Part shown: positions 1 to 64,000 of the stretch, one piece after another
How positions within the stretch are numbered: position 1 is the first letter of the stretch
Layout of the letters: every line of letters starts with the position of its first letter
Assembly (NCBI GenBank): GCA_032372955.1
Contig: GCA_032372955.1_4725.1
Reading direction: 5' to 3' (one strand)
Length of the DNA stretch: 64,000 bases
From: Escherichia coli
GTDB taxonomy: Bacteria; Pseudomonadota; Gammaproteobacteria; Enterobacterales; Enterobacteriaceae
Notes under the pieces: generated by a model
Told to the model about the DNA's origin: nothing
Seen by the model: the letters and a program-made list of their open reading frames with translations, nothing else
The model's database searches: none
Position numbers and translations under genes: made by a program

Positions 1-1
1 T

Positions 2-715
2 GGTGGCGTAGACACGCTGAAAAGCAACATCGATACCTTCAATCAGATGTTCCTTAAATCAGATGGTTATTCGGTTATTGATGGTTTAGGATTAAACATC
101 ATCGACTTCCATTTAGATATGGTTGAAAAACTTCCCGTTGATTATCTGTCTTTCTTGCACGCTGTCAAATCGACACTGGAAAATCGCGGTTCCGTGGAAG
201 GTGCTGACGTTATCACCCCGACGGTTTCCGGAAAACGTATCCGCTACATCAACGGCGCAGTCTTCTTGAAAGAATTCGACGCATCAAAAGACAATATCAT
301 CGATGCGGTTAAACGTTACCTCGACTTGGATATTGTCGTTGACGATGTTGAATGGGATAACGATCCAGAAACGTACGTCCTACCGACACCTGACGATTTG
401 CGTAGCGTTCGACAACTGACGTTCGCGAAAGATCTGTTGATGGTAACAAAACGCGGACGCGCTTTCTCTGAGATATTCTCTCGCAATAAAATCCGTACCA
501 TGGAGCGCATCCAGGAAATCACCATGAAACGCTTCAACGAGCAGAATTTTGATGCGAGCTACCAACAGTACATCGAGATCTATCCTAAGCTCGTTAAGCG
601 TGCGATTCTGCTTTGCGGTAAAGAGAACCGTATTGAAAACCAATTCGCTTACCAATATCTTCGTGCATTGACCTCATTTATCAACACTCTCGTTAAAGCT
701 TATACCAAAGGTTAA
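2..715 (+). CDS. hypothetical protein, 5'-truncated at window edge
   Basis: Frame is open from nt 2 to the ATG at 47 with no stop, so the gene probably starts upstream of the window; stop at 713-715. Confidence 0.55.
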   Translation, partial: GGVDTLKSNIDTFNQMFLKSDGYSVIDGLGLNIIDFHLDMVEKLPVDYLSFLHAVKSTLENRGSVEGADVITPTVSGKRIRYINGAVFLKEFDASKDNIIDAVKRYLDLDIVVDDVEWDNDPETYVLPTPDDLRSVRQLTFAKDLLMVTKRGRAFSEIFSRNKIRTMERIQEITMKRFNEQNFDASYQQYIEIYPKLVKRAILLCGKENRIENQFAYQYLRALTSFINTLVKAYTKG

Positions 716-724
716 GGAACTAAC

Positions 725-2014
725 ATGGCCCGCATCTCTCTTTTTGATAACGTCAATAAAAACGCATTCGAACTCGCTTTGCTGAGCGCCGAAGATCTTC
801 TTGCGACAATTCCAGCGGAGCAAAATGATCCCAACGCAGAAATCGAAGAGGACGAAGTTGAGTTGGTGATTCGACGCACCGACGAGACGATCGATGAATC
901 CAGCGAACTGGCTGAAATTGCAGTGCGTACTTCAGCAACGCTGGAAGATACCGCATACATGATCGCACCTACGATCCCTGAAGCACGTGCGAGCGACATC
1001 GCCCTTATCCGTCAGATTGCTTCGACGTCAGCAGCTAACCTGGGGATGTCTGATGAAGACATGTTCCAAGCTGACGATCGTTTGGTGGAAGGGCAAGCTA
1101 TTGTGCTGGAAGGCTTTAAAGAACGCGCCGCGCAAGCGTTATACGCAGTTTGGGTAATCATTGCGAACATGGCTGAACAGTTATGTAAGCTGATTCAGCT
1201 GCTTTTCAAAAACCTTGCGGTAGCGTATAAAAAAATTACCGATGTTGCAACCGCTGTAAATAAAGGCGAGCGTCACATCAAACAACTAAATAAACCGACC
1301 GGGAATATGATTAGCATGTTCCCTAACGCAAAAACGGTTAACGCGTTGGAGATTCGTAAACATATTGAGCAGTTGGCGGCATCCACACAAGCATCCTCTT
1401 TTTTACTACTCCAAACCGACGACATTAACAAGAAAGTTAATAAACTAACTGATTTGACGACACTTGCCGATATTCTGGACGATTATATTTACGCTATCAA
1501 GCCTGCGTTAAAAGGACTCAAAATACCAGAAAGCGGTGGGAAACGTTACGTCGTTAAAGGTCTCGACGCTCTTATGGCTGAGAAAGATACCATTAAGGCC
1601 TGCGCGCTCGTGAAGAATATTCAGATCGAAGTGGAAGAAACCGCGACTGGTAGTATCGAAAACGCGAACATTTTCAATAACGACGACGAATTGAAAGCCG
1701 CACTGACCTCGTATCTTAACGTATTTCGTATTGTTGACCCTGCATATTTCCGCCAGACCGAAAGTTTAACGAGTACTGTCGAACGTACTGCTAAACTAAA
1801 CGGTATGAAAATTAAAACTAAATGGGACGGTATGCTCGACAATCTGCCGGAAGCAGATCGTGAAACCGTTCGTCCTTATATAAGCGCCATCTCAGAAATG
1901 GCGCGCTTGAGCGCGGTATTAGCAGCTAAGATCCTCCGTGTTGCTAACCGTCAATATGCGGATGCTGTATTTGCTGCTGCGAAATACTTCGATGCCGTAA
2001 CCGAAAAAGCATAA
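725..2014 (+). CDS. hypothetical protein, member 1 of left-end paralogue trio
   Basis: 429-aa ORF, AAGGAA RBS 6 nt upstream; shares IRQIASTSAANLGM and following helix with the next two ORFs. Confidence 0.7.
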   Translation: MARISLFDNVNKNAFELALLSAEDLLATIPAEQNDPNAEIEEDEVELVIRRTDETIDESSELAEIAVRTSATLEDTAYMIAPTIPEARASDIALIRQIASTSAANLGMSDEDMFQADDRLVEGQAIVLEGFKERAAQALYAVWVIIANMAEQLCKLIQLLFKNLAVAYKKITDVATAVNKGERHIKQLNKPTGNMISMFPNAKTVNALEIRKHIEQLAASTQASSFLLLQTDDINKKVNKLTDLTTLADILDDYIYAIKPALKGLKIPESGGKRYVVKGLDALMAEKDTIKACALVKNIQIEVEETATGSIENANIFNNDDELKAALTSYLNVFRIVDPAYFRQTESLTSTVERTAKLNGMKIKTKWDGMLDNLPEADRETVRPYISAISEMARLSAVLAAKILRVANRQYADAVFAAAKYFDAVTEKA

Positions 2015-2024
2015 CCACCATGTC

Positions 2025-2056
2025 CCTTCCTCCAACCCAACAGGGAAGGAGGAAGG
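2025..2056 (+). terminator. conserved CCTCC-armed hairpin element followed by TTTATG
   Basis: CCTTCCTCC-AA-CCC-AACA-GGG-AA-GGAGGAAGG, read from sequence. Confidence 0.5.
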
Positions 2057-2162
2057 TTTATGGCGTTGGTATCCGGTTATCTTTTGACTTCTGAATCAAC
2101 GGTTCAGAAGGTAAATGGCGGACATGATCACCCGCCAAGATTTTCCTACGTAGGAGTTCCAA

Positions 2163-3464
2163 ATGGAAAACGTGTTACAACAACCCATGACATCGTTGTT
2201 TCAAGGGATTGATGATGAACCTGTAGAATCGTTCGGTATCGCTGGCAACGTTCTCGATGCCAGTAATATTGAGAATCAGTTTCACTCAATCGACGAAACA
2301 AACACGGTGATGAAAGAAGGTGAACAACACCTTCAAACATTAAATAAACTCAGGCTGGATATTGTCCCAAACATGGCTGAAGTTGAAGAACGCGATATCA
2401 GCACCATCAAACATATCGCATCGACCGCAGCAGCCGGAATGGGAATGGACCCAAACCACATCATCGAGGGCCTGGAAGAGGAAACTTCCAGCGGGATGAG
2501 CTTGAACATGGAAAGTTTTGACAAGACCGCAAAAGAAGCAACCCGAGCATTATGGCTTTACATGAACGAATTGTACCGCTACGCGATCGATATCTGCAAT
2601 CGTTGTTATCGTCGATTCGTTCGTCAGGTGAAGCCGTTATTAAAGAAAGCGGCTGCGTTGAAAACTATTTCCGAATACGATGTTAATGAAGATAACGCAT
2701 TCTGGGAGAACTTTCCTTACAACTGGCGATATCTTCATCCGAAAGGCGGTGCGGTAAACAGTATTGCTGATCTACGGCAAACCGCAGAAAACATCGTAAT
2801 GAACACAGGAATCCTCGCAGCATGGCATCGTCAACTCGATCCGTTATTAATGCAGCTACTAAAAGCACCGTCAGTGGATAACAAAGAAGGTATCGCTGCA
2901 GAAAACGAAGCCTGTTGGGAGAATATTCTCGAGGTCATCAACGATGCGTTATGCGAGAAGCCGTTAAAGCCTACCGGAACAGACGATATCGTCGTTGACG
3001 TACCTGTTGGTGCTTCCTATCTTAAAGTACACAACATCGAAGACGCAACAGGAACGCAATTCAGCGTTGTGTGGGAAGCCGTATCTTTCCAATCGGCAAA
3101 AGATGGATTCCGTTTCTTACCGTTAAACGATGTTATCGACGGAACCAACGCGATCATCAACGCATTAAGTACGTTATGGTCTACGCTACGACAGTTGGAA
3201 TTTAAACGTTGTCTTGAAGCAAGCCTTGCCGACCAGGACGAATGGATTCAACCTTACGAGCGTTTGCTACAACAGATGGACAACAACGATACCGCATCAT
3301 CCGCTATCGTTCAACGTGTGGGTATCGCGCGTAACGTCGTCGGCTTCCAGGCGGTTGCTTTTGCCCGATTCCTGTTAACTGTCTGCGACGTCATCGACGG
3401 TCTTAACGATTATCTTGACGCGCATCTCGAACTTGAGGAAACCAGCAATGCTGCAGACCTATGA
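2163..3464 (+). CDS. hypothetical protein, member 2 of left-end paralogue trio
   Basis: 433-aa ORF, AGGAG RBS; IKHIASTAAAGMGM motif paralogous to the 725 ORF. Confidence 0.7.
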   Translation: MENVLQQPMTSLFQGIDDEPVESFGIAGNVLDASNIENQFHSIDETNTVMKEGEQHLQTLNKLRLDIVPNMAEVEERDISTIKHIASTAAAGMGMDPNHIIEGLEEETSSGMSLNMESFDKTAKEATRALWLYMNELYRYAIDICNRCYRRFVRQVKPLLKKAAALKTISEYDVNEDNAFWENFPYNWRYLHPKGGAVNSIADLRQTAENIVMNTGILAAWHRQLDPLLMQLLKAPSVDNKEGIAAENEACWENILEVINDALCEKPLKPTGTDDIVVDVPVGASYLKVHNIEDATGTQFSVVWEAVSFQSAKDGFRFLPLNDVIDGTNAIINALSTLWSTLRQLEFKRCLEASLADQDEWIQPYERLLQQMDNNDTASSAIVQRVGIARNVVGFQAVAFARFLLTVCDVIDGLNDYLDAHLELEETSNAADL

Positions 3465-4554
3465 TGGACAGATTCAAGCGTTAAGCTTGTTAAAAACATT
3501 ACCTGTGCCAGAGACAGCAACGCAACGACAAATTCACCAGCTTATTTATCAGCAGGCGGGCGGTATGCTGCCGACCAGTTATACCACAGAAAGTGCTGAT
3601 CTCCTCACGATGGAATCGTACAATCAGCTTGCGATGAAAATTATCAAAGCTATCATCGATGCGATCTGGACAACGTTGCGGAACATTACTGCGTTTATCG
3701 CCAGGTTTATCGATCGTAGTCGCGCACTACAGCTCGAACTCAGCAATATCCGTCGTCACTACACAAAAGCCGTTGGTCGTAAACCCATCGCGCAAAGCTT
3801 CGAAGCTTCGACGACGCTGGCCCCACACTTACGGTATGGGAACAGTTTTGGGTTCGATTTCACAACCGGGAATACGCTATACAAACAGAATTTAGCAATC
3901 GCTGAATATCTCTTGTCTTCGTCGTTCCGTGATGATTTCAAGCAGTTCGCTAATACGTTAGATAGAGCGCTCGACATTATCTTAAAACAGACGGATACCG
4001 CATTAATCGATGTGATTAACCGTGATGCGTACACGTTATTGCATAAAGTCTACAGTACGCTGAACGAATCGAGACTTGTCAATGTAACGTTACTGGGCAA
4101 CCGTACGCTACGACTCGATCAGGTTACCGCCTCAGGTTCCGGATCAATTCAACAGTCCCTCGCCATTCAATCTGCACGGTTTGAAGTCCAGGATGTACCG
4201 TCCATTGAACGGGATATGGTGGTTACAACGCCAACATTAGAACAAGTTGGTGTGCTACTCGAGTCTGTAAATACGGGTGTTGATTTGCTGGTTAGTTACC
4301 ATCGTAAAAAGTACGCCAACGAGTTACTCGAAATCGCAGGGAATCTACAAGCAAAACTTAACGACGTTTATCGTCAACAAGGTCAGTTGTCAGTTGCTAC
4401 TGCTTCTGATGATGCTATGGTAGCCCTTTCTCGATACCTTACAGCGTATACCGCGTGGATCAAGGTGCCGCTTGTGGGCTATGCCGAGTTCTTTACGAAT
4501 TCAACAGCGGCTATGCTTGATGTCTCTCGCGAGGCGCTGAAATATTACTTTTAA
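3448..4554 (+). CDS. hypothetical protein, possible third paralogue
   Basis: Start moved to ATG 3448 (GAGGA RBS); the track start at 3415 overlaps the upstream gene by 50 nt. Weak IHQLIYQQAGGM similarity to neighbours. Confidence 0.6.
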   Translation: MLQTYDGQIQALSLLKTLPVPETATQRQIHQLIYQQAGGMLPTSYTTESADLLTMESYNQLAMKIIKAIIDAIWTTLRNITAFIARFIDRSRALQLELSNIRRHYTKAVGRKPIAQSFEASTTLAPHLRYGNSFGFDFTTGNTLYKQNLAIAEYLLSSSFRDDFKQFANTLDRALDIILKQTDTALIDVINRDAYTLLHKVYSTLNESRLVNVTLLGNRTLRLDQVTASGSGSIQQSLAIQSARFEVQDVPSIERDMVVTTPTLEQVGVLLESVNTGVDLLVSYHRKKYANELLEIAGNLQAKLNDVYRQQGQLSVATASDDAMVALSRYLTAYTAWIKVPLVGYAEFFTNSTAAMLDVSREALKYYF

Positions 4555-4569
4555 GAGGAATAACGCTTT

Positions 4570-7500
4570 ATGAAAAAATCGTTAGCTGATCTGATGCGTA
4601 AGTCGCATCTTAACCTGGAAAGCGGCGATACACCTATCGAAGTCAAAGCAACGCTTTCTACCGATAAAGAAGAGCAAGTGATCGCATTACCTACAGCGGC
4701 ACGGCCAGACAGCATCGAAGCGACGATCGAATCAGATACGCTCGAGGAAGGGGCTACCGTTGATGACGCCGTTCGTGTGATTCGTAGCACGGATGAGAAC
4801 GGTGAGGATGTCGTACGTGCTGTTATTGTGACCCGTCCTATTGATGGTAGTTTACGAATTCGTTTCACACCGAGCAGCGGTGGTGTGACCATGGAAGACG
4901 GTAACGATGTTCAACCGTTCGTTCTGATCGCGGTACCGACCGCACCTGGCGAAGAGCCGAAGAACCCATATCCGGCAAACGCGCCAACCGAAACACCGGC
5001 ACCGAAAGTGACCAATGATCCGACCGTTAACGCTGACCGTGACAACCTGAAGAACAAGATTCAGGATGCGGCTAACGCCATCGACCCGACCAACCCAGCA
5101 CAAATCGAACAGGCAGCACAACCTGCGGAAACCACCGAAGGTGTTAAAGGTAACGTCGTCGAACCGGAAAAAGCAGAACCTGTTGCTGAAACAGCGGCTG
5201 CGGCAGCCGAGGTGACGCCAGAAACCAAAACAACGGAAGAACCCATCAAAGTCACCGTGATTAAACGTGTCGTGGAGAAAGTAGAAAAGGTTGAAGATAA
5301 CGTCGCTGACGAACAACCTGTTGTCGACGCTAATGACGGTAATACCGGTGAGCAGAAAGCCGAAGCAGTTGCCCAGGAAACAGAACTGCAAGGCGATGTT
5401 GAGGTCGATAACGCTGACGAAACACCCACCGAGGACAGCACCACCGAACCTGCGTCCGAAGAACCTGCTAACACCGACGCTGACGCTGGTACCACCGACG
5501 ACACAACCACCAAGGGTGATGAAAACACCAAAGGTGACGATGATGAAGACGACGAAAACGAAGAAGATGAAGATCTGAAACAAGAGTCGTTCGAAATTCA
5601 TCAAGAGCTGGAAGCCCGTGGTGTATTAGATGTTCCTGTTGTTGAACAGCGCGCATCGGTTATTCTCGGTGAAGGTGAAACAGATGTAACCGTCATTGAA
5701 ACAGAACAACCGTACATTCCTGGCACCATGGTGGTACGTCGTCTTGATGGGGATAAGAGTGTTATTGTTCGCCGTACTCGTTACGCTGAACGCTTTAACG
5801 CTGATGGTCAGGGTGAAGCGATCGCCATTGTCGACCCTACTCTGCAAGGCGAACTGAAAATGGAATTCCGTCCGGCTGAAGGTCCGATGGAAAGCTTCGA
5901 GATTCGTCCTGAAATCAAAGACGAATACATCATGGAATCGTACAAACAGCTTGATATCGCACTGAATAGCGATCTCAATCTGGAAGACGGGGAAAAGCAA
6001 CCAGGTCGCTTTAAACAGATTCTGAAATCGGTTTACGAAGCGGTCGCGAAGTTCTTAAAAGCCCTCGTGGCACGTTTGAAAAATCTCTTTGGTGTTAATA
6101 AGAAAAAAATCGAAGGGAAGGCCAACAAGCTGACCAAAGAACAACGCACAGCACCGGTGATGAAACTGCTTCCTCCGCCGAGTAATACTTCGGATGAAAA
6201 GAAAGTCAACGTCGAATGGAACAAACTCGATACGCTGCTTGCGAACGACGCTAAATCCGTCGATAAAATCGTAAACGCGGTAAAAGACAGCAAACGTATC
6301 GCTGAAGCATCCCGTAAGTTCTTCGACCAGCTGAAGGATCTTAAAGAAGGCGAAAGTCCAAACGCTGATACGGACATGCTGACAGCAACAACAATGTCTG
6401 GCGTGGCCGCGTTCGGACATAGCGCCGACGCCGCTTTAGACGGTATTCGTAAGTTCCGTGACGAACTTAGCGCCATGAAACAGCAGGATGATGCTGTACC
6501 GTCTAACGTTAGCGTTGATATGCTGATCGATGCGTCAACGAAACTGTTTAACGAAGACCTTCTGAAAGCAGCTACACAACTTCAGGAGACAGCTGAACGG
6601 CTAATCCGTGACCTCGATAAGAGCGGTAGCGATTATGATGTTGGCTACATCGTTAAACGCACGCGCACACTGATGAACTTTGCGACAACAGCATGCACCG
6701 TCTACGGATTCGCTGCGAAAGAACTCGGCGATGTTACCGTTCGTATACTCACCGCTGTTGCAGCGGCTGATAACGGCGATCTCAAACAGGAAGAGTACCA
6801 GGATGTTGCTGGTGAAAACGATCCGGTTGTAACCGTCGAGACATTGGAAGGCGATGCTGGTACTCGTGTTGTTGCTGAGGCGGAAATCGTTGACGATCCT
6901 GCGGTGGTGGAATTCGTTGAGCGTGCTGAAGAAGCGCAGCGAAATCTGGCTATCGGTCGCCATGCGGTGAGCGCGGTGGAAGGTATTCTGGTAGCGGCAC
7001 GCGAGATCGGTCCTGATAACTTCCAGGGTAACGTCGAAGCTACCGAAATTGCGATGGAAGGATTCATGGATACCGTTAAGAGTGCGGTCAACCGTATCGG
7101 TAACTGGATTGAAACCAACCACCGTTACTATACCGCCGCTACGGCTCCATGGGATAAGCTGTTCGCCGAAACGCAGCAAGCGCTGGCCAAAGCGCGTCGC
7201 GGTAACCCAGCAGCGGAACGGATTATTCTGAAACGTTTCATCCGTCATCTTACCATCGGTGGTGAACCTGTTACCGATGTGAAGAAGCTCATCGCTGCGT
7301 TGGGTGAAATCAAAATGCTTGGTAACATGACGCGTGAATTAATCGTTGCTATCGATCGTGAACTCAGCGAAGTGCGGAAGAGCAACCAGTCCGAAACATC
7401 CGCTGGATCGGTTGTTGGTCTGAAGCGTATTCCTATTCAGAAATGGGATAAGCTTATGGTCGCTACCGTACAGCCGTGGAAAGACAGCGATCGTAAAGGC

Positions 7501-7956
7501 GTTGGGTCTAAAGCGTATCTTGGTGAAACGCACATCGTGAAGGTGAGCGCGACCTATGCGACAACGCGTAACAACCCGAACGAGGAAGCAGCGAAACTGA
7601 TGCAGTGGATCTACACCGGTATCAATCGCCAGTTTACGGTTTCTGACGACCTCACCAGTGAGGAATTACCGGTAGCCACTATCAGTGAACTGGAGGCAGT
7701 GCTGCGTGCGGCTCGTGAAGCGCATGAAGCTTGGCTTATTGCTGACAACGCCATGCAGACCCTGCGTTCAATCGATAAATTCCTGGATAGCGAACTCAAC
7801 GTTGAGAACGATGTTAATAATGTCGTTAACTACGGTATTGTTCTCGGCCTGGAAGATTGGTTGTTCCATCCGGCATTGACGTTATGGCAACAGTTCAATA
7901 AACCGATGCAAGCGGTGCTTTTCCTTATCAAAGCCCATTGCGGTGCCTACAAGTAA
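4570..7956 (+). CDS. large hypothetical protein with acidic Thr/Pro/Glu-rich low-complexity region (virion or internal head protein candidate)
   Basis: 1128-aa ORF, AAGAGGAA RBS; residues ~120-340 are strongly acidic low complexity (…GDDDEDDENEEDEDL…). Confidence 0.7.
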   Translation: MKKSLADLMRKSHLNLESGDTPIEVKATLSTDKEEQVIALPTAARPDSIEATIESDTLEEGATVDDAVRVIRSTDENGEDVVRAVIVTRPIDGSLRIRFTPSSGGVTMEDGNDVQPFVLIAVPTAPGEEPKNPYPANAPTETPAPKVTNDPTVNADRDNLKNKIQDAANAIDPTNPAQIEQAAQPAETTEGVKGNVVEPEKAEPVAETAAAAAEVTPETKTTEEPIKVTVIKRVVEKVEKVEDNVADEQPVVDANDGNTGEQKAEAVAQETELQGDVEVDNADETPTEDSTTEPASEEPANTDADAGTTDDTTTKGDENTKGDDDEDDENEEDEDLKQESFEIHQELEARGVLDVPVVEQRASVILGEGETDVTVIETEQPYIPGTMVVRRLDGDKSVIVRRTRYAERFNADGQGEAIAIVDPTLQGELKMEFRPAEGPMESFEIRPEIKDEYIMESYKQLDIALNSDLNLEDGEKQPGRFKQILKSVYEAVAKFLKALVARLKNLFGVNKKKIEGKANKLTKEQRTAPVMKLLPPPSNTSDEKKVNVEWNKLDTLLANDAKSVDKIVNAVKDSKRIAEASRKFFDQLKDLKEGESPNADTDMLTATTMSGVAAFGHSADAALDGIRKFRDELSAMKQQDDAVPSNVSVDMLIDASTKLFNEDLLKAATQLQETAERLIRDLDKSGSDYDVGYIVKRTRTLMNFATTACTVYGFAAKELGDVTVRILTAVAAADNGDLKQEEYQDVAGENDPVVTVETLEGDAGTRVVAEAEIVDDPAVVEFVERAEEAQRNLAIGRHAVSAVEGILVAAREIGPDNFQGNVEATEIAMEGFMDTVKSAVNRIGNWIETNHRYYTAATAPWDKLFAETQQALAKARRGNPAAERIILKRFIRHLTIGGEPVTDVKKLIAALGEIKMLGNMTRELIVAIDRELSEVRKSNQSETSAGSVVGLKRIPIQKWDKLMVATVQPWKDSDRKGVGSKAYLGETHIVKVSATYATTRNNPNEEAAKLMQWIYTGINRQFTVSDDLTSEELPVATISELEAVLRAAREAHEAWLIADNAMQTLRSIDKFLDSELNVENDVNNVVNYGIVLGLEDWLFHPALTLWQQFNKPMQAVLFLIKAHCGAYK

Positions 7957-7971
7957 TCCGTGCACATAAAC

Positions 7972-7993
7972 AGCCCGCCCTTCGGGGTGGGCT
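7972..7993 (+). terminator. hairpin with TTCG loop followed by TTTATGCTG
   Basis: AGCCCGCCC-TTCG-GGGGTGGGCT, 16 nt after the stop of the 1128-aa gene. Confidence 0.5.
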
Positions 7994-8044
7994 TTATGCT
8001 GTCGACCATCATGTGATATCTTATCTTTCAAACAGGAATCTGCG

Positions 8045-8428
8045 ATGACACGTGAAGCAAAATTTCTTTCACTCGCACTTAACGGTGCGCAGCAACAGAC
8101 ATGCTTGGTAGCGGCGTGCCCGCGACATTCAGTACCCGGTATGTATATTTGCCGTATTAACCCACATACCGCACACGAAACCGTCGTGCAGATTCCTGTT
8201 GCGGCACTACCGGAAGGTACCATCAAACCAATCATCCAAGGATTGCCGTTAGAAGCGCTATACGCTGTTTTAAACAACGAAATAGAAACATTAATGGAAA
8301 CGTCCAATGAAACAGATAAAACGCGTCTAGGGCTTGTTAGAGAGCTTCTACATAGCAGTCTGATTCATTATACCGGATATCGACAACAAGGAGGTGAGGA
8401 AATTAGCGAGGACGACACCGATGCCTAA
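8045..8428 (+). CDS. hypothetical protein
   Basis: 127-aa ORF; stop overlaps the next start (ATGCCTAA). Confidence 0.5.
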   Translation: MTREAKFLSLALNGAQQQTCLVAACPRHSVPGMYICRINPHTAHETVVQIPVAALPEGTIKPIIQGLPLEALYAVLNNEIETLMETSNETDKTRLGLVRELLHSSLIHYTGYRQQGGEEISEDDTDA

Positions 8429-9986
8429 ACTTGATCGAAAAATCAATGACGTATACGCGACGGTAACACGTCCGGTTGCAATCGCGGTGTTACGGCAGAT
8501 CAGCGAGCTTTGCGGATGGGATTATAATCGGGAGAACATTCTTTTTCGAGGGGAAGCGCTTCACGCTAAAATGAGCGCTGCGAACGAGCAACCGCCGCAA
8601 GTTGTTGATCAGGATGTAAAAGGGCCTGCTGACGGGTTTATCCAAATTGAGCTTAATATTGTCCCTGAAGAACAGGCGTCTATGTACGATACCGTTTACA
8701 AACGAAACAGTCTTCCCGTATTCGAAGACCGTAACCTTGGCGTATCGTTAGTACCTGTTTACAGTACAATGGTTGCGACCATGCAGATCACCAAACGGTT
8801 CGAGGATCAGGTCACCGCCGAACGTTGGTGGTACGACATGAAACGTTTGCTGACAAGCCAGCACGTCGCTGCCTTTCTTAGCGCTGAATACAGCTATGCG
8901 ATCCCAACACAGTTTCTCATGCTGTTAAAAGTTATCCACACACACCGAGAAGCAATAGCGGGTTACGGGGATAAGTTCAGCGAATACCTTAGAGACGGGT
9001 TCGACAACCGTGCAACCACCATGACGACAGTTGCCGGTGACGGTAAGAGCGTTAAATTGGTTATCAGGGAAATGCAAGAAGAGATCTCTGGCCAATTTGA
9101 TTTCACCGACGCACCAAAACCCGAGAAGAATGAGAACAGTTCTTCGTACAACGCAACCTTCTCTTACCGTTACACGTACGACACACCAACACACATCGTA
9201 GCACGGTATCCTGTTCAAGTACACCAACAGATACTCCCCGAAGAGTACCTTTACAAACCGAGCCTCTCGGTGCGTGATAAATCCCGTGCGCGTCGTGGTG
9301 GTATGGTGGTGCAGTATCAGGACATTCTTCGTGATTCGTTCTTGCCGGAGCAGGGTGCGTCGATTCAAGCGTATCGGTATCCTGATCTGGATGAATGGCT
9401 ACCGCCATCGAGCGTGGAAACCGAGCTTCCATCATGTACGCTTTTCACCGCACTGCTTGCTATCGATCCCGAACAACCTAACCTGTTGGTGACGTTGGAC
9501 TCGTTAGCCGAAGAAGGTGAATTCCATCCCGATCTTGTTCGGTGGTTCCGCGAGTACCCGGAATGGTCAAAATGCCATTACCAATCTCCTTTTTTCCTTG
9601 AGGTTTGGAAGGGTAAATACCGCTACGCAAGAGACGCGTGGACATTAACCGACGTTGGCGATCTTGAAGCGAAAGATCCGTTAGACTTACGGAGTGATTA
9701 CCACGTTCGTCTGGCGATACTGTTAGATTTAAGTCAGTTACAGGTTGAAACACTTGAAGCGTTGTGTTGTTATCCCAATCTGGTGGATGAACTGTTTGCG
9801 GTATTAGGTTTAGATAAAAAGTACTGGCCTAAGAAGAACAGTCGGGGATGCTATACGCTAATCGGGCTTATCGAAGCCATCAAACGTATCCCAACAACCG
9901 CTTCGTGGTTCAAACATCGTAGTTTATTCGTGCCGAGAATTCTTGTCGGTACCATCGTAGGAGTGAAACGCTATGGCGCTCGCTAA
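8421..9986 (+). CDS. hypothetical protein
   Basis: Start chosen at ATG 8421 (MPKLDRK) with GAGGA RBS; 521 aa; first of four translationally coupled ORFs. Confidence 0.6.
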   Translation: MPKLDRKINDVYATVTRPVAIAVLRQISELCGWDYNRENILFRGEALHAKMSAANEQPPQVVDQDVKGPADGFIQIELNIVPEEQASMYDTVYKRNSLPVFEDRNLGVSLVPVYSTMVATMQITKRFEDQVTAERWWYDMKRLLTSQHVAAFLSAEYSYAIPTQFLMLLKVIHTHREAIAGYGDKFSEYLRDGFDNRATTMTTVAGDGKSVKLVIREMQEEISGQFDFTDAPKPEKNENSSSYNATFSYRYTYDTPTHIVARYPVQVHQQILPEEYLYKPSLSVRDKSRARRGGMVVQYQDILRDSFLPEQGASIQAYRYPDLDEWLPPSSVETELPSCTLFTALLAIDPEQPNLLVTLDSLAEEGEFHPDLVRWFREYPEWSKCHYQSPFFLEVWKGKYRYARDAWTLTDVGDLEAKDPLDLRSDYHVRLAILLDLSQLQVETLEALCCYPNLVDELFAVLGLDKKYWPKKNSRGCYTLIGLIEAIKRIPTTASWFKHRSLFVPRILVGTIVGVKRYGAR

Positions 9987-11289
9987 GAAGCCCGCGAAAC
10001 CCATCATCAACCCCCAACAACCCGCGAAGGCTCGCGACGATGTTTATCGTTCTGCGGTGGTGGATGAGCAATACAATAGTCAAATCGGGTTAGTGAATTA
10101 CGCATCCGGTTATTCCGTAGAATGTGATTATTACGAACAGATTCTCGGTCGCGATGATGAACAAAGCAGTTTTCAAGCTAACCGTGATATCGCTGAACAG
10201 CAGTACCGTCGCATCAGACATTACCCTATCAAGTTAATGTCGTCATTGACGCCGTCGTACGACAACGGTACCGCACGTTTTCAATCCGAGGGTACGTGTA
10301 TACTTCCGGCGGTATCGGTTCCTCTTTTAGGTAACATGCTGTTAATCTCCGGTCTCGATCATCGTATCGCGGTGTACACAATCACCCGAATCACGCCGAA
10401 GAACATCAGCTTAGCACCGGCTTACGAATGCGATATTTCCTTCCAACGTATTCTTGACGAAAAACAGCTTATCGAACTGGAAGCGAAAATCGTTGAAGAT
10501 ACGCTATACGACCAAGACCAGTTAAAGCACGGAAAACATCCCGTAATGGCAACGGAGAAATACAATCGTAAGTATGATTATCTCCGTCGTGCACTGGGAC
10601 TTTGTCACGCGTATTACCACGAATTTTACAGCCGTGAACTCAACACACTGCTTGTTCCTGGTCAGGATGCGGCAACCTACGATCCCTGGTGTGTTAACGC
10701 GTTTACGAAATTATGGTCGTCGCTTGAAGGAAAGCCATCATGGAACTTCGGACGTCTTAACGTAGACGACAGCCAGGAAGCGAATGCGATTTCTGTCTTT
10801 GAATGGGTCATGGACGGACGTCGGGAAGACGAAGCACGGTTGACGGTGAAATTCACACTGTTGTCAACAAAGCGTTTCTATCAATACCCGGCTGCAGGTG
10901 GGATTCGTTTTAGCGGGGCGCGGTTCTGTATGTGGCCTGCGACCACGTCGCTCGGTGATGACGTCGGTAAAGAGTTAGCCGTGCCTGAAAACACACCACC
11001 GACAAACCCGTTGGTGACCAACCTTACATCGATGGAGTATGATGGCGTTCCGTTGTTTCCATCGGTAGCGGACGATCCGTACTATGTTTTCACAGAGGCT
11101 TTCTATCGCAACCAAGCCCCGATGACGATCATTGAGAGTATGGTGCGTGATATGGTCGATGAGAAAGCAATCAGCCATCCAGCACTAAAACAGATGGTTG
11201 ATGCAATACCGTTGCTTTCTCCGCTAGATCGTTATTATTTCACACCGTTCGTTATTATGCTGTTACGAGCAGGAGCTATTGAACCATGA
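9973..11289 (+). CDS. hypothetical protein
   Basis: 438-aa ORF, GGAGTGA RBS; overlaps upstream gene by 14 nt. Confidence 0.65.
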   Translation: MALAKKPAKPIINPQQPAKARDDVYRSAVVDEQYNSQIGLVNYASGYSVECDYYEQILGRDDEQSSFQANRDIAEQQYRRIRHYPIKLMSSLTPSYDNGTARFQSEGTCILPAVSVPLLGNMLLISGLDHRIAVYTITRITPKNISLAPAYECDISFQRILDEKQLIELEAKIVEDTLYDQDQLKHGKHPVMATEKYNRKYDYLRRALGLCHAYYHEFYSRELNTLLVPGQDAATYDPWCVNAFTKLWSSLEGKPSWNFGRLNVDDSQEANAISVFEWVMDGRREDEARLTVKFTLLSTKRFYQYPAAGGIRFSGARFCMWPATTSLGDDVGKELAVPENTPPTNPLVTNLTSMEYDGVPLFPSVADDPYYVFTEAFYRNQAPMTIIESMVRDMVDEKAISHPALKQMVDAIPLLSPLDRYYFTPFVIMLLRAGAIEP

Positions 11290-11891
11290 GTCTACAACAC
11301 GTTAAAGATACCCCAACCAAACGTCTATTTGAACGTAAATTCGAATTCTGGATTCCCCGTAAATTCATGGTGGATAACTACACCAACGAGGTCAGCGGCG
11401 TCTACTCTTCAGGGGTTGCAGAAATCGACGATATGGCCATGAACGAAGAGGTGCCCGCACAGCTCACCGTACCGCAGGCTGCTGAAAAACATTCTCGTGG
11501 TGTCCCTATGCGTATTGCAAATCCTGACGTGAACGCCATGAAGATGTTCATGCTTCTTCTGGAACACACGGAATACGTTAAATACAATCTCGAAAACGAT
11601 CCTAACGCGCGCGTACCGTCTCTCGAAGCCAGTCGTATCCTCGAAGAGTTCATGGGTGGTCTGTGGAACGTTGCACGCGGTCGCATTAAAGACCCAACCG
11701 AAATGAGCGGATTATCTTCACGTTTACGTGAAATCGGTCAGCGTCGTAAAATCGGCATCAACCGCGCACGTCGCGGTGGTCTCAATGCAGGCCCAACCGT
11801 TGAAGAGCAACTGCAGGCGGTTCGTCACAGTGAATTCCGTGGTACGAAGATCGAAGAATTCATCATCCAACAACAACAACGGGGTCGTTAA
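11286..11891 (+). CDS. hypothetical protein with basic C-terminus
   Basis: 201-aa ORF; ATGA start/stop overlap with the upstream gene. Confidence 0.6.
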   Translation: MSLQHVKDTPTKRLFERKFEFWIPRKFMVDNYTNEVSGVYSSGVAEIDDMAMNEEVPAQLTVPQAAEKHSRGVPMRIANPDVNAMKMFMLLLEHTEYVKYNLENDPNARVPSLEASRILEEFMGGLWNVARGRIKDPTEMSGLSSRLREIGQRRKIGINRARRGGLNAGPTVEEQLQAVRHSEFRGTKIEEFIIQQQQRGR

Positions 11892-11893
11892 AC

Positions 11894-13261
11894 ATGGATT
11901 ACAAACAGACGCCGTTAGGACGGTATATCGGTACATTTGCGCAGGAAGCAGTTGCTGTTGCGTATAAAGTCACCGCGGAATTAATCACGCCGTCAATGAC
12001 GGTGTCTGTTCCTTTAGTGACTCAAGTCCACACGTATCGAGACTATGAACGTAACGCAGGAGATGAACTTTATATCTCTGTAAAGTTCCCGCCTGGCAGT
12101 TACGGAAAATACATCTTACCGTACCAACAACAACTTAAAATGCGTATCATCGTGCAGGCATACAGCCTGATGCGTGGACAACGCCAAACCGTAGACGATG
12201 CCGCACAAGCTTACGTCTACCGAGCGGTTTGTTTAACAACCGTAGACAGTCGTATGTCTGCTACCGACGAACGTACCGCAACAGATTCTTCGAAGAAAGA
12301 CTACGAACAAATGGTCGATCTTCAATTTCAACTGTTCGATCCTGTTCTTGAAAGCTTCATGCAATCAGAAACCGGTGAAAACTATACTGGGTCGAAAGTG
12401 TTGGATGTGTTGCGCCTTGAATTCAGCAAGATACTTTCTGCGGTTGAAGCCGACACCGGATTCAAAATGCAGGGCGTGGACATTGTTGCGCCGAATAACG
12501 ACAATCTGTTCAAGTTGCTTATTCTTCCGCACGGTACCAACGCAATGGATCTCGTAGACAAAATCCAGAACCAGGTCGGTATTTATTCAGCGGACGTAGG
12601 TTGTTATTATCAATCCCCGTATCTGTATATTTATCCTCTCTACGACGAAACCCGTTTCTCTGACGGTCGTCGCACGGCTATCTTTTACAACTACCCTGCC
12701 GATATGTTTCCAGGCATGGACAAGACCTGGATCAATCGTGACAAATACGTGGAAATTGCATGTACGAGAGGGGCGTCGGTAAGCGACATCAATAACGCGG
12801 CTTCGTTGTTAGGTAATGCGGGTGGGCGTTTTGTTTCGGCAAGTCAGATGAGTCAGGGAATGACATTATCAAAAGGAGGCGATACGATAATCAGTCGTAC
12901 TGTAAACGTTAGCGAGTACGTAACTGAAGAACGTAGCGATAACGTGAAGGTGGCGAAAGGGATGGGACGCGTAACCGATAACCGATGGCGTGAATTAAGT
13001 AATACTGCTGGATTACGCGGCAGGACAATGCAGTTGGTGTGGGAATACGCAAACATGGATATGTTGTATCCCGGCATGCCTGCTAAAGTTGTGTGGATGC
13101 AGGATAACAATCTCTGCGAAGCATACGGGGTTATCATGCGTACCGATTGTGCTGTTACGATGGCAGGTTCTTCTGTACGTGAACCACAGTGGACATGCCA
13201 TGGTACGGTCACGTTATGGCTTGCACCAGAAAAAGACAACACCGTTCGTCCAACCGTTTAA
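11894..13261 (+). CDS. hypothetical protein
   Basis: 455-aa ORF beginning 2 nt after the previous stop. Confidence 0.65.
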   Translation: MDYKQTPLGRYIGTFAQEAVAVAYKVTAELITPSMTVSVPLVTQVHTYRDYERNAGDELYISVKFPPGSYGKYILPYQQQLKMRIIVQAYSLMRGQRQTVDDAAQAYVYRAVCLTTVDSRMSATDERTATDSSKKDYEQMVDLQFQLFDPVLESFMQSETGENYTGSKVLDVLRLEFSKILSAVEADTGFKMQGVDIVAPNNDNLFKLLILPHGTNAMDLVDKIQNQVGIYSADVGCYYQSPYLYIYPLYDETRFSDGRRTAIFYNYPADMFPGMDKTWINRDKYVEIACTRGASVSDINNAASLLGNAGGRFVSASQMSQGMTLSKGGDTIISRTVNVSEYVTEERSDNVKVAKGMGRVTDNRWRELSNTAGLRGRTMQLVWEYANMDMLYPGMPAKVVWMQDNNLCEAYGVIMRTDCAVTMAGSSVREPQWTCHGTVTLWLAPEKDNTVRPTV

Positions 13262-13265
13262 TATT

Positions 13266-13297
13266 CCCTCTCCCTTCCCTTACGGGTTGGGAGAGGG
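13266..13297 (+). terminator. conserved CCTCC-armed hairpin element followed by CTTATGCTG
   Basis: CCCTCTCCC-TT-CCC-TTAC-GGG-TT-GGGAGAGGG. Confidence 0.5.
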
Positions 13298-13340
13298 CTT
13301 ATGCTGTCTTATTTCGCATTACTCCAGTTTATTTCGCGAC

Positions 13341-13356
13341 TACATTACCTAGGTGA
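13341..13356 (+). promoter_or_regulatory. conserved promoter-like motif TACATTACCTAGGTGA (copy A)
   Basis: Identical 16-mer recurs at 19821; related copies at 48000 and 60503; all intergenic, upstream of + strand genes. Confidence 0.45.
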
Positions 13357-13558
13357 TAAGAGCGGTTACTGTTGTCGCTGTAAATTTCTCTTAATAATCG
13401 AGGATACAGTCATGGCCTTATTAATACGCGACCCGTCAGCATACGAAAACACGCGTTATAACCATAACCAGTTCGGCAATAATTTCTAACAAAGAACGAT
13501 CAATCTATGCATTGATTCTTCTATCCGCAATCCACCTAACATAGAAAGGTAAAATACG

Positions 13559-14128
13559 ATGTTTAATCCAGAAATCATGATTCTTGATCCTTGGTACCTC
13601 AACAAACTTCCAGGAATCAAAATGCCAGGCGATCCTCACGCATTCGATTTGATGGTCGTTGCCGAAGTTACCAGCAATACGGTTAACACCATCGACGATG
13701 ATGAGGTTCCTGTTGAAGAGGTGTTCTCTGTTACGACGACATTACTGGAAAGTCGAGAGCTGACCGAAAACGGCAGCGCCGATGAAATCATTCCTATCGA
13801 TGGTGAGATGGAGATCATGTTAACACAGGTCGAGTTGCACCATCGTGTCGCACCAACAAAAGACACGCCTTATGACAATGAACCTGCAGAACAACCTGAT
13901 GAAAACGGTCGAGTGAAACTTGCTGACATCGACGACGATGCTCTTGAAGATATCGACGAAAACGAAGAAACGAACTTCTACCAAGCTGAAGCGAAAGAAG
14001 CGTTTGATAAAGCGGTTCAGCATGATCGACGTATCACCGAGAAGATGATCCAACAACAACTTATCGGTAAACGTCTTAAGCTCGAATTCGCAAGCGGGGT
14101 GCTTACTACCTGGTCACTCATCGTCTAA
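13559..14128 (+). CDS. highly acidic hypothetical protein
   Basis: 189-aa ORF, AAAGG RBS; large D/E excess; sits downstream of promoter-like motif at 13341. Confidence 0.6.
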   Translation: MFNPEIMILDPWYLNKLPGIKMPGDPHAFDLMVVAEVTSNTVNTIDDDEVPVEEVFSVTTTLLESRELTENGSADEIIPIDGEMEIMLTQVELHHRVAPTKDTPYDNEPAEQPDENGRVKLADIDDDALEDIDENEETNFYQAEAKEAFDKAVQHDRRITEKMIQQQLIGKRLKLEFASGVLTTWSLIV

Positions 14129-14197
14129 AACCGAAACAACGTTTTCATTTCCAATCACATACTCAACAATCTAAATCCAATTAAGAGGACAACATTT

Positions 14198-14599
14198 ATG
14201 TTTAATATTCTTAGTGTACCGCGTTCCCCTGTCAGTTCTTACTTCGGTATTATGACCAGTAAAGAACACAACGTGGAATATACTGTTATCGCTAAAGATC
14301 CATCACCGATCAACGTAACGTTTGCTGAAGGTACTACCGAACTCGTTCCGTTAAATGGTGAATTCAGTAAACCTGTTAACGGCGTCTACGAACTTATCAC
14401 TCGCGATCCGAATAACAACGCGACCTACCGTGTGGTGTGTGCGTTCAACAATAACAAATTGGTTATTGTTGCGGATAGCCGTGGGTTATCGTGGATGGCT
14501 GAGGAAGGCACACATCGTTACTACGAAGAATGCTTACGAACCGCAGGCATCTACGATCTGGTAATGGACGCCCGTGCTAAAAACGACCGGATGTTTTAA
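14198..14599 (+). CDS. hypothetical protein
   Basis: 133-aa ORF with AAGAGGA RBS. Confidence 0.55.
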   Translation: MFNILSVPRSPVSSYFGIMTSKEHNVEYTVIAKDPSPINVTFAEGTTELVPLNGEFSKPVNGVYELITRDPNNNATYRVVCAFNNNKLVIVADSRGLSWMAEEGTHRYYEECLRTAGIYDLVMDARAKNDRMF

Positions 14600-14605
14600 A
14601 TTATC

Positions 14606-14932
14606 ATGATTACTCGAGAAATCATTTACGACGCTATTATCGAATGCCGCCATCGCGTCATGCGTGGAACGGTGTATAACTACCACTTAAACAACATTAT
14701 CAGTGAATGTACGGCGGTGATGACTAGCGCGCTGGGTAAACCTAGCGCTATCGCACTCTATCCAAACATCACTGAACAGGAGCAAATCAATATCGAAAAC
14801 CAACGTCGAGTGAATCGCCAATACGATGTAACAGCCATGCACGCATGGCTTATCGTTGCAGCGAAACTCAACACGCTTCTCACTGAGAACGGCTGGAAAT
14901 TTTCACCTAATGAATTCATGACAATAAGTTAA
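14606..14932 (+). CDS. hypothetical protein
   Basis: 108-aa ORF 6 nt after the previous stop; no clear RBS. Confidence 0.45.
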   Translation: MITREIIYDAIIECRHRVMRGTVYNYHLNNIISECTAVMTSALGKPSAIALYPNITEQEQINIENQRRVNRQYDVTAMHAWLIVAAKLNTLLTENGWKFSPNEFMTIS

Positions 14933-14947
14933 TCAAAGCGGTCATAA

Positions 14948-15002
14948 CCCCTCCTCCTTCCCTTACGGGTTGGAGGAGGGAACCGCACAATCTTTTTTTT
15001 TT
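14948..15002. terminator. conserved hairpin element plus T-run between convergent genes
   Basis: CCCCTCCTCC-TT-CCC-TTAC-GGG-TT-GGAGGAGGG then 10 T at 14993-15002. Confidence 0.6.
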
Positions 15003-15006
15003 GCGT

Positions 15007-16617
15007 TTAAAATTCTAAATCAAATTGTAATTCATTACTCGGTGCTGCGTTTTCATCGAACTTGTTCCACGGACCTTTACCTCCCTCGGAGACAGGTTGT
15101 CCGCCAACCTTGCGGCAATATACTGCTTTCTTACCGTAATCATCAGGAAGCATCCCGATGGTTTGGAATGGCATCGCGAAATGTTTGTCTTCAGGTTTCG
15201 TTGAACCGTTATCCGGTTGACGGTCTTTCCCTAATGCAAAGACCTGCCAGCTTTGACGTTTGCCGGGTTCCTTAACGATATCAACAATCACTTCAAGGTC
15301 AATCTCGCGGTCAATCCCTTTACAACCATCCCAGTAACTTAAACCTGCGACCTGGTCAACGAACTCTTCATCGTTACCATCACGTGCACGCATCTTCGCA
15401 TCGGATGACAGCTGGTGTACGGTCATGCCTAAAATACGTTTAACGCTGCAGAGGTTACGGACTTTGTTAAAGAGTTCTTGGAGCCATGCGCCGGTCGGCC
15501 CATTTCTATCCAGCCCTTCCGATGAGAACATTTTCAGATAGTCAATGAACAACGCCATGACTTCATAACCCATGCGTTCGAAATGGTCGATGAGATTAGC
15601 GAGTTGTTTATAACTCATCCCATCAACACGACGCATACAAACAGAGAAACCCGCATCATTGAACACCTTCAACACATAACGTGATGCCTCGCGAGGGTCA
15701 ATCTTACGAATATCGACATATTCGCCCGTTTCCTGTTCTCGCATGTTCTTGTATATTTGAAGCGTGTTTTCTTCCACTTCGTTTTCTGTCGACAAATGAA
15801 TCAGTAATGCTTTCTTTGCTCGCTCCGGAAAAAAGAAATGGGGTTTATTGTACAGTGCCAGATGCGTGAACAGTTTTAACAACACACCTGACTTGTTCCG
15901 GTGCTGCATCGCACCAATCAGTCCTAAGGTACCGCGACGTAAAACACCGACCGACCCCAACATTTTATTAAAACCTTGCCAGCCGGTTACAAACCCACCT
16001 TCAGGACTGTTACGTTCCATCGCTTTGACGAACATACGTTCAACTTTCTCGATATCGTCTTCACTGTCAGCGATAAAGCCGTCAATCATACACGACATCT
16101 CTTCGGGATTTTCGGTATCCATTTCGATACTGTCTAGCGATAATTTCAAATTCGCCATCGCATCGAAAAATTCTTTATCCCCAAGTCGCCCGTTACTGAT
16201 ATCCATGTACGTGTTTCTAAAGGTTTCGAAAACACGACGACGGGTAATCAGATTACGTAATTCGTTGTAATAGAGTGAACAGACCTTACTGATATGAGCG
16301 TCGTCTTCGATATCGTACAGTCCGTCGGCGAGAATCTCGTAAAGATTGCTTTGCTCAAGGCAATCTAAACGTATCCTTTGTAACAACTGTTGTTTATCGA
16401 AAGGTTCCGATAATGGTTGTTCCAACATCCAATGAATGGTATTCATCAGGTTGTTGAAAACCTCTCTATCTACGTCTGTAGCGAGATGGTTTTTCGGGGG
16501 TTCGACTTTATCTAAGACGGATTTAACATGTTCGATCGTACTGGGATCGGGATGGTTCAATTGTGCATTACGAAACAGTAACGTAATAATCTTAATGGCT
16601 ATCTGTTTTGGGTCCAT
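15007..16617 (-). CDS. DnaB-family replicative helicase-like protein
   Basis: Start chosen at MDPKQ (AAAGGA RBS). RecA-like C-terminal domain: Walker B FIDYLKMF, HQLSS (cf. DnaB SQLNR), DGCKGIDREIDLEVIV (cf. ESGxIEQDADxV); P-loop looks degenerate (GAMQHRNKSG). Confidence 0.55.
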   Translation of the reverse strand: MDPKQIAIKIITLLFRNAQLNHPDPSTIEHVKSVLDKVEPPKNHLATDVDREVFNNLMNTIHWMLEQPLSEPFDKQQLLQRIRLDCLEQSNLYEILADGLYDIEDDAHISKVCSLYYNELRNLITRRRVFETFRNTYMDISNGRLGDKEFFDAMANLKLSLDSIEMDTENPEEMSCMIDGFIADSEDDIEKVERMFVKAMERNSPEGGFVTGWQGFNKMLGSVGVLRRGTLGLIGAMQHRNKSGVLLKLFTHLALYNKPHFFFPERAKKALLIHLSTENEVEENTLQIYKNMREQETGEYVDIRKIDPREASRYVLKVFNDAGFSVCMRRVDGMSYKQLANLIDHFERMGYEVMALFIDYLKMFSSEGLDRNGPTGAWLQELFNKVRNLCSVKRILGMTVHQLSSDAKMRARDGNDEEFVDQVAGLSYWDGCKGIDREIDLEVIVDIVKEPGKRQSWQVFALGKDRQPDNGSTKPEDKHFAMPFQTIGMLPDDYGKKAVYCRKVGGQPVSEGGKGPWNKFDENAAPSNELQFDLEF

Positions 16618-16656
16618 CGACTCAATCCTTTCGATACTTGCAAAGAGGTAATCATA

Positions 16657-17277
16657 ATGAAGGAACTCCGATATCTCGTCGTTCCGAATTGGGTAGAACA
16701 CGCGATTATTCGAAATGCGCGTGATGACTTACAGGTGTTATTAGATCCTAAAAGTCTTTTCGGCATACTATCGCCCAATGATGTAGGTTTTTATTTCGCA
16801 GCCCAGAACGTGCCTTTCTTCATCACGAAAGAACACGAACAAGCGAACCCTGCGGTTCATCTTAACAACCTGCTTGGTGGTATGTTTGCGTATCACTATG
16901 ACGAAACAGGTTTGCCGCCAGAGAAGAATGTTGATGTGCTGTGTGAGTACATCAATCGTTATGACAATGGTTATTACCATTTACTGACGAGCTATCCGCG
17001 TGATATTGAACGTCGTTTGGCGGATCCAACTTACAGCCCAGACAAACGTCCGTTGAGTGTTCGGGTGCGTTATGTTAATGAGGATGTGATCGCGATTGTT
17101 GTCGATTGTCTTCCTTTATTGGCAGAAGAGTTATTGAGCGATCGTATTGCTGATAACTACAGCGCCGTTATTGAACACCTGCGAATTAATATGAGTCTTG
17201 CGGAAGTTGCGCAATTGCCGCTGTTCCGTTCATATTGCACCAATCGTTCCATCCATTATCGCCTGCGTCGTTTGTGA
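16657..17277 (+). CDS. hypothetical protein
   Basis: 206-aa ORF, AGAGG RBS; divergent from the helicase gene across a 39-bp gap. Confidence 0.55.
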   Translation: MKELRYLVVPNWVEHAIIRNARDDLQVLLDPKSLFGILSPNDVGFYFAAQNVPFFITKEHEQANPAVHLNNLLGGMFAYHYDETGLPPEKNVDVLCEYINRYDNGYYHLLTSYPRDIERRLADPTYSPDKRPLSVRVRYVNEDVIAIVVDCLPLLAEELLSDRIADNYSAVIEHLRINMSLAEVAQLPLFRSYCTNRSIHYRLRRL

Positions 17278-17426
17278 CGTAGGGAAAAGTTATGCGGCAT
17301 TTTTAGTGTTGTATCACGACCTCAATAACGGTAAGTGTTTACTGATACTATAGTGGCGCATGCACGCGTGTACGCTATGGTCTATCGACCGACTTATATA
17401 AGTTAATTCTGTAAAGGATACTTTCA

Positions 17427-19649
17427 ATGAATGATAAAACCCTTCTTAGCCAACAGGTCGCGGCCACTCGCCAGTTCCTGACCGCTAATGGTAGCAAACC
17501 AGCAGACAAAGGTCTGGAGAACACCTTCCTGTCTATGGAATCTGCTTCTAAGGTTGATTTCAAATCCATGGACAAACTGGTTAACGAAATGGATGTTAAG
17601 AGCTTCAGCAGCGACATCCGTAAAGCAGAAGAACCGGTTCTGTCCATGCTGGGCTTCGAAACCACCACTCCGGAAGAGAAGCAGCGTATTGAAGAACAGC
17701 TGTTCACCATGAACGCACAGCAGGCTCGTGCAGCAGCACTGATCATGCTGGCTCATGGCAACCCGGTGGAATATGCTAAACAAGCACGTTCCATGAACAT
17801 CAGCACCACTCCGTCTGGCCGTGAAGTTGACAGCTCTAACTTCGTCATGATGGCCGCCGATTCCTGCGGTTGCGAATCTGAAGAACTGGTTCAGCTGTCC
17901 TACGACCAGAAAGAACTGCGTGACATGATGCCGTACTCCGTTGTGTTCAACGTGAAGGCTTCTCGTCTGAGCCGCATGGGTAACGAACTGTACAACACCA
18001 TCGTTCTGGCTCCGAACCAGATCGGTTACGACGTATCTTTCCGTCGTCCGCTGGTGTTCAACCACCTGCGTCGTAACGCTGACGGTACTCCGGCTGATTG
18101 GGTACGTCGTCCGCTGCTGGATGCGTTCATGTACAACGACGTTCTGTCCAACGACGTGACCGATCTGCATCCGATCTATCGTGCTGACGATGCTAACGCG
18201 CAGTACTTCGTTGACAAAACTATCGTTGCTCCGCGTGACATCGAAATTAAAGGCGTAACTTACAAAACGTCTTACCTGGCCGTTGATAAACTGATCGACA
18301 TGATCGGTATTGCTGAAGACGATAGCATCCTGGCTAACGGTTACAGCGACAACACCGACGCGCTGGACGCTCAGATCACGCTGACCAAAATCCTGGTGGA
18401 AATCAAATCCACCAAACACAGCAAAACCTCTTACGTACCGTTCGACGTATCTGGTCTGATCACCAACGGTTTCCAGAAATCCCTGGAAGGCGACTTCCGC
18501 AAAATGACCCTGGCGTTCGACACCCACTCCATCTTCGTTGATGAGAACACCGTTGACGTTAAAGGTGCACGAGCTGAAGCGCTGCAGGACATCATCGATT
18601 CGAAATCCGCTGCTCAGCTGGCAATCGAAGTTTACGGTTCTTCCAACGTAGAGAAAGCCGGTCTGCGTGTTAACGGCGCTAACGCTGAACTGTATCGTCT
18701 GGTCGATCGTGACAACATCGAACAACCGCGTAAGGGCGAAGAGTTCAAACAGCTGGCTGAAGACCTGAGCTTCAAACTGGTTGGTTACGAACTGCGTATC
18801 CGCCGTAACAACAGCAACCGTCGTGAGCGTGGTAAGCACCTTGACTTCAACATGAAGCAAGAACGTTACGCAATCGGCCTGCTGGCTCCGTTCTCCATTC
18901 CTCGTCCGCTGGATTGGGAAGAAAACGCTGCTGACCTGGACGTTCTGATCCAAGCTGCTAACGCACGTTTCGACAACCTGATGGTTGAGAAACTGTTCAG
19001 CTACAAAGACGCACTGAAAGCGGTTGCGACCTCTCGCTTCCGTCAGTTCGGCGACATCCAGATCGAAGGTTTCGGTCGTTACCTGATCCGTCCGTGGTTC
19101 GAAGAAATCAATCTGGACCTGGAGAAATCTGTTCAGGGTACCACCACTGCAGAACGTCGTGCTGAAGTGTCCGCTGCGATCATGAACGTGATTCGTGAGA
19201 TGGCATACCGCATGTACTCCGAGTCTGGTTATCAGCCAGCTCTGCAGCTGCTGTCTTCCAACGCTGATGAGAAACCGCGTTGCGTAGTAGCAACTGACAA
19301 CTACATCCCGCAGTTCCTGCAGACCGATGGCGATTTCCGTACCGTTGGTGTGAGCTTCAACTTCGTGGTTGTAGATAACCCGAACGTCATGCTGCGCGAT
19401 AAGATCTTCGTGACCCTGTCTCGTGGTATCCAGGGTTCTCCGGATCCGCTGACCTTCGGTATGTTCCTGTATGTACCGGAACTGGTATCTGTTGCTCAGG
19501 TTACCCGTAACGGTCAGGTTTCTAAAGAAACCATGGTTCAGCCGCGCTGCCGCTTCGTTAACAACTGCCCGCTGCTGGGTCTGATTAACGTTGTGAACCT
19601 GCGTAAGGTCTACACTGAAAACATCAAGCTGCCTGTTCAGACTAACTGA
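17427..19649 (+). CDS. abundant virion structural protein, probable major capsid protein
   Basis: 740-aa ORF, AAAGGA RBS. Extreme bias to high-expression codons (ctg, cgt, ggt, aac, ttc), unlike neighbours; size fits jumbo-phage capsid proteins. Identity not verified. Confidence 0.55.
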   Translation: MNDKTLLSQQVAATRQFLTANGSKPADKGLENTFLSMESASKVDFKSMDKLVNEMDVKSFSSDIRKAEEPVLSMLGFETTTPEEKQRIEEQLFTMNAQQARAAALIMLAHGNPVEYAKQARSMNISTTPSGREVDSSNFVMMAADSCGCESEELVQLSYDQKELRDMMPYSVVFNVKASRLSRMGNELYNTIVLAPNQIGYDVSFRRPLVFNHLRRNADGTPADWVRRPLLDAFMYNDVLSNDVTDLHPIYRADDANAQYFVDKTIVAPRDIEIKGVTYKTSYLAVDKLIDMIGIAEDDSILANGYSDNTDALDAQITLTKILVEIKSTKHSKTSYVPFDVSGLITNGFQKSLEGDFRKMTLAFDTHSIFVDENTVDVKGARAEALQDIIDSKSAAQLAIEVYGSSNVEKAGLRVNGANAELYRLVDRDNIEQPRKGEEFKQLAEDLSFKLVGYELRIRRNNSNRRERGKHLDFNMKQERYAIGLLAPFSIPRPLDWEENAADLDVLIQAANARFDNLMVEKLFSYKDALKAVATSRFRQFGDIQIEGFGRYLIRPWFEEINLDLEKSVQGTTTAERRAEVSAAIMNVIREMAYRMYSESGYQPALQLLSSNADEKPRCVVATDNYIPQFLQTDGDFRTVGVSFNFVVVDNPNVMLRDKIFVTLSRGIQGSPDPLTFGMFLYVPELVSVAQVTRNGQVSKETMVQPRCRFVNNCPLLGLINVVNLRKVYTENIKLPVQTN

Positions 19650-19736
19650 ACTACCGTAGCTGCTTCGTTGGACGATATTCTTGACGACAACGTTGCGGAT
19701 GGTTTCATTGCACCGGACATTCATCCGGCACCGTGA
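19650..19736 (+). other. in-frame 28-codon open extension after the capsid TGA stop
   Basis: No stop from 19650 to TGA at 19734-19736, same frame as capsid ORF; encodes TTVAASLDDILDDNVADGFIAPDIHPAP. Confidence 0.4.
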
Positions 19737-19748
19737 TACATAAGTCAG

Positions 19749-19778
19749 CCTCCCTCAGCCCGTAAGGGTTGGGGGAGG
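19749..19778 (+). terminator. conserved hairpin element variant followed by TTTCTATG
   Basis: CCTCCC-TCAG-CCC-GTAA-GGG-TTGG-GGGAGG, downstream of the capsid gene and its extension. Confidence 0.5.
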
Positions 19779-19820
19779 TTTCTATGCCGTTTACGTTGTG
19801 AATAGAAAAAATTTGACGCT

Positions 19821-19836
19821 TACATTACCTAGGTGA
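19821..19836 (+). promoter_or_regulatory. conserved promoter-like motif TACATTACCTAGGTGA (copy B)
   Basis: Exact repeat of copy A, ~150 nt upstream of the 19986 gene. Confidence 0.45.
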
Positions 19837-19985
19837 CAGACGCCTGCGATGAATAAGGCATAGACAACACGTAAGGTCGTTCTCGCGCTAGGAACGATGC
19901 TGAAACCGTCGGCTGTCGGCTCGATAAGAACAAGAAAAGGGAAATGCGTTATGCGTGATAGTTTTCAATCAGATGGAGGTTGACG

Positions 19986-21422
19986 ATGCCCTCCATGCCA
20001 ATATGTGATACCGCGTTCGAACCGTGGGATGGTACGCACGCTTATCGCATTGACGGTTATGCTGAACCGTTATATGACCTGGAATTAGGATGGGCATGTA
20101 TTAATGAATCTGGCCATACCGTGTTGGTGATCACCTCCGACAATATGTTCCAGTACATTCCTGGTAGGGTTGAGGACGGCAATACATTCAGGATCGTACG
20201 ACGTTCAAAATTTCGTAGTCCTGTAATAGTTGACAGCCATGACGTATCTAATGCGAATGGTGCATTCAGAAACTTCGTCTACGCGGGTAGACGTCGGGAT
20301 ATACTCCGTGTTAAAAACGGCACAGGTTACGCGATAAGGAAACCGCATATCCGTCGTATTGTTAACACAGAGAAAATGCCGCGTCTACTAGACCAGCAAG
20401 ACTGGTACGATACGCTGGATGAAATATGTCAAATTGACCTCAACACGTTGAACTTTAATCAACCCGCATATGTCGCGCAAATCAACGTGGCAATCGTAAA
20501 AGTTAAAGGAGAATACAAAAGCGCAGACCACGTTACGAAAGGGATTGATCACCCCTACATCGCAACGTGCGCGCGGAGCTTGACGGGAAAAACAGAGGGT
20601 TTCCGAATTCTCGGAACGCAACTCACTATCCATTGGACGCCACCCGACTTTCATAATCCGTATAGCTTATGGGTTAACGTGTTAGGGAAAGCGTTCGAAA
20701 TAAAACCAACGAATGGAGCAGGCGCGCCAGGTATGTTGGTTACCTTCGGGAATAATGACTCCATCTTCGTACCGGTCGAAGATTTGGAAAAAGAGATGTG
20801 GAAGTACAATGTTTTTCCGACACGTGAATCGGCATTGCATTGGCGCGACCCCGTCCAAAAAGAAGCCTACAAAAATGATTTCGACCAACGTAGCTACGAA
20901 CGTAAGGCATCGGAAGAAACCCTTAAAGGGGTGATGGCTGAAATGCGACGTATGGCGGATGAACACAAGGCAGTTATCGCACAGATGCATGAGGCGCATC
21001 GCGCCGACGCAAAGCTGCGCGATGAACAACATAAAGCCGAACTCGATCAGCTTAAAGACGAACAAAAACGTAGGATGGAACAACACCAAGCCGAAATGAA
21101 ACGTCAAGATGATCTACGTAAACAAATACACGAAGATTATCAAGCTGATTTAAAACGTCGTGATGATGAGGCTAAACGCAAACATGAAGAATTCGTCGCT
21201 GAACTTCGTCGTCGAGATGAAGAATCCAAACGTAAGCACGACGAGTTTGCTGCTGAGATACGCCGACGTGATGAAGAGGCAAAAAGACAACGTGAAGCGG
21301 AAGAAGCGCGACGTCAACGTAACGTCGATGTTTGGAAAGCCGCTGCGAGTATAACTGCGGCCGTTGTCGGTATAGGTATGACCTTTTTCAAGATTCTTGA
21401 GAAGGCGTCATCGAAAAAGTAA
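19986..21422 (+). CDS. hypothetical protein with charged helical repeats and C-terminal transmembrane anchor
   Basis: Start chosen at ATG 19986 (GGAGG RBS). C-terminal ~130 aa is E/R/K-rich with tandem RRRDEEAKRKHEEF repeats, then hydrophobic AAASITAAVVGIGMTFF. Confidence 0.65.
   Translation: MPSMPICDTAFEPWDGTHAYRIDGYAEPLYDLELGWACINESGHTVLVITSDNMFQYIPGRVEDGNTFRIVRRSKFRSPVIVDSHDVSNANGAFRNFVYAGRRRDILRVKNGTGYAIRKPHIRRIVNTEKMPRLLDQQDWYDTLDEICQIDLNTLNFNQPAYVAQINVAIVKVKGEYKSADHVTKGIDHPYIATCARSLTGKTEGFRILGTQLTIHWTPPDFHNPYSLWVNVLGKAFEIKPTNGAGAPGMLVTFGNNDSIFVPVEDLEKEMWKYNVFPTRESALHWRDPVQKEAYKNDFDQRSYERKASEETLKGVMAEMRRMADEHKAVIAQMHEAHRADAKLRDEQHKAELDQLKDEQKRRMEQHQAEMKRQDDLRKQIHEDYQADLKRRDDEAKRKHEEFVAELRRRDEESKRKHDEFAAEIRRRDEEAKRQREAEEARRQRNVDVWKAAASITAAVVGIGMTFFKILEKASSKK
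21153..21314 (+). repeat. tandem ~54-nt (18-aa) coding repeats
   Basis: KRRDDEAKRKHEEFVAEL / RRRDEESKRKHDEFAAEI / RRRDEEAKRQREAEEARR read directly from the translation. Confidence 0.6.
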
Positions 21423-21461
21423 CTTTAATCTGCTTAAGCAACTTTCTGAAAGGAGTGTGTG

Positions 21462-23258
21462 ATGGATCCTAGATTCTGCAAAGCTGTCGCTGAGCTTGCA
21501 CCGAAGATGAACGAGAAGATAGCACGCAACATCGTCGTCGATAAGATGCAAGATGTTGAGTCCTATGTTGATCGTCTTTGGCGGAACAGCAAAGATAGTT
21601 TACCTAAGGATCTGGTGTATCATGGCCTGCGTCGCTGCATGGCCCGCGAACAGTTCCACTACTTAAGCGGAGGAAAGAAAACCAAAGGGAAGGATAGCGG
21701 TAAGCTGACCTTCGACCTTGCGCCTTCCGATGTGTTTATGGTGATGCTGGAATTCCGCTGGTACGGCGCAATGGAATCAGGTGACCGTCGTGAACCAGGA
21801 AAGGACTACTGCATTATCCGACACCCTCTCCTATTGCCCGCGGTAGGTCAGGGTGGTAAAATGCGTCTACGTGGTGCGAACTTCATTCTCAGTGCGGTGC
21901 TCGCTGACCCTGTAATCAGTTACACGAAAGACATGGCGTTCATCATGCTTCCGCGTGACAAAATCACGGTTAAACGTACACCGTATCAGTTCCTGAGCAA
22001 TGATACACCGACCGGTATCGATTATCGTCATTACCTATCATTACCCTGGTCGCAAATCTATCATCTTACCAAACAAAGTAAAGTGAACGGTGACAACATC
22101 AACCACACCAGCGTAACCACACTGGGTCACTATCTCTTTGCGAAGTATGGGGTGGGTGAGTGTTTCCGACGTTTTGCAGGCGTCGAAGCCGTAACCGGAC
22201 GGAACCTTGCTGAACGTGATTTTCCGCGCGACCAATGGGTAATCTATCGCACCATGGGGGTTATTCCTAAAGGCTTTAGTATCAGCAAAAGCGGTAAAAG
22301 CCGTAGCGCTAGCGCTGTACGTTACAAGCATCCTGATATTCAAATTGCCGTAAGACGTGGAGGCACGGAACGTATTGTTCTTGGCCTTGTCGGCGCATTC
22401 TTGTATCTCATCGACCGTTATTACGATCGTTTTCCGGAAGACTATCCGGTTGAAGAGTTCGCGAATGCGCCAGACCATTGGCGTACATTACTCGGTTTGA
22501 TTATCTTTAATAACAACAATGCAGATGCGCGTTTGTTGCGTGATGTAAACCACCACATCGACAGTCTCGATCTTTACGTTGACGAGATTCAGCAGAAGAA
22601 GTTCAAACAGGAAAATATTCCTTGCGATGACTTCTACGAATTTATGGCGTATCTGATTGACAATGTTACTATCGAAATGAGTCGTGTTGATACCACGACG
22701 ATGTTCGGTAAGGAATTGATGGTGTTGGAATATGTCATGGAGGATGTGCGTAAGAGCATCTTTAAACTGGGGTTCCATCTTAAAACCACAGAACGTGGTA
22801 AACGACAGAACAACCGTAAAGAGATGACCAATCGCGATGTACAGAAGGCGTTGCGAAATCAAGTTGCGACGGAAGCGATTCTCAATATCCAGAGCAATCG
22901 TGATAAGCGTGAGAAAGTGGCAACATCGATTCAGTCACCTGGTGATTGCATGCTGTTCAAAGTGAGCACGCATGTTGTTCTCCAGAGCCAAAATGCAGGC
23001 GGTGCTGCATTGGCTGACGAGAGTCGTTTGGTTAGTGGTTCCATCCCGTTCTGTGCAAGCTATCTGAATCTTCCACACTCCGAACCAACCGGACGTCAGA
23101 AGTTCAGTATGTACGCACCTATCGACGAACGTGGTCGGTTAATCATTACCCCACAAATTGCAAATGACGTTGCAGCAACCAATGCAGGCTTGAAGAAAGA
23201 CGTCGGTCGATTCGATGAAGAAATTGTAGAAATTAACGATCACGACATAATCGATTGA
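21462..23258 (+). CDS. hypothetical protein
   Basis: Start chosen at ATG 21462 (AAAGGAG RBS, 6-nt spacer); 598 aa. Confidence 0.65.
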   Translation: MDPRFCKAVAELAPKMNEKIARNIVVDKMQDVESYVDRLWRNSKDSLPKDLVYHGLRRCMAREQFHYLSGGKKTKGKDSGKLTFDLAPSDVFMVMLEFRWYGAMESGDRREPGKDYCIIRHPLLLPAVGQGGKMRLRGANFILSAVLADPVISYTKDMAFIMLPRDKITVKRTPYQFLSNDTPTGIDYRHYLSLPWSQIYHLTKQSKVNGDNINHTSVTTLGHYLFAKYGVGECFRRFAGVEAVTGRNLAERDFPRDQWVIYRTMGVIPKGFSISKSGKSRSASAVRYKHPDIQIAVRRGGTERIVLGLVGAFLYLIDRYYDRFPEDYPVEEFANAPDHWRTLLGLIIFNNNNADARLLRDVNHHIDSLDLYVDEIQQKKFKQENIPCDDFYEFMAYLIDNVTIEMSRVDTTTMFGKELMVLEYVMEDVRKSIFKLGFHLKTTERGKRQNNRKEMTNRDVQKALRNQVATEAILNIQSNRDKREKVATSIQSPGDCMLFKVSTHVVLQSQNAGGAALADESRLVSGSIPFCASYLNLPHSEPTGRQKFSMYAPIDERGRLIITPQIANDVAATNAGLKKDVGRFDEEIVEINDHDIID

Positions 23259-23292
23259 CACATAACCGAATAAATAAAAAGGATCGTAAGAA

Positions 23293-25851
23293 ATGTATAA
23301 TGGCAGTAACAACATGTATCAACAAATGGGCTATAGCGAAAACCCTTATACGAGCACGGTTAATTATGCGGCTGAACAGGTTCGTCAGCAACAGTATCAG
23401 CAATCACCGTACGGCGCATATCCGAATAACGCCTATCAACCACCACAATACCAACAACCCTCATATCAGCAGAACTATAACTTCATCACCCAAGAAGCAA
23501 CGATCGTCAAAATCCGTCAAGCTATCTTTAATGTCCTGAAAGACTTCGCTCAGCAAGACAAAATACAAACCGAGTTCGTCGCACGTTATACCAATAACGA
23601 TATGATGATGGAATCGCTTGTTGAAGACTGTTGTTGGAACGTGTTCTCTTACATCAACCCGATGCCGCAGAACGCGTCCGACGACCAGATCGTCTCTGCT
23701 GCCGTGAGCACAGTTGCGCTGTATCATCTTGTAACGTGGCTCTTTGAACCGAATCAGTACCCGGAATATTATCGCGCGATTGAATTATCACGCATTAACC
23801 CGGAAGCCGCGAATAAGTACACGCAGCTGAATAAAAGCGGGAGCCTGGCACAAATCGCGCAGAAGTCACGTGGTTTGAAGCAGCAGGTGATGCAGATGGG
23901 GATGACTTATCGTGGCCCGCAAGCAAGCGCGATGGTTAGTGGCGGGTACGGTCAACCACAACAGCCAGCGTACGCCATGTATGGTGGAACCTATCCGCAA
24001 CCGCAATACCAGCCTAATCCGGCAGTTATGCGTGGTATGGCTCCAACAACGCCAGGATACGGCGCACAACCTCGGCCGACGGTTGTTCAACCACAAGCGC
24101 CATCGTACATCGATTCGAAGGATTGTGCGTTCAACCGTTTGTATGATGTTGGTGATGACGATCCTATCGTTGATGATGCACCTGCTGCTACAGCGCCGCG
24201 TTACGAGGCACCACAACCACGGATTTACTCGACAAATCCTGAAGGAGATATTGGTGGTATCAACGATATCTTTGCAGCGGCTGAACAGTTTGCTGAACAG
24301 TACGAAGAGCCAGAATGGCATGTTAAGGCTGGGCAGCAGAAACCCGTTCAACCTGAACCTGCGCAGGTGAAACCGGAACCCGTTCGTACGGCTCGTTCTG
24401 CTACGGTAACAAAGACCGTTAATCCAATTGATGCGACCGAAGATGCTAAGCGTTACGGTCGTGTTGTTCAACATGAAGAATTTATGCAGATGCGTCTGAA
24501 AGCCAAAGACTTTGCACCTAATAGTCGTTGGCCGACGTTGTATGACTTCAGACACTTCGCTCGTCGGGCACGTATCGACGAAAACGGAATTCTTCATGAA
24601 ACCATTGTTGACATTACATCCCTCACGGAGGAAGAAGTGGAATACATCGAACTTGAATCAGATCCAACCGCTCGTCGTATGGCAGAGCAGGAAATGGCAA
24701 AACTGGATCGTATCGCGCAAGCAGAAGTTGTTCGTGTTAGCCTTAACAAACCGGTTCAGCGTGAGCCAATCGTTGTCGGTGAGCAGCGCGAAATGAAACT
24801 GTTTACCGTCACCGACGCGATCGCAGCGTCAAGCGTTGAGGATGCTGAAACCAAAGCTGCGGTAGCGATCATCCAGCAGACCAACACCGACGTCAACCAA
24901 AACGACGCATTAGCATTCCTGGCTACCGTCAATTCCTATCTGGGAACCTATACCGACAAAGAGCTAGATGCAATCCATGAATTCCTGGATGCGTTGTCTA
25001 TTGATAAGGGTCGTAGCGACGATATCAAAGCTTATCGTCAGATCATGCAACAGTATCGTGATGTCATTCCTCTGCGTATTTGGCATTTCCTGAACGATAG
25101 CATGACCAAAGACGTTAACAAGCTGATCAAACGTATCGTACCGAAGAACTTCTCTGAAACCACCATCTCTAGCTTCGTTGATGATATCGGAGAACTGTCC
25201 GGTTGGCTGATTCACGATCTTAAAATGGACCAGAAGTTCATTGAAGATGAATTCTCCAATTGCTACTACACCTGGGTCAACATGCTGAAGTGTCTCTACT
25301 GCAATCGCGATGGCGAAGGTCAGTGGAACATTCGTCTTTCCATGGCTGAACTGTACAACATGCATGACTACCTGAAAGCCGCTCACGAAAAATCTGCAGC
25401 GAATCGTGAACGTCATCTGGTTGCCATGAGTGAGTATCGTGCAGAACTGGAGAAAGATGGCTCTCTGGATGCTGACGAAATCGAACGTCGTTTGGCGGAT
25501 GCGGCTATCGAGGATATGCGTGTTAATCCAGACATCGTTACCGACGAAGATAGCAACGATGCTTACTGGTTCAATCACAGCGTATTCGCGATGCGTCCGC
25601 ATGTTGTTGTTCGCGTACCGACCAACGCCAAGATTCTGAAGCTGAACCAGAGCGGTTACACTCACGCATCGGCTGCAACCAACCCAAGCATTGCTCGTAT
25701 GCTGGATCAGGTGTTCAAGACCTTCGAAACCAAAGTAAAAGGTCTGCAATCTGTTACTGTAATTCTGAGCGATGATACTCGTCTGAAAGCAGTACGTACG
25801 GTAAACGGTATTACCGCTTCCGAGTATCTGCTGGAACGTGAAGAGCAGTAA
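23293..25851 (+). CDS. hypothetical protein with Q/Y/P/G-rich low-complexity regions
   Basis: 852-aa ORF, AAAGGA RBS; N-terminal ~65 aa and residues ~190-270 are Q/Y/P/N/G-rich. Confidence 0.7.
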   Translation: MYNGSNNMYQQMGYSENPYTSTVNYAAEQVRQQQYQQSPYGAYPNNAYQPPQYQQPSYQQNYNFITQEATIVKIRQAIFNVLKDFAQQDKIQTEFVARYTNNDMMMESLVEDCCWNVFSYINPMPQNASDDQIVSAAVSTVALYHLVTWLFEPNQYPEYYRAIELSRINPEAANKYTQLNKSGSLAQIAQKSRGLKQQVMQMGMTYRGPQASAMVSGGYGQPQQPAYAMYGGTYPQPQYQPNPAVMRGMAPTTPGYGAQPRPTVVQPQAPSYIDSKDCAFNRLYDVGDDDPIVDDAPAATAPRYEAPQPRIYSTNPEGDIGGINDIFAAAEQFAEQYEEPEWHVKAGQQKPVQPEPAQVKPEPVRTARSATVTKTVNPIDATEDAKRYGRVVQHEEFMQMRLKAKDFAPNSRWPTLYDFRHFARRARIDENGILHETIVDITSLTEEEVEYIELESDPTARRMAEQEMAKLDRIAQAEVVRVSLNKPVQREPIVVGEQREMKLFTVTDAIAASSVEDAETKAAVAIIQQTNTDVNQNDALAFLATVNSYLGTYTDKELDAIHEFLDALSIDKGRSDDIKAYRQIMQQYRDVIPLRIWHFLNDSMTKDVNKLIKRIVPKNFSETTISSFVDDIGELSGWLIHDLKMDQKFIEDEFSNCYYTWVNMLKCLYCNRDGEGQWNIRLSMAELYNMHDYLKAAHEKSAANRERHLVAMSEYRAELEKDGSLDADEIERRLADAAIEDMRVNPDIVTDEDSNDAYWFNHSVFAMRPHVVVRVPTNAKILKLNQSGYTHASAATNPSIARMLDQVFKTFETKVKGLQSVTVILSDDTRLKAVRTVNGITASEYLLEREEQ

Positions 25852-25871
25852 TTAACTTATCGTCCGACGGC

Positions 25872-25893
25872 GGGTATTGTATTTGCAATACCC
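25872..25893 (+). terminator. intergenic hairpin
   Basis: GGGTATTG-tatttg-CAATACCC after the 852-aa gene; no T tract. Confidence 0.35.
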
Positions 25894-25912
25894 TAGTTGA
25901 TAAGGAAACCGT

Positions 25913-26185
25913 ATGAGTCAATATAAACTCATTACCGTCTCTGTGGATGCAAAGGACTTACGCGAAATTACGTTAGCAGCCAACGCAGTTCAACAGGACA
26001 GTGAACTGACGGCATATGAACGTTACCAGCTTTTCCTCTCGATAAGCGACACGGTAGCACGTATGCAACAGAAGTACCAGGTTCAGCTAACCGTAATCGA
26101 CAAAGGCGCTGTGATCCCACCACACCCTAGTTGGCGCGTACTGAGAAGCAAACTCACCACAATTGAATCGTGGTTAACCTCGTAA
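25913..26185 (+). CDS. hypothetical protein
   Basis: 90-aa ORF with AAGGAAA RBS. Confidence 0.5.
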   Translation: MSQYKLITVSVDAKDLREITLAANAVQQDSELTAYERYQLFLSISDTVARMQQKYQVQLTVIDKGAVIPPHPSWRVLRSKLTTIESWLTS

Positions 26186-26205
26186 TAAATTAAATAGCGC
26201 ATAGC

Positions 26206-26264
26206 CCTTCTCCCCTTCCCTCATCGGGTTGGGGAGAAGGTTAACTATGTGTTATTTTTTTTTT
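26206..26264. terminator. conserved hairpin element plus T-run between convergent genes
   Basis: CCTTCTCCCC-TT-CCC-TCATC-GGG-TT-GGGGAGAAGG, TTAACTATG, then 10 T at 26255-26264. Confidence 0.6.
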
Positions 26265-26272
26265 ACGTCCGT

Positions 26273-29182
26273 TTAGACAATGTCACCTGAAGTATCGTCT
26301 TCTGACGTTGTGTCGGTCGTCGTATCCTCAGATGTGGTTGTTTCTTCTGTTGAGGTTTCCTCCATCGTTTCGGTATCGAAATCGGTATCTCCGAAATCGT
26401 CACCGCCACCGAAGTCATCAGAAGAACCGGTATCGCTACTTGAATCGGATGACCAAGAACCATCAGATGAAACGCTGCCGTCCTGTGCTTGAGCTCCCAT
26501 CTTCTCTTCAATCTTCTTCGTCAGATTCTGAATATACAATGCAAAATCACCCATGCATTTACCCATGACTTCAATATGTTCCATGGACATACGTTTCCAA
26601 TCTTGCACGGCATTCTTCTTATCGTCAAGACTGAAGAGATCAGCCAACTCCTGATTGAAGTTGTTCTCTTTTGCCCACGTACGCATTGCGGTACCAATAA
26701 TGCATGCGCGGATCATCTGCAGTGTTGTTTCATCAACACCGCCCAGACCCATGACGTAATCAGGTGTTAAATAATCATCAAGTTGCGCAGTAATCGCTTC
26801 CTTGTACTGATTATATTCACGTACCTGATCTTCAAGGCGACGAGCATTGCTATCCGGTAAATGCACACTCAGGCTGTTTAAGAACATGGATACATAAGCA
26901 TCGGCAATAACTTCCTGGACTTCTGGTTTAGTGTAATCCAGATCCATTGTTGCTGATTGGTCGTCAATCTCCTGATAAGCGTTAACGTTACGGATAACAC
27001 CGTTTTCGAAATCGCTACCAAAAAGCTGCTGCAATTGTGCCTGGGAGAGCTTAGACATGTTCGCACGAACCGTGTTTCGTAACGACGTCAACAACACGGG
27101 ACTGTATGCCGTGTATTTCTTGATGTGGTCCGATAACCCATTCGTGATCACCTCGCGACAAACCGTGAACTGTTTCTCTTGCATCGCGTTAGCTGTAATC
27201 ACAGAAGCTGCGAATTCAGATTGGTAGGAAGTATCGATAATCTCCGGAGAAACGCCCAAGCCCATGAAATGGTCACGACGGTAACGATCCATCAGCTCAT
27301 TATCAGGAGACTGATAGTTACGCTGCTCAACACTGACGTCTGTATTCAATTTTGGGAAGCGTGGGTTATTCCCCTCAACCTTCAATCGAATCGAGCTTCG
27401 TTCATACGCGTTGATGATATCCATCGGGTTAGTTTCACCCAACGGGAAACCAGACTGGTAGACACGAGCGAAACTATGCAGTGCTTGTTCGACGGTATCG
27501 ACCGGGTTTCTGTCGGTGTCTTCAAGCATTACGCTTAGCGTCGTATAGTTCAACGAACTTTTGATTTTTGCCATCAGTTCTTGAACCATGAGCATGGCTC
27601 GTTGCGACGAGATCATCTTCGTACTTTCAAGCAGCGAACGACCGATACCGTATTTGTTGTATTCATAGGCGATGTAAGTCACCATTTCACGAGGAATAAA
27701 CAAAACACGGGTCTGTTTATGGGCCAAGCTACGAGCAAGCATCGACAGATAAAACGATGATGTCGCACCGATCTCCACCGCACTGCCAAGATAACCGTTG
27801 ACAATACGTTCAACGATGTAGCGTTGCATCAGCGATTCGTACGATGATACGAAGGCCGACATGTCTACCTGATTACATGACGTACCTTGGATCATGTTCT
27901 TGGCTGCACCAATCATCTCGCTCGCCATGCCGTTGCTTGAAGTCCCTGCGATATCTGCAGTGATCTTCGACAACCGACCTTCCAACTGCTTGTAATACGC
28001 CGCATCTTCAACCAAACGTACTGGATAACCAAACTCATCCAACTGAACCAAATACCCGATATGGTTCTCCGGATCACCTGGTGCGTGTACGGGTTCTAAT
28101 GCCTCAGGTGGTACGTGCATCACACCAGGATGACCGACACTTTGACGATCGAGCGTATCTGGGGTTGCCAACGCGTAAACCGGCGATACCTTGGTGTGAC
28201 GCTGGATGTTGAGTTTATTCCAGATCTCGTTAACCTGTTCTTGCGTCAGCTCACGTCGGTTAGCGGTTAGGGTTGGGTCACCTGACAGTGTTACCAAACC
28301 ACTACCACCTAACGTGTTCGCACGTAACGCACGTTGTACCGCGGTCGCTGCTCGACGTTGATGTAGAATAGGCATGCGGAGGATGTCTGGGTTATCGACA
28401 ACCGTAACCATATCCGGAATATCGATCTTCGCTTCAATGAATTTACCGTCCTTATCACGAAGCAGGGTATTGGTAAACTTAATGCTGTCTATGCGAACAA
28501 CAGGATCGTACGGTATGGTTTCATTAACGCCTGAGAAATAATCTTCCATCGAAACCGTCGCAGGTAATTGATTTTCGTGGCGTTTGCGACTGTCGTTACC
28601 TAGAAGCCCCCAACTTGCAAAATGGTTGTCTTTAAATCCGTATTCTTCAAGTTTCAGTTGACCGTTACCATTAATGGCGCGGTCGAGCGTGCTTTCTGGC
28701 AGAACAACGAAGTTATAACTGCCCTTGATAAAGAAGACGTCTTCGATGATACGAGGGATAAGCGTCTTTATTTTATAGATATTCTTAAAATGCGTGTCGA
28801 TGGTATCGATCATCGGCTGAACGATTTCTGCGACTCTGCCGGGGAAATCTTCGCTGTCGATAAACATCTCGACCGTCTTAAGATCGTTAGGGTTCGTCAA
28901 CGCGGCAACATAGATCTGCATCACGCGTTTAAGTTCAGGGAACAACTCGAGGATGTTTTTATTATCCTCGATGTTTGTCGCGGTCGCACGCGTAACCGTG
29001 TTCATCGTCATTTGGTCGGGAACAACTAACCCGAAACGACCGCTCGCTCCTTCCGCATCACGTGTATTATAAAGACGTGACTGCGGAGCAGGAGCGACAA
29101 ATTTGTTCATGAGTGCCTTCGCAACGTCATTATTACTCATTTGACGTTCGAGGGCGACGCGCCCTTTATTTATATCGTTCAT
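26273..29182 (-). CDS. large hypothetical protein with acidic Ser/Thr/Asp-rich C-terminal tail (portal-like size; unverified)
   Basis: 969-aa ORF, AAGGAG RBS 9 nt upstream; C-terminal ~65 aa extremely acidic. Portal assignment is a size-based guess only. Confidence 0.6.
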   Translation of the reverse strand: MNDINKGRVALERQMSNNDVAKALMNKFVAPAPQSRLYNTRDAEGASGRFGLVVPDQMTMNTVTRATATNIEDNKNILELFPELKRVMQIYVAALTNPNDLKTVEMFIDSEDFPGRVAEIVQPMIDTIDTHFKNIYKIKTLIPRIIEDVFFIKGSYNFVVLPESTLDRAINGNGQLKLEEYGFKDNHFASWGLLGNDSRKRHENQLPATVSMEDYFSGVNETIPYDPVVRIDSIKFTNTLLRDKDGKFIEAKIDIPDMVTVVDNPDILRMPILHQRRAATAVQRALRANTLGGSGLVTLSGDPTLTANRRELTQEQVNEIWNKLNIQRHTKVSPVYALATPDTLDRQSVGHPGVMHVPPEALEPVHAPGDPENHIGYLVQLDEFGYPVRLVEDAAYYKQLEGRLSKITADIAGTSSNGMASEMIGAAKNMIQGTSCNQVDMSAFVSSYESLMQRYIVERIVNGYLGSAVEIGATSSFYLSMLARSLAHKQTRVLFIPREMVTYIAYEYNKYGIGRSLLESTKMISSQRAMLMVQELMAKIKSSLNYTTLSVMLEDTDRNPVDTVEQALHSFARVYQSGFPLGETNPMDIINAYERSSIRLKVEGNNPRFPKLNTDVSVEQRNYQSPDNELMDRYRRDHFMGLGVSPEIIDTSYQSEFAASVITANAMQEKQFTVCREVITNGLSDHIKKYTAYSPVLLTSLRNTVRANMSKLSQAQLQQLFGSDFENGVIRNVNAYQEIDDQSATMDLDYTKPEVQEVIADAYVSMFLNSLSVHLPDSNARRLEDQVREYNQYKEAITAQLDDYLTPDYVMGLGGVDETTLQMIRACIIGTAMRTWAKENNFNQELADLFSLDDKKNAVQDWKRMSMEHIEVMGKCMGDFALYIQNLTKKIEEKMGAQAQDGSVSSDGSWSSDSSSDTGSSDDFGGGDDFGDTDFDTETMEETSTEETTTSEDTTTDTTSEDDTSGDIV

Positions 29183-29209
29183 TTACACTGGCTCCTTGGA
29201 GGACCGATC

Positions 29210-31621
29210 GTGTCCAACACTGACTATCAGCTTTATTCGGAAAGCGTGCAGCGTCTAACGGACACCCTGATTATTAAAAGCGACATCACGGCAGAACGGT
29301 TAAACCTCAAGGTTTCCGAAGTCTACCAGATGGCCGTCGGGGACGACCCACGCACGTGGTTATACTACATGAATCTCGCTGGCGAGTATCATCCTTGTCA
29401 GACAATGATGACCGTAAATTCCCTGGATACGCTCGAAGAGATCGAGTTCACCAAGGAAAACATGTTACGGCATCGCATGACAGCAAGGGAATACGCGTAT
29501 GGTGGAGATTATTTCAATCGTTTAATTGCGCGGTACCCGGAACAACGTATGTTGATCTTGGGTATCCTTAACCCCATCGATATCGAGAAAGCAATTGCGG
29601 CACGCAATCATGAGATTCTCTGGTACGATACACAAGAGGTTGAGTCGCGCGAGGCCAATCTTATTCCACGTTTACAGCAAGAAATCGACGATTACTTCAG
29701 ACGCTGGGAACATCCGGCATATGAGAGCGTCGATATGCTTCATTGGCCTGCGCTATACGCCATCCTATTCACACAAATACCTGAGATGATAAAAGGTATT
29801 CGTTGGGAAAACTGTCATACCCATTATGCCCATAGCTTCCATATCTGGAGTTATCTGGCAAGCCATCAAGGTCTTGATCGATTCAAGCGATACATGACCG
29901 AATCCCAAATGCTCTGGTTCTATCGTAACATCGCTTACATTGAAAGAAACATGGGCAGAACGGAAAACTACGATAAGCTCATTCAAAAGGTATTAACCGA
30001 TCGTGGGATTCCAATCGGTGCGTTCTCGATCAAACAAGACGCTTCCGAGATACCTCAGACGTTAAAACCCACAGTTTACATGGAGCGTAAACCGCTTAAC
30101 CTTCAAGAGATCGTCGGTAATGGCACGGTAAGACGTAAGGTCACTACCGTGATGCAACAACAGTTCCCTCTAGCGCGGGATAACGAAGCGGAGTATTATA
30201 CCGAGCTTAACCGCACGATAGAGAAGATGTCGATGCACGACAACAATACCTTAACGACCAAGGTGTTGGAAAGTGAAGCCGAAGACCTTACAGACAGTGA
30301 ACTGTATCCTAAGTATGATTTCCTACTGAACGAATGGATTCATCTTAGCGCGATAGGCATGTATCAGTCACGGTTGACAACAACCAACCCGGTGACGGGT
30401 GATACCATGACGATGTCGATGAAAGATGCATACAAGCTGTTCTTGTATTTGCTGAACTATTCGATGGGCATGACGCTGATTGAAGTACCTAAGATCCATG
30501 CTAACCACGTCAGGGTATTAACGCTACCGACATTCGACCATCTCCGTAGCATTACCGATCCTGCTATCATTCCCGATAAACTGATCTGGTGGTGTTTGGA
30601 TAAGCAAGTGACGCTGCGTGCGGTCGTCAGTACTGAAGAGTTTCTGAGCGCCGTTACCGAGATTTACCAGGGTTGGCGTCGCCATCAGTTCATGTATCAG
30701 CTCCAGGAACATTATCAAGCTCGAGGCATGGCTGAAGCAATCGTTGAAAACTTCTACATGGATGTTGGTGTCGACTTCGGTATTGGGCAGCTTTACAAGG
30801 AATGGTTCTTATCGATGGATTGGGAGCTTGACGCAATCAGTCAAGAAGAGGCGGGAATTCTGGCTCTCGATATCTTCACAAAGGCCACCGGTCAAGATTT
30901 GGAAGATGTCACCAGTCTTAAGGATATTCAATACGGAATGCTGCAGCTGCTTAAGACATTGAGCAGTTACACCATCCATTTTATCCAGACAATCAACAGC
31001 GATCCAATCAAACCGCTAAACAAAATTGCCATCCGTCTCGGCTCGAGTTTAGTAAGCGGTAGTGAAGAACTGTGGGAAGACTGGGCGCAAGCAAACGTTC
31101 ATGATACGGATAACCAGGCTACGGAAGTTATCAAATTCGTACATGATAACAACCCGATGACGAACTGGCGTGAATCGGCAGTTGAAAGTTTGGAAGCGCC
31201 TCCGAAACCAACCTGGTGTGATTGTAGTGGTTACGAGAACACCCAAACCGTTCGATTCAGTACGCAATATTGGGCACAAGTCATTAGCGATCCTGTCTCG
31301 TTGCGTTTCCGTAAAAATCCGCTCGACGGTTTGTGGCTTGCGCCGTTCCCAGGTCGGGCACCACGCGACCTTCGTGAACGTCTGCCGTCAGAGTCGTTGC
31401 GTGGGTTAACCGTAACCCCAATCAAACCGTTCGAACAACGTTTCCGTAAACGTGATCTTCGAGGTCTCTGGATAGAACCGATTTACAAACAGTTGAACGG
31501 TCGTTTCAGATCAGTGGCTCTAAGTGAGACGAATCATGTTGCGTATAAGCCTATCAGTATGCGTCTATCGAATCCGCTCAATCGTTTGATTGTTAAACCT
31601 TTGCCTATCGAGGACGTTTAA
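29210..31621 (+). CDS. hypothetical protein
   Basis: Start moved to GTG 29210 (GGAGGA RBS, 6-nt spacer); the track start at 29141 would overlap the divergent 969-aa gene. 803 aa, no NTPase motif seen. Confidence 0.55.
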   Translation: MSNTDYQLYSESVQRLTDTLIIKSDITAERLNLKVSEVYQMAVGDDPRTWLYYMNLAGEYHPCQTMMTVNSLDTLEEIEFTKENMLRHRMTAREYAYGGDYFNRLIARYPEQRMLILGILNPIDIEKAIAARNHEILWYDTQEVESREANLIPRLQQEIDDYFRRWEHPAYESVDMLHWPALYAILFTQIPEMIKGIRWENCHTHYAHSFHIWSYLASHQGLDRFKRYMTESQMLWFYRNIAYIERNMGRTENYDKLIQKVLTDRGIPIGAFSIKQDASEIPQTLKPTVYMERKPLNLQEIVGNGTVRRKVTTVMQQQFPLARDNEAEYYTELNRTIEKMSMHDNNTLTTKVLESEAEDLTDSELYPKYDFLLNEWIHLSAIGMYQSRLTTTNPVTGDTMTMSMKDAYKLFLYLLNYSMGMTLIEVPKIHANHVRVLTLPTFDHLRSITDPAIIPDKLIWWCLDKQVTLRAVVSTEEFLSAVTEIYQGWRRHQFMYQLQEHYQARGMAEAIVENFYMDVGVDFGIGQLYKEWFLSMDWELDAISQEEAGILALDIFTKATGQDLEDVTSLKDIQYGMLQLLKTLSSYTIHFIQTINSDPIKPLNKIAIRLGSSLVSGSEELWEDWAQANVHDTDNQATEVIKFVHDNNPMTNWRESAVESLEAPPKPTWCDCSGYENTQTVRFSTQYWAQVISDPVSLRFRKNPLDGLWLAPFPGRAPRDLRERLPSESLRGLTVTPIKPFEQRFRKRDLRGLWIEPIYKQLNGRFRSVALSETNHVAYKPISMRLSNPLNRLIVKPLPIEDV

Positions 31622-31680
31622 CGTGATAGCGCAGCAAATCGTAAAGTCTTTTTTATCTAATTCCCGGCGAGGAGGTCACC

Positions 31681-32616
31681 GTGAGTGATACGGTAACAAC
31701 TATTGACGACACCGAACTTTACCCGGTCGACGTCTCTTTACCCTCATCCGATCTCGTGTATGGTCTTATCAACCACGATAACCCACCTCAGAACGGAGAG
31801 CATGTTCTAACCCCTGAATTATTGGTTTTAGGAACACCAACCACCAACCAAAGCGCCTACGAGCGCGACACCCAGATTACGGCGACAGCAACCGCTAAGC
31901 TTACCGAGTTGGACGATTATGAAGGTTCGACGACGCTGTATTACGATCGTATTAACATCGGTGCGTATCTGCGTAACGTAGCGCCTATTCTTATCGATGC
32001 GCCAGACGCCGCCAAGATGCGTGATATCTGGCCTATCATCAAAGAACGTTTCGGTCTTGGCCTTACCGCGGAAGAAATCGTCAACGACGAACTTAACTGG
32101 GATACCGTTAACGGACAATTGCTTCGTGTCGCATCTAACTGCCTGGCTTGGACGGGGAGCGTTCGTATCTTGATGAAGTCGCGTGTACCGAATCTTGATG
32201 ATATTATCGCGATCAAGGAGCTGGACGGCCTTAAGTTCTTCGGTCAAGGCGTACGCGCTAGCGGCGAGATTTACAGTTACAGCCGTGATACTTCTGATTA
32301 CGGTGAACTGCTGGCTTCGCTGGTAACAGGTACCGTTATTAGCGATGTGGTGGTTGCCGATCTTCTGGCTGAAATGACTACCGATCGTTGGGTATTAGAC
32401 GACAACGCCGCACCGTATAACCTGTATAATGCTAAAGTGGCTTTCAACGGTGAGTTAGGCGGACGTATTCCAGCAAGAGCAGGTTACCAATACGGTATCG
32501 AGATCAGTCTGGATGAAAACTACTGTACTGCCGTTGGCGGTCCATTGATTTTCTATTACAATGTCGACGGACATACCGCAAGCCTCCAGGGTCGTTCTCC
32601 AGAAGAACAAGGCTAA
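31681..32616 (+). CDS. paralogue family protein (YYDRI / LAWTGSV motifs), member 1
   Basis: 311-aa ORF, GTG start with GAGGAGG RBS; motifs YYDRINIG, ERFGLGLT, LAWTGSV. Confidence 0.65.
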   Translation: MSDTVTTIDDTELYPVDVSLPSSDLVYGLINHDNPPQNGEHVLTPELLVLGTPTTNQSAYERDTQITATATAKLTELDDYEGSTTLYYDRINIGAYLRNVAPILIDAPDAAKMRDIWPIIKERFGLGLTAEEIVNDELNWDTVNGQLLRVASNCLAWTGSVRILMKSRVPNLDDIIAIKELDGLKFFGQGVRASGEIYSYSRDTSDYGELLASLVTGTVISDVVVADLLAEMTTDRWVLDDNAAPYNLYNAKVAFNGELGGRIPARAGYQYGIEISLDENYCTAVGGPLIFYYNVDGHTASLQGRSPEEQG

Positions 32617-32626
32617 GGAATAAACA

Positions 32627-33478
32627 ATGAGTCAGAAATTGTTAAACAAAAGTCCTAAAGTACTGGTCGCTGAACTTATTCAGGCAGCCAATCCTGACTT
32701 CGACTTTAACTTCGATGCAATTGATATCACGGATGTTGCTGAAAACGGAAACCACGCGTATAAACGGAACACGCGCGCTAAGGTATCGCCTTCGGCAACA
32801 GTAACACCAGCACAATACCGTGAAAGCAGCTACGTGTGGTACGATCGTATCCCTATCCAAGACTTCTTCTTGGGGATGGAACCGAAGCTTGCTATCGATG
32901 CCGGGGTTAAAACGACGCACGATCTTATCCCTCTGATTCAATCAACGTACGGAATCGTTATCGATCAGGATAGCTGCGTCGATTCTCCGATCGTACGAGG
33001 CGATGAATATCCGTTCCCGCACACCGTAGAATTGAAAACCACCGGATTGGCTTGGACGGGAAGTGTTACGTTCTATCTCCTCGATAGTGCCCACGATATT
33101 GCGGGGATGATGAAGACTTCGGTGATGACCGGTCTCAATTTCCCGTACTACACCGCAAATCGTATCCAGGCATTGGTCTACAGTTACGCCATAGACTGTA
33201 CAGCGATCCGTTCCGATCTCGCCGGATTAAAAGTTGGCGGTAACTTAAGCGCACTGGTTAGCTTATTCAACAACGTTGCGCCAACCCCGTGGGTTTATAA
33301 CGGCCGTGAAGACGAAAACAACCTTTACGGAGCCACCGTGCTTGCAACCGGTAAAACAACAGAACTTATCGCACAGGGTTATCCTGTTAACCCGGCGTTC
33401 GCTAACGCTGTCATCGTTACGCTTAGCCAAGATTACTGCACGAACTACGGCGGTATCCTGTTGATGCAATATAACTGA
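32627..33478 (+). CDS. paralogue family protein, member 2
   Basis: 283-aa ORF, AAGGAA RBS; motifs VWYDRIPI, STYGIVID, LAWTGSV. Confidence 0.65.
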   Translation: MSQKLLNKSPKVLVAELIQAANPDFDFNFDAIDITDVAENGNHAYKRNTRAKVSPSATVTPAQYRESSYVWYDRIPIQDFFLGMEPKLAIDAGVKTTHDLIPLIQSTYGIVIDQDSCVDSPIVRGDEYPFPHTVELKTTGLAWTGSVTFYLLDSAHDIAGMMKTSVMTGLNFPYYTANRIQALVYSYAIDCTAIRSDLAGLKVGGNLSALVSLFNNVAPTPWVYNGREDENNLYGATVLATGKTTELIAQGYPVNPAFANAVIVTLSQDYCTNYGGILLMQYN

Positions 33479-33494
33479 TTAAATAGGAAAAGAC

Positions 33495-34379
33495 ATGGCT
33501 TCTACACAAATCCGTGCTACCGATCGTATCGTCCGTACGATTATCGGCGGTCAAGTACAAACTAACCTTACGCTCGGTCTTCCTCATGCATGGGAAGAAC
33601 ACAGCACCTTGAATGAAAAGCTTCAGATTCAATCAAAGGTTTACCCCGAGGGTAATCCTGCTGTACGTTACTTCTGTATCGGCAACCAGGGTCACGAATT
33701 CATCCGCAACGCTAACGGTATCCCTTCCTCGATGCCGATCGCTCACGAAGCAAGCGATCTATCACCGTGGAAAATCAAACCTTTCGTAATGCGTGAAGTT
33801 GGTAACGACTTGACCACGGACGAACGCGCTAAATTTGGGTTACGTCGTATTGAGACACTGGAAAGCGGTAAAAAGTATATCTGTTATTACGGTCGTCGCA
33901 TCGATTTCGATAACGTTGTCCGCTCCATGCGTTATACCAAATACGTCGACGGTGTCGCTCAGACCATCGAATGGCATCCAACCGACGCGAACCTCAACCC
34001 CGCCCGACCAGATATTCCAACAACCGGAATTCTGGTAGCGACCGGGGAGTACTACGACTACAGCTGTAAAGTCTCTTTGGTTTGGACGCCATGGGATATT
34101 AACGAATATCTCAATGTGGCTAAACTCACCGAAGGTGGTGAAGAGTACGCGGTTATTTCTGAAATTGGGATGGTCTCTGCGGGCGATAAAATCGTTCGTG
34201 CTGATGATGGTCAAGGTTCGGCCTTCGACATGAACGAAATCGTCGGTGCGCAGGTTACCGATCTGATTTCGACTTACCACAACCTTTATACCACCAACGA
34301 TACGCTGACACTGAAATACGACCTTGGTGCGTTGGAAGCTCGTAAGGCAGGCCCGACGGGCGCAGAAATCCTACCGTAA
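33495..34379 (+). CDS. paralogue family protein, divergent member 3
   Basis: 294-aa ORF, AGGAAAA RBS; weaker motifs YYGRRIDF and LVWTPWD in the same order. Confidence 0.55.
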   Translation: MASTQIRATDRIVRTIIGGQVQTNLTLGLPHAWEEHSTLNEKLQIQSKVYPEGNPAVRYFCIGNQGHEFIRNANGIPSSMPIAHEASDLSPWKIKPFVMREVGNDLTTDERAKFGLRRIETLESGKKYICYYGRRIDFDNVVRSMRYTKYVDGVAQTIEWHPTDANLNPARPDIPTTGILVATGEYYDYSCKVSLVWTPWDINEYLNVAKLTEGGEEYAVISEIGMVSAGDKIVRADDGQGSAFDMNEIVGAQVTDLISTYHNLYTTNDTLTLKYDLGALEARKAGPTGAEILP

Positions 34380-34394
34380 CCTAAGGGGTGTTAA

Positions 34395-35300
34395 ATGGAG
34401 TACAGTGAAATCCTAGGGTTAGAATCGAAAGAAATCCTCTTTCGGCTGATTCGAAAGCATAGCGATTTCGATGCTCGAGGCGTAACGCTGGATAAACTGG
34501 TTATCGGTGAGGCTTCTGAAAGCACAGGGTACAAGCGTAACAGCAAGTTAACCGTGCATCCCCAGCCGGGTTCAGGGCTGGTGAACTCTGTCGACATCTA
34601 TTATAACCGCATCGATCTTGGTAAACTGGGTACTTGGCCTGGCGGACAGCACCACTGGCCCGTCGAGATCGAAACCTTAGATGCGCTAACCAAGGTCTCT
34701 GAGATCCTACCTGTCTTAGCATCGACGTACGGTATCCTTCTCAACAAAACCGAGATTGTCGACGCAGATCTGGATAAGTCCAAGTCACCGATACAGGTTG
34801 TGATAACACCTAAACCCGGTAACCAAGTATGGGTTGGTCAGTTACTTGTCGAGTTAACTTCAGGACATAATGACCTCAACAACCTCGTTCGCAACAATAT
34901 GTTGGCTGGGTTGAATTATATCATCGATCGAGATAGCAGTAAACTCCCGGGCGCTATTGTTTCGTACAACTGGTTCGTATCTGCTGGTGTTCTGGCGTCA
35001 CTTACCGATGGTTATACGTTAACCTCAGGTGATACGCAATCGGAGGCACTAATCGCAGAAATGAACATGCTGCAATTGGGTCTCTCTGAAGAGATCGACG
35101 GCCTTATGGTCAACGATCGCTGGGTATTGTCAGCAATACCTGGACCACTCAACTTGCAGAATGCGAGAGTAATAGCCGATCCAGAGCAATTCAAAACACT
35201 ACCGTTTGGCGTGCGTACGGATGTTAGTAAAGCCGTCGTACTTCAACTTAGTGTGATGAATACGCTCATCGATGGTTATCTAACGCTATATGTAGCATAA
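34395..35300 (+). CDS. paralogue family protein, member 4
   Basis: 301-aa ORF; motifs YYNRIDLG, STYGILLN, VWVGQL. Confidence 0.65.
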   Translation: MEYSEILGLESKEILFRLIRKHSDFDARGVTLDKLVIGEASESTGYKRNSKLTVHPQPGSGLVNSVDIYYNRIDLGKLGTWPGGQHHWPVEIETLDALTKVSEILPVLASTYGILLNKTEIVDADLDKSKSPIQVVITPKPGNQVWVGQLLVELTSGHNDLNNLVRNNMLAGLNYIIDRDSSKLPGAIVSYNWFVSAGVLASLTDGYTLTSGDTQSEALIAEMNMLQLGLSEEIDGLMVNDRWVLSAIPGPLNLQNARVIADPEQFKTLPFGVRTDVSKAVVLQLSVMNTLIDGYLTLYVA

Positions 35301-35308
35301 CAGCATAT

Positions 35309-35341
35309 CCCCTCCTCCTTCCCTGTTGGGTTGGAGGAGGG
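35309..35341. terminator. conserved hairpin element between convergent genes
   Basis: CCCCTCCTCC-TT-CCC-TGTT-GGG-TT-GGAGGAGGG followed by TTATG and T-rich sequence. Confidence 0.55.
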
Positions 35342-35351
35342 TTATGTTTGG

Positions 35352-36632
35352 TTATTTGTTTTTCTGACTGGAATCGATCAATTCGAGCTTGTGTACTGTC
35401 TGCAACGTCGCATGCGTTTCCAACCAGACCTGGTGAAGATAAGGCGTATCGTTAAGCCGCTTAACGCGCGTATGTTTGTACAACGTATTTTCAAACAACA
35501 TGTTCTTACGAAGTCCCCAGCGCGAGTGAAGTACCCATAACGGTTTTTCATAGGTCTGCACGTAAGCTGGTAACTCGCCGAGATCGGCTCGAATCAGTCC
35601 TTCCGGTTTCTTACCTAAGAAATACTGTCCTGGTACACCACTTCGTGGTAAAGGTTCTTGTGTAACCTGAATCGATGTTGCTTTGATGTACACCCAGAAA
35701 CTGCAAGGATGCGTCACCCACGCTTTCAATGCTTTATCAGACAATAAACGATTGGCAACAATGTCGGACTGTGGGTCTTCTTCGTTCAACAGAATACCAA
35801 GAGATGTTAGATCAAGGTATTTGCGGGAACGGAAGTATCTTTCATAGAGAAACATGTTAATGCAGTTTATTTTCGCTGTCGTGTCGCTAACGATCGTGTA
35901 ACAATCGTCAAGAAGATGTAAATATCCCCCGAACACCAGCGCGACGGTTTCATCTTCGGCGACCTTGCGCGGTAGCCGTAAATACATCTCGTCCTTATAC
36001 GGCAAGAGCTTCGTGGAATCAGCGATCATCTCTTCTGTGATAGCATGGATTTCCAAACTCCCGATACGGCTAAAATCAATCATACCGATATCGTTTTCTT
36101 GGCCACGCTGTGCTGTCTTGAACCCACCTTGGATATAGACACCAACGTCTTTACCGTAAACGTGAGGATGGACATAACCGCCTACGGTGAACAAGCAGTG
36201 TTTGCCGATATTTTCGTAATTCGTATTCGCTTTCGTCAACAGGATATCAGTGCGTTCCGACTCGGGAATCGCGTTGCTTGGATGATAGCCACTATTACCG
36301 ACTTTAGGGAGAAAGCCTACCGTAATAGCGTCATGACAATAAAGCTTGTGGGTTTTAATCGACAGCTCGCCAGGCTGTCCACGAAGGTTAGTATGCGCAT
36401 CCGATTTCGCTTTCAACCACGCATTGAGTGTATCACTGCTGTTTTGAAGCTCGGATTGAAATGTGTACAGATCAATAACTTGTTGCTGGTCAGCATAGCT
36501 TTCATGGACCTGGATCTTGAGTTTTTGATACGTTGAGAACAACGTACTCAGGACACTTTCACCCGCCTCAAGCGCTGTCCAGGCCGTGCCAGAACCCACG
36601 GGTAATCCGTAAGTTTTTACCAATGTATACAT
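35352..36632 (-). CDS. hypothetical protein (opposite-strand gene inside host-range module)
   Basis: 426-aa ORF, AAGGGGG RBS; divergent from the first tail-fibre gene. Confidence 0.65.
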   Translation of the reverse strand: MYTLVKTYGLPVGSGTAWTALEAGESVLSTLFSTYQKLKIQVHESYADQQQVIDLYTFQSELQNSSDTLNAWLKAKSDAHTNLRGQPGELSIKTHKLYCHDAITVGFLPKVGNSGYHPSNAIPESERTDILLTKANTNYENIGKHCLFTVGGYVHPHVYGKDVGVYIQGGFKTAQRGQENDIGMIDFSRIGSLEIHAITEEMIADSTKLLPYKDEMYLRLPRKVAEDETVALVFGGYLHLLDDCYTIVSDTTAKINCINMFLYERYFRSRKYLDLTSLGILLNEEDPQSDIVANRLLSDKALKAWVTHPCSFWVYIKATSIQVTQEPLPRSGVPGQYFLGKKPEGLIRADLGELPAYVQTYEKPLWVLHSRWGLRKNMLFENTLYKHTRVKRLNDTPYLHQVWLETHATLQTVHKLELIDSSQKNK

Positions 36633-36686
36633 GGGAGAGGCCCCCTTATTTTATAGTTACAGTAATATTTTACCGCTGTTAACACA

Positions 36687-36704
36687 GGATACCCCAGGGT
36701 ATCC
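36687..36704. promoter_or_regulatory. 18-bp perfect palindrome in divergent promoter region (operator candidate)
   Basis: GGATACCC-CA-GGGTATCC between - gene start 36632 and + gene start 36737. Confidence 0.4.
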
Positions 36705-36736
36705 CATACTTACTAACAACTTGTAAAGGGCGCATC

Positions 36737-38890
36737 ATGACAGATGAAATTAAACGCCTTCCGTATAACCCGCAGGGGAATTTGGATGGCGCATGGGTTC
36801 CAGAAGAACCCGTCACTGTCCGTCCTTCCACGGGGACCGGATTTAACTTTCTCGTTCCTAAATACGCGCCATATTTTCGTAATGGGTTAAAGATCTACAA
36901 CCCTGAAACAAACGCGTATCTGGAAGAAGGCGTTGACTTTTTATGCACTCACCCCTTCCGTGCCATGGCTGCGCTGACCGGCCTGGAATTATACGGTTCC
37001 ATCATGCTGTTGGACACCGCATTCAGTGGACAGTTGCAACTGAACTACTATTCACTGGGGGGTGAGTTTACACTTGATCAACAACAAATTCTTAACGTTT
37101 TAGCCAACAACCTCTACGACCCCCGCGTTACGTTCTGGGAAAAGGTTGCTGACGTTCCTTCCGTATTCCCGCCAATCAACCACCAACATAATGTCGAAAC
37201 CGACACAATGACGTGGGACGATGTGGTGGCGGCAATCGAATCATTGAAAGAACCGCTTGAAGAAGGGTTCAATAAAGCAATGACCGCATTGCTGCAGCAC
37301 GAGAATCGTCGCGATAACCCCCATGGCGTAACCAAGGCTCAAGTTGGATTGGGGAATGTTCAGAACTTCACAACGGCGACCGAGAGCGATCTGGAAACCA
37401 TCGGTGAAAATCTGTACATGACGTTGGCGATGACGCGTAAGATGATCGCTAACCTGAGTGGTGATAGTGCTGCTGCACACATCAGCAACTACAACAACCC
37501 ACACAAGGTAACTAAAGCCCAGGTGGGACTCGGAAACGTTGAGAACTACGGTACAGCCGATAGTAATGCAACCATTACCGGTACGGCCACAAATCTGTAC
37601 ACAACACCAGCGGGTGTACGTGCGGCAATCAAGGCGATCACGGACGGCTTAAGTACGCGCATCGATCATGTCAACGCTGCGTTAACAACCCATACCGGGG
37701 ATAATAACAACCCTCACGCTGTTACGAAAGCACAGGTAGGACTGGGGGACGTACAGAACTACGGTGTGGCGTCTAATGGGGAAGCCGGTGCAGGTGTTGC
37801 TAACAACAAATACATGACGCCCGCAACCACAGCAGCCGCCATCGCAGCGTTAATCACCCCAACCGTAACCGAACATATCGGTAACACCAACAACCCACAT
37901 GGGGTGACCAAAGCCCAAGTCGGTCTGGGAAGCGTGCAGAACTTTGGGGTTGCTACTACCCAAGAAGCTATCGACGGTCAGGCTAACAACAAGTACATGA
38001 CACCAATACTTGTTCGTTACGCGATCGAGCAAATGGCTGGTCAAGGGTTCAGTAGTCACATCGCAAATACCGAGAACCCGCACCAAGTATCTAAAGCACA
38101 GGTAGGGTTGGGGAGTGTTGAAAACTATCCTGTCGCTTCTGATGTGGAAGCACAAACAGGTGTAGCGACCAACCGCTATATGACACCGGCTGCGACAAAA
38201 GCGGCAATCATCGCTTTAGCGGGTGATGGTTTTGCGGCACACGTTGTCGATAAGAGCAACCCGCATGAAGTAACAAAATCTCAAGTTGGGTTAGGGAACG
38301 TACAGGACTTTGCTGTCGCCACCGACACGCAAGCTGCCGACAAGACTAACCAGACGACGTACATGACACCGTACTCGACTTACAAGTCAATTGCGGCGTT
38401 TGCGGCGTTAGCCGATCATACGCACACAGCCGAACAAGTCGGTGCGCTCCCCATCAATGGGGGTAAGTTAACCGGACCAATCGATCTTTCAGCAACGTCT
38501 ATCACGGGTACCGGACTCGGTATCGATGGTGCTAATGGTTCAATCAACGTCAATAAGTTGACCATCAACCAGCTTCTGGAAGCTTACGGTGGCATTGAAT
38601 CCAGTGATACGATTAAAATCCTGAACGACGATGAGACGCCCGCTAACTTCCTTGCCGATGGCGATCTCGAAGGGATCAAATGGGTTAACATCAACAGCCA
38701 AGAACCTGGAGAGAACCAAGACGGCGAGAAGATGCAGAAGATCGGTAAGCTGAGCGATTACCTTAAGAACGATTATTTAACCAGCTTGAAGACGAACACA
38801 GCGTTCCGTGATGTCTTCCAAGCACTGCTTAGGGAATTCCTTGCTAACTTCAACGCGGTTATCAAAGCAACCGACTTCGAGACGTTATAA
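36737..38890 (+). CDS. tail fibre protein with T4-type repeats
   Basis: 717-aa ORF, AAAGGG RBS; six copies of NPHxVTKAQVGLGNVxNY spaced ~60 aa apart. Confidence 0.8.
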   Translation: MTDEIKRLPYNPQGNLDGAWVPEEPVTVRPSTGTGFNFLVPKYAPYFRNGLKIYNPETNAYLEEGVDFLCTHPFRAMAALTGLELYGSIMLLDTAFSGQLQLNYYSLGGEFTLDQQQILNVLANNLYDPRVTFWEKVADVPSVFPPINHQHNVETDTMTWDDVVAAIESLKEPLEEGFNKAMTALLQHENRRDNPHGVTKAQVGLGNVQNFTTATESDLETIGENLYMTLAMTRKMIANLSGDSAAAHISNYNNPHKVTKAQVGLGNVENYGTADSNATITGTATNLYTTPAGVRAAIKAITDGLSTRIDHVNAALTTHTGDNNNPHAVTKAQVGLGDVQNYGVASNGEAGAGVANNKYMTPATTAAAIAALITPTVTEHIGNTNNPHGVTKAQVGLGSVQNFGVATTQEAIDGQANNKYMTPILVRYAIEQMAGQGFSSHIANTENPHQVSKAQVGLGSVENYPVASDVEAQTGVATNRYMTPAATKAAIIALAGDGFAAHVVDKSNPHEVTKSQVGLGNVQDFAVATDTQAADKTNQTTYMTPYSTYKSIAAFAALADHTHTAEQVGALPINGGKLTGPIDLSATSITGTGLGIDGANGSINVNKLTINQLLEAYGGIESSDTIKILNDDETPANFLADGDLEGIKWVNINSQEPGENQDGEKMQKIGKLSDYLKNDYLTSLKTNTAFRDVFQALLREFLANFNAVIKATDFETL

Positions 38891-38895
38891 CGGAT

Positions 38896-38932
38896 GGGTG
38901 GGTTCTACCCACCTTTCCTTCTTTTTATTTTT
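38896..38932 (+). terminator. rho-independent terminator after tail-fibre gene
   Basis: GGGTGGG-TTCTA-CCCACC followed by TTTCCTTCTTTTTATTTTT. Confidence 0.6.
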
Positions 38933-38947
38933 CGATAGGATGTGAAA

Positions 38948-39457
38948 ATGGGCACAAAAATGAGTGAATTGGGTGCTCGCATGACGGCATGGTACGCAAG
39001 GAAGGATAACCCTAACCAAGTCACCGCAGCACAAATCGACGCACCCGATAAAAACACGATCGATACGAGAATCGGCAAAAAGCTCCCTAAGGGGATACTC
39101 CCCGTAGCGTATTTCGGTGATTGTACTGATATCCGTAGCGAACGCATCAGCAACGTTACCGCCAGCGGTACGGTAATCTCGTATCCTGAAATACCCGTCA
39201 TGATCGCCGGTACCGACTATATTCTGGCGAAGGGAACGCTAGACATCAAAAAACTTACTTCCGACTGGGCGAACAAAACCGGTTATCTTTTCATTCGTCA
39301 GAAAGACGGATCGATCGATTGGATCTGGCAGAGTAGTGCTGGGGTCGATACGTCAACAGCAATTCGCGTCGGGCAGGTGAGCTGTAACGCAACAGGAATC
39401 ACTTCGGTGGTCTTTAACAAAGTCTTCATCCTCGGCCAAAAACGTTACATGGGGTAA
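38948..39457 (+). CDS. tail-fibre-associated protein
   Basis: Start chosen at ATG 38948 (AGGA RBS); N-terminal NPNQVTAAQIDAPDK resembles the fibre repeat. Confidence 0.5.
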   Translation: MGTKMSELGARMTAWYARKDNPNQVTAAQIDAPDKNTIDTRIGKKLPKGILPVAYFGDCTDIRSERISNVTASGTVISYPEIPVMIAGTDYILAKGTLDIKKLTSDWANKTGYLFIRQKDGSIDWIWQSSAGVDTSTAIRVGQVSCNATGITSVVFNKVFILGQKRYMG

Positions 39458-39461
39458 CCGC

Positions 39462-39947
39462 ATGAAGCTATCAACACTGCTTTCTGAATGGGGGACGTAT
39501 CTTACCCAAAAGAACCCTCACGAGGTAACGCCAACACAAACAGATGTCTACGTTAAGACCGAAGTGGCTTCTAAACTTGCACCGCTTGTTACCCAGTGTT
39601 ACCTTCCCTTTCTTTTTTTCAGTCGCGATCGTATCGTACCGTCTGGTTCTTACAACAACGGAAGAATAAGTTTGTCGGAAGGTGTTGCCGAATACAATAC
39701 CAAAGAGGGTGTTGTTCCTGCAACGACGTTGGATGTGTCTGGTGTAAGTGAATCTGTTGGCTGGGTTTATCTTGCTGTCACCGATAGCGGTTTCGCCTAT
39801 ACGTTAACGGATAGCAACAGTAGTTACAAAAACGTGATGCGTATCGGGACATGGAACAAAGTTCAGGGTACCGTGCACCTCGCGGCAACACGTAAGATCG
39901 GCACCGTTGAAATCGACGACGGACAGCTTCCTGACTCGCCTATTTAA
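39462..39947 (+). CDS. tail-fibre-associated protein
   Basis: 161-aa ORF; N-terminal KNPHEVTPTQTDV motif; follows previous gene by 4 nt. Confidence 0.5.
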   Translation: MKLSTLLSEWGTYLTQKNPHEVTPTQTDVYVKTEVASKLAPLVTQCYLPFLFFSRDRIVPSGSYNNGRISLSEGVAEYNTKEGVVPATTLDVSGVSESVGWVYLAVTDSGFAYTLTDSNSSYKNVMRIGTWNKVQGTVHLAATRKIGTVEIDDGQLPDSPI

Positions 39948-39959
39948 TCGAGGTGAATA

Positions 39960-42563
39960 ATGGCAATGAAAAAGTTCAGCGAACTGGTGAATAGCGTTAC
40001 TACGCGTATCGCCAGTCGCAACAATCCAACAGGACTAAACGCGAGCGATCTCGGTGCCTACAGTACCGCTGAGTTCAACACTGAGATGGAAAAATACATC
40101 GATATTGGCGTAACCGATATCGAACAGGTTGGGGACCAAAGTTATTTTCCTCTGGCAATCGAAGGCTCCGCTGACGGTGCTATCTCCCTAAACGACAGAT
40201 ACCGTCGTTACGGCGTATGTCGTGAATCAGACGGTACTATCGTGTTATTGCGTTCAGCAACGAACAGCGTAAAGAAAGGGGTTTACTACGTTATCTGTAA
40301 AACAGATCAAAACGGGCAAATCACCGAAGTTATCCCAACCAGTCGTCGTTATGAACCCGCGACGCTCGACCGTATTCCTACGGCGATATACTGTCACCAG
40401 AACGGTATCATGTTAGGTCAAGCTGCTTTTGAAGACGGTAGCAGCCCTAAAATGTTTATCGCGTTGACAGACGGAACGTTTGACGCATCCAAACATGTCG
40501 CCATGTATCTTGATGGTAGTCTTGCCAACTTTGTTGATACATCACCGCATATCTGCTGTTGGGAAATTAACGGTAAAATCTACATCGCTATCGCTGGCAC
40601 TAACAGTTATAAACTCTACTTAAATGTTTATACCGTAACTAAATCTTCCATCGGTCCCAGCGGTGGCAGCGTAGCGGCTACGCAGCTTACGAATATTAGC
40701 GGTAGAACGATAGAAGGAACAGCGATAAGCAACAGTGCCGAGATGATTGTCTGCAACCGCATATCTGCGAACGATTTCCCTTCTGACGGGATCGGTCAAA
40801 TCGTCTGGCGCGCTCAGATTCGTCTGCATGCGGCAACCAAAGGCACGAAAGCACGTATTCTGATTGCTTCGTCGTGGTGGACAAACAACCGCAAAAATCA
40901 GCAAAAGAACGGGGTACATCAGTTCTATCTGGATTTTGAAACCACCAACAACAGTTATAGCATGAATCCAGGCGCTGGACAATCCACGTACGTGTCAACC
41001 GATAGCGGAATAGACTGGGTAGGACCTTCCAACACAACGGCGGGGACAAGCGGGTATAACGACGGTTTCTGGCAGTGGGGTTCGGGTAACAGTACGGGAA
41101 ATATTGAAATCGATGAACGTGGTCAAGTCGCTGTGATTCAAAACGACAACTTATCCGCTCCCTACGCACGATCGTACACTATCAGAGGTTTCTCTGGAAA
41201 CGTGTTTGACGAACTTGCCAAACTTGGTCCAACCAGTGGAATACAGCACGACTCAAACTGGAAAAGCGTTGACGATCGTGTCGTTGGTGCACTTGCGTCC
41301 CATGGTTACCTGGGTTTCTTTGCTAAAAACAAGGTTTTCGTTAACTCGCGTACGGCTGGTGGGCAAGGTAATTTCGAAGCCCGTTTGGTGACTTACGATT
41401 GGAACCTTAGCTATCGTTATCGAGGTGAGGGTATAGACGTTTACGGTTTTCCACCTTCCAACAACGTGGTGGTTAGCGCAGGTCAACTATCGCGACCTTT
41501 CCTAACCGTACATTTAAGCGATGACAATACGGTAGTTAGCGGGTCTTATTTAACTGATTCAAACTTATCCGGTAAAATCGGATACGACGCCACCAAACTC
41601 GCACCTTCCGGTGAAGACATCAGTATAACCGCAGCCAACCTGCAAGCGGGCGGACAGCTCGTGTGGAACGCGTATACTGGAACCAAGGTGTCTGGTGTTA
41701 GTCAGTGGCAGCATGCGTTAGCCGTACCTCCAGATGGTACAAACGCACCCTGTATTCTGTTTGTTGCTGGCTGTAATAACAGCACGCGCGTACATGGACG
41801 AATCGCTGCGGAAGTTACCGTATCCGCACGTAAAGGTGCTATTACGGTGACGGGCGTAACCAAACTGCTGGGTTATGTCGAGGAAGCCGATACAACAACT
41901 ATCGGTAGTCAGTATGCTGCCTGGGGTGCATTAGCTTACAAGAAGGTGAGTGATGGATGGCTTGTTGCGGGACATGTTCCGTACTCCCGTCAGTCTGCAG
42001 GGAACCAGAACACCTATCAGTTCCGAGCTGGACGACAAAACGATGGGAACTGGACAACCATCGCATTTGAAGGTATGTATGCTTACCTACAGACAAGCGG
42101 CTGGCGCTGGAACGTGCATCCGGTGTGGGGAATCGGTTATGTTGATACCGCAGTCTCTACGGTGATGGGTAATGGCGGTCAAGTCTTTAGCGCTGTCGGT
42201 AATTCCGTTGCGGAATATAAAGCTCTCGCTGTTAAAAACCGTTACATGGTTTCTACGGTCGTTGCTGCTTCCGGTTACGATATCTACATCAACGAAGACA
42301 TCACTTGCTTGTTTGCCGGTAAAGTCATGACCCTACCTAAAGGCCATTATAACCTAAAAGACTATAATAGCTCACCAGGTAATAAAACATGGTACGTTTC
42401 CGTTGTTCCTAATGGCGACCAGTTAGAACTGGAGTTAACCATCTACAAGCAAGAGGATGATAAAGGACAGCGCGTTAATATCGGAACGATTACGACCAGC
42501 GATACCCAGATCTCTGTCATTAATCTCAATAAGACAACCAAATTAGGTACAGTCACGTTATAA
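39960..42563 (+). CDS. large tail fibre/tail spike protein
   Basis: 867-aa ORF, GAGGTGA RBS; N-terminal NNPTGLNASDLGAYS adaptor-like motif; sits within fibre module. Confidence 0.6.
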   Translation: MAMKKFSELVNSVTTRIASRNNPTGLNASDLGAYSTAEFNTEMEKYIDIGVTDIEQVGDQSYFPLAIEGSADGAISLNDRYRRYGVCRESDGTIVLLRSATNSVKKGVYYVICKTDQNGQITEVIPTSRRYEPATLDRIPTAIYCHQNGIMLGQAAFEDGSSPKMFIALTDGTFDASKHVAMYLDGSLANFVDTSPHICCWEINGKIYIAIAGTNSYKLYLNVYTVTKSSIGPSGGSVAATQLTNISGRTIEGTAISNSAEMIVCNRISANDFPSDGIGQIVWRAQIRLHAATKGTKARILIASSWWTNNRKNQQKNGVHQFYLDFETTNNSYSMNPGAGQSTYVSTDSGIDWVGPSNTTAGTSGYNDGFWQWGSGNSTGNIEIDERGQVAVIQNDNLSAPYARSYTIRGFSGNVFDELAKLGPTSGIQHDSNWKSVDDRVVGALASHGYLGFFAKNKVFVNSRTAGGQGNFEARLVTYDWNLSYRYRGEGIDVYGFPPSNNVVVSAGQLSRPFLTVHLSDDNTVVSGSYLTDSNLSGKIGYDATKLAPSGEDISITAANLQAGGQLVWNAYTGTKVSGVSQWQHALAVPPDGTNAPCILFVAGCNNSTRVHGRIAAEVTVSARKGAITVTGVTKLLGYVEEADTTTIGSQYAAWGALAYKKVSDGWLVAGHVPYSRQSAGNQNTYQFRAGRQNDGNWTTIAFEGMYAYLQTSGWRWNVHPVWGIGYVDTAVSTVMGNGGQVFSAVGNSVAEYKALAVKNRYMVSTVVAASGYDIYINEDITCLFAGKVMTLPKGHYNLKDYNSSPGNKTWYVSVVPNGDQLELELTIYKQEDDKGQRVNIGTITTSDTQISVINLNKTTKLGTVTL

Positions 42564-42576
42564 GGACCTCCAGGTT

Positions 42577-44625
42577 ATGTCGACACCAATTACCCTGAAG
42601 TACCCCGAGGACTGGACCGGTACACTCGCCAGCAACCACATCGTTGGTGAAGAGCATACCGTTCCACGAACCGAGAATAAATGTTACGCCCTTGATGGCG
42701 GACCGTTCTTCACCGAAAGTCTGGTCATCACTGAAAAGCTTACCGGTAAGACACTGGTACGAGGCGTGGATTATAAACCCATTTTCTTGTATCAGGATGC
42801 AACGCTTTACGCAGGTAAAGAAATCTGTGCAGCCATCGCCATCATCAACGATGATATCGAGGGGACATTAGTTAACGACTATTGTATCATCGGTGGTGTT
42901 TACGTAAGTCTTATTGACGCGTTATATCAGGCTATCGAAGAACTCAAACTTGACGATCGTCCGATCAACTGGGACGACATCAAGAACAAACCGGAACTTT
43001 ATCCGCCTGAACCACACATCCACCACGTTAGCGCCATCTACGGTACCGAACATCTTTGCTTAGCGATCTATTCACTGAAAGCCGCAATACTTATCGGTGA
43101 TGCTGCGTCCGATAACCGTCTCTGGGCAGCAATCGATCAGTTACGCAAAGACATGCAAGCAGCGGATAAAGATCTGACCGATCTGCATTACGCTCACGCT
43201 AACCGTACCGATAACCCGCACGAAACCACAAAAGCCCAAGTCGGACTAGGTAACGTACAGAACTATCCTACCGCAAACAAGGCGGAGGCAGAAGCCGGTA
43301 CTGCACCTGACCGATACATGACCGCACAAACGGTTGGTTGGGCGATTGCTAAACTGGCGGGCGATCTAGTCGATGCGCACGCTAACCGTCGGGATAACCC
43401 GCACAGCGTCACCAAAGCGCAGGTTAACCTTGGGAACGTTGATAACTTCCCGACCGCTTCGGATGATGAGGCGAAAGCCGGGACAGCGAACAACCGTTTC
43501 ATGACGCCGCTACGTACCGTTGCCGCGATCGAACAGTTCGCGTTGATTCCACTTAACGCGCATAAAGCCGATTATAACAACCCACACAGGGTAACGAAAG
43601 CCCAGGTGGGATTAGGGAATGTGCAAGACTATCCGATGGCTTCTGAAGAAGAAGCGCGTGCCGGTGTTGCAGCTAACCGATTAATGGCACCGAACACAAC
43701 CAAAGCGTCCATTGAGACCTTTGCGTTAGTTCCGCTTAATGCACACATCGCTGACAAGAATAACCCACACCAAGTGTCTAAAGCACAAGTAGGGTTAGGA
43801 AGTGTTGAGAACTACCCAACCGCTAACCAAGCTGAGGCGCAAGGTGGTTCTGCGACGAACCGTTACATGACGCCACAGTCTACCAACTGGGCAATTCAGA
43901 AATTAGCGGGTGATCTGGTTAACGCTCACGCTAACCGTCGAGACAACCCGCACGCTGTTACGAAAGCGCAGGTAGGGTTAGGGAACGTACAGAACTATGG
44001 TATCGCTTCCGATGCGCATGCGCAGCAAGATGTTAACACCGTGTATTCTACACCACGTAACGCCCGTCTCGCTGCAACGCACATCATCGACACACGCTTG
44101 TTCTGGGGTTCTTACAGCGGAAACAAACTGGTCTTCGTTGATGGTAATGGTGGTACGCGTTTAGGTAAACATGTCATCATCACGGAGAATGGCGGCGGTG
44201 AGATCACACGCTTCTATTGGGGGAACTCTGCGGGCGGTGGTAGTGCGCTATACTTCAACAGCAATATCGATGTTCCTAACGCTTACATTCGCTCGGATGA
44301 GCGTAGTAAACACGACATCCGTTATCTGAAAGACCATCCAGAATCTCTCAGTGAACGTTTACGTGAAATGGCGCGCAATGGGCTTGCCCGCTTCCGTCAC
44401 AACTACGATCCTGATGTCGAGAAGATCGGTGTTATCGCACAGCGTGTTCAAGAACAGTTCCCTGAAATGATCAACGTATCAGATAAAGGACTGTTAAGTC
44501 TTGACACCATGGTGTATAGCGGGGTTCTGTTAGGCGGTTGGTACGAACACGACCAACAGCTTCGTGCTCTGCGTGCAATGGTTGAAGAAATTGCACATCA
44601 CGTGAAAGGAACCAAGGGTATTTAA
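42577..44625 (+). CDS. tail fibre protein with C-terminal S74-type intramolecular chaperone
   Basis: 682-aa ORF; eight NPHxVTKAQVGLGNV repeats; last 110 aa begin SDERSKHDIRYL and contain IGVIAQRVQEQFPEM. Confidence 0.8.
   Translation: MSTPITLKYPEDWTGTLASNHIVGEEHTVPRTENKCYALDGGPFFTESLVITEKLTGKTLVRGVDYKPIFLYQDATLYAGKEICAAIAIINDDIEGTLVNDYCIIGGVYVSLIDALYQAIEELKLDDRPINWDDIKNKPELYPPEPHIHHVSAIYGTEHLCLAIYSLKAAILIGDAASDNRLWAAIDQLRKDMQAADKDLTDLHYAHANRTDNPHETTKAQVGLGNVQNYPTANKAEAEAGTAPDRYMTAQTVGWAIAKLAGDLVDAHANRRDNPHSVTKAQVNLGNVDNFPTASDDEAKAGTANNRFMTPLRTVAAIEQFALIPLNAHKADYNNPHRVTKAQVGLGNVQDYPMASEEEARAGVAANRLMAPNTTKASIETFALVPLNAHIADKNNPHQVSKAQVGLGSVENYPTANQAEAQGGSATNRYMTPQSTNWAIQKLAGDLVNAHANRRDNPHAVTKAQVGLGNVQNYGIASDAHAQQDVNTVYSTPRNARLAATHIIDTRLFWGSYSGNKLVFVDGNGGTRLGKHVIITENGGGEITRFYWGNSAGGGSALYFNSNIDVPNAYIRSDERSKHDIRYLKDHPESLSERLREMARNGLARFRHNYDPDVEKIGVIAQRVQEQFPEMINVSDKGLLSLDTMVYSGVLLGGWYEHDQQLRALRAMVEEIAHHVKGTKGI
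44293..44622 (+). other. S74-type autoproteolytic intramolecular-chaperone domain
   Basis: Residues 573-682 of the 42577 ORF; Ser of SDERSK would be the autocleavage nucleophile by analogy with endosialidase/T5 L-shaped fibre domains. Confidence 0.6.
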
Positions 44626-44630
44626 TTCAA

Positions 44631-44709
44631 CGTTCTAGAACGCGTTGTAACGCTTCGAAAAGTTTAACCTGGGGTTTGCCTGGATTAAATCGTTTATCGC
44701 GTTCTAGAC
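44631..44709. promoter_or_regulatory. pair of GTTCTAGA-containing palindromic sites upstream of endolysin gene
   Basis: CGTTCTAGAACG at 44631-44642 and GCGTTCTAGAC at 44699-44709. Confidence 0.3.
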
Positions 44710-44752
44710 CCTTCCTTGTTCCTCTAAATCGTTATTCCGACGAGGAGTTCTA

Positions 44753-45388
44753 ATGGCTAAGATTACTGAAAAAGATTTTACCTGCGAATTCATCATTCGC
44801 GACAAAACCGATGTTGAAGGTGGGTATATTGATGACCCGGATGACAGCGGGAAATGTACAAACCACGGCATCACGCAAGCGCTTGCTAATCAATACAAAA
44901 CCACGCTGAAAACGAAATTCGGCTGGAACGGTAACATGCGTAACCTTACCACGGAAATGGCGTTCTTTATCTACAAGACTCATTTCTGGGATAAGATGAA
45001 GCTTGACGAAGTCATGAAACGTTCTGTGTTCTTAGCTGACCGTCTCTTTGACCTGGGTATCAATGCAGGTAAAACGGTTGCGGTTAAGAACCTTCAGCGT
45101 TACCTGAACGTCATGAACAACCGTCAAACTTACTGGAAAGATATCAACGCCGACGGTTTGATGGGACCTGCGACGTTAGGCGTACTCGACGCTTACATCG
45201 CTAAACGCGGAGAAACCGGTAAAGATTATCTCATCGACGCGATGCTAGATATGCAGAGCACTTACTACATCGAATTAGCTGAACGTCGTGAGAAAGACGA
45301 GAAGTTCATTTACGGTTGGCAGGCACGTAAACGTCGTGAGCGTAAGCGTTATGAAGCGATCATCTTGAACGGGTTCAGTGCTGAGTAA
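44753..45388 (+). CDS. endolysin, GH108-type muramidase with peptidoglycan-binding C-terminus
   Basis: 211-aa ORF, GAGGAG RBS; N-terminal EGGYIDDPDDSGKCTNHGIT matches the GH108 motif. Confidence 0.75.
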   Translation: MAKITEKDFTCEFIIRDKTDVEGGYIDDPDDSGKCTNHGITQALANQYKTTLKTKFGWNGNMRNLTTEMAFFIYKTHFWDKMKLDEVMKRSVFLADRLFDLGINAGKTVAVKNLQRYLNVMNNRQTYWKDINADGLMGPATLGVLDAYIAKRGETGKDYLIDAMLDMQSTYYIELAERREKDEKFIYGWQARKRRERKRYEAIILNGFSAE

Positions 45389-45451
45389 AACCCTGCCGTA
45401 AACCGTCATAAAACGCTCCAGAACGAACGGAACGCATAAAGACGTATAAGA

Positions 45452-45483
45452 CCCCTCCTCACCCAATAACGGATGAGGAGGGG
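45452..45483 (+). terminator. CCTCC-armed hairpin with different loop
   Basis: CCCCTCCTCA-CCCAATAACGGA-TGAGGAGGGG, perfect 10-bp stem after the endolysin gene. Confidence 0.45.
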
Positions 45484-45631
45484 CTTAACAGGTGTTCGTG
45501 TTTATTCAGGTTGGTCTGGGTCCCTGGCCGCTTGAGGAGATCCACAACCCTTTCAACACCACGCTTCATACGAAGCGCTCAATGAGAAAGATAAGCGTGC
45601 AACCACGCAGATTGTTACAACCAAATTGTAG

Positions 45632-45678
45632 AAGAGCAATAGCCGAGCTGTACAAAACCCATACTATTGCTCTTTATG
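45632..45678. terminator. hairpin followed by TATG at the 3' end of the - strand abundant gene
   Basis: AAGAGCAATAG ... CTATTGCTCTT (11-bp stem, 21-nt loop) then TATGCTT. Confidence 0.4.
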
Positions 45679-45682
45679 CTTA

Positions 45683-46225
45683 TTAGCCAACAACGCTAAC
45701 GGTCGGTTTCACGAAGCCATCAGCTACGTTATCCGCCAGAACGGTTGCCAGGTCATCTTTCGGTGCAGCTGCGTAGGTCAGTGCAACCTGCAGAGTGCCG
45801 GTATATACCAGGCCATTCTCGATCGCATTCAGAGTTACCTGACCAACAGTACCTGCAGACAGCTGGAAGGTTTCTTCATTGATTTCACCGGTCAGGGAAG
45901 CCAGACCGAATTTGGTGACCAGCTTGCTTACCAGCTCGGAAGCCTTAATGCTGTCGGTACCGTGCGGCAGTTCGAAAGTAACATCGCCAGTTACATCAGC
46001 GAAAACTTCGGACAGAGCCAGACGATCGTAGTAGAACTGCTGAGTACCCTGCAGGTTAGCTGCTTCAGCTGCAGCATCCAGCTGAATAACGGTGTTCTTT
46101 TCATGTTCGGAAGACGTCTGCGGAGTACCGAACTGCAGTTCTTCTTCGGTCAGCGTGCGGGTTGCTTTGGTGTTGATAAGATCAAGCAGAAGGGATTTCG
46201 CTGCTTTGTTAAAGTCTAAGGCCAT
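45683..46225 (-). CDS. abundant small protein, short member of the YYDR/LxYTG paralogue family
   Basis: Start chosen at internal ATG (MALDFNK) with GAGGACA RBS; high-expression codon usage like the capsid gene; motifs FYYDRLAL, TKFGLASLT, LVYTGTLQV. Confidence 0.65.
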   Translation of the reverse strand: MALDFNKAAKSLLLDLINTKATRTLTEEELQFGTPQTSSEHEKNTVIQLDAAAEAANLQGTQQFYYDRLALSEVFADVTGDVTFELPHGTDSIKASELVSKLVTKFGLASLTGEINEETFQLSAGTVGQVTLNAIENGLVYTGTLQVALTYAAAPKDDLATVLADNVADGFVKPTVSVVG

Positions 46226-46366
46226 GATAATGTGTCCTCTGATTTTTGATGGTCGAAAAGGAGATTCGGAGTCGTTCTCCATAATATTTACATTAATATA
46301 AAATATATTAATTTCTGTAAACACTTACATCTTTTGAGAGTGATGTAACAACCATAGAGGTAGAAA

Positions 46367-47260
46367 ATGGCAACTCAAGTTTCGCTTACTTTAAAAACAC
46401 CTTGGCAACTTATCGTTGATGAGATTAACAAACTCAACGCCGACACTGGTGCCAGCTTCCAATACACCGACCTTAAATACGTTCTTAAAGAAAAGAATCC
46501 TTCTGCTCCAGAAGCAACTTTAACGCTTAGCCCTGGTGATGGTACCCCTTACTTCAATAACCGTGATGTTACCTACCATCGTCTGGATCTGGCTAAATGG
46601 TTCCAGAAAATCGCTGTACGTGTTAACGTTACTGCTGACACCACCATCGGTGATGTGGTTGACCTTGTAGCTCAACGCTACGGTATGATCACACCGACCG
46701 GTGAGAAGTTCCTGGATAAAGATAAAGACATCAAAGCCGATACGTTATCTAATCCGGTTACCTTCAACGAGCATGGTATCCAGACGATCACCCTGGAAGC
46801 TAAAGAAGATTCGTTGGCGTGGTACGGCTCTGTTCAAGTTAAAGTTTATAACACCACGCTGGATCTGGCTAACATCATCAAGGTTACCAATCTGGGTAAC
46901 TTAACCTACGTTGATGAAGGCGACGGCACCAAAACGTCAGCACGTCTGTTAACCTATCCGTTAGACTTCAGTACTTACACCGCAGGTTTACAAGCTATTA
47001 CCAGCAACGATACCAAGATCGATGCAGGCTTAGCAGGTAACCTGACTACCCTGATCAAAGAGCAGACTGGTGTAAGTGATGATATCATCAATGAACTGAA
47101 AACCAATCTGCAAACAGCTACCTTTGTCTATAACGGTGCTACCACCGGGTCTACTGACAAAGGTGTTAACGCTACGTACAGCAATGTGCTGGTGCTGTCG
47201 TTAGCTGACGGTACTCACACCTACGGTAAAGCAGTATTCGGTTATAACGTTTCCGAATAA
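46367..47260 (+). CDS. paralogue family protein, member 5
   Basis: 297-aa ORF, AGAGG RBS; motifs VTYHRLDLA, QRYGMITP, LAWYGSVQV; divergent from the 45683 gene. Confidence 0.65.
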   Translation: MATQVSLTLKTPWQLIVDEINKLNADTGASFQYTDLKYVLKEKNPSAPEATLTLSPGDGTPYFNNRDVTYHRLDLAKWFQKIAVRVNVTADTTIGDVVDLVAQRYGMITPTGEKFLDKDKDIKADTLSNPVTFNEHGIQTITLEAKEDSLAWYGSVQVKVYNTTLDLANIIKVTNLGNLTYVDEGDGTKTSARLLTYPLDFSTYTAGLQAITSNDTKIDAGLAGNLTTLIKEQTGVSDDIINELKTNLQTATFVYNGATTGSTDKGVNATYSNVLVLSLADGTHTYGKAVFGYNVSE

Positions 47261-47276
47261 TTTTAATTAATCTCTC

Positions 47277-47308
47277 CCTTCCTCCTTCCCTGTTGGGTTG
47301 GAGGAAGG
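47277..47308 (+). terminator. conserved hairpin element followed by TTTATG
   Basis: CCTTCCTCC-TT-CCC-TGTT-GGG-TT-GGAGGAAGG. Confidence 0.55.
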
Positions 47309-48097
47309 TTTATGTTTGTGATTATTCTTCTCTTTTATAATTTCTAATGATAAGATTAAGTACCTGGAGTAAAAGTTTACAGATGTTGTAAATGTATTTG
47401 GAAAGTAAAATTTCCACGACCTCGGCCCCTTCGGGGGACGGGGGAGGAGCGAAGTCCTTTAGAGACGAGCAACAGGATAACTCTAAGAAAAAGAAAAACT
47501 AAACGAGCGAAGCGAGTTTATGTTTTTATCCTTAGAGTTATCAAGCTATAAGCGTAGCGTTAGCGTATAACGGTTATGTCGTATACGAATGCAATGAGTA
47601 TAGACGAGATACTCTGATGAACAACGTGAAGAAGAGTATCACAAATGTTTTTTGAGTTATCCGGATTTAACTAGCATGTAACGAAGTGTAATGCACAGAT
47701 GACATGTGTTACCGTTAAGGTAGTAAACACATGTTATCCATTGTTTTGAAGATAAGCTTATTAACTTACTTTTAAATCAATTTAAATATACAAACAACTT
47801 AAACATACCAAGATAAAACAATTGAACCTAAGATAAACAAGATAACTTAGACAATACACTTTTAACGAATACAGATAACATCTTACTTAAATCAAAATAC
47901 CTATCCTCGTTTACCTTCCTTGCTTGCAACACCTCTTCTAAATCCATCCCTTCTTAAGAAACAACAAAACCCTTACTGTAACACAAATCCTTTCACGACT
48001 ATATTACCTAAGTGATGCGTACGTACGATGTTCGTATTGCGTCAAATAGAACTCAATACGTTGTTTAATTAACGTGAAAAACAGAGGAACTTTTTAA
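47309..48097. other. 789-bp AT-rich non-coding region with inverted and direct repeats
   Basis: No ORF of 60 aa or more; 12-bp inverted repeat 47476-47487 / 47531-47542; five AGATAA copies 47750-47880; direct repeat CTTACTT(TT)AAATCAA at 47765 and 47882. Confidence 0.6.
48000..48015 (+). promoter_or_regulatory. conserved promoter-like motif TATATTACCTAAGTGA (copy C)
   Basis: Preceded by TTTCACGAC as in copy D; ~80 nt upstream of the 48098 gene cluster. Confidence 0.45.
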
Positions 48098-48880
48098 ATG
48101 AACGATGAAATCATTTTTGATACCATGTTTACTGGAGATGAATACCTGGCGTTACCGAGCGATGTTCAAAACGAATGCGTGAAGGTAGCATGCTACAGCG
48201 GCGGTCAGGCTGGGATGCGTGTACGTTGCGTTGACGGGACGAACGGGAAAGTTGTTTGGCGTGGTGCTCACACGTACCCTTACCTGCTTACCGGCAACAA
48301 GAATTGGTACGCTCATCGCAGCCAGCATCCTGCACGGATGAGCGCGAGCGGATTCGTGGTACGTGGTGCGTTGGATGAACGGGTGGAACGCATCGAGATC
48401 ACCGATCGCGCGTTCATCGATCAGCTTGCACAGGTTGCTTACGATGAGGGACGTGCAACAGGGCGATACGGTTGGTTGAAGGTGAACAGCGATACGCAAT
48501 TACAGGTAGGATTCCATCACGCGCTTCCTGGGTGGGCGAACCATACCGTTGGAACGTATTACACCAAAAAGCTTACCATGGTGAAACCTTACATGGCGGA
48601 TGCGAGCTTGGAGGCAACGGATCAGATGCATCAATTGCTTCGCATGTATTATCCACGGGTGGTGCATCCACTTGGGTTCGCTTGGGTCAGCGAAGTGCGC
48701 TACAACCCACGCAAGAAACGCGTTGAAGCGAAGGTGCTTAACGAACGTTGGTTACCGGTTGTGCAACCAGGGCTTGACGATGAATCCATCATGATGCGGG
48801 TAAGCCGAAGCCGGTTCGTACAATGGGATGCTACCATGCTACAACGCCCACAACACGTTACAGGAGAAACGTTCGCATGA
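48098..48880 (+). CDS. hypothetical protein
   Basis: 260-aa ORF, AGAGGAA RBS; first gene after the AT-rich region and promoter-like motif. Confidence 0.6.
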   Translation: MNDEIIFDTMFTGDEYLALPSDVQNECVKVACYSGGQAGMRVRCVDGTNGKVVWRGAHTYPYLLTGNKNWYAHRSQHPARMSASGFVVRGALDERVERIEITDRAFIDQLAQVAYDEGRATGRYGWLKVNSDTQLQVGFHHALPGWANHTVGTYYTKKLTMVKPYMADASLEATDQMHQLLRMYYPRVVHPLGFAWVSEVRYNPRKKRVEAKVLNERWLPVVQPGLDDESIMMRVSRSRFVQWDATMLQRPQHVTGETFA

Positions 48881-49176
48881 TACGCGCAACAGGATACGAA
48901 AACAAAGGCAAGAACAGCGTGCAGCGTTACGTTGCCGACGAGGAAGGGAAAGCAGAATACCTGGATTGGTTCAACCGTTACAGCGCAAGCAAGGTACGTG
49001 ATCCTAGCATCCTGAGGTTACAGAGCAGTTTCCAATGGCAGGCTTCCGAACAACGCTGGTACATCACGTTGGAAATCGGAACGGTACGGGAAGACCAGCT
49101 TCCTGCATACTTAAAAGAACAACGGGAGCAGATCAACACATTACTCGCACAACACAAAACGGAACCTAAACCTTAA
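48877..49176 (+). CDS. hypothetical protein
   Basis: Start chosen at ATG 48877 (CAGGAGAAA RBS), ATGA overlap with upstream stop. Confidence 0.5.
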   Translation: MIRATGYENKGKNSVQRYVADEEGKAEYLDWFNRYSASKVRDPSILRLQSSFQWQASEQRWYITLEIGTVREDQLPAYLKEQREQINTLLAQHKTEPKP

Positions 49177-49216
49177 TCCAACACCAACAAGCGAAAAGGA
49201 AAGTACAACAGAAATC

Positions 49217-49492
49217 ATGTTGATGAAACCGACAGCAAAGAACAAGGTTTATAAAGCAATCTACGCGTCAGACACAGTCAGCCTGACGAAGATCATCAAA
49301 TACAAACTTGAGAAGGTGCTACGTGTTGAACCGAGCATAGGCTTAGTCCGTTATCGCCTGATTACCGAGAACGGTGAAGGGTATTACGCACCGTCGTCTC
49401 GAAGCGATAACGCCGTTGTGTTAACCCGGGATGTGGTTGAAGCAATCAACAACGGAACGAAGGCGTTCTACGCGCACAGAAAAGCCGTATAA
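49217..49492 (+). CDS. hypothetical protein
   Basis: 91-aa ORF; RBS weak. Confidence 0.45.
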   Translation: MLMKPTAKNKVYKAIYASDTVSLTKIIKYKLEKVLRVEPSIGLVRYRLITENGEGYYAPSSRSDNAVVLTRDVVEAINNGTKAFYAHRKAV

Positions 49493-49569
49493 CGCAATAA
49501 ACGAATCCAAAGAAGGGAAACTATACCTTAACTTAAAACGACGCTTAGAGAGCGTTACAGGAGCTTAGA

Positions 49570-49977
49570 ATGCAACATGATCAAACGAACACCACCGCAA
49601 CGTCAATAGCCCTTGCCGATGCCGTCCAGGCGTGGAACGAGAACCCAGCCTGTCGAGCAAAGATGGAATTGGTGTACGAAGGATCAACCCGTGTCAGGAC
49701 GGCTGATGATGTTCTGGTCGTACGAGGTGAATTCTTCGCCTTAGGTGTCACGGACCGTGGTCCGTTAGATGCGCTTTGGATCGAGTTACAAACCTGCCCG
49801 CAGAGACCACGCTACGTGACCCGTGACCATCGTCCTGAGAACGCGTTGGTCGGAACCGGTTCCGTGGATATTTTCATCTGGCAGGATACCCTCGACAACA
49901 TGAACAAGATGATCGACGTTGAGAACATCGTTGCAAATAAGTTAACCCAACTTAAAGAACGTCTGATGCCGCTATAA
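49570..49977 (+). CDS. hypothetical protein
   Basis: 135-aa ORF, AGGAG RBS. Confidence 0.55.
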   Translation: MQHDQTNTTATSIALADAVQAWNENPACRAKMELVYEGSTRVRTADDVLVVRGEFFALGVTDRGPLDALWIELQTCPQRPRYVTRDHRPENALVGTGSVDIFIWQDTLDNMNKMIDVENIVANKLTQLKERLMPL

Positions 49978-50089
49978 CGCATCAACATCACCCGCCTGTA
50001 CCTCATCGTGTTCGGGCGGGGCAATAAGAAACCAAGGGGACATCGCCGTCCCCGTTACTATCATCAACCACTATCAAGAGGAACCTACC

Positions 50090-50533
50090 ATGGAAATTAA
50101 ATTCTGTAAATCGATCGCGATTGTACCTGAACAACCTGCGGATGATCTCGAAAAGCTCGATCATCCCACACTGCAACATGCGCTGGAACGTTTAGCCTCT
50201 TTTGCGCCGTTAGAGAATCATCTTCACTGCGTTAATCTTGAAGCATCCGACTTCGACGTGAAGCTTGGGTTCGTGTTTTCACAAACGGGGAAGGATGTGT
50301 TAGAAAACATATTCTGGTCTGCTGAGCATAAGGCGAGAAATGTGATGACGAAGTTAGTTTATAACGTTAGCCTTAGTGAAGACGGCACCTATTGGACGTC
50401 AGAGGCTTGCTGGACGATTTCTGCGATTTCACGAATGGACAAAATACACTATTTGCATCGTGTTGCTGATAGCATTGTACACCAACTGGATCGTTTTGAT
50501 ACCACCCGCTTATCGAATGGAACACAGTGTTAA
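50090..50533 (+). CDS. hypothetical protein
   Basis: 147-aa ORF, AGAGGAA RBS. Confidence 0.55.
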   Translation: MEIKFCKSIAIVPEQPADDLEKLDHPTLQHALERLASFAPLENHLHCVNLEASDFDVKLGFVFSQTGKDVLENIFWSAEHKARNVMTKLVYNVSLSEDGTYWTSEACWTISAISRMDKIHYLHRVADSIVHQLDRFDTTRLSNGTQC

Positions 50534-50548
50534 TACGAGGAATCGAAC

Positions 50549-50977
50549 ATGCAAATTAAATGGCCTGAATCAGCAGTAACTGCAGCGCGCGTTGGTCTTT
50601 ATCATTCGCTGGTTGCTCAGCATACCAGCTTACATCGCACCCTATCACTTTTACGCGAAGACGAAAAACTACGTGAACACATTCAGCCGATCTCAGCATC
50701 AATGAATGCGAACACGTTGTCTATGCGTTGCGTTCGATTGACTTTTGTGTGTACCACGTTAGGAAAGACGTTGCTTGAGGCTGCCTATCTTCGTTGTTGC
50801 GAAAGCACGACGTTCACCGACGATATGGTGTTGTCGATCGAGATGTATTGTCAGACAAATGGAATACGTCAACCGCAGATAGTTTGGAAAATATACGGAT
50901 TGACACCAAAAGTAATCAGCACGAAGTTAGATGCGGTTGCTAATAGCCTTAATGAAATTTTGAAAGAAGGAATTTGA
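50549..50977 (+). CDS. hypothetical protein
   Basis: 142-aa ORF, GAGGAA RBS. Confidence 0.55.
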   Translation: MQIKWPESAVTAARVGLYHSLVAQHTSLHRTLSLLREDEKLREHIQPISASMNANTLSMRCVRLTFVCTTLGKTLLEAAYLRCCESTTFTDDMVLSIEMYCQTNGIRQPQIVWKIYGLTPKVISTKLDAVANSLNEILKEGI

Positions 50978-50978
50978 T

Positions 50979-51341
50979 ATGCAACAACGTATCGGTTTAT
51001 CGCTCGCCATTGACCGACTGATCAAAGTCTCATCGTTACGAAGTGAATTTGTTGGCGTCCGTGAAGAAGCGGCGAATAACCGCTGTATTTTAACGTTTAC
51101 GTGTACCAAGAAAGGCGTGACGGTTATCCGTGATGTTTGGGACGCTGTGAACAAACGTGAACCCCGCTGCTCGGTATCTGTCGTTGATTACAAAAACCTG
51201 GATAATACTTACACTATCCGTTTAGAATGGGAGCATCGCCTCAGGACATTCGTTGAAGTTCGGTCGAAGCTGTTAGCTGAATTGTTGAACGAAGCCTGTT
51301 TACGTGACGAGAACGCTACAGAACTCTTCAGAACGCTTTAA
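50979..51341 (+). CDS. hypothetical protein
   Basis: 120-aa ORF, AAGGAA RBS; starts 2 nt after the previous stop. Confidence 0.55.
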   Translation: MQQRIGLSLAIDRLIKVSSLRSEFVGVREEAANNRCILTFTCTKKGVTVIRDVWDAVNKREPRCSVSVVDYKNLDNTYTIRLEWEHRLRTFVEVRSKLLAELLNEACLRDENATELFRTL

Positions 51342-51447
51342 TTCAATCTTAGATAAGGAAACCCCTTAGAAATTAAAACAAACCGTTATACGTCGTTCTG
51401 TGACGTTTAAGCTATACATTGAACTCATGGCAATCGAGGAAAGAAAA

Positions 51448-51837
51448 ATGTTAAATTCAACTTTTACCCACTATCTCCACACCTATGCAAAATTATGCTG
51501 CGTTGACATGGAAGAGCTCGCGAACGATAATACTGTTCGCGATTGTGAGATGCTTCCTAAGCGACAAGGTTTTCTACCCGGTTCGCGGTCAGCGGCGTTC
51601 TTCTTAATCGCTTACTTCATCGTTAGTCATAGTGCGGCGCTGTTGAGCCAAACCAAGAAACAGCGAAAGGATTACGCTACCGCAATCACTCAAGTTTATT
51701 TCGATCGTCTTCACGGACGTGCAGTGAGTATCGATACCGCGTTAACGACCGCGTTTCGTCATCGAGGCGCAACCGCGGTACAGCTACCTGCTTTGGTTAA
51801 GATCGGAAAAGAAATCATCCAGAATGCAACGCGTTAA
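51448..51837 (+). CDS. hypothetical protein
   Basis: Start chosen at ATG 51448 (GAGGAAAG RBS); 129 aa. Confidence 0.5.
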   Translation: MLNSTFTHYLHTYAKLCCVDMEELANDNTVRDCEMLPKRQGFLPGSRSAAFFLIAYFIVSHSAALLSQTKKQRKDYATAITQVYFDRLHGRAVSIDTALTTAFRHRGATAVQLPALVKIGKEIIQNATR

Positions 51838-51852
51838 TAAATAAACCATAAA

Positions 51853-51909
51853 CCTTCCTTCCCCGGCCTTTACGGCTAGGGAAGGAGGTTGTATAGCATT
51901 TCTTTTTTT
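51853..51909. terminator. imperfect member of hairpin family plus T-run between convergent genes
   Basis: CCTTCCTTCCCCGGCC-TTTAC-GGCTAGGGAAGGAGG then TCTTTTTTTATT. Confidence 0.45.
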
Positions 51910-52996
51910 ATTGGAACGGGTCTGTACGACCGCTGCCACGATCTACACCACCGTGATCGTGGGTGTATACGTTTGTTCCGGTTGGTGAACGCCAAGAGCC
52001 TGCGATGTGTATGAAGTTCCCATTCAACGTCATCGTGTTCCCGTCTTCACCTGTGAAGCTTACAGCTCCAGTGAATACCGTATTAGGACATTTGAACGTG
52101 GTCTGTCCTGATACTTGCGCGGTGTAGCGATCACACTTCAAAGAAACATTCTGGCTCGTAACGCTTTCTGTTTTACTGGTACGCTCGAAGTTCTCACATT
52201 CGGTATAAATGTTTTTTGCTTTCATTCGGATATCGTTCTTAGCAATTGCTTTGAGCGTATCCTCGCATTGGAATGTGATGTTCTTTTTTGTCACGTCGAT
52301 GATGCTGTCGTCCTGGTTTTGATAACGCAGCATATGCTCGACAAAATGGAGTAACAGCAGATTTTGATGGACGCTGTCCGCAACCTGTAGGTAACCCTCG
52401 TCCAGATTAAGTTCCATGTAGACTTGGGTAACTTCACCAAGCTGTGCGCTGGTGCCGATAACCGCTTTCTTGAGGAAAGTATCAACCATTAGGTAATAGC
52501 AGTCTTCCGTTGAAATCGATTTACGGTCCTTCTTGGCGCTAGGACGTGCGCTGATGGTGAGGATAACCGATTCCATGGTCATCAGCTCGCTATCCCCTCC
52601 TTTGGGCTGCCAGTATAGCTGTTCTTCATCGGCGGTACGCCAGACCACCACACGCTGACCTTTCCTCAAGTTAGGTGCTGTCATCCGGTTACTGCCGAAG
52701 GGTAACCAGTAACACTGTACGCTGGTTGTTGTTGCCGCTTTCGCCGTATAACTGTTCCCTTGAGCGTCTGTTGCACTGACTTCTTTCACGCTTCCCGCCG
52801 CTTCAACTTTCCCGTCAGCACCTGACATCATCTCATCAAGAAAGACCTCCAGCGCCTGGTTAGGATCTTCTTCCAGACTTTTATTGGAAAAGTCGGCAGC
52901 AACAGTACCCAAGGCAAAGATACGGAAAACGCTTACGTTGTTGTCTGGAGCTAGCTGACTCCCTTTTGTGCGATTGTCTGTTGCCAGATCGCTCAT
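51908..52996 (-). CDS. hypothetical protein with His/Gly-rich C-terminus (possible baseplate spike-like; unverified)
   Basis: 362-aa ORF, AGGAG RBS; C-terminal VYTHDHGGVDRGSGRTDP. Confidence 0.55.
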   Translation of the reverse strand: MSDLATDNRTKGSQLAPDNNVSVFRIFALGTVAADFSNKSLEEDPNQALEVFLDEMMSGADGKVEAAGSVKEVSATDAQGNSYTAKAATTTSVQCYWLPFGSNRMTAPNLRKGQRVVVWRTADEEQLYWQPKGGDSELMTMESVILTISARPSAKKDRKSISTEDCYYLMVDTFLKKAVIGTSAQLGEVTQVYMELNLDEGYLQVADSVHQNLLLLHFVEHMLRYQNQDDSIIDVTKKNITFQCEDTLKAIAKNDIRMKAKNIYTECENFERTSKTESVTSQNVSLKCDRYTAQVSGQTTFKCPNTVFTGAVSFTGEDGNTMTLNGNFIHIAGSWRSPTGTNVYTHDHGGVDRGSGRTDPFQ

Positions 52997-53039
52997 GCTG
53001 TAATCTCCTACTGATTTAAATAACGATATAGAAAATAAC

Positions 53040-53083
53040 GCTGAAGTATGGCTTCAGCTTCGCATTCTGAACCCGTGGTTCAG
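53040..53083. promoter_or_regulatory. two adjacent inverted repeats upstream of the Rad50-like gene
   Basis: GCTGAAG-TATGG-CTTCAGC (53040-53058) and CTGAACC-CGT-GGTTCAG (53067-53083). Confidence 0.35.
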
Positions 53084-53110
53084 AAGGTATCGAAGAAGGA
53101 TTATCATAGC

Positions 53111-55567
53111 ATGCGATGCACCTATCTCCACTTACGTGGATTCAATCGTTTTGATACCGGGATGATTCGGGAGCTGGTCATCCGGCCAGATAATCCCGTA
53201 CAACTCATTTTAGGCAGTAATGGTTCCGGTAAGAGTAGTCTACTGCCTTTGCTGTATCCAACCGTTCCTGAGCGTGCCGATTTTGATAAAGATGGGTATT
53301 ACGAGTACCGCTGCGAACACCGTAATAAGCAATACCGTCTTATCAGTCGTTTAGAAAAAGGGTTTAAGCACGAGTTCTACGTTAACGATAGCGAGAACCT
53401 GAATGGTGGTGGTACACAACCAGCCCAGTGGAAACTAATCGAGGAACATTTTGAACTTAATGACGACACCATTCGTTTGTTGTTAGGTTACGAAACGGCT
53501 TACCAGTTCACCGAAATGGGGCCGATGAAACGTCGCGAACGATTAACGCAGATATGTCCGGTTAACGTCGATTATGCGCTTGAGTTGTTTCAGGTGGTTA
53601 AGCAACAAGTACGTTCACTGAAAGCGGTGAATGAACATACACTGAATAAGTTGGTTGAAACATCACAGCGCATTGAAGCGAAATACACCGGCACCGACCA
53701 CCAGGGATTGGAAGCAGAGTTAAAGCAGCAACGCTCAGCGCTCGAAGCGATGATGGGGTTGCCGTTATTCGATAGTGATGTCGATCAACGACAGCTTCTG
53801 GAATCCGCACAACGTGCCCATCATTTTAATCGCGAGCTTCTTCGTGCGGTTGTTCGTTACCAAGGAGGAACATCGCAACAAGAACAGCAGAATCTGGCTG
53901 GACTAAGAGAACAACTCGCGAATGCGAATGCAAAACTCGAAAGTCAGGTTGACGAGCTGTTGGGTATCGATAACATTCTTGACCAGTTGAAACAGTCTGG
54001 AGAAGGTGATATCGATCAAATTAAAGCCCGCATTGCACGTTTGGACGAACAACTTCAGCAAGATCATCCAGGTGAGCTTTTAACAATGAATCTGGACGCT
54101 GCGGTTTGTTTACAACAGCTCATGCAAGTTCAGGCTCCGTTAACGGAATTGCTGCAAGAATGGATTGATACCGACAACACCTATCACGTCTACGATGCTG
54201 AAGCTTACATCAAGGAGGAAGAGGCGGCAAGAATGCGTTTGCGTAACGCGAAACATGCGTTAGCCGATTTGGAAGCGCATCTCGACCATCTTAACCATCA
54301 ACCCCAGACCAGCTGTCCAAAATGCAATTATCGCTTTCACGTTGGTGAAACGGAAAAGACCAGCAAAGCGAGTATTGAACAGCGTATTCAGAAAGGCCGT
54401 GCTTGGGTTGAAGAACAAGAGAAATCGTTAGCTGAGCTTAGCGAGAAGGTTCAGCGCTATACGCTCTGGATGGAACAGCATCGTCAGTTAACACGTTGGA
54501 CGAAGGATTATTACGCCATTAAACCCATGTGGGACAATCTGCTGGAAGAAGGACGTAAAAACGGTTTAGGATTCCGCAGCATTGGAATCATTAACGACTG
54601 GTTGCTTGCGTTTGAGAAACTTGCGCGTTACACACAAGCCGAGCAAGAACGGAAGCATCTTCAAGGCATGCTCGAACGTGTACAAGCGGTTGATGTTGAA
54701 CCGTTACAGCAACGTCGAGAATTGCTTTATAAGAACAGGACAGAGTTGTTAACAACCGTTGAGCGGTTAACACAAGCCATCACAGCTACGGAAGGCAGAT
54801 TGGAAACCATTACGACGATTATGGAAGATCAGGTGCGTTCTGATAACAGCGATAAAGCGTTAACGCAACTGTGGTTAGAGTATCTGCAACACCTCTACAC
54901 GAAATCGTTACGTGCTGCGATGTCTGATACGGTTCGCCGAATAAGTCATGTCGAACAGCAACTACAGGAAGCTAAAACCGACCAGCAGCTTCTGGCTCAG
55001 TTGGAAACGACACAAAAAGAGGTGGAAGAACAGCTCAGTTACGCACAACTTGTTTTGGATGAGTTGAGTCCATCCAACGGATTGATTGCCGAAACAATTG
55101 CTGGCCCAATCAACGCATTCGTTGAATACATGAACGGTATCATTTCGAGTATTTGGGAATACCAACTTCAGATACTCCCGTGTGCTATCGACGCGCAAGG
55201 ATTGAACTATCGTTTTCCGCTTTTAACTGAGAAGTATCCGACACCGCGAAAAGATATTGTTTATGGGAGTAAGGGACAAAAGGAAATTATCAACATCGCG
55301 TTCATCATCGCGATGATGCATTACAAAGGGTTTACGGATTATCCGTTGATGTTAGATGAATTCGCATCAACATTCGATCCGCAGCACCAATCTAATGCCA
55401 TGGATTTTGTTCGTCGTCTGGTTGATGGTCACCGCGTAAGCCAGGTGTGGTTTATCAGTCACTATGTAATCAACCATGCATCATTCCGTAAAGCCGAGTG
55501 TATGGTTCTTGATAAAACGAACATCATTCTCCCTGAAACATATAACGAACACGTCACGATTATTTAA
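53111..55567 (+). CDS. SMC/Rad50/SbcC-family ATPase
   Basis: Start chosen at MRCTYLHLRGFNRF (typical family N-terminus). Walker A LILGSNGSGKSSLL, long Q/E/L-rich coiled coil, signature-like GSKGQKE, Walker B PLMLDEF, H-loop WFISHY. Confidence 0.7.
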   Translation: MRCTYLHLRGFNRFDTGMIRELVIRPDNPVQLILGSNGSGKSSLLPLLYPTVPERADFDKDGYYEYRCEHRNKQYRLISRLEKGFKHEFYVNDSENLNGGGTQPAQWKLIEEHFELNDDTIRLLLGYETAYQFTEMGPMKRRERLTQICPVNVDYALELFQVVKQQVRSLKAVNEHTLNKLVETSQRIEAKYTGTDHQGLEAELKQQRSALEAMMGLPLFDSDVDQRQLLESAQRAHHFNRELLRAVVRYQGGTSQQEQQNLAGLREQLANANAKLESQVDELLGIDNILDQLKQSGEGDIDQIKARIARLDEQLQQDHPGELLTMNLDAAVCLQQLMQVQAPLTELLQEWIDTDNTYHVYDAEAYIKEEEAARMRLRNAKHALADLEAHLDHLNHQPQTSCPKCNYRFHVGETEKTSKASIEQRIQKGRAWVEEQEKSLAELSEKVQRYTLWMEQHRQLTRWTKDYYAIKPMWDNLLEEGRKNGLGFRSIGIINDWLLAFEKLARYTQAEQERKHLQGMLERVQAVDVEPLQQRRELLYKNRTELLTTVERLTQAITATEGRLETITTIMEDQVRSDNSDKALTQLWLEYLQHLYTKSLRAAMSDTVRRISHVEQQLQEAKTDQQLLAQLETTQKEVEEQLSYAQLVLDELSPSNGLIAETIAGPINAFVEYMNGIISSIWEYQLQILPCAIDAQGLNYRFPLLTEKYPTPRKDIVYGSKGQKEIINIAFIIAMMHYKGFTDYPLMLDEFASTFDPQHQSNAMDFVRRLVDGHRVSQVWFISHYVINHASFRKAECMVLDKTNIILPETYNEHVTII

Positions 55568-55588
55568 GACAAATAAGGATTTCTGTTG

Positions 55589-56401
55589 ATGAAAAAGCCC
55601 ATGAAGAAGCTAGGCCATGCACGCAAGCATCGCTATTCCGATCTGGAGAAAATGTTTTTAACGCAGCAGCCGTTTCTCCAGACTTATTTTAACGGGATGG
55701 CGAAGAAGTTAGCCGATGAGTACCAGGAGCGTGGTACGCCAGCACGAATTACAATCACCGTAATTCCAACGTTCGCTGAAAAGATCTATAACGTCATGAC
55801 GGAGATTATTCCCGAAGACGCAAAATCCCAGGATGAAGTTCTGCGATTAACACGCTACATCCGTTTTAAAGAACATCTGGACGCACAAGCCACCATCATT
55901 CTGGAAAACGAAAAACCTGAACCCGACGTTGAGCTTATTGCTTCTCTCCTCCCTGACCGTTTATTACACGATTTTGTTACCGTGAAACGTATCGACGAAC
56001 AAGGAAAAGAGGTTGAGGTTCAGCTACGCCAAGAAACCGTGGTTGCGTTGGATTGGATTGAAGACCGTTGTAAAGCGCTGAGCAAGCTTCTGGATGATGA
56101 AGGGACGAATGCTCGTGTCGCTATCGATTTCGGTTATGAACCGGATGATGCAGTAACCATGATGCGCGTGCTGTACGATCCTAAGGTTAATGACCACGCG
56201 ATCATCGTTAAACGCGAAGGCGTTAAAGGCGAAGTTAGCCTGGTTAAAGACCTGGGTCCTATTCACACGGTAGGTTTAACCGAAGACCAAACGCCGTTCG
56301 AAAAGCTTTCGGTGTATGAGCAATCGGAAGTTGAACGCTTCCTGGAAGGTGTTGTTGCGAAAACCTTCCCATGGTCAGTAGAGGCTGTTGTAACATCATG
56401 A
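55589..56401 (+). CDS. hypothetical protein
   Basis: 270-aa ORF, AAGGA RBS; no phosphoesterase (Mre11/SbcD) motifs seen. Confidence 0.55.
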   Translation: MKKPMKKLGHARKHRYSDLEKMFLTQQPFLQTYFNGMAKKLADEYQERGTPARITITVIPTFAEKIYNVMTEIIPEDAKSQDEVLRLTRYIRFKEHLDAQATIILENEKPEPDVELIASLLPDRLLHDFVTVKRIDEQGKEVEVQLRQETVVALDWIEDRCKALSKLLDDEGTNARVAIDFGYEPDDAVTMMRVLYDPKVNDHAIIVKREGVKGEVSLVKDLGPIHTVGLTEDQTPFEKLSVYEQSEVERFLEGVVAKTFPWSVEAVVTS

Positions 56402-57012
56402 TCCCACCAGAATACGCTTACGATATTCTGGCAATCGACCCTGGCACCGATACACTCGGTGCGTCGTTACTACGTTTGGACGTGCGTGTCGAAGATATTG
56501 AACTGCTGTATGCGGGGACATGGCACGCCTCACGTCGATACGATCCCGATGGCGATATTGCGCTTGGATACGGTAATCGTGCCGCGCGTATCCAAGAACA
56601 CCGTCGTTCGCTGACAACGTTATTGCAAGAGTACCAGCCGCAAGCGGTTGCTTGTGAGACACCGTTCATCGGTCGTTTCAAGCAAAGCGGTATGGCGCTC
56701 AGCGAGCTGTTTTCAGCGATTCAGACAACGGTTATCGACTTTGATCCTACGGTATCTTTCTTAGGGGTTGATAACCGAAGCGCAAAACGCGCTGTTGGGA
56801 TTATGACGTCCCGTGTTGGTAAGGACGATGTTCGCCAGAAAGTGCTGAACCTCATGAACATCACACCCAGAAACGGTGTCGTGTTAGCGAATCTTGATGA
56901 GCATGCGATAGACAGCATCGCCGTGGGTTATTTCGCAGCTGAACTCCTGTTCGAAGAATGGCGTATTCTTGATGACCATCGAAACGGGAAGGTCGGTACA
57001 AAACGCCGTTAG
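56398..57012 (+). CDS. RuvC-like Holliday junction resolvase
   Basis: Start at MIPPEY (ATGA overlap). ILAIDPGTDTLG N-terminal Asp motif, VACETPF Glu, NLDEHAIDSIAVGYF (DxxD/A pattern of RuvC). Confidence 0.7.
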   Translation: MIPPEYAYDILAIDPGTDTLGASLLRLDVRVEDIELLYAGTWHASRRYDPDGDIALGYGNRAARIQEHRRSLTTLLQEYQPQAVACETPFIGRFKQSGMALSELFSAIQTTVIDFDPTVSFLGVDNRSAKRAVGIMTSRVGKDDVRQKVLNLMNITPRNGVVLANLDEHAIDSIAVGYFAAELLFEEWRILDDHRNGKVGTKRR

Positions 57013-57044
57013 CAACTCGTACAAAACCCAAGAAGGAAAACGTT

Positions 57045-58226
57045 ATGAATACGGTTGAATGGGGCCTAGTTGATTATTGTCCTCAAGTCCCGGTTATCTG
57101 TGGTGCAGAGAAATACAGCGAAGATCGTTTTATCGTACCGTTGGTCAGTACGACGACAAAACGTCCGGTTAGTGAAGGTGCAATAACCGGTCTGTTGGCG
57201 CATCTTAACGACGGTAAGGTGCCCGTCATTAGCAGTAAAATCGAAGCGGTGCTTGATGGCGCTGAAGTGCTCTTCCCGATTCGTGACGTGAACGATATCG
57301 TCGGTCGCGTTTTAACAGGATGGTTGGAAGACGACGGTGTGGTAAAAGCCTTGATTCATATTGACCGCGATACTCCTAATGCGGAACGTGTGAAACAGGC
57401 ATTGAATTCGGATGCTACGCGTTTGCAGATCACCGTCATGGACGTTGGTGCTGAAAACAAGTATTTAGTTGAATACTTCGTTCCCATGGTGTCCATCGAA
57501 CCTTTTGACCGCATTGTTGAGCAACCTGAACCTACCGCAGATAAAATAGTGACGCCAGCGGTAATGCGAAGTATCACTGCAGACAACTCGGTATTGAACA
57601 ATGAATCTATCATCCTACGTGGTATTGTTCCTACCGGATACAACGGTGAAGCATTATTAGTCAGAATTCCGGAACTTAATAACCGTCGTGTGTTTATCGG
57701 ATGTGTTGGGTATGAAGTTCTGTACTTCGACGCCGAAGGTCGTGCTGTGATTGCGACAAAATCAAAGTTATTTAACCAGCATAAAGCGCAAGCGTCCGCA
57801 ACCCAACCGTACCGGCTGGTGTATTCCGAAGATAAAGTAACGATCTGGTTCGTGAATGGAAACGATACCCTTAATAGTGCTTTTCCAGAGAAAACATTCA
57901 AACCAGTGACATTAATAGAAATGTTCGGTGGTGAGGCATACGTAGCTAATTGTGTTAATGGTCAGTTCCGTCTACCCTCCTGTTGTGAATTCAAGACGGA
58001 TGACACCATTACCGTAAACAATGTGCGTGTAAGTCTAATAAGAATCGACGCTAGTTCCGGTTTTGCGGTGTTTGAACCCCACGGCATGATTCTCGAAAAT
58101 CTTAAAGAGGCTTGTAAGGTCTCAGAACCATTCGGTGATGAACGCAGCCTTATCATCGTTAAACGTACCGATGTTGATCGGGTGGAGATTACAGTATCGC
58201 AGCCGATGTCGGCGAAAACGAAGTAG
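57045..58226 (+). CDS. hypothetical protein
   Basis: 393-aa ORF, AAGGAAAA RBS. Confidence 0.6.
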   Translation: MNTVEWGLVDYCPQVPVICGAEKYSEDRFIVPLVSTTTKRPVSEGAITGLLAHLNDGKVPVISSKIEAVLDGAEVLFPIRDVNDIVGRVLTGWLEDDGVVKALIHIDRDTPNAERVKQALNSDATRLQITVMDVGAENKYLVEYFVPMVSIEPFDRIVEQPEPTADKIVTPAVMRSITADNSVLNNESIILRGIVPTGYNGEALLVRIPELNNRRVFIGCVGYEVLYFDAEGRAVIATKSKLFNQHKAQASATQPYRLVYSEDKVTIWFVNGNDTLNSAFPEKTFKPVTLIEMFGGEAYVANCVNGQFRLPSCCEFKTDDTITVNNVRVSLIRIDASSGFAVFEPHGMILENLKEACKVSEPFGDERSLIIVKRTDVDRVEITVSQPMSAKTK

Positions 58227-58242
58227 TTAATTGGAGCGGGGA

Positions 58243-64000: not shown

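Follow-up and report, generated by a model that had tools for sequence, protein, structure and literature searches.

Phage phiKZ packages internal head proteins of the Pfam family PF12699 (phiKZ_IP), to which gp92-gp97, gp162 and gp163 are assigned, although gp97 itself gives no PF12699 match by hmmscan. The phiKZ paralogs of this family are proteolysed, with cleavage after S/A/G-X-E and gp93 being cut at SLE-13. Ejection has been demonstrated for phiKZ gp90, gp92, gp93, gp95 and gp97; the last of these is both packaged and injected, and it localises together with gp93 (bioRxiv 10.1101/2024.03.24.586471). In Salmonella phage SPN3US, the ejection proteins gp53 and gp54 (paralog family A) are PF12699 paralogs with adjacent genes that occur in the head in large amounts. 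IPI-III and Alt, internal proteins of T4, offer a functional analogy only: they share N-terminal targeting to the head, prohead protease cleavage after Glu and injection with the DNA, but are small and basic and have no sequence or fold relationship to the large, helical, acidic proteins considered here. The closest described system is that of Escherichia phage Goslar, a jumbo phage that forms a nucleus. Its gp53-gp58 were quantified by LC-MS/MS in CsCl-purified virions and are all predicted by AF3 to adopt the PF12699 fold (bioRxiv 10.64898/2026.04.21.720040, Basu et al. 2026). A Goslar gp58-sfGFP fusion is packaged and injected, and it associates with both the early infection vesicle and the injected DNA (PMC10541120); among gp53-gp58, injection has been demonstrated in Goslar for gp58 only.

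The window, the 64-kb stretch of DNA analyzed here, comes from a close relative of Goslar (~95% identity). Across positions 725-7956 the nucleotide identity is 95.4%, and the phage is an isolate distinct from Goslar. Four ORFs, all on the plus strand like every feature described below, are one-to-one orthologs of Goslar gp56 (ORF1, 725..2014), gp55 (ORF2, 2163..3464), gp54 (ORF3, 3448..4554) and gp53 (ORF4, 4570..7956), and the order and lengths of Goslar gp53-gp58 and the window proteins are alike, with amino acid identities of 96-99%. The initial annotation had placed a left-end block of tandem paralogs at 725. The tandem block stands, but it is not complete at that position: frame 2 is open from base 2, and 2..715 encodes the 237 C-terminal residues of another paralog, the gp57 ortholog (97% identity to residues 202-438 of Goslar gp57), which is cut by the left edge of the window. 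That edge is not a genome end either, as the gene for gp58, the dominant family member, lies beyond it. The related proteins of this block, nominally four but really five or six, are packed with the DNA inside the head of a giant E. coli phage. It is very probably the distal part of a Goslar-type chimallivirus internal-head-protein operon, a tandem series of diverged PF12699-fold paralogs (the gp57-gp53 orthologs) with gp58 just outside the window. The recognition of internal head proteins is thus correct but largely known, near-identical Goslar proteins having already been described.

Gene order is syntenic with phiKZ gp91-gp101, with the gp91-like vertex-binding protein first, then the internal protein paralogs and a long acidic last member, and finally gp98/99/100/101-like neck proteins. 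The vertex-binding protein in this gene row is gp59 (Pfam PhiKZ_gp91, E 1e-46). Both arrays occupy the interval between a gp91-type gene and gp98-101-type neck genes, and in both the last member is long and acidic in its N-terminal half; in phiKZ this is gp97 (816 aa, pI 4.05). N-terminal signatures are also similar ('SRQAAAFMHVGMES' in phiKZ vs 'IRQIASTSAANLGM...LEGF' in the window), whereas pairwise sequence similarity between phiKZ and window proteins is essentially nil. A GC-rich hairpin between ORF1 and ORF2 (2116..2137) and a second hairpin, AGCCCGCCC-TTCG-GGGTGGGCT, 3' of ORF4 (7972..7994) each fall at the site of a putative terminator in the Goslar annotation.

Within the block, ORF1 (429 aa; 98.8% identical to Goslar gp56), ORF2 (433 aa; 96% identical to Goslar gp55) and gp57 form a subgroup. 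ORF1 and ORF2 are paralogs by BLASTP (E 3e-8) and phmmer (3e-8 to 1e-9), full-length Goslar gp57 is similar to both (E 5e-18 for ORF1, 9e-10 for ORF2), and gp57, gp56, gp55 and the sister-clade proteins of 461 aa and 452/453 aa are all mutually significant (1e-7 to 1e-35). The N-terminal signature of ORF1 extends from IRQIASTSAANLGM (aa 95-108) to VLEGF (aa 127-131; together 1007..1117), where the first long helix of the AF2 model, H128-179, begins; ORF2 carries IKHIASTAAAGMGM and NMESF (M116). In two family alignments the columns of 'I[RK][QH]IAST.AA..GM', followed by the helix '[LM]E[GS]F ... A..A..A.W', are invariant. The N-terminal architecture that the initial annotation assigned to three ORFs accordingly holds for ORF1 and ORF2, while ORF3 retains only the 'TMESY + amphipathic helix' element (TMESY at aa 54-58); its 'probably' for ORF3 was the right caution, pairwise comparison with ORF1 or ORF2 being not significant. 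A gp56+gp55 profile searched against 1.84 billion sequences recovered only 9 representatives, all from Goslar-like phages, and this subgroup is isolated at the sequence level.

The 368-aa product of ORF3 is a PF12699 protein whose N-terminal region is short. We place its start at the ATG at 3448, where GAGGA 9 nt upstream provides evidence of a ribosome-binding site, rather than at the upstream TTG (3415) used in the automated ORF listing. Against PF12699 (cut-off 27 bits) ORF3 scores 20.5 bits, with residues 64-370 aligned to profile positions 89-384 of 387, and its sister-clade ortholog (phmmer 1e-33; L005) scores 61.5 bits over its full length. The isolated C-terminal domain of ORF4 reaches 26.5 bits (residues 810-1064 on profile positions 72-319). 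By comparison, Goslar gp58 scores 82.4 bits, the sister-clade ortholog of gp55/ORF2 28.2 bits (L006, c452), gp57 of L003 26.8 bits, and gp56 orthologs 19.8 (sister clade) and 17.8 bits, both aligned full length. ORF1, ORF2 and two sister-clade orthologs, the gp56 protein of L003 and protein b461 of L006, gave no PF12699 match in the Pfam profile search. Wherever it was found PF12699 was the top Pfam family and the alignment was colinear; diverged orthologs gave clear matches, the proteins of the window threshold-level ones. Because ORF1 and ORF2 lack a match and ORF3 and ORF4 score below the gathering score, assignment to the family is based on orthologs, the predicted fold and synteny. The AF2 model of ORF1 (pTM 0.57, confident core residues 160-429) returned 33 Foldseek matches in BFVD at E<1e-3 and probability 1.0, of which every named one is from a jumbo phage; these comprise only internal head or virion proteins, including structural proteins of the 201phi2-1 and Noxifer virions, and a PhiPA3 match lay just above the E cut-off. 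Neither sequence nor fold gave a significant match in the PDB, and no enzyme domains were found. The initial annotation offered its suggestion of paralogous phiKZ-type internal virion proteins as an analogy and not a demonstrated homology; the link is stronger than that, because homology to the phiKZ_IP family is detectable, and the suggestion is further supported by synteny, the ORF1 model and the presence of the Goslar orthologs in purified virions.

ORF4 (1128 aa; 96.7% identical to the 1125-aa Goslar gp53, from which it differs in the acidic tract and in the variable module of the middle part) is the positional counterpart of phiKZ gp97 and is a modular, composite virion protein, its module boundaries being set by phmmer against the sister clade. 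The N-terminal module (aa 1-120; 4570..4929) is conserved in both clades (phmmer domain 1-180, E 1e-21 to 1e-23); it opens with the conserved 'LADxMR..L.ES' and has a beta-rich stretch that closes with 'G.LRIR[FY].P..V.MEDG'. It is followed by the long acidic region reported from the outset, which comprises 215 low-complexity residues (aa 121-335; 4930..5574; pI 4.05; D+E 59 vs K+R 16) dominated by E, A, T, D, V and P, with a D/E tract of variable length at aa 271-330. Its description as disordered is only partly apt: residues 183-359 are predicted by AlphaFold at low confidence to be without secondary structure, but two blocks inside the region are mostly invariant in both clades, PGxExKNP[YF]PANAPTE..AP.VTN.PT (~aa 126-152) and VVDANDGNTGE[QR]KAE..A.ETEL.G (~aa 252-275). 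The junction 'LKQESF' (aa 336-341), a second beta-rich module (aa 358-435) and 'PMESF' (aa 439-443) occupy 5575..5931; this module matches sister-clade residues 609-683, 903-970 and 1182-1260 (E 1e-8 to 1e-10) and in that clade directly adjoins the C-terminal domain on its N-terminal side. The middle helical module (aa 455-745, 'MESY' to 'DLKQEEY'; 5932..6804) has no phmmer match in the sister clade and no Pfam match, and its residues 550-730 form a helical bundle, the only segment of full-length ORF4 that AF2 models confidently (pLDDT 70-90). Here lies a variable cassette (~aa 540-735) whose alleles P0138-P0141 are 46-50% identical, between flanks that are 97-99% (C-terminal) and 89-97% (N-terminal) identical; gp56 also has a variable cassette, at aa 151-360. 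The C-terminal domain (aa 747-1128; 6808..7956), with a PF12699-like core and 'AMEGF' at aa 828-832, is conserved with the sister clade (E 1e-48 to 1e-49).

The long N-terminal regions of SPN3US gp53/gp54 are likewise better conserved than the remainder. A tentative alternative, on balance doubtful, is that the window proteins are a prohead core or scaffold, as for the phiKZ inner body and SPN3US gp53/gp54, whose acidic and N-terminal parts are removed by the prohead protease and expelled on DNA entry. On this account x-[LM]-E|[SGD] and LKQE|S would be cleavage sites and ORF4 a polyprotein. In the long ORFs of the window, ME[SG][FY] occurs five times, all in ORF2-ORF4, and is placed at the onset of the long core helix in AF2 models; every extra module of the sister clade opens with [DE]LKQE[SG][FY]. 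Near its N-terminus the major capsid protein (MCP) carries 'SME38|S' and 'GCE150|S', and ~157 residues are absent from the Goslar MCP map. SPN3US, with two members only at >600 copies each, is cleaved at A-X-E with loss of propeptides of 125-137 aa from both, whereas processing of the window proteins is only a candidate, and the recurring motif mostly departs from the phiKZ S/A/G-X-E rule, position P3 not being S, A or G in most copies. The available Goslar peptide table covers peptides beginning A to EI, so that starts with S or G after a cut fall outside it; within that range, N-terminal peptides of gp56 and gp57 are not found while mature-region ones are, and those of gp58 are weak (areas 4,880 and 9,180 vs a mean of ~124,000 per peptide). 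The same table holds one gp55 N-terminal peptide, the gp53 N-module peptides AVIVTRPIDGSLR and AARPDS...DDAVR, and two peptides from the gp53 acidic region, AEPVAETAAAAAEVTPETK (area 79,000 vs a protein mean of ~33,000 per peptide) and AAQPAETTEGVK; peptides EIRPEIKDEYIMESYK and EIGPDNFQGNVEATEIAMEGFMDTVK run uncleaved across two motif sites. With N-terminal and acidic parts of gp53 present in virions and two candidate motifs spanned intact, the earlier description of the proteins as protease-processed is not demonstrated by these data.

Virion stoichiometry bears on a second alternative. In the Goslar preprint, gp53 has 63% sequence coverage and estimated copies per virion are ~330 for gp53, ~70 for gp54, ~46-50 for gp55, ~55-60 for gp56, ~50-52 for gp57 and ~2150 for gp58, with an error of ~50%, known 55-copy vertex-binding proteins coming out at 16 to 194 by LFQ (bioRxiv 10.64898/2026.04.21.720040). 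Goslar thus has a single dominant member, unlike phiKZ, where several members reach 100-200 copies, and cryoEM of Goslar showed no inner body (same preprint), whereas that of phiKZ was seen by low-resolution EM. The estimates of 70, 46-50, 55-60 and 52 for gp54-gp57 are near the 55 of the modelled vertex-binding proteins, and these low-copy orthologs, including ORF1-ORF3, might be fixed inner-capsid proteins, five per vertex at the 11 non-portal vertices, forming helical-bundle density around the vertex-binding complex in place of free, ejected cargo. Low-contour density beside that complex was called 'reminiscent of the PF12699 fold' in the same source, and the gene for vertex-binding gp59 is in the same row. 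We consider this arrangement unlikely: the copy estimates carry the error given above, the vertex density allows no assignment in the Goslar map as reported there, several family members are ejected in phiKZ (its low-copy paralogs not being localised), and the variable core of gp56 is unexpected for a tightly packed structural protein. A merely compositional likeness of unrelated hypothetical proteins (helical, alanine-rich, acidic) is highly improbable and was already disfavored, for although ORF3 and ORF4 lack significant pairwise similarity to ORF1 or ORF2 and local hhalign with shallow profiles linked none of the four sequence groups (low probabilities), the ORF1/ORF2/gp57 similarity is significant and colinear along ~200 residues with invariant motif columns, independent matches repeatedly fall on one Pfam family of the 24,736 searched, fold-search matches are specific to jumbo-phage internal head or virion proteins, and gene order is conserved with phiKZ.

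Under the preferred reading of a Goslar-type internal-head-protein operon, the proteins would be made late in infection and incorporated into the prohead, probably via their conserved N-terminal regions, and tens to hundreds of copies would be kept within the DNA-filled capsid. Goslar gp58 and the ejected phiKZ proteins suggest, by analogy, that at least some may exit together with the DNA and reach the early infection vesicle; we infer that this may extend to the products of ORF1-ORF4 in particular, which may also have an activity in the host. The modularity of gp53, the pair of blocks conserved within its acidic part, the ME[SG][FY] motif and the variable cassettes of gp53 and gp56 are new, and are not described in the passages of the Goslar preprint on protease, cleavage and PF12699, on mass spectrometry and in its discussion (bioRxiv 10.64898/2026.04.21.720040). 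ORF4 is a composite in which a conserved N-terminal module and an acidic linker kept in the virion, bearing two conserved short blocks, are followed by the second beta-rich module, which is small, by a helical module that is variable and lineage-specific, and by a conserved PF12699-like C-terminal domain.

The interval 725-7956 was matched by a single phage in megablast searches, Escherichia phage vB_EcoM_Goslar (95.4% identity across the whole query), a nucleus-forming jumbo phage of 237 kb belonging to the Chimalliviridae. The four plus-strand genes of the interval lie where the initial annotation had placed them: ORF1 (725-2014, 429 aa), ORF2 (2163-3464, 433 aa), ORF3 (3448-4554, 368 aa) and ORF4 (4570-7956, 1128 aa). 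Their counterparts Goslar_00056, 55, 54 and 53, all labelled "hypothetical protein" in the Goslar record, are 98.8%, 96.3%, 97.3% and 96.7% identical to ORF1 through ORF4, respectively. The start of ORF3 is most likely the ATG at 3448, given a GAGGA 9 nt upstream and the agreeing Goslar annotation. The block extends beyond the limits first drawn for it: a gp57 ortholog is represented at bases 2-715 by its C-terminal 237 residues, full-length gp57 matches ORF1 at 5e-18, and the abundant gp58 is encoded immediately beyond the window edge. Scans for sigma-70 promoters and terminators returned background levels only. A second hairpin (CCTTCCTCC ... GGAAGGAGGAAGG) is located at 2025-2056, directly past the ORF1 stop; the hairpin annotated as terminator-like (2116-2137) comes after it. 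Elsewhere in the window, GC content falls to 0.41 at 46001-48000 versus 0.45-0.50 in adjoining regions.

When ORF1 and ORF2 are aligned with their orthologs, invariant columns are formed both by the N-terminal signature proposed earlier for these proteins, I[RK][QH]IAST.AA..GM, and by the [LM]E[GS]F at the start of an amphipathic helix, which also contains an invariant Trp. A shared N-terminal architecture had been suggested for ORF1, ORF2 and, as probable, ORF3; ORF1 and ORF2 are significantly similar (BLASTP 3e-8, phmmer 1e-9), and ORF3 has no significant similarity to either and shares with them only a "TMESY + helix" element. An all-against-all phmmer comparison of the window, Goslar, a 66%-diverged Goslar-like contig (L003), three sister-clade contigs (L005-L007) and phiKZ yielded four sequence groups (gp58; gp55/56/57; gp54; gp53), and the common thread among them is PF12699, the Pfam family of internal head proteins of phiKZ-like phages. 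Against a gathering threshold of 27 bits, Goslar gp58 scored 82.4 bits, the L005 gp54 ortholog 61.5 bits over its full length and the L006 gp55 ortholog 28.2 bits, followed by L003 gp57 (26.8 bits), the C-terminal domain of ORF4 (26.5 bits), Goslar gp57 (21.3 bits), a gp55-type ortholog of L005 (c453; 20.8 bits), ORF3 (20.5 bits) and gp56 orthologs (19.8 and 17.8 bits, aligned end to end). ORF1 and ORF2 themselves had no PF12699 match in the Pfam scan. The threshold is reached by orthologs of ORF2 and ORF3, ORF4 is borderline, and ORF1 does not attain it by sequence. On the PF12699 profile, this N-terminal signature maps to the first part (positions about 13-150), where the gp57- and gp55-type matches fall.

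Comparing shallow alignments of the gp58, gp55-57, gp54 and gp53 groups and of phiKZ gp92-97 by local hhalign was uninformative, with all probabilities below 41%; the phiKZ gp92-97 members failed to link even to each other. Searching GenBank phages with gp58 and ORF4 by tblastn recovered Goslar only, plus one weak Pseudomonas phage match. A word-indexed profile search found only gp56 and gp55 orthologs, and an exhaustive profile search found 9 representatives. In PHROGs, ORF1-ORF4 matched nothing beyond a marginal, partial hit of ORF1 to a function-unknown family (E 0.0011).

For ORF1, the predicted fold resembles that of known PF12699 members. Its AlphaFold2 model (pTM 0.57), confident across a helical core at aa 160-429 (pLDDT 70-90) and with a long first helix starting at L128-E-G-F, had 33 Foldseek matches in BFVD at E<1e-3 with probability 1.0. 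All named matches are virion or internal head proteins of jumbo phages, including Moabite, Ea35-70, Noxifer, 201phi2-1, Psa21, pTD1 and RP12, with PhiPA3 slightly above the E cut-off. The full-length ORF4 model (mean pLDDT 37) was too poor to serve as a fold test, and a BFVD search with it was meaningless. Searches of the PDB by sequence and by fold returned nothing significant, and no enzyme domain was found in Pfam or in either type of PDB search; similarities to ClyA-type pore-forming toxins (NheA, SmhA, PaxB) at E 0.4-1.7 and probability <=0.13 were dismissed as evidence.

Gene order places the block within a head-gene neighborhood, where Goslar gp63 to gp48 runs gene for gene parallel to phiKZ gp87 to gp101 and the row of head genes is syntenic with phiKZ gp92-gp97. 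Goslar gp59, a gp91-type vertex-binding protein, matches Pfam PhiKZ_gp91 at E 1e-46, and the downstream ORF at 9973-11289 matches the head-to-tail protein families Phage_H_T_join_2 and H_T_assoc. By position, the equivalent of ORF4 is phiKZ gp97, an 816-aa protein whose N-terminal half is acidic. A 127-aa ORF (8045-8428; Goslar gp52) separates the last internal-head-protein gene from the tail-terminator gene; it is without Pfam or PHROG match, has no equivalent between phiKZ gp97 and gp98, and is kept in the sister clade at 124 aa.

Published virion data concern the near-identical Goslar proteins. The study by Basu et al. (bioRxiv 10.64898/2026.04.21.720040) assigns PF12699 to gp53 and gp58, predicts the same fold for gp54-gp57 with AlphaFold3, and reports synteny of the locus with phiKZ gp92-97. 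According to the same study, CsCl-purified virions contain gp53-gp58 at about 330, 70, 50, 60, 50 and 2150 copies, respectively, with LC-MS/MS coverage of 31-63% for gp53-gp57. In phiKZ, PF12699 paralogs are proteolysed in packaging; gp90, gp92, gp93, gp95 and gp97 are injected and gp89 and gp162 are retained in the head (bioRxiv 10.1101/2024.03.24.586471). Given the PF12699, synteny and fold results together with the published work on Goslar and phiKZ, the likeness to phiKZ internal head proteins, first put forward as an analogy, is true homology and has been documented before. ORF1-ORF4 very probably belong to the PF12699 internal head proteins, here of a Goslar-type phage, and are packaged in tens to hundreds of copies each. 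The label "inner-body proteins" needs qualification, since Basu et al. state that no inner body is visible in Goslar micrographs or reconstructions.

The layout of ORF4 was derived from an alignment with 16 homologs and phmmer comparison with the sister clade. A conserved N-terminal region (aa 1-180), of which the first 120 aa are taken as the N-terminal module, leads into an acidic linker. The acidic stretch noticed initially is borne out at aa 121-335 (pI 4.05; 59 D+E versus 16 K+R; rich in E, A, T, D, V and P), and it comprises two blocks (126-152 and 252-275) plus a D/E tract of variable length, the blocks being conserved between clades only about 30% identical overall. An "LKQESF" junction (aa 336-341) is followed by a second, beta-rich module (aa 358-435), which directly precedes the C-terminal domain in the sister clade, then by a helical module (aa 455-745) with no phmmer match in the sister clade, an "LKQEEY" junction (aa 738-743) and the PF12699-like conserved domain (aa 747-1128). 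In the sister clade, where the homologs measure 1089, 1375 and about 1665 aa, between one and three other helical modules are inserted at a junction elsewhere in the protein, and each extra module starts with [DE]LKQE[SG][FY]. Pfam scans of the ORF4 middle module, the extra sister-clade modules and phiKZ gp97 gave no PF12699 match, and we make no claim that the middle or extra modules are PF12699 repeats. Among long ORFs in all six frames of the window, ME[SG][FY] occurs 5 times, always inside ORF2-ORF4, and in the models it marks the start of a long helix.

Proteolytic processing bears on whether these proteins could instead be a removable scaffold or polyprotein, a reading we regard as unlikely, with at most partial processing; virion peptides listed by Basu et al. 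speak against full removal. A substrate of a prohead protease of the phiKZ gp175 / SPN3US gp245 type would be cut C-terminal to Glu at a recurring motif and would lose its N-terminal propeptide. Goslar gp53 has 132 virion peptides covering 63% of its sequence, with areas averaging about 33,000. The part of their Table S4 with peptides that start A to EI, beyond which S- or G-initial post-cut peptides would fall, lists the N-terminal module peptides AVIVTRPIDGSLR (area 11,000) and AARPDSIEATIESDTLEEGATVDDAVR (1,960), acidic-region peptides AEPVAETAAAAAEVTPETK (79,000) and AAQPAETTEGVK (662), and the middle-module peptide AATQLQETAER (287,000), so that the acidic region appears to be retained in virions. 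The peptides EIRPEIKDEYIMESYK (17,600) and EIGPDNFQGNVEATEIAMEGFMDTVK (541) cross "IME-SY" and "AME-GF" intact, indicating that at least these two motif sites are not fully cut. Within the same A-to-EI portion, where exact-string zeros are unreliable whenever a peptide contains M, N, Q or C because modified forms occur, gp56 and gp57 yielded mature-region peptides and no N-terminal ones, one N-terminal gp55 peptide was seen, and those of gp58 were weak (4,880 and 9,180 versus a mean of about 124,000). The propeptide of the major capsid protein (MCP) was likewise weak and in modified forms (1,260 and 2,160 versus about 61,500), and its use as an absent, clean control was rejected. No searchable peptide in that portion has a motif Glu immediately before its first residue. 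In the semi-specific peptides EIRPEIK... and EASSTLAPHLR the preceding residue is Phe, and both were taken as chymotryptic-type cuts rather than prohead-protease sites. Family members are processed in SPN3US, a precedent for partial processing (PMC10052503), and the peptide pattern in this portion of the table would fit such processing in some members, proving nothing for ORF1-ORF4.

A location of gp54-gp57 at fixed vertex positions is doubtful; copy numbers near 55 and the unassigned helical-bundle density reported by Basu et al. to adjoin the Goslar vertex-binding complex would favor it. Chance similarity of the ORFs is excluded. For internal head proteins, ejection with the DNA can also be considered. 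Goslar gp58-sfGFP is packaged, injected and found with injected DNA and the early infection vesicle (PMC10541120), and by analogy with phiKZ gp97, ORF4 is rather more likely than not to be ejected, with a lower probability for the low-copy paralogs. The Avs5 trigger JADA was discarded as a candidate internal head protein, being an early-expressed protein.

Natural variation is unevenly distributed among these proteins. Across 108 Goslar-clade gp53 sequences it falls in the D/E tract and at aa about 570-720, and some alleles of the helical module (aa ~540-735) are 46-50% identical versus 97-99% in the C-terminal and 89-97% in the N-terminal flanks. In gp56 of Goslar-like phages, the N-terminal 150 residues are 86-98% identical and the helical core (aa 151-360) 66-82%; gp55 is evenly conserved. 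The sister clade (L005-L007, 4100-14998) has only two gp55/56/57-type paralogs (461-463 aa and 452-453 aa) versus three in Goslar-type phages, and in L005 an extra 98-aa ORF at 7041-7337, with no detectable relatives among the sequences compared, lies between the two. Many homologs (P0017, P0022, P0029, P0035, P0038, P0045, P0115, P0120, P0123, P0164 and others) belong to records that bear the names of Salmonella, E. coli, Shigella or Enterobacter isolates; in some of these records the longest contig measures 233-250 kb. It therefore seems that Goslar-like genomes close to full phage length were assembled together with their enterobacterial hosts' isolates, suggesting that the cultures were contaminated or the infections in a carrier state.

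Codon usage also differs among the virion genes. The MCP gene (17427-19649, plus strand, 740 aa) uses TTA, CTA or TCA for 0 of 119 Leu+Ser codons, compared with 20% (range 10-34%) in 15 other large window genes (P about 3e-12), and as a consequence a codon-aligned antisense frame of 766 aa is open (17424-19724, minus strand). Extreme codon optimisation is one candidate explanation, constraint on the antisense frame another. The share is 10% in ORF4, 20% in ORF1, 28% in ORF3 and 34% in ORF2, and within 725-7956 use of these codons tracks virion abundance (ORF4, about 330 copies).

The initial observation is confirmed and its interpretation largely right, for an element already known from the near-identical Goslar and belonging to a described family rather than a new kind of element. 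The modular map, acidic-linker retention, conserved linker blocks and variable cassettes are added here as leads rather than discoveries. We would only tentatively propose that the paralogs combine a conserved packaging part with a fast-evolving cargo part. If so, the injected proteins would meet host factors or immunity inside the early infection vesicle and would be shaped by diversifying selection or by exchange of cassettes, and the acidic-linker blocks and junction motifs would serve packaging or partial prohead-protease processing. For experimenters, the ORF4 domain map is useful, as is the retention of the acidic region in the virion suggested by the A-to-EI part of the published peptide table, and the two conserved acidic-region blocks are possible mutation targets. 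A chimallivirus virion contains PF12699 proteins in thousands of copies, and several of these proteins reach the early infection vesicle by injection, yet their function has been called a key unsolved question of the field. Natural variation is localised to specific helical modules, which marks these as the likeliest host-facing parts.

What the first reader, a model, noticed from the sequence alone, without database searches (positions are those of the whole stretch)
13559..14128. Highly acidic 189-aa protein downstream of the promoter-like motif: DNA-mimic / anti-restriction candidate
About a quarter of residues are D/E (e.g. IDDDALEDIDENEETNF), giving a strongly negative net charge. Small acidic early phage proteins are often DNA mimics (Ocr-like anti-restriction or anti-CRISPR). 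Its placement after a putative early promoter fits that role, but this is inference only.
Basis: inference. Interest (0 to 1): 0.45.

Follow-up and report, generated by a model that had tools for sequence, protein, structure and literature searches.

The report
Acidic early protein of Goslar-like phage
The ORF is a real, very acidic gene of a phage closely related to the nucleus-forming E. coli phage Goslar; it is switched on early and is not found in the virus particle, but nothing yet shows that it is a DNA mimic or blocks restriction enzymes.

Summary
The window is 96.6% identical to jumbo phage Goslar. ORF 13559-14128 is Goslar gp046, annotated "hypothetical protein".

**Observation confirmed.** It has 189 aa, 22% D+E, net charge -27 and pI 4.2. 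It is the most acidic gene in the window and second of about 245 ORFs in Goslar. dN/dS is 0.10.

**Early expression is real.**
- A 15-nt motif (13342-13356) matches the element upstream of the Goslar and PhiKZ nuclear-shell genes.
- In published Goslar RNA-seq, gp044-047 persist (log2FC about +1.1) when infection is arrested at the early vesicle stage. Flanking structural genes fall 8-40-fold.
- gp046 is absent from the published virion proteome.

**Family.** It occurs only in three Goslar-like lineages (27-29% identity), always as a gp046-gp045-gp044 trio. Acidity is conserved (net -27 to -44).

**Structure.** The predicted structure is a beta-rich domain, a disordered acidic loop, a helix and a C-terminal hairpin. 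It has no sequence or fold match to Ocr, ArdA, Dip or anything else.

**Verdict.** This is an ordinary, lineage-specific early accessory protein. A polyanionic decoy role is plausible but untested. Classical anti-restriction is unlikely, because these phages enclose their DNA.

The parts
13266..13297 (+). GC-rich hairpin (terminator-like) immediately after the stop of the tail spike-cap gene (gp048 homologue, 11894-13261). It closes the late structural transcription unit.
   Evidence: RNA fold gives -27.4 kcal/mol, z = -5.2. It belongs to a recurrent hairpin family, CCTCC..TTCCCTTACGGGTTGG..GGAGG, seen at about 10 intergenic sites. Similar elements are annotated as terminators in Goslar. Transcript behaviour changes from late to early across this point.
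13326..13356 (+). Early (virion RNA polymerase) promoter element tttatttcgcgactACATTACCTAGGTGA.
   Evidence: Four exact copies of the 15-mer occur in the window against 0.46 expected. There are 13 PWM sites in Goslar, all on the gene strand, including one upstream of chimallin gp246. The same A-run/TTT/TATATTAC architecture lies upstream of PhiKZ chimallin, which has an early-promoter TSS. Every site checked marks a late-to-early switch in RNA-seq. The element is conserved ahead of gp046 homologues in L002, L003 and L006.
13301..13489 (+). ORF annotated in Goslar as gp047 (62 aa). It is most likely not a gene but the promoter plus 5' leader of the gp046 transcript.
   Evidence: The promoter motif lies inside it. 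dN/dS against Goslar is 1.29, compared with 0.0-0.1 for gp044-046. It is absent in L006, where the promoter lies 54 nt before the gp046 homologue. It has no family hit.
13559..14128 (+). CDS of the acidic protein (Goslar gp046 orthologue), 189 aa plus stop.
13559..13849 (+). aa 1-97: predicted beta-rich folded domain, net charge -16.
   Evidence: AF2 with a 20-sequence alignment gives block pLDDT 78-90. The net charge of -16 to -18 is conserved in all lineages.
13850..13966 (+). aa 98-136: disordered acidic loop, net charge -12. Its sequence and length vary between lineages.
   Evidence: pLDDT 35-46. The loop is 30-48 aa long with net -11 to -22 in homologues, and alignment is poor apart from a D-x-D/E-rich stretch.
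13967..14125 (+). aa 137-189: long helix (137-168) plus the conserved C-terminal beta-hairpin G-x-K/R-L-x-LEF-x-x-G-V/I-L. This part is near-neutral.
   Evidence: pLDDT 71-90. G170, L175, E176, F177, G180 and L182 are invariant. Net charge is -1 and +2.
14198..14599 (+). Second gene of the early operon (gp045 orthologue, 133 aa), function unknown.
   Evidence: It is syntenic and 41-42% identical in both other lineages, early in RNA-seq, and has no family or PDB match.
14606..14932 (+). Third gene of the early operon (gp044 orthologue, 108 aa), function unknown.
   Evidence: It is syntenic and 39-40% identical in both other lineages, early in RNA-seq, and has no family or PDB match.
14938..15001 (.). 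Strong hairpin followed by a T10 run. It is the terminator of the early operon, facing the convergent DnaB-like helicase gene (15007-16617, - strand).
   Evidence: RNA fold gives -32.2 kcal/mol, z = -5.3. gp043 on the other side behaves as a late gene, with log2FC -3.9 to -5.5.

Best explanation
**Shown**
- The ORF is the first gene of a self-contained three-gene early operon: promoter 13326-13356, then gp046, gp045 and gp044, then terminator 14938-15001.
- The operon is inserted between late virion genes of a Goslar-type nucleus-forming phage.
- It is transcribed by the injected virion RNA polymerase while the genome is still in the early infection vesicle. Its per-nucleotide mRNA level is comparable to that of the nuclear-shell gene.
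- The protein is not packaged in virions.
- It is a non-core accessory gene restricted to Goslar-like phages.
- What selection keeps is extreme negative charge, both on a folded beta-rich domain and in a disordered loop, plus a neutral helix and hairpin at the C-terminus.

**Inferred**
- After translation in the host cytoplasm, it acts stoichiometrically as a polyanionic decoy. It would occupy the basic nucleic-acid-binding surface of a partner protein.
- That partner is most likely a host RNA- or DNA-binding factor, or a cytoplasmic immune sensor or nuclease.
- The conserved fold and C-terminal hairpin would supply specificity or oligomerisation.
- The target is unknown. A type I restriction enzyme is not the favoured target, because these phages physically shield their DNA.
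For: - **Identity and reality of the gene:**
- **Promoter motif:** enrichment and conservation. The orthologous element upstream of PhiKZ chimallin is, and its early TSS.
- **Early expression:** log2FC in ChmA knockdown vs control is gp046 +1.06 to +1.19, gp045 +1.07 to +1.20 and gp044 +1.0 to +1.3. The flanks fall: gp048 -3.2, gp043 -3.9 to -5.5, MCP -4.
- **Expression level:** 668-827 reads per 570 nt for gp046 against 3459-3541 per 1896 nt for chimallin.
- **Bounding hairpins:**
- **Not in virions:**
- **Not in the core-genome table:**
- **Variable small-gene region downstream of the spike-cap gene in other chimalliviruses:**
- **Narrow family with conserved acidity:**
- **Structure model:** pLDDT 72, pTM 0.62.
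- **Precedents for acidic phage decoys:** PhiKZ Dip uses acidic patches against the RNA-binding segments of RNase E (PMC4980113). SPO1 Gp44 uses a flexible acidic DNA-mimic domain against RNA polymerase (PMC8208478).
Against: - No partner, localisation or phenotype is known.
- There is no similarity to any characterised mimic.
- The charge geometry could not be analysed, and much of the charge lies in a disordered loop.
- Acidity alone is a weak predictor. The only more acidic Goslar ORF, gp168, is simply an abundant virion protein.
- dN/dS of 0.10 gives no sign of an arms race at short range.
- The strict co-conservation with gp045 and gp044 could equally mean a phage-internal complex.
- Early timing is shared by roughly half to 70% of Goslar genes.
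Confidence: 0.4

Rival explanations
1. Phage-internal role. gp046 works in a complex with gp045 and gp044 in an early phage process, such as the vesicle-to-nucleus transition or chaperoning of basic injected or DNA-binding phage proteins. The acidic loop would serve as a chaperone-like or solubility element rather than as a decoy for host proteins.
For: The trio is strictly syntenic in all three lineages. gp045 and gp044 are better conserved (39-42% identity) than gp046 (27-29%). All three genes are co-regulated. Purifying selection is strong (dN/dS 0.0-0.1). Acidic disordered regions act as charge-mimic chaperones for basic proteins in other systems (histone chaperones; PMC10987829, listed).
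Against: The genes are not part of the Chimalliviridae core genome and are absent from PhiKZ-like and Erwinia phages at this site. An essential step of the nucleus-forming cycle is therefore unlikely. There is no evidence that the three proteins interact.
Confidence: 0.3
2. One reading: an Ocr-like DNA mimic that blocks restriction-modification (or DNA-targeting CRISPR) enzymes.
For: It is small, has pI 4.2, is early and is non-virion. It lies in an accessory position. The folded domain itself carries net -16.
Against: There is no sequence or fold relation to Ocr, ArdA or other mimics, and the predicted fold is beta-rich. Chimallivirus DNA is enclosed in the EPI vesicle and then the nucleus, and is already protected from restriction and DNA-targeting CRISPR (abstracts, for example PMC11077065). 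A protein made only after injection adds little.
Confidence: 0.1
3. A virion-assembly factor or scaffold, suggested by its position among head, neck and tail genes and by the acidity typical of scaffolds.
For: Its neighbours are the tail adaptor, spike cap, vertex-binding protein and major capsid protein. Scaffolds are often acidic and absent from mature virions.
Against: It is transcribed with the early programme, while all flanking structural genes drop 8-40-fold in the vesicle-arrested state. It has its own promoter and terminators. It is absent from other chimalliviruses that share the same virion architecture.
Confidence: 0.04
4. A chance ORF or mis-annotation.
For: No database annotation or domain.
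Against: dN/dS is 0.096. Full-length homologues exist at 27-29% identity with conserved ends. It is transcribed, has a Shine-Dalgarno sequence, and gives a moderately confident fold prediction.
Confidence: 0.01

Closest known systems
T7 Ocr (gp0.3), DNA-mimic inhibitor of type I restriction enzymes
   Same: A small, very acidic (pI about 4) non-virion protein expressed at the very start of infection from a dedicated early promoter.
   Different: Ocr is an all-helical rigid dimer whose carboxylates trace bent B-DNA (PMC3439906; own knowledge). gp046 is predicted to be beta-rich with a disordered acidic loop, with no sequence or fold match. T7 DNA is exposed to restriction, whereas Goslar DNA is enclosed.
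PhiKZ Dip (gp37), inhibitor of the RNA degradosome
   Same: An accessory protein of a chimallivirus that acts in the host cytoplasm. It uses acidic patches to occupy RNA-binding segments of a host protein, RNase E (PMC4980113). It is lineage-specific rather than core.
   Different: There is no sequence or fold similarity. Dip's target and structure are established experimentally, and nothing is known for gp046. The two are of different size and architecture.
SPO1 Gp44, flexible DNA-mimic inhibitor of host RNA polymerase
   Same: A phage host-takeover protein in which a flexible, acidic, partly disordered segment does the mimicry, flanked by other small domains (PMC8208478). This is the closest analogy for a decoy built on a disordered acidic region.
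   Different: Gp44 has an N-terminal DNA-binding motif and a random-coil C-terminus. gp046 has an acidic beta domain and a C-terminal helix-hairpin. There is no homology, and the phage and host are different.
Goslar gp168 and other acidic virion-packaged proteins
   Same: The same genome and comparable net charge per residue.
   Different: gp168 is present at about 220 copies per virion. gp046 is undetected in virions and belongs to the early programme.

Membership tests
Ocr (T7 gp0.3) family | Sequence homology to Ocr | tested here: not met
   There is no Pfam, PHROG or NCBIfam hit at E<=1. A profile search of all PDB sequences at E<=10 gave one unrelated weak hit. Exhaustive phmmer and profile searches found only Goslar-like homologues.
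Ocr (T7 gp0.3) family | All-alpha fold forming a rigid DNA-shaped dimer | tested here: not met
Ocr (T7 gp0.3) family | Inhibits type I restriction-modification enzymes | not testable with these tools
   This needs plating or biochemical assays.
ArdA and other solved nucleic-acid mimics (ArdA, gp5.9, Gam, Arn, Dip, Acr mimics) | Sequence or fold similarity to any solved member | tested here: not met
Nucleic-acid-mimic decoys (functional class, polyphyletic) | Small size, large net negative charge, pI below about 5 | tested here: met
   189 aa, net -27, pI 4.19. This is conserved at net -27 to -44 in homologues.
Nucleic-acid-mimic decoys (functional class, polyphyletic) | Carboxylates displayed with phosphate-like spacing on a defined surface | tested here: inconclusive
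   The folded N-domain carries net -16, but 12 of the 27 net charges lie in a loop with pLDDT below 50. Model coordinates could not be analysed for geometry.
Nucleic-acid-mimic decoys (functional class, polyphyletic) | Competes with DNA or RNA for a nucleic-acid-binding protein | not testable with these tools
   No interaction data exist for Goslar gp046 in the papers searched.
Chimallivirus early (virion RNA polymerase) regulon | Early promoter element upstream on the coding strand | tested here: met
   The motif at 13342-13356 is enriched and conserved in three lineages. The same element lies upstream of Goslar chimallin and PhiKZ chimallin (early TSS).
Chimallivirus early (virion RNA polymerase) regulon | Transcript present when infection is arrested at the EPI-vesicle stage | tested here: met
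   The published Goslar RNA-seq table gives gp046 log2FC +1.06 to +1.19 in ChmA knockdown, while flanking late genes show -3 to -5.5. The data are for the 97%-identical Goslar orthologue, not this isolate.
Virion structural or scaffold proteins | Detected in purified virions, or co-expressed with structural genes | tested here: not met
   gp046 is absent from the complete Goslar protein sheet of the LFQ-MS table, which lists proteins down to about 0.1 copy per virion. Its expression is uncoupled from structural genes.
Chimalliviridae core genome | Listed among the conserved core genes | tested here: not met
   The core-genome table lists Goslar gp049, gp048 and gp043 but not gp044-047. No homologue exists in 288 other chimallivirus records that carry the neighbouring spike-cap gene.

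The most novel reading that the evidence does not exclude
gp046 founds a new fold family of nucleic-acid mimics. Nucleus-forming phages of enterobacteria would use it to neutralise a cytoplasmic RNA- or DNA-binding host factor that their shell cannot exclude. Candidate targets are RNase E or mRNA-level immunity, or a sensor that acts at the early infection vesicle. gp045 and gp044 would be partners.
Probability: 0.15. Interest if true: 0.6.

Novelty: new member of a known kind. Interest (0 to 1): 0.3.

Why it matters
Nucleus-forming phages hide their DNA, so the interesting question is which host activities they still have to disarm in the cytoplasm.

This protein is well expressed, early, non-virion and extremely acidic. 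It has no known fold and is confined to the E. coli-infecting Goslar lineage. That makes it a reasonable candidate for such a counter-measure, and Goslar has the tools to test it (dCas13d knockdown, GFP localisation).

On present evidence it is just one of many uncharacterised early accessory genes.

The more solid by-products are two:
- a defined early promoter element for Goslar-type phages that predicts the published early and late transcript boundaries;
- a likely mis-annotated gene, gp047.

Tried and rejected
- **Family libraries:** Pfam, PHROGs, NCBIfam and PADLOC scans of gp046, gp045, gp044 and gp047 gave nothing above threshold.
- **gp045 weak hits:** the sub-threshold Pfam hits (Gp49/HigB-like, E 0.015, and an arylsulfotransferase Ig-like domain, E 0.029) were not backed by a PDB profile search or a further homology search, so I dropped them.
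- **Single-sequence AF2:** useless, with pLDDT 36.
- **afdb50 fold library:** not available.
- **phmmer hit P0002:** a repetitive, unrelated sequence.
- **Erwinia phage Deimos-Minion:** it carries an acidic 131-aa protein downstream of its spike-cap gene, but hhalign shows no relation (probability 0.2%).
- **Extra genes in relatives:** Pfam on the additional genes in this early locus of related phages gave no hits, so there is no 'anti-defence island' signature.
- **JADA (the Avs5 trigger):** considered and set aside. It is described as an essential, Chimalliviridae-specific PhiKZ-type protein, and nothing links it to this Goslar-lineage-restricted gene.
- **Sigma-70 scan:** no promoter on the + strand upstream, and the simple terminator scan misses the hairpins because the T-run is absent or distant.
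- **tRNA and Rfam scans of the window:** empty.
- **Literature:** no paper mentions Goslar gp46 or gp046 by name.
- **PhiKZ promoter paper:** the original (PMC4178840) is not held, so I checked the PhiKZ sequence directly.

Full report
**Where the window comes from.** Megablast of 12500-15500 finds Escherichia phage vB_EcoM_Goslar at 96.6% identity over the whole query. Goslar is a 237-kb nucleus-forming jumbo phage (Chimalliviridae). ORF 13559-14128 is the orthologue of Goslar gp046 (YP_009820731.1, 'hypothetical protein', 97.4% aa identity).

- The ORF is 189 aa with an ATG start and GAAAGG 9 nt upstream.
- It has 42 D/E (22%) and 15 K/R, giving net -27 and pI 4.19.
- Against the other 55 genes of the window, its D+E fraction is z = +4.35. 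Genome-wide in Goslar it is the second most acidic of about 245 ORFs.
- It is under purifying selection (dN/dS 0.096 against Goslar).

**The family is narrow.**
- tblastn against 50,697 phage records finds only Goslar.
- An exhaustive phmmer scan of 1.84 billion representative proteins finds three real clusters.
- A profile search of 5.8 billion proteins finds 19 sequences. All are 189-197 aa, and they fall into three lineages at 27-29% identity to the window protein.
- The contigs carrying them are chimalliviruses, with a PhiKZ-type major capsid protein and a divergent DnaB.
- The gene always precedes homologues of gp045 and gp044, which are 39-42% identical and so better conserved than gp046.
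- gp044-047 are not in the published Chimalliviridae core-genome table, whereas flanking gp049, gp048 and gp043 are.
- In Erwinia phage Deimos-Minion and PhiKZ-like SL2, unrelated sets of small genes follow the spike-cap gene. This position is therefore a variable accessory region.

**The gene is early.**
- The stop codon of the spike-cap gene (13261) is followed by a strong hairpin at 13266-13297 (-27.4 kcal/mol, z = -5.2).
- Next comes tttatttcgcgactACATTACCTAGGTGA. The 15-mer occurs four times in the window, always on the + strand, against 0.46 expected.
- A weight matrix finds 13 sites in Goslar, all on the strand of the downstream gene. One lies 65 nt before the start codon of the nuclear-shell protein chimallin.
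- The sequence upstream of PhiKZ chimallin has the same architecture: AAAAAAATTTGAGATTTATATTACTAAATTGA against Goslar AAAAAATTTCAGGGTTATATTACCTAGGTGA. PhiKZ gene 54 is reported to have the early, virion-RNA-polymerase promoter motif at its primary start site (PMC8244752).
- The motif is conserved at the same junction in the divergent relatives. In L006 it lies 54 nt before the gp046 homologue. In L002 and L003 it directly follows the spike-cap gene, with three extra genes inserted before the homologue.
- Published RNA-seq settles the point. When chimallin is knocked down and infection stalls at the early vesicle, where only the injected polymerase is active, gp044-047 stay up while the flanks fall:

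| Gene | log2 fold change vs control |
|---|---|
| gp047 | +0.7 to +1.3 |
| gp046 | +1.06 to +1.19 |
| gp045 | +1.07 to +1.20 |
| gp044 | +1.0 to +1.3 |
| gp048 | about -3.2 |
| gp049 | -2.5 to -3.5 |
| gp043 | -3.9 to -5.5 |
| gp041 (MCP) | about -4 |

- The same late-to-early switch occurs at the motif copies before gp004, gp021, gp040, gp075, gp214 and gp246.
- Per nucleotide, gp046 mRNA reaches about two-thirds to four-fifths of the chimallin level.
- The operon ends at a hairpin (-32.2 kcal/mol) followed by T10, at 14938-15001.
- One caveat applies. 175 of 249 Goslar genes are already expressed at 5 min, so early timing is not very discriminating.

**The protein is not in the virion.** The LFQ mass-spectrometry table of purified Goslar virions lists phage proteins down to about 0.1 copy per particle. 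It includes trace gp045, gp049 and gp043. gp046 is not in it, and the Goslar protein sheet is complete in the stored text.

**Structure.**
- Without an alignment AF2 fails (pLDDT 36).
- With the 20-sequence alignment the best model reaches pLDDT 72 and pTM 0.62. It shows a beta-rich domain (aa 1-97), a disordered loop (98-136, pLDDT 35-46), a long helix (137-168) and a C-terminal beta-hairpin.
- Charge is conserved by region:

| Region | Net charge across lineages |
|---|---|
| N-domain | -16 to -18 |
| Loop | -11 to -22 |
| Helix | -1 to -5 |
| Hairpin | 0 to +2 |

- The loop varies in length and sequence. The hairpin motif G-x-K/R-L-x-LEF-x-x-G-V/I-L is nearly invariant.
- gp045 and gp044 are equally anonymous.

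**Interpretation.**
- The facts describe a well-expressed, early, non-virion, lineage-specific accessory protein whose selected property is polyanionic character on an otherwise novel scaffold.
- The most economical mechanism is a stoichiometric electrostatic decoy for a basic nucleic-acid-binding protein in the host cytoplasm. It would be analogous to PhiKZ Dip against RNase E (PMC4980113) or SPO1 Gp44 against RNA polymerase (PMC8208478). I put about 0.35-0.4 on this.
- A specifically Ocr-like anti-restriction role gets about 0.1. There is no structural or sequence support, and chimallivirus DNA is enclosed from the moment of injection.
- A phage-internal function in complex with gp045 and gp044 is a serious rival at about 0.3, because the trio is strictly co-conserved and under strong purifying selection.
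- A scaffold or assembly role is contradicted by the expression data.

**Novelty and score.** The gene is already deposited as a hypothetical protein, and its early expression sits unremarked in a supplementary table. It is a new, uncharacterised member of the familiar class of small acidic early phage accessory proteins. Interest is modest at 0.3. It would rise to about 0.6 if a host target were found.

Noticed in passing
window 13301-13489: The ORF annotated in Goslar as gp047 (62 aa) is probably not a gene. The early promoter motif lies inside it. dN/dS against Goslar is 1.29, compared with 0.0-0.1 for its neighbours. It is missing in the L006 relative. It looks like promoter plus 5' leader of the gp046 mRNA.
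   Followed up: partly
window 13342, 19822, 48001, 60504 (+ strand); Goslar 2552, 15052, 43251, 49717, 86690, 113782, 142785, 151619, 160776, 166054, 172963, 201929, 226680: The early promoter family tTTCACGgCTAyATTACyTArGTGA has 4 copies in the window (0.46 expected) and 13 in Goslar. Each copy checked coincides with a switch from late to early behaviour in published RNA-seq. The same element lies upstream of chimallin in Goslar and PhiKZ.
   Followed up: yes
window 13266-13297, 14938-14986, and about 8 other intergenic sites (e.g. 2015-2060, 19750-19790, 26205-26245, 35305-35345, 47275-47315, 51850-51895, 58890-58925, 63030-63075): A family of very stable GC-rich hairpins has a nearly identical core, CCTCC..TTCCCTTACGGGTTGG..GGAGG, and often lacks a U-tract. 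They sit at the ends of transcription units. The conserved loop and stem sequence suggests more than generic intrinsic termination.
   Followed up: partly
window 17427-19649 (+) and 17424-19724 (-): The major capsid protein gene contains no TTA, CTA or TCA codon in 740 codons. The other 55 genes use them at 3.0%, so 22 would be expected (P about 2e-10). This leaves a 766-codon stop-free antisense ORF in codon register. Either codon bias is extreme or the antisense frame is constrained.
   Followed up: partly
window 50549-50977, 39462-39947, 48098-48880, 45683-46282: Most genes are 97-100% identical in protein to Goslar. These four are only 57.7%, 83.5%, 86.9% and 90.5% identical, so they look like mosaic or fast-evolving accessory genes. 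Two of them lie in the early operon gp021-gp014. They are better arms-race candidates than gp046.
   Followed up: no
window 47261-48097: An 837-nt AT-rich spacer without an ORF ends in a copy of the early promoter at 48001. It has no tRNA and no Rfam match. It could hold a non-coding RNA or a replication or packaging element.
   Followed up: partly
L002/L003 6793-9966: In one related lineage, three extra genes of unknown function are inserted between the conserved promoter and the gp046 homologue. They encode proteins of 468, 446 and 103 aa, the last with a signal-peptide-like N-terminus. None has a Pfam hit.
   Followed up: partly
Goslar 152320-152682 (gp168): The only Goslar ORF more acidic than gp046 (net -0.175 per residue) is an abundant virion protein of unknown function, at about 220 copies per virion. 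Extreme acidity in this phage is therefore not specific to early cytoplasmic proteins.
   Followed up: no

What the first reader, a model, noticed from the sequence alone, without database searches (positions are those of the whole stretch)
15007..16617. DnaB-family helicase-like protein with an apparently degenerate P-loop
Walker B and the downstream DnaB motifs are recognisable, but the position of the Walker A loop reads GAMQHRNKSG rather than GxxxxGK[ST]. The protein may be a divergent active helicase or an inactive helicase-like loader or regulator.
Basis: partly seen in the sequence, partly recalled or inferred. Interest (0 to 1): 0.5.

Follow-up and report, generated by a model that had tools for sequence, protein, structure and literature searches.

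The report
Jumbo-phage DnaB helicase, conserved odd P-loop
This gene is the replicative DNA helicase of a Goslar-like nucleus-forming jumbo phage of E. coli. Its unusual ATP-binding loop is a conserved, already described trademark of that phage family's helicase, not a sign of decay.

Summary
The minus-strand gene 15007-16617 (536 aa) reads G235-AMQHRNKS-G244 where DnaB has ARPSMGKT, and the protein has no canonical [AG]xxxxGK[ST] anywhere. "Degenerate" is the wrong word, though. Profile alignments to solved DnaBs and to E. coli DnaB show the same loop length and a single deviating position: Asn241 replaces the Gly just before the Walker Lys.

Among 170 family sequences that position is Tyr, Phe, Asn or Trp in 159 and Gly in 4. 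Lys242, Ser/Thr243, the catalytic Glu278 and the Walker B Asp359 are 170/170. The sensor Gln402 and the Arg finger Arg466 are near-invariant. dN/dS against phage Goslar is about 0.02.

The window is 97.7% identical to Escherichia phage Goslar, and the gene is gp043, "DnaB-like replicative helicase". It matches Pfam PF20307 "Divergent DnaB-like ATPase" at 1.6e-120. The 50 best solved-structure matches listed for the AlphaFold model are all DnaB-family helicases.

Iyer et al. 2021 already described this divergent DnaB of phiKZ-like phages, with a modified ATP-binding motif and an inferred active enzyme. The best reading is an active hexameric replicative helicase with a derived P-loop. No ATPase or helicase assay and no solved structure was found. 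Already known; modest residual interest.

The parts
15007..16617 (-). Complete CDS (536 aa plus stop) of the divergent DnaB-like replicative helicase, orthologue of Goslar gp043 (YP_009820728.1).
   Evidence: ORF list. 97.7% nt and 99.6% aa identity to Goslar. Goslar annotation. Pfam PF20307 E 1.6e-120. PHROG 3213 E 1.4e-122.
16108..16617 (-). N-terminal all-helical domain (residues 1-170): a globular helical part followed by a long helical hairpin, H106-141 and H147-169. It resembles the DnaB N-terminal collar domain.
15118..16005 (-). RecA-like ATPase core (about residues 205-500) of the DnaB C-terminal domain.
   Evidence: AF2 full-length model. The 50 best Foldseek PDB matches listed are all DnaB-family helicases, E 7e-14 to 8e-10. 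hmmsearch of the family profile against PDB. hhalign against E. coli DnaB.
15889..15912 (-). Walker A / motif H1, A236-M-Q-H-R-N241-K242-S243. Asn241 stands where DnaB has the Gly before Lys. Lys and Ser are retained.
   Evidence: Aligned to ARPGMGKT / ARPSVGKT / ARPSMGKT of Aquifex, Geobacillus and E. coli DnaB. Family counts at position 241: Y72, F63, N17, W7, G4, H4. K242 170/170, S/T243 170/170, H239 148/170. No indel in the loop.
15784..15786 (-). Glu278 in S-T-E-N (motif H1a), aligned to the catalytic Glu of DnaB's SLEM.
   Evidence: Invariant, 170/170. Aligned to SLEM.
15535..15549 (-). Walker B / motif H2, F-I-D359-Y-L, aligned to DnaB IDYLQL.
   Evidence: D359 170/170, Y360 169/170. 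Alignments.
15406..15417 (-). Motif H3, H-Q402-L-S, aligned to DnaB SQLS/SQLN (the sensor Gln).
   Evidence: Q402 in 167 of 168 ungapped sequences. Alignments.
15220..15228 (-). K464-D-R466, aligned to DnaB GKQRNG (Lys and the arginine finger acting on the neighbouring subunit's site).
   Evidence: K464 166/168 and R466 166/168. hhalign against E. coli DnaB.
15010..15117 (-). Predicted disordered C-terminal tail (residues 501-536): a Gly-rich linker, then an aromatic and acidic motif (GPWNKFDEN...QFDLEF).
   Evidence: pLDDT below 50 for residues 501-536. 110 of 170 family members have an aromatic pair in the last 25 residues.

Best explanation
The gene encodes the replicative helicase of a Goslar-like chimallivirus (a nucleus-forming jumbo phage). 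It is a two-domain DnaB-family (superfamily 4, RecA-fold) protein. By homology it should assemble into a hexameric ring, bind NTP at subunit interfaces, hydrolyse it using Lys242/Ser243 (Walker A), Glu278 (catalytic base), Asp359 (Walker B), Gln402 (sensor) and Arg466 supplied in trans, and translocate on single-stranded DNA to open the fork for the phage's split family-B polymerase inside the phage nucleus. Its P-loop is a derived form fixed across the whole family: A-L-Q-H-x-[Y/F/N/W]-K-[S/T]-G. A bulky or Asn residue replaces the otherwise near-universal Gly before the Lys, and a conserved His sits three residues before it. Shown here: family membership, the exact register of the loop, and conservation of all catalytic residues. 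Inferred: hexamer formation, NTPase and helicase activity, and the role in the replisome.
For: The window is 97.7% identical to phage Goslar, where the gene is annotated as DnaB-like replicative helicase gp043. Pfam PF20307 'Divergent DnaB-like ATPase' matches at E 1.6e-120; PHROG 3213 and the general DnaB PHROG 19 (E 4e-11) also match. The family profile finds Aquifex and Geobacillus DnaB in PDB (E 5e-6 to 4e-5) with H1, H1a, H2 and H3 in register. hhalign against E. coli DnaB gives E 3.7e-6 and also aligns H4 and the Arg finger. 7 of 23 relatives also hit Pfam DnaB_C. The 50 best Foldseek matches listed for the AF2 model are all DnaB, T4 gp41 or SPP1 G40P, over about 450-530 aligned columns. 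In 170 sequences K242, S/T243, E278 and D359 are 100% conserved, and Q402, K464 and R466 are at least 98% conserved. The loop has no indel. Against Goslar there are 36 synonymous and 2 non-synonymous codon changes, dN/dS about 0.02. The family is large: 656 representative clusters at E <= 1e-30. tblastn finds it in 282 phage records, mostly phiKZ-like phages. Synteny with the major capsid gene is kept in phiKZ. Literature: Iyer et al. 2021 (PMC7824862) name the divergent DnaB a defining gene of group-1 jumbo phages and infer activity from the intact Mg site. Prichard et al. 2023 (PMC10299810) list the replicative helicase among the conserved proteins used for their chimallivirus trees and place the RAY orthologue gp315 inside the phage nucleus. 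Basu et al. 2026 (PMC13648687) list it as the DnaB-like replicative helicase in the chimallivirus repertoire of predicted replication proteins. Kozlova et al. 2022 (PMC9599734) treat the Walker A Lys, the Ser/Thr after it and the Walker B Asp as the key catalytic elements of P-loop NTPases.
Against: I found no ATPase or helicase assay and no solved structure for any member (PDB sequence search). A Tyr, Phe or Asn at the Gly-before-Lys position is very unusual for RecA-fold ATPases (my own knowledge), and how such a loop wraps the phosphates is unknown. The protein itself gave no Pfam DnaB_C match at E <= 1. The N-terminal domain's similarity to the DnaB collar is only weakly significant. No primase or helicase loader has been identified in these phages, so how it is loaded and primed is open.
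Confidence: 0.85

Rival explanations
1. Inactive pseudo-helicase: the protein keeps the DnaB fold but has lost NTP hydrolysis, and acts as a loader, scaffold or regulator of replication.
For: The Gly preceding the Walker Lys is replaced in 166 of 170 family members. The protein gave no Pfam DnaB_C match at E <= 1. No biochemical activity has been reported.
Against: Residues that matter only for catalysis are invariant or near-invariant across sequences sharing 22-35% identity with this protein: the catalytic Glu278, the trans Arg466 and the sensor Gln402, together with Lys242, Ser/Thr243 and Asp359. The modified loop is itself strongly conserved rather than drifting. dN/dS is about 0.02. The chimallivirus replication repertoire described in the one abstract read names no other replicative helicase.
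Confidence: 0.07
2. Active motor with a re-engineered nucleotide site: the aromatic or Asn residue before the Lys and His239 change the nucleotide-binding geometry, the NTP preference or the regulation. For example, basal hydrolysis could be low until a partner or DNA binds. The enzyme would then not work exactly like DnaB.
For: The derived motif A-L-Q-H-N-[YF]-K-[ST]-G is conserved as a unit (H239 148/170; position 241 is Y, F, W or N in 159/170). Conservation of the variant implies it was selected rather than merely tolerated. Iyer et al. link the helicase's divergence to that of its partner polymerase.
Against: No data of any kind on nucleotide specificity. Loop length and flanking secondary structure match DnaB. 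Four members have reverted to, or retained, Gly with no other obvious change, which suggests the position is not mechanistically decisive.
Confidence: 0.25
3. A different RecA-superfamily ATPase (a T7 gp4-like primase-helicase, a RadA/KaiC-like protein or a recombinase) mis-named as DnaB.
For: All of these share the RecA core, so weak similarity is expected. The protein's sequence identity to DnaB is only 10-15% in the structural alignments.
Against: The 50 best fold matches listed are all DnaB-family proteins, and the alignments span about 450-530 columns. The DnaB-specific motif wording (DYL, HQLS, E-x-D, K-x-R) aligns in order. hhalign against T7 gp4 is not significant (probability 0.4%, E 0.16). 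No primase or zinc-finger domain was found.
Confidence: 0.03

Closest known systems
Pfam PF20307 divDNAB: the 'divergent DnaB' of phiKZ-like (group 1) jumbo phages / Chimalliviridae (Iyer et al. 2021). Examples: Goslar gp043, phiKZ NP_803684.2, Erwinia phage RAY gp315.
   Same: Full-length match (402 bits). 99.6% aa identity to Goslar gp043. It has the same derived P-loop, the same catalytic residues, the same position next to the major capsid gene, and a divergent family-B polymerase annotated nearby in Goslar (gp039).
   Different: Essentially nothing. Within the family the Goslar clade uses Asn rather than the commoner Tyr or Phe before the Lys (17 of 170), has KDR instead of KHR at the Arg finger, a 7-residue insertion in the linker, and a longer acidic C-terminal tail.
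Bacterial DnaB and phage DnaB-type helicases (E. coli, Geobacillus and Aquifex DnaB; T4 gp41; SPP1 G40P), superfamily 4.
   Same: Two-domain architecture: a helical N-terminal domain, a linker and a RecA-like C-terminal domain. Motifs H1a, H2, H3, H4 and the Arg finger are in the same order. The Walker A has the same length, with Ala, Lys and Ser/Thr retained. The best fold matches are all from this group.
   Different: The Gly before the Walker Lys is replaced (Asn here, Tyr or Phe in most relatives) and His stands at K-3. Identity is only 10-15%. There is no Pfam DnaB_C hit for this protein. The N-terminal domain is only weakly similar. No partner primase or loader has been identified in these phages.
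T7 gp4 primase-helicase
   Same: A RecA-fold hexameric replicative helicase of a phage. An acidic and aromatic C-terminal tail is present in both (the gp4 tail is from my own knowledge).
   Different: There is no primase domain, and profile-sequence alignment is not significant. The motif wording follows DnaB, not gp4.

Membership tests
Pfam PF20307 divDNAB (divergent DnaB of phiKZ-like jumbo phages) | Score above the curated gathering threshold over the full model | tested here: met
   402.5 bits against a cut-off of 26, model positions 3-355 of 356. All 23 aligned homologues match.
Pfam PF20307 divDNAB (divergent DnaB of phiKZ-like jumbo phages) | Modified ATP-binding loop combined with an intact Mg2+/Walker B site (Iyer et al. 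2021) | tested here: met
   The loop is AMQHRNKS with Asn at the Gly position, and D359 is invariant. Paper text; it prints 'Walker B' for the modified motif, which my data suggest is a slip for Walker A.
Pfam PF20307 divDNAB (divergent DnaB of phiKZ-like jumbo phages) | Encoded in a chimallivirus / phiKZ-like genome, in the conserved block with the major capsid protein | tested here: met
   The window is a Goslar relative. The order helicase, 206-aa protein, 740-aa capsid protein matches Goslar gp043-041 and phiKZ p43-119-120. Core block 5 described in Prichard 2023.
DnaB family (superfamily 4 replicative helicases) | Canonical Walker A [AG]xxxxGK[ST] (motif H1) | tested here: not met
   A236, K242 and S243 are present and the loop length is identical, but Gly is replaced by Asn241. 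No canonical motif occurs elsewhere in the protein.
DnaB family (superfamily 4 replicative helicases) | Motifs H1a (catalytic Glu), H2 (Walker B, DYLQ), H3 (SQLS sensor Gln), H4 and the Arg finger, in order | tested here: met
   E278, D359-Y360-L361, H401-Q402-L403-S404, D436..D440-x-E442 and K464-x-R466 align to the corresponding DnaB motifs. They are conserved in at least 98% of 170 sequences for the key residues.
DnaB family (superfamily 4 replicative helicases) | Match to Pfam DnaB_C (PF03796) above threshold | tested here: not met
   No hit at E <= 1 for this protein. 7 of 23 relatives hit at E <= 0.01, best 2.9e-7.
DnaB family (superfamily 4 replicative helicases) | RecA-like C-terminal domain with the DnaB fold | tested here: met
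   Foldseek against PDB: the 50 best matches listed are all DnaB, gp41 or G40P, E 7e-14 to 8e-10, probability 1.00.
DnaB family (superfamily 4 replicative helicases) | N-terminal helical collar domain with a helical hairpin, plus a linker helix | tested here: inconclusive
DnaB family (superfamily 4 replicative helicases) | Hexameric ring, DNA-stimulated NTPase, 5'-3' unwinding | not testable with these tools
   Needs purified protein. No published assay found.
T7 gp4-type primase-helicase | Fused primase (zinc-binding plus TOPRIM) domain and gp4-type helicase motifs | tested here: not met
   hhalign of the family profile against T7 gp4A: probability 0.4%, E 0.16. No primase domain in Pfam.

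The most novel reading that the evidence does not exclude
The family-wide replacement of the P-loop glycine by Tyr, Phe, Trp or Asn, together with the conserved His three residues before the Lys, defines a different way of gripping the nucleotide in a RecA-fold motor. That could mean a changed NTP preference or a built-in brake released by a partner or by DNA. It may have co-evolved with the split family-B polymerase and the primase-less, loader-less replisome of nucleus-forming phages.
Probability: 0.2. Interest if true: 0.55.

Novelty: already known. Interest (0 to 1): 0.22.

Why it matters
The gene is the predicted fork-opening motor of nucleus-forming jumbo phages. Their replisome is only now being worked out: a split polymerase with a clamp-derived subunit was reported in 2026, and no primase or loader is known. 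That this helicase has a non-canonical ATP-binding loop is already recorded in Pfam and in Iyer et al. 2021, so the finding adds no new class. What remains untested is how a RecA-fold P-loop works with a bulky residue where glycine is otherwise near-universal. A structure plus point mutants would answer that, and would be of moderate interest to helicase and P-loop enzymologists. For annotation the practical message is that a missing GxxxxGK[ST] should not be read as inactivation in this family.

Tried and rejected
- Single-sequence phmmer against PDB sequences found no helicase. A family profile was needed.
- NCBIfam has no model for the protein.
DnaB does.
- I searched the sequence for an alternative intact Walker A: none in this protein, and one in only 5 of 170 relatives.
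- The longer ORF from the GTG at 16701 was rejected. It would overlap the divergent gene starting at 16657, and no homologue extends upstream of the Met.
- Literature searches for ATPase, helicase, structure or essentiality data on the chimallivirus DnaB-like protein found none. The passages on helicases in the phiKZ ASO screen list other helicases only, and the TnSeq main text has no entry under gp117/gp118 or DnaB.
- The sigma-70 promoter and terminator scan around the gene gave no more than the shuffled expectation. These phages use their own RNA polymerases.
- Pfam scans of nine neighbouring proteins gave no hits.

Full report
**What is there**

A 536-aa ORF lies on the minus strand at 15007-16617. 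The mechanical ORF list extends it to a GTG at 16701. All 22 homologues, however, begin at the Met of MDPKQ/MDxKLL, and an AAGGA lies 8 nt upstream of that ATG. The extension would also overlap the divergently transcribed gene starting at 16657. The string GAMQHRNKSG is residues 235-244, window 15886-15915.

**Where the window comes from**

Megablast of the gene finds Escherichia phage vB_EcoM_Goslar at 97.7% identity over 100% of the length. The protein is 99.6% identical. In the RefSeq record the orthologue is gp043, 'DnaB-like replicative helicase'. It sits opposite a 206-aa protein and the 740-aa major head protein, with 'polymerase' gp039 a few kb away. The window has the same order, and phiKZ keeps helicase, head protein gp119 and major capsid gp120 together.

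**Family**

- Pfam gives PF20307 'Divergent DnaB-like ATPase' at 1.6e-120, 402 bits against a cut-off of 26.
- PHROGs gives phrog_3213 at 1.4e-122 and the general DnaB family phrog_19 at 4e-11.
- A profile of 23 sequences finds 1608 cluster representatives at E <= 1e-3 and 656 at E <= 1e-30 in 1.84 billion proteins.
- tblastn finds the protein in 282 phage records: Pseudomonas, Erwinia, Salmonella, Vibrio, Serratia, Aeromonas, Klebsiella and Ralstonia phages, including phiKZ, 201phi2-1, RAY, RSL2 and OBP.

**Placing the P-loop**

- The single sequence finds no helicase in PDB. The family profile finds Aquifex aeolicus DnaB (4nmn, E 4.8e-6) and Geobacillus DnaBs (2vye, 2r6a). It aligns 'vigALqhnfKsGf' to 'ILAARPGMGKTAF' and 'IVAARPSVGKTAF'.
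- In the Aquifex alignment 'slEn' also aligns to 'SLEM'. In all three, 'iDYLkml' aligns to 'VDYLQLL' or 'IDYLQLI', and 'TpHQLS' to 'ALAQLS' or 'ALSQLS'.
- hhalign of the profile against E. coli DnaB (E 3.7e-6, 255 columns) gives the same register. It adds 'lDQEvDlE' against 'sieqdadl' and 'GKHR' against 'gkqrng'.
- So A236-M-Q-H-R-N241-K242-S243 corresponds to A-R-P-S-M-G-K-T. The loop length is the same, there is no indel in any of 170 sequences, and only the Gly before the Lys differs.
- There is no [AG]xxxxGK[ST] elsewhere in the protein, so the refutation condition is not met.
- T7 gp4 does not align significantly.

**Is the loop decaying or derived?**

I aligned the query with 169 homologues: 150 representatives of 50%-identity clusters plus the hits of the first search.

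| Position | Count |
|---|---|
| 241 (DnaB's Gly) | Tyr 72, Phe 63, Asn 17, Trp 7, Gly 4, His 4 |
| Lys242 | 170/170 |
| Ser/Thr243 | 170/170 |
| Gly244 | 155/170 |
| His239 | 148/170 |
| Ala236 | 152/170 |
| Glu278 (H1a) | 170/170 |
| Asp359 (Walker B) | 170/170 |
| Tyr360 | 169/170 |
| Gln402 | 167/168 |
| Lys464 | 166/168 |
| Arg466 | 166/168 |

The commonest loop strings are ALQHNFKTG, ALQHNFKSG and ALQHNYKTG. The Goslar clade has AMQHRNKSG and phiKZ has GLQHQYKSG. This is a conserved derived motif, not erosion. Every residue that Kozlova et al. 2022 treat as a key catalytic element of P-loop NTPases (Walker A Lys, the Ser/Thr after it, Walker B Asp) is invariant. So are the residues specific to hydrolysis in oligomeric RecA-fold motors: the catalytic Glu, the sensor Gln and the trans Arg.

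Between the window and Goslar there are 39 nucleotide differences, 36 synonymous codon changes and two amino-acid changes (N55S, R134K). That gives dN/dS of about 0.02.

**Structure**

- The AF2 model of the full protein has mean pLDDT 76. The low-confidence regions are the linker 169-180 and the tail 501-536.
- It shows a helical N-terminal region, a long helical hairpin and a RecA-like alpha/beta core.
- Foldseek against PDB lists, as its 50 best matches, only DnaB-family helicases: V. cholerae, Geobacillus, Aquifex, E. coli, T. aquaticus and H. pylori DnaB, T4 gp41 and SPP1 G40P. E-values run from 7e-14 to 8e-10 over about 450-530 aligned columns.
- I therefore rate the collar-domain assignment as plausible but not established.

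**What the literature already says**

[quoted passage not shown] My alignments show that Walker B is intact and Walker A is the modified motif, so the wording looks like a slip.
- Prichard et al. 2023 (PMC10299810) use the replicative helicase as one of six conserved proteins for their chimallivirus phylogenies. They describe a helicase in core block 5 together with the capsid gene, and show that the RAY orthologue gp315 localises inside the phage nucleus.
- Basu et al. [quoted passage not shown]
- I found no ATPase or helicase assay, mutant or solved structure for any member.

**Mechanism**

Shown here:
- membership of the divDNAB family;
- a DnaB-type fold;
- the exact register of the Walker A;
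- conservation of all catalytic residues;
- purifying selection.

Inferred from established knowledge of DnaB, gp41 and G40P:
- a hexameric ring with NTP sites at subunit interfaces;
- Lys242 and Ser243 binding the phosphates and Mg;
- Glu278 activating water;
- Arg466 (with Lys464) from the neighbouring subunit stabilising the transition state;
- sequential hydrolysis driving translocation on the lagging-strand template.

Open question: how a Tyr, Phe or Asn is accommodated where the P-loop normally has Gly, and what the conserved His239 does. From my own knowledge, Asn is the non-Gly residue that most readily adopts Gly-like backbone angles, and archaeal and eukaryotic MCM helicases carry Ala or Ser at the equivalent Walker A position. 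Both are leads, not tests.

**Rivals**

- An inactive pseudo-helicase is unlikely because the catalysis-only residues are invariant (confidence about 0.07).
- An active motor with an altered nucleotide-binding mode or specificity is compatible with everything seen, and is the most novel reading left (about 0.2-0.25).
- Another RecA-superfamily protein mis-named as DnaB is excluded by fold, motif wording and architecture (about 0.03).

**Verdict**

The feature is already known, being a curated Pfam family and described in print. Interest is low to modest. The remaining question is enzymological, not genomic.

Noticed in passing
window 15010-15117 (minus strand), residues 501-536 of the helicase: The C-terminal tail is predicted disordered (pLDDT below 50). 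It has a Gly-rich linker followed by aromatic and acidic residues (GGKGPWNKFDEN...QFDLEF). 110 of 170 family members carry an aromatic pair in their last 25 residues, typically ...GG..E.PFW/PWF/WW. It resembles the acidic, aromatic-ended tails of T7 gp4 and SSBs that dock onto partner proteins (my own knowledge), so it may be a polymerase or SSB docking motif.
   Followed up: partly
window 14949-15003: A GC-rich hairpin (CCCCTCCTCC, a 12-nt loop, GGAGGAGGG) is followed about 12 nt later by a run of ten T. It lies in the 74-bp convergent gap between the upstream plus-strand ORF (ends 14932) and the helicase stop codon (15007). The consensus terminator scan did not call it. It may be a terminator or RNA-stability element for one or both transcripts.
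   Followed up: no
window 17424-19724 (minus strand), opposite 17427-19649 (plus strand): A 766-aa stop-free ORF runs antisense to the whole major capsid gene. It is most likely a by-product of the capsid gene's codon usage rather than a gene. It was not examined further.
   Followed up: no
literature: PMC7824862, section 3.4.1: Iyer et al. [quoted passage not shown] In 170 sequences Walker B (h-h-D-Y-L) is intact and Walker A is the modified motif, so the text probably means Walker A.
   Followed up: yes
window 16063-16113 and 15220-15228 (minus strand): The Goslar-clade helicases carry a 7-residue insertion (about residues 176-183, IDGFIADS) in the low-confidence linker. They also read K-D-R instead of the family's K-H-R at the arginine-finger motif. 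Both are clade-specific variations of unknown meaning.
   Followed up: no
window 11894-29182: nine neighbouring ORFs, including 21459-23258 (Goslar gp039 'polymerase'): None of the nine neighbouring proteins scanned has any Pfam match at E <= 0.001. That includes the orthologue of Goslar's annotated DNA polymerase. It shows how far the chimallivirus replication and structural proteins lie from curated families.
   Followed up: partly
protein cluster P0001 (98% identical to the window protein): The nearest database cluster holds 129 member sequences from public read-archive assemblies. Two further clusters lie at 74% identity, on contigs up to 134 kb. Goslar-like phages are therefore sampled repeatedly in public data, and there is at least one more distant sister lineage with the same AMQHRNKSG loop.
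   Followed up: no

What the first reader, a model, noticed from the sequence alone, without database searches (positions are those of the whole stretch)
19647..19736. Capsid gene stop codon followed by an in-frame 28-codon extension homologous to the C-terminus of another abundant protein
The 740-aa codon-optimised ORF ends at TGA 19647-19649, but the same frame stays open for 28 more sense codons (TTVAASLDDILDDNVADGFIAPDIHPAP) until TGA 19734-19736, and only then does the conserved terminator hairpin (19749) appear. The extension has no start codon or RBS of its own. Its core LDDIL..DDNVADGFIAP matches the C-terminus of the other strongly codon-optimised gene (45683-46225, ...KDDLATVLADNVADGFVKP...), with synonymous codon differences (GTT/GTA, GCG/GCT, GGT/GGC), which argues for selection on the peptide rather than a recent DNA copy. 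Candidate explanations: programmed UGA read-through giving a minor C-terminally extended capsid form, a suppressor-dependent or recently acquired stop, or a conserved C-terminal tag shared by abundant virion proteins.
Basis: seen in the sequence. Interest (0 to 1): 0.8.

Follow-up and report, generated by a model that had tools for sequence, protein, structure and literature searches.

The report
Leaky stop extends jumbo-phage capsid protein
The major capsid gene of this Goslar-like giant E. coli phage ends in a UGA stop followed by a conserved in-frame peptide that copies the docking motif of the phage's fibre-forming proteins, so occasional read-through probably makes a few capsid subunits that can anchor those fibres.

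Summary
The window is a 98%-identical relative of Escherichia phage Goslar. Its major capsid gene (17427-19649) ends in TGA and stays open in frame for 28 codons (19650-19733). An open frame after a stop is common here (18 of 56 genes), so that alone means nothing; the comparative evidence does.

The same layout, TGA then an in-frame [D/N]-L-x-G-F peptide then a terminator, recurs in at least 13 distinct chimallivirus lineages. The stop sits at different positions but the frame is always kept. TGA is the stop in 13 of 14 such lineages, against 4 of 68 other capsid genes. Other lineages carry the motif fused to the capsid protein with no stop, and others lack it.

The peptide matches the linker motif of the DUF7941 family (Goslar gp22/gp23), which a 2026 preprint proposes docks head-to-tail to build virion fibres. 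It also tracks each lineage's own gp23-like tail. Codon optimisation ends abruptly at the TGA.

Best reading: programmed UGA read-through makes a minor capsid isoform with a DUF7941 docking peptide. Read-through is strongly supported by comparison but not shown by proteomics. The anchoring role is inferred.

The parts
17427..19646 (+). Major capsid protein ORF (orthologue of Goslar gp41, 740 aa, PhiKZ_MCP fold)
   Evidence: 98.3% nt identity to Goslar, where it is annotated as major head protein. PF25620 is recorded on identical proteins. PDB chains of the Goslar MCP end at residue 740. Codon use is strongly optimised: CTG for 64 of 67 Leu, ATC for 32 of 38 Ile.
19647..19649 (+). Candidate leaky stop codon TGA (context AAC TGA ACT)
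   Evidence: Conserved in 8 Goslar-like assemblies. TGA is the minority stop in the window, with TAA in 45 of 56 genes. TGA is the stop in 13 of 14 capsid-gene lineages with an in-frame motif extension, against 4 of 68 others.
19650..19733 (+). 28-codon in-frame read-through extension TTVAASLDDILDDNVADGFIAPDIHPAP
   Evidence: Among four Goslar-like genomes it has 3 variable sites, all synonymous third positions. The divergent variant L117 keeps every hydrophobic position, NVADGF and the Pro. Codon optimisation is absent: TTG/CTT for Leu, ATT for all 3 Ile, TCG for Ser.
19665..19715 (+). Core motif SLDDILDDNVADGFIAP, a copy of the DUF7941 linker (docking) motif
   Evidence: The matrix built from 144 DUF7941 family members scores it 16.1 bits, the best non-DUF7941 site of 66,964 windows. 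It matches 9 of 15 positions of the gp23 tail but only 2-3 of 15 in Ralstonia-phage tails.
19734..19736 (+). Second stop (TGA) that ends the extended isoform
   Evidence: The extension and gp23 both end exactly 9 residues after the G-F pair.
19747..19780 (+). Terminator-like hairpin (15-bp stem, GUAA loop) that follows only after the extension
   Evidence: RNA fold, z = -4.1 for the region. The same order of stop, extension, hairpin is seen in L005, FLC9, RP12 and FLC1-1B.
45683..46225 (-). Goslar gp23 orthologue: short DUF7941 protein with an N-terminal globular domain and a C-terminal docking tail (tail motif at 45707-45754), ending in tandem TAA TAA
   Evidence: Pfam DUF7941, 1.2e-21, profile positions 4-174 of 276. 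Mapped to gp023. Reported at about 2140 copies per virion and predicted to oligomerise head-to-tail. The tail is the most conserved part across orthologues of about 50% identity. The AF2 model has mean pLDDT 89.7, with the tail at 76-80.
46367..47260 (+). Goslar gp22 orthologue: full-length DUF7941 protein reported to form filaments; linker motif at 46862
   Evidence: Pfam 1.1e-50. Filaments seen in vitro according to the preprint. Motif score 30.0.
31681..35300 (+). Cluster of DUF7941 paralogues gp34 (31681-32616), gp33 (32627-33478) and gp31 (34395-35300), flanking gp32; these are candidate acceptor domains for the motif
   Evidence: phmmer and alignment. Gene mapping. Motif scores 29.4, 19.0 and 30.6.

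Best explanation
The capsid gene is expressed as two proteins from one mRNA. Most ribosomes stop at UGA 19647-19649 and make the 740-aa major capsid protein. A small fraction decode the UGA with a near-cognate host tRNA (most likely tRNA-Trp) and add 28 residues.

The added peptide carries the linker motif D/S-L-x-x-h-h-x-x-x-x-h-D-G-F. [quoted passage not shown] A capsid subunit with this tail but no DUF7941 domain would act as a fixed 'donor' end. It would capture the N-terminal domain of gp23 or gp22 and so anchor a fibre at the centre of a hexon, where the capsid protein's C-terminal arms meet. The leaky stop would set the number of anchors per capsid, a few to a few tens among 1615 subunits.

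What is shown:
- The sequence architecture.
- Its conservation across lineages, including the in-frame constraint and the TGA bias.
- The identity of the motif with the DUF7941 linker.
- Its lineage-specific match to each lineage's own gp23-like tail.

What is inferred:
- That read-through occurs, and how efficiently.
- That the extension points outward.
- That it binds DUF7941 N-terminal domains.
For: Expression by in-frame read-through:
- TGA plus an in-frame G-F peptide is present in 8 Goslar-like assemblies.
- It is also present in L005 (capsid protein 68% identical), L015, phages FLC9, RP12/RP31 and FLC1-1B, and many IMG/VR contigs.
- Window and L005 align without gaps from LPV to DGF, yet the TGA is at +4 in one and +9 in the other. 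The stop moved while the frame was kept.
- L015 and FLC9 differ by six synonymous changes at conserved extension residues, with the TGA retained.
- The RP12 and FLC1-1B extensions contain no in-frame ATG, GTG or TTG, so they cannot be separate ORFs.
- After the stop, the motif is found in frames 0:+1:+2 at 17:2:0 across 81 distinct loci.
- TGA is the stop in 13 of 14 lineages with the extension, against 4 of 68 without (Fisher 7e-11).
- UGA is the leakiest stop, and Q-beta coat protein uses it at about 5% (PMC7026636).
- In relatives the same tail is fused with no stop: pEa_SNUABM_37, SA002, LucasX, RTH11, Proteus phage 10.
- Codon optimisation ends at the TGA.

Identity of the motif:
- DUF7941 has 2874 representative members, with a conserved linker: L 82%, L 81%, G 77%, L/F 82%.
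- The extension is the top non-family hit in the window.
- Capsid tails from L005, pEa37 and L018 score 17.9-21.9 bits. The highest-scoring site in the window outside the DUF7941 paralogues and the extension scores 16.0, and the next only 9.6.

Covariation:
- The Goslar extension resembles Goslar gp23 (9 of 15).
- The RP12 extension resembles the RP12/FLC1-1B gp23-like tails (8 of 15).
- Cross-clade matches are only 2-3 of 15.

Function:
- The preprint 10.64898/2026.04.21.720040 reports gp23 at about 2140 and gp22 at about 580 copies per virion, unplaced in the map. It also reports gp22 filaments in vitro and AlphaFold head-to-tail docking of the linker onto the next N-terminal domain.
- The capsid protein's C-terminal arms meet at the hexon centre.
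- In phiKZ the C-terminal arm contacts the outer-surface protein gp244 (PMC11297242).
- A C-terminal GFP fusion of the capsid protein localises like capsids.
Against: - No extended protein has been observed. Published models and PDB chains end at residue 740.
- The published mass spectrometry was searched only against the annotated proteome, so it is uninformative.
- No conserved stimulatory RNA element or fixed +4 base was found. The bases after the TGA are A, U, G, A, A and G.
- One close relative (L004) and many lineages lack the tail, so it is dispensable.
- One lineage uses TAA before the motif (L084/85).
- L117 has 7 non-synonymous changes and 1 synonymous change in the extension, though they are conservative and spare the anchor positions.
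- The docking model rests on AlphaFold predictions by others. Those authors place DUF7941 anchoring at the baseplate, not the capsid.
- The short extensions of the FLC9 type match only the second half of the motif and score poorly on the full matrix.
Confidence: 0.58

Rival explanations
1. Read-through is real, but the tail does something other than anchor DUF7941 fibres. It might bind a third partner shared with the DUF7941 proteins, such as an assembly factor, a capsid-docking site or a host surface. It might plug or regulate the hexon pore. Or it might compete with fibre growth and act as a filament cap.
For: All the evidence for expression applies here too. The docking of the linker onto DUF7941 N-terminal domains is so far only an AlphaFold prediction. 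In phages with fused tails all 1600 or so subunits would carry the motif, which is hard to reconcile with one fibre per tail.
Against: The motif is internal in most DUF7941 paralogues, between two domains, so it is not a generic terminal tag. It covaries with the same lineage's gp23-like tail, as expected if both fit one co-evolving pocket. No third partner is known.
Confidence: 0.22
2. The extension is a decaying relic. An ancestral fused tail was cut off by a nonsense mutation, and the downstream codons are untranslated and on their way to being lost.
For: The tail is dispensable: it is absent in L004 and in many lineages. L117 shows 7 non-synonymous changes and 1 synonymous change. One lineage has TAA before the motif. 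L078 has the motif out of frame.
Against: A relic would not persist across at least 13 lineages with the frame intact and no internal stops. It would not accumulate synonymous changes at conserved residues. It would not show a 13 of 14 TGA bias. It would not keep hydrophobic anchor residues invariant or track its lineage's gp23-like tail. The stop lies at different positions in related lineages with the frame preserved.
Confidence: 0.08
3. The extension is a separate micro-ORF. After termination at the TGA, ribosomes re-initiate at the in-frame TTG 19668-19670 and make a free 22-residue peptide (M)DDILDDNVADGFIAPDIHPAP, which modulates DUF7941 polymerisation.
For: The TTG lies exactly at the first Leu of the motif. 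L005, FLC9 and L015 also have an in-frame TTG or GTG.
Against: I could see no Shine-Dalgarno-like sequence upstream. The RP12 and FLC1-1B extensions have no ATG, GTG or TTG at all. An independent ORF would not need to stay in the capsid frame, yet the frame bias is 17:2:0. Relatives carry the same tail fused to the capsid protein.
Confidence: 0.05
4. What is conserved is a nucleic-acid element (mRNA stability, part of the terminator, or a selenocysteine-insertion hairpin) rather than a peptide; or the stop is a sequencing or assembly error.
For: The region folds better than shuffles (z = -4.1). A small hairpin at 19635-19651 encloses the stop.
Against: The z-score is dominated by the terminator hairpin. 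No Rfam family matches, SECIS included. Conservation across lineages is at the amino-acid level with divergent codons. Eight independent assemblies share the TGA.
Confidence: 0.02

Closest known systems
[quoted passage not shown]
   Same: A single UGA ends the major capsid protein. About 5% read-through by a host tRNA adds a C-terminal extension to a few subunits per particle, and these are needed for infectivity (PMC7026636). The logic is the same: one gene, two stoichiometries, and an extension displayed on the capsid.
   Different: Q-beta is a small ssRNA levivirus with a 196-residue folded extension. Here the phage is a 237-kb dsDNA nucleus-forming jumbo phage with an HK97-fold capsid protein. 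The extension is a 15-28-residue linear motif copied from another protein family, and it is not demonstrated experimentally.
T7/T3 gp10A/10B, and the capsid extensions of Lactobacillus phage A2 and Listeria phages A118, A500 and PSA (programmed frameshifting)
   Same: Tailed dsDNA phages make a minor, C-terminally extended major capsid protein from the same gene. The extension is accessory and is sometimes fused in frame in relatives ('indifference' to the recoding route, PMC5009743). That matches the mix seen here of fused, stop-interrupted and absent tails.
   Different: Those cases use -1 or +1 frameshifting at slippery sites. Here the extension is in the zero frame behind a stop codon. I found no report of read-through in a tailed-phage capsid gene in the searched library.
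DUF7941 (PF25613) head-to-tail fibre model, Goslar gp22/gp23 (Basu et al. 2026 preprint, 10.64898/2026.04.21.720040)
   Same: The extension carries the family's linker motif, with identical spacing of L, h-h, h, G and F/L. It is nearly identical to the gp23 tail.
   Different: The extension has no DUF7941 domain (no Pfam hit). The preprint anchors the fibres at the peripheral baseplate and mentions neither the capsid gene's stop codon nor any capsid anchor.
Luteovirus coat-protein read-through domain (CP-RTD)
   Same: A leaky stop after the coat protein gives a minor extended subunit that protrudes from the capsid and mediates interaction with the outside world (listed in PMC7026636).
   Different: That is a eukaryotic plant RNA virus with a large folded domain and a defined stimulatory RNA context.

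Membership tests
Programmed stop-codon read-through (Q-beta A1 type) | The main ORF ends in a leaky stop, typically UGA | tested here: met
   The stop is TGA at 19647-19649. TGA is the stop in 13 of 14 lineages with the extension, against 4 of 68 without. TAA is the usual stop in the window, in 45 of 56 genes.
Programmed stop-codon read-through (Q-beta A1 type) | The downstream sequence is in the zero frame, is open, and lacks its own initiation signals | tested here: met
   The frame distribution of the motif after the stop is 17:2:0. RP12 and FLC1-1B have no in-frame start codon. The window has only a TTG, with no Shine-Dalgarno-like sequence that I could see.
Programmed stop-codon read-through (Q-beta A1 type) | The extension is under purifying selection at the peptide level across relatives, and the stop is retained | tested here: met
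   There are synonymous-only differences among four Goslar-like genomes. L015 and FLC9 differ by six synonymous changes at conserved residues. Anchor residues are invariant in L117. Caveat: L117 has 7 non-synonymous changes at exposed positions.
Programmed stop-codon read-through (Q-beta A1 type) | The extended protein is detected, at a defined ratio to the main product | not testable with these tools
   Published models end at residue 740. The published mass spectrometry used only the annotated proteome.
Programmed stop-codon read-through (Q-beta A1 type) | A stimulatory context or downstream RNA structure | tested here: inconclusive
   The +4 base varies: A, U, G, A, A, G. A 6-bp hairpin encloses the stop in the window only. 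No Rfam match.
DUF7941 (PF25613) protein family | Presence of the N-terminal globular DUF7941 module | tested here: not met
   The extension, alone or with the capsid protein's C-terminus, gives no Pfam hit even at E up to 10. It is too short to hold a domain. It is not a family member, only a carrier of the linker motif.
DUF7941 (PF25613) protein family | Linker motif D-L-x-x-h-h-x-x-x-x-L-x-G-[LF] | tested here: met
   The matrix from 144 family members scores the extension 16.1 bits, rank 6 of 66,964 behind the five true paralogues.
Frameshift-derived capsid extensions (T7 10B type) | The extension is encoded in the -1 or +1 frame and reached at a slippery site | tested here: not met
   The extension is in frame 0 directly after the stop. 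One metagenomic locus (L078) has the motif in the +1 frame.
Selenocysteine recoding of UGA | A SECIS hairpin immediately downstream of the UGA | tested here: not met
   No Rfam hit at E up to 10. The sequence after the UGA is not conserved at nucleotide level between lineages.

The most novel reading that the evidence does not exclude
Chimalliviruses use the end of the capsid gene as a dosage switch for a capsid-anchored host-recognition fibre cloud. The same DUF7941 docking peptide is fused (every subunit), placed behind a leaky UGA (a few percent of subunits) or deleted, and lineages have toggled between these states repeatedly. On this reading the capsid, not only the baseplate, is where the thousands of unplaced gp22/gp23 copies attach. 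This would also be the first programmed stop-codon read-through described in the capsid gene of a tailed dsDNA phage.
Probability: 0.4. Interest if true: 0.85.

Novelty: new variant of a known kind. Interest (0 to 1): 0.8.

Why it matters
- It would add stop-codon read-through to the recoding repertoire of tailed dsDNA phages. There, capsid extensions have so far been attributed to frameshifting.
- It offers a concrete, testable answer to an open question in a 2026 structural study of Goslar: where the roughly 2700 copies of DUF7941 fibre proteins per virion are attached. That study's own estimate of six baseplate sites implies 3-micron fibres. Tens of capsid anchors would give shorter and more plausible ones.
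- It flags a systematic annotation gap. The capsid genes of Goslar, RP12, RP31, FLC9, FLC1-1B and many metagenomic jumbo phages are annotated as ending at the TGA.
- It suggests a natural, tolerated display site at the capsid protein's C-terminus, with tunable copy number, for engineering jumbo phages.

Tried and rejected
- **Chimera docking test.** I tried an AlphaFold run of a gp23 N-terminal domain, a linker and the extension. The gp23 monomer model only shows that the tail is confidently placed (pLDDT 76-80).
- **Pfam on the extension.** No hit, as expected for 28 residues. I replaced it with a custom family matrix.
- **Full 16-column matrix on the short FLC9, L015 and RP12 extensions.** They match only the second half of the motif and scored poorly or were too short. 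I relied instead on lineage-matched comparison with the RP12/FLC1-1B gp23-like tails.
- **LucasX and RAY DUF7941 linkers.** They gave only generic similarity to their capsid tails, with no lineage-specific signal.
- **Simple promoter and terminator scan.** It found nothing around the locus. The hairpin lacks a canonical U-tract.
- **Phage-encoded suppressor tRNA.** None in the window, and none reported for Goslar.
- **SECIS or other known RNA elements.** None.
- **Open frame after the stop as evidence.** Rejected, because 18 of 56 genes show the same.
- **Literature searches** for read-through in jumbo-phage capsid genes, and for DUF7941 beyond the preprint, found nothing relevant.
Full report
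**Identity of the window and check of the observation**

The region 17000-20200 is 98.3% identical to Escherichia phage vB_EcoM_Goslar, a 237-kb nucleus-forming jumbo phage of the Chimalliviridae. The ORF 17427-19649 is the orthologue of Goslar gp041, the major head protein.

- The ORF ends ...CAG ACT AAC TGA.
- Twenty-eight sense codons follow (TTVAASLDDILDDNVADGFIAPDIHPAP), then a second TGA at 19734-19736.
- A strong hairpin at 19747-19780 comes next.

The 'other abundant protein' is on the minus strand (46225..45683, 180 aa). It ends ...KDDLATVLADNVADGFVKPTVSVVG, followed by tandem TAA TAA.

The heptapeptide DNVADGF occurs only at these two places in all six frames. phmmer of the 180-aa protein against all 1880 stop-to-stop segments of the window places the extension third, at E=0.0085.

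The open frame itself carries no weight: 18 of 56 genes in the window have 28 or more sense codons after their stop. An in-frame TTG exists at 19668, but I could see no Shine-Dalgarno-like sequence upstream of it.

**What the second protein is**

It is the orthologue of Goslar gp23 and a member of Pfam DUF7941 (1.2e-21). A 2026 preprint on the Goslar virion (10.64898/2026.04.21.720040) reports the following:
- gp23 is present at about 2140 copies per virion and its paralogue gp22 at about 580. Neither is placed in the cryo-EM model.
- gp22 forms filaments in vitro.
- gp23 consists only of that N-terminal domain plus the linker.

The C-terminal tail of gp23 is therefore the proposed docking strand. 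It is the most conserved part of gp23 across orthologues of about 50% identity (L159, G170 and F171 invariant). In my AF2 model it is confidently placed, at pLDDT 76-80 against an overall 89.7.

The preprint does not mention the stop codon, read-through or any capsid anchor. It models the capsid protein to residue 740, with the C-terminal arms forming a six-stranded barrel at the hexon centre.

**The motif across the family**

A profile search found 2874 representative DUF7941 proteins. Aligning the best 148 shows a linker consensus D-L-x-x-[VLI]-[ILV]-x-x-x-x-L-x-G-[LF]-x-Y. The frequencies are L 82%, L 81%, G 77% and L/F 82%.

I built a scoring matrix from 144 members, excluding gp23-type rows, and scanned all 66,964 stop-free 16-mers of the window:
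- The top five sites are the five DUF7941 paralogues (gp31, gp22, gp34, gp33, gp23).
- The sixth is the capsid extension, at 16.1 bits.
- The seventh lies near the C-terminus of the tail-fibre-like gp29, at 16.0 bits.
- The next best scores only 9.6.

**Comparative evidence that the extension is expressed in frame**

*Goslar-like genomes.* Eight assemblies keep the TGA and the extension.
- Among four of them, the extension has 3 variable sites, all synonymous third positions.
- The adjacent intergenic region varies about twice as fast and includes indels.
- A more divergent variant (L117) has seven amino-acid changes, but they are conservative (D/E, I/V, D/N). They spare every hydrophobic position, NVADGF and the proline.
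- The D/N polymorphism mirrors one seen in gp23 tails.

*L005.* This contig's capsid protein is 68% identical and reads ...STPAP TGA SLLELLGDGLLDGFGYPELP TAA. Window and L005 align without gaps from LPV to DGF, yet the TGA is at +4 in one and +9 in the other. The stop has moved while the frame and spacing were kept.

*Distant lineages with the same layout.*
- Burkholderia phage FLC9: ...HSV TGA RTRLVEVTDLDGFKVYPG TAA.
- Ralstonia phage RP12/RP31: ...TTTP TGA RIGNTSPDGFNEFGA TAA.
- FLC1-1B/FLC4-3B: ...TPTP TGA AFRVTDLDGFHEYGS TAA.
- L015, and at least eight further IMG/VR sequence types.

In all the cultured phages the annotation stops at the TGA.

*Further tests.*
- L015 and FLC9 differ by six synonymous changes at conserved extension residues, with the TGA retained.
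- The RP12 and FLC1-1B extensions have no in-frame ATG, GTG or TTG, so they cannot be independent ORFs.
- Over 81 distinct loci, a loose form of the motif occurs after the stop 17 times in frame 0, twice in +1 and never in +2.
- TGA is the stop in 13 of 14 distinct lineages with the extension, against 4 of 68 other capsid genes, which use TAA almost exclusively. Fisher's exact test gives 7e-11, but the lineages are not phylogenetically independent.

*Other states of the tail.*
- Some lineages carry the tail fused with no stop: pEa_SNUABM_37 ...AVLDGLNTQPAP*, SA002, LucasX ...NVYLDGLKYPTP*, RTH11, and Proteus phage 10 ...TDLDGLKQPGAKD*.
- Many lineages lack it, including the close relative L004. 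There a GIY-YIG homing endonuclease sits right after the capsid gene.

**Covariation with the lineage's own gp23-like tail**

RP12 encodes a 184-aa gp23-like protein, ORF070. It matches my family profile at 2.6e-6 and Pfam DUF7941 weakly, below the gathering threshold. It ends ...LIGNPDINGFNEYAAPAV*. The FLC1-1B orthologue ends ...LIQNQNLDGFNEYVAP*.

Anchored on G-F, the matches are as follows:

| Capsid extension | Compared with | Matches |
|---|---|---|
| Goslar | Goslar gp23 | 9 of 15 |
| Goslar | Ralstonia-phage tails | 2-3 of 15 |
| RP12 | Ralstonia-phage tails | 8 of 15 |
| RP12 | Goslar gp23 | 3 of 15 |

The capsid tail therefore tracks the docking tail of its own lineage. That is expected if both fit the same co-evolving pocket, or if they are homogenised by recombination.

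**Evidence that the stop usually works**

Codon optimisation ends at the TGA:
- The capsid body uses CTG for 64 of 67 Leu, ATC for 32 of 38 Ile, and TCG for 1 of 52 Ser.
- The extension uses TTG and CTT for Leu, ATT for all 3 Ile, and TCG for its Ser.

The peptide is conserved but its codons are not tuned for heavy translation, which fits low-level read-through. Goslar is reported to encode no tRNAs (PMC6563267) and the window has none. Decoding would therefore depend on a host near-cognate tRNA. UGA is the most read-through-prone stop (PMC7026636).

**Proposed mechanism**

Most ribosomes terminate at the UGA. A few percent or fewer continue and add the DUF7941 docking strand. Several steps of the model are inferred rather than shown.
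- *Position.* The C-terminal arms meet at the hexon centre, so the extension would emerge there.
- *Orientation.* It probably emerges on the outside. In phiKZ the C-terminal arm contacts the outer-surface protein gp244 in pentons (PMC11297242). C-terminal GFP fusions of the Goslar capsid protein localise like capsids. The orientation is not demonstrated.
- *Polarity.* A tail-only protein can serve only as the fixed donor end of a head-to-tail polymer. Next would come [N-terminal domain + tail] units such as gp23. At the distal end would sit DUF7941 proteins whose N-terminal module is followed by carbohydrate-binding domains (gp86, gp92, gp161). This polarity puts the receptor-binding domains at the fibre tips.
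- *Numbers.* With 1615 capsid subunits, 1-5% read-through would give 16-80 anchors. The preprint's calculation with six baseplate sites implies fibres of about 3 microns.

**Weaknesses**

- No extended protein has been seen. The published mass spectrometry used only the annotated proteome, and the diagnostic tryptic peptide would be 35 residues with no K or R.
- I found no conserved stimulatory context.
- The tail is dispensable in many lineages.
- One lineage has TAA before the motif (L084/85), and one has the motif in the +1 frame (L078).
- The docking model rests on structure predictions made by others.
- I could not run a peptide-domain prediction.

**Comparison with known systems**

- *Q-beta A1.* This is the closest in logic: UGA, about 5% read-through, and a minor extended coat protein needed for infectivity.
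- *T7/T3 gp10B, Lactobacillus phage A2, and Listeria phages A118, A500 and PSA.* These are the closest among tailed phages. They use frameshifting, and relatives sometimes have the extension fused in frame (PMC5009743). That pattern resembles the mix of fused, UGA-interrupted and absent tails seen here.

The extension is not a DUF7941 family member because it has no domain. It only carries the family's linker motif. I found no report of stop-codon read-through in a tailed-phage capsid gene, or of this feature in chimalliviruses, in the searched library.

**Verdict**

- Programmed UGA read-through is well supported by comparative genomics, at about 0.8 for expression of the extension.
- The fibre-anchor function is a coherent inference. 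My confidence in the full model is about 0.58.
- Novelty: a new variant of a known kind.
- Interest: 0.8.

Noticed in passing
window 38747-38794 (+), inside ORF 36737-38890 (Goslar gp29): KLSDYLKNDYLTSLKT lies about 47 residues from the C-terminus of the tail-fibre/peripheral-baseplate-like protein gp29. It scores 16.0 bits on the DUF7941 linker matrix, equal to the capsid extension and far above the next site (9.6). gp29 may be a second carrier of the docking motif outside the DUF7941 family, possibly a baseplate or tail-fibre anchor.
   Followed up: no
L097:2629 onward and L102:2392 onward (IMG/VR chimallivirus capsid loci): In two other lineages the capsid-gene stop is followed in frame by a Big_2 Ig-like domain (Pfam 2.7e-9 and 4.7e-7). 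L097 has TGA, but an ATG at codon 3 with AAGGG upstream, so it may be a separate gene. L102 has TAA and no early start codon. This may be read-through display of an Ig-like domain, the counterpart of the frameshift-added Ig domains of other phages.
   Followed up: partly
L004:5434-5973 (Logan contig ERR3928893_12524): The closest relative that lacks the extension (capsid protein 71% identical, ends TAA, terminator directly after) has a GIY-YIG homing endonuclease gene inserted immediately downstream of the capsid gene. Loss of the tail may be linked to that invasion.
   Followed up: partly
L078:2695 region (IMGVR_UViG_3300046507_000773): The capsid gene ends in TAA, but a clear motif ...VQLLDGFAIFHP* lies in the +1 frame, in an ORF that overlaps the end of the capsid gene. 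This could reflect frameshift-dependent expression, an indel or sequencing error, or a decaying tail.
   Followed up: partly
L084/L085:2395 (IMG/VR): One lineage has TAA rather than TGA before an otherwise typical in-frame extension, LTDLVKVTDLNGFYPF. It is the only exception to the TGA rule among 14 sequence types.
   Followed up: no
window 19783-19789; also L004, L005, L040 (FLC9), L041 (RP12), L042 (FLC1-1B): The heptamer TATGCCG follows the terminator hairpin downstream of the capsid gene in phages of E. coli, Ralstonia and Burkholderia. It may be a conserved transcription signal. From memory, phiKZ late promoters contain TATG; this was not checked.
   Followed up: no
window 19635-19651 (+): A small hairpin GUUCAG-ACUAA-CUGAAC places the UGA in its 3' arm. 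It is identical in all Goslar-like genomes, so there is no covariation to test, and it is not conserved in L005 or the Ralstonia phages.
   Followed up: partly
window 17424-19724 (-): A 766-aa antisense ORF mirrors the whole capsid gene and starts inside the extension. It is most likely a shadow ORF produced by the strong codon bias of the capsid gene, not a gene.
   Followed up: no
window 45683-46225 (-) and homologues P0005-P0026: gp23 varies much more among Goslar-like phages (86-97% aa identity) than the capsid protein (about 99%), while its C-terminal tail stays nearly fixed. That pattern fits a surface-exposed, possibly host-interacting fibre subunit.
   Followed up: partly
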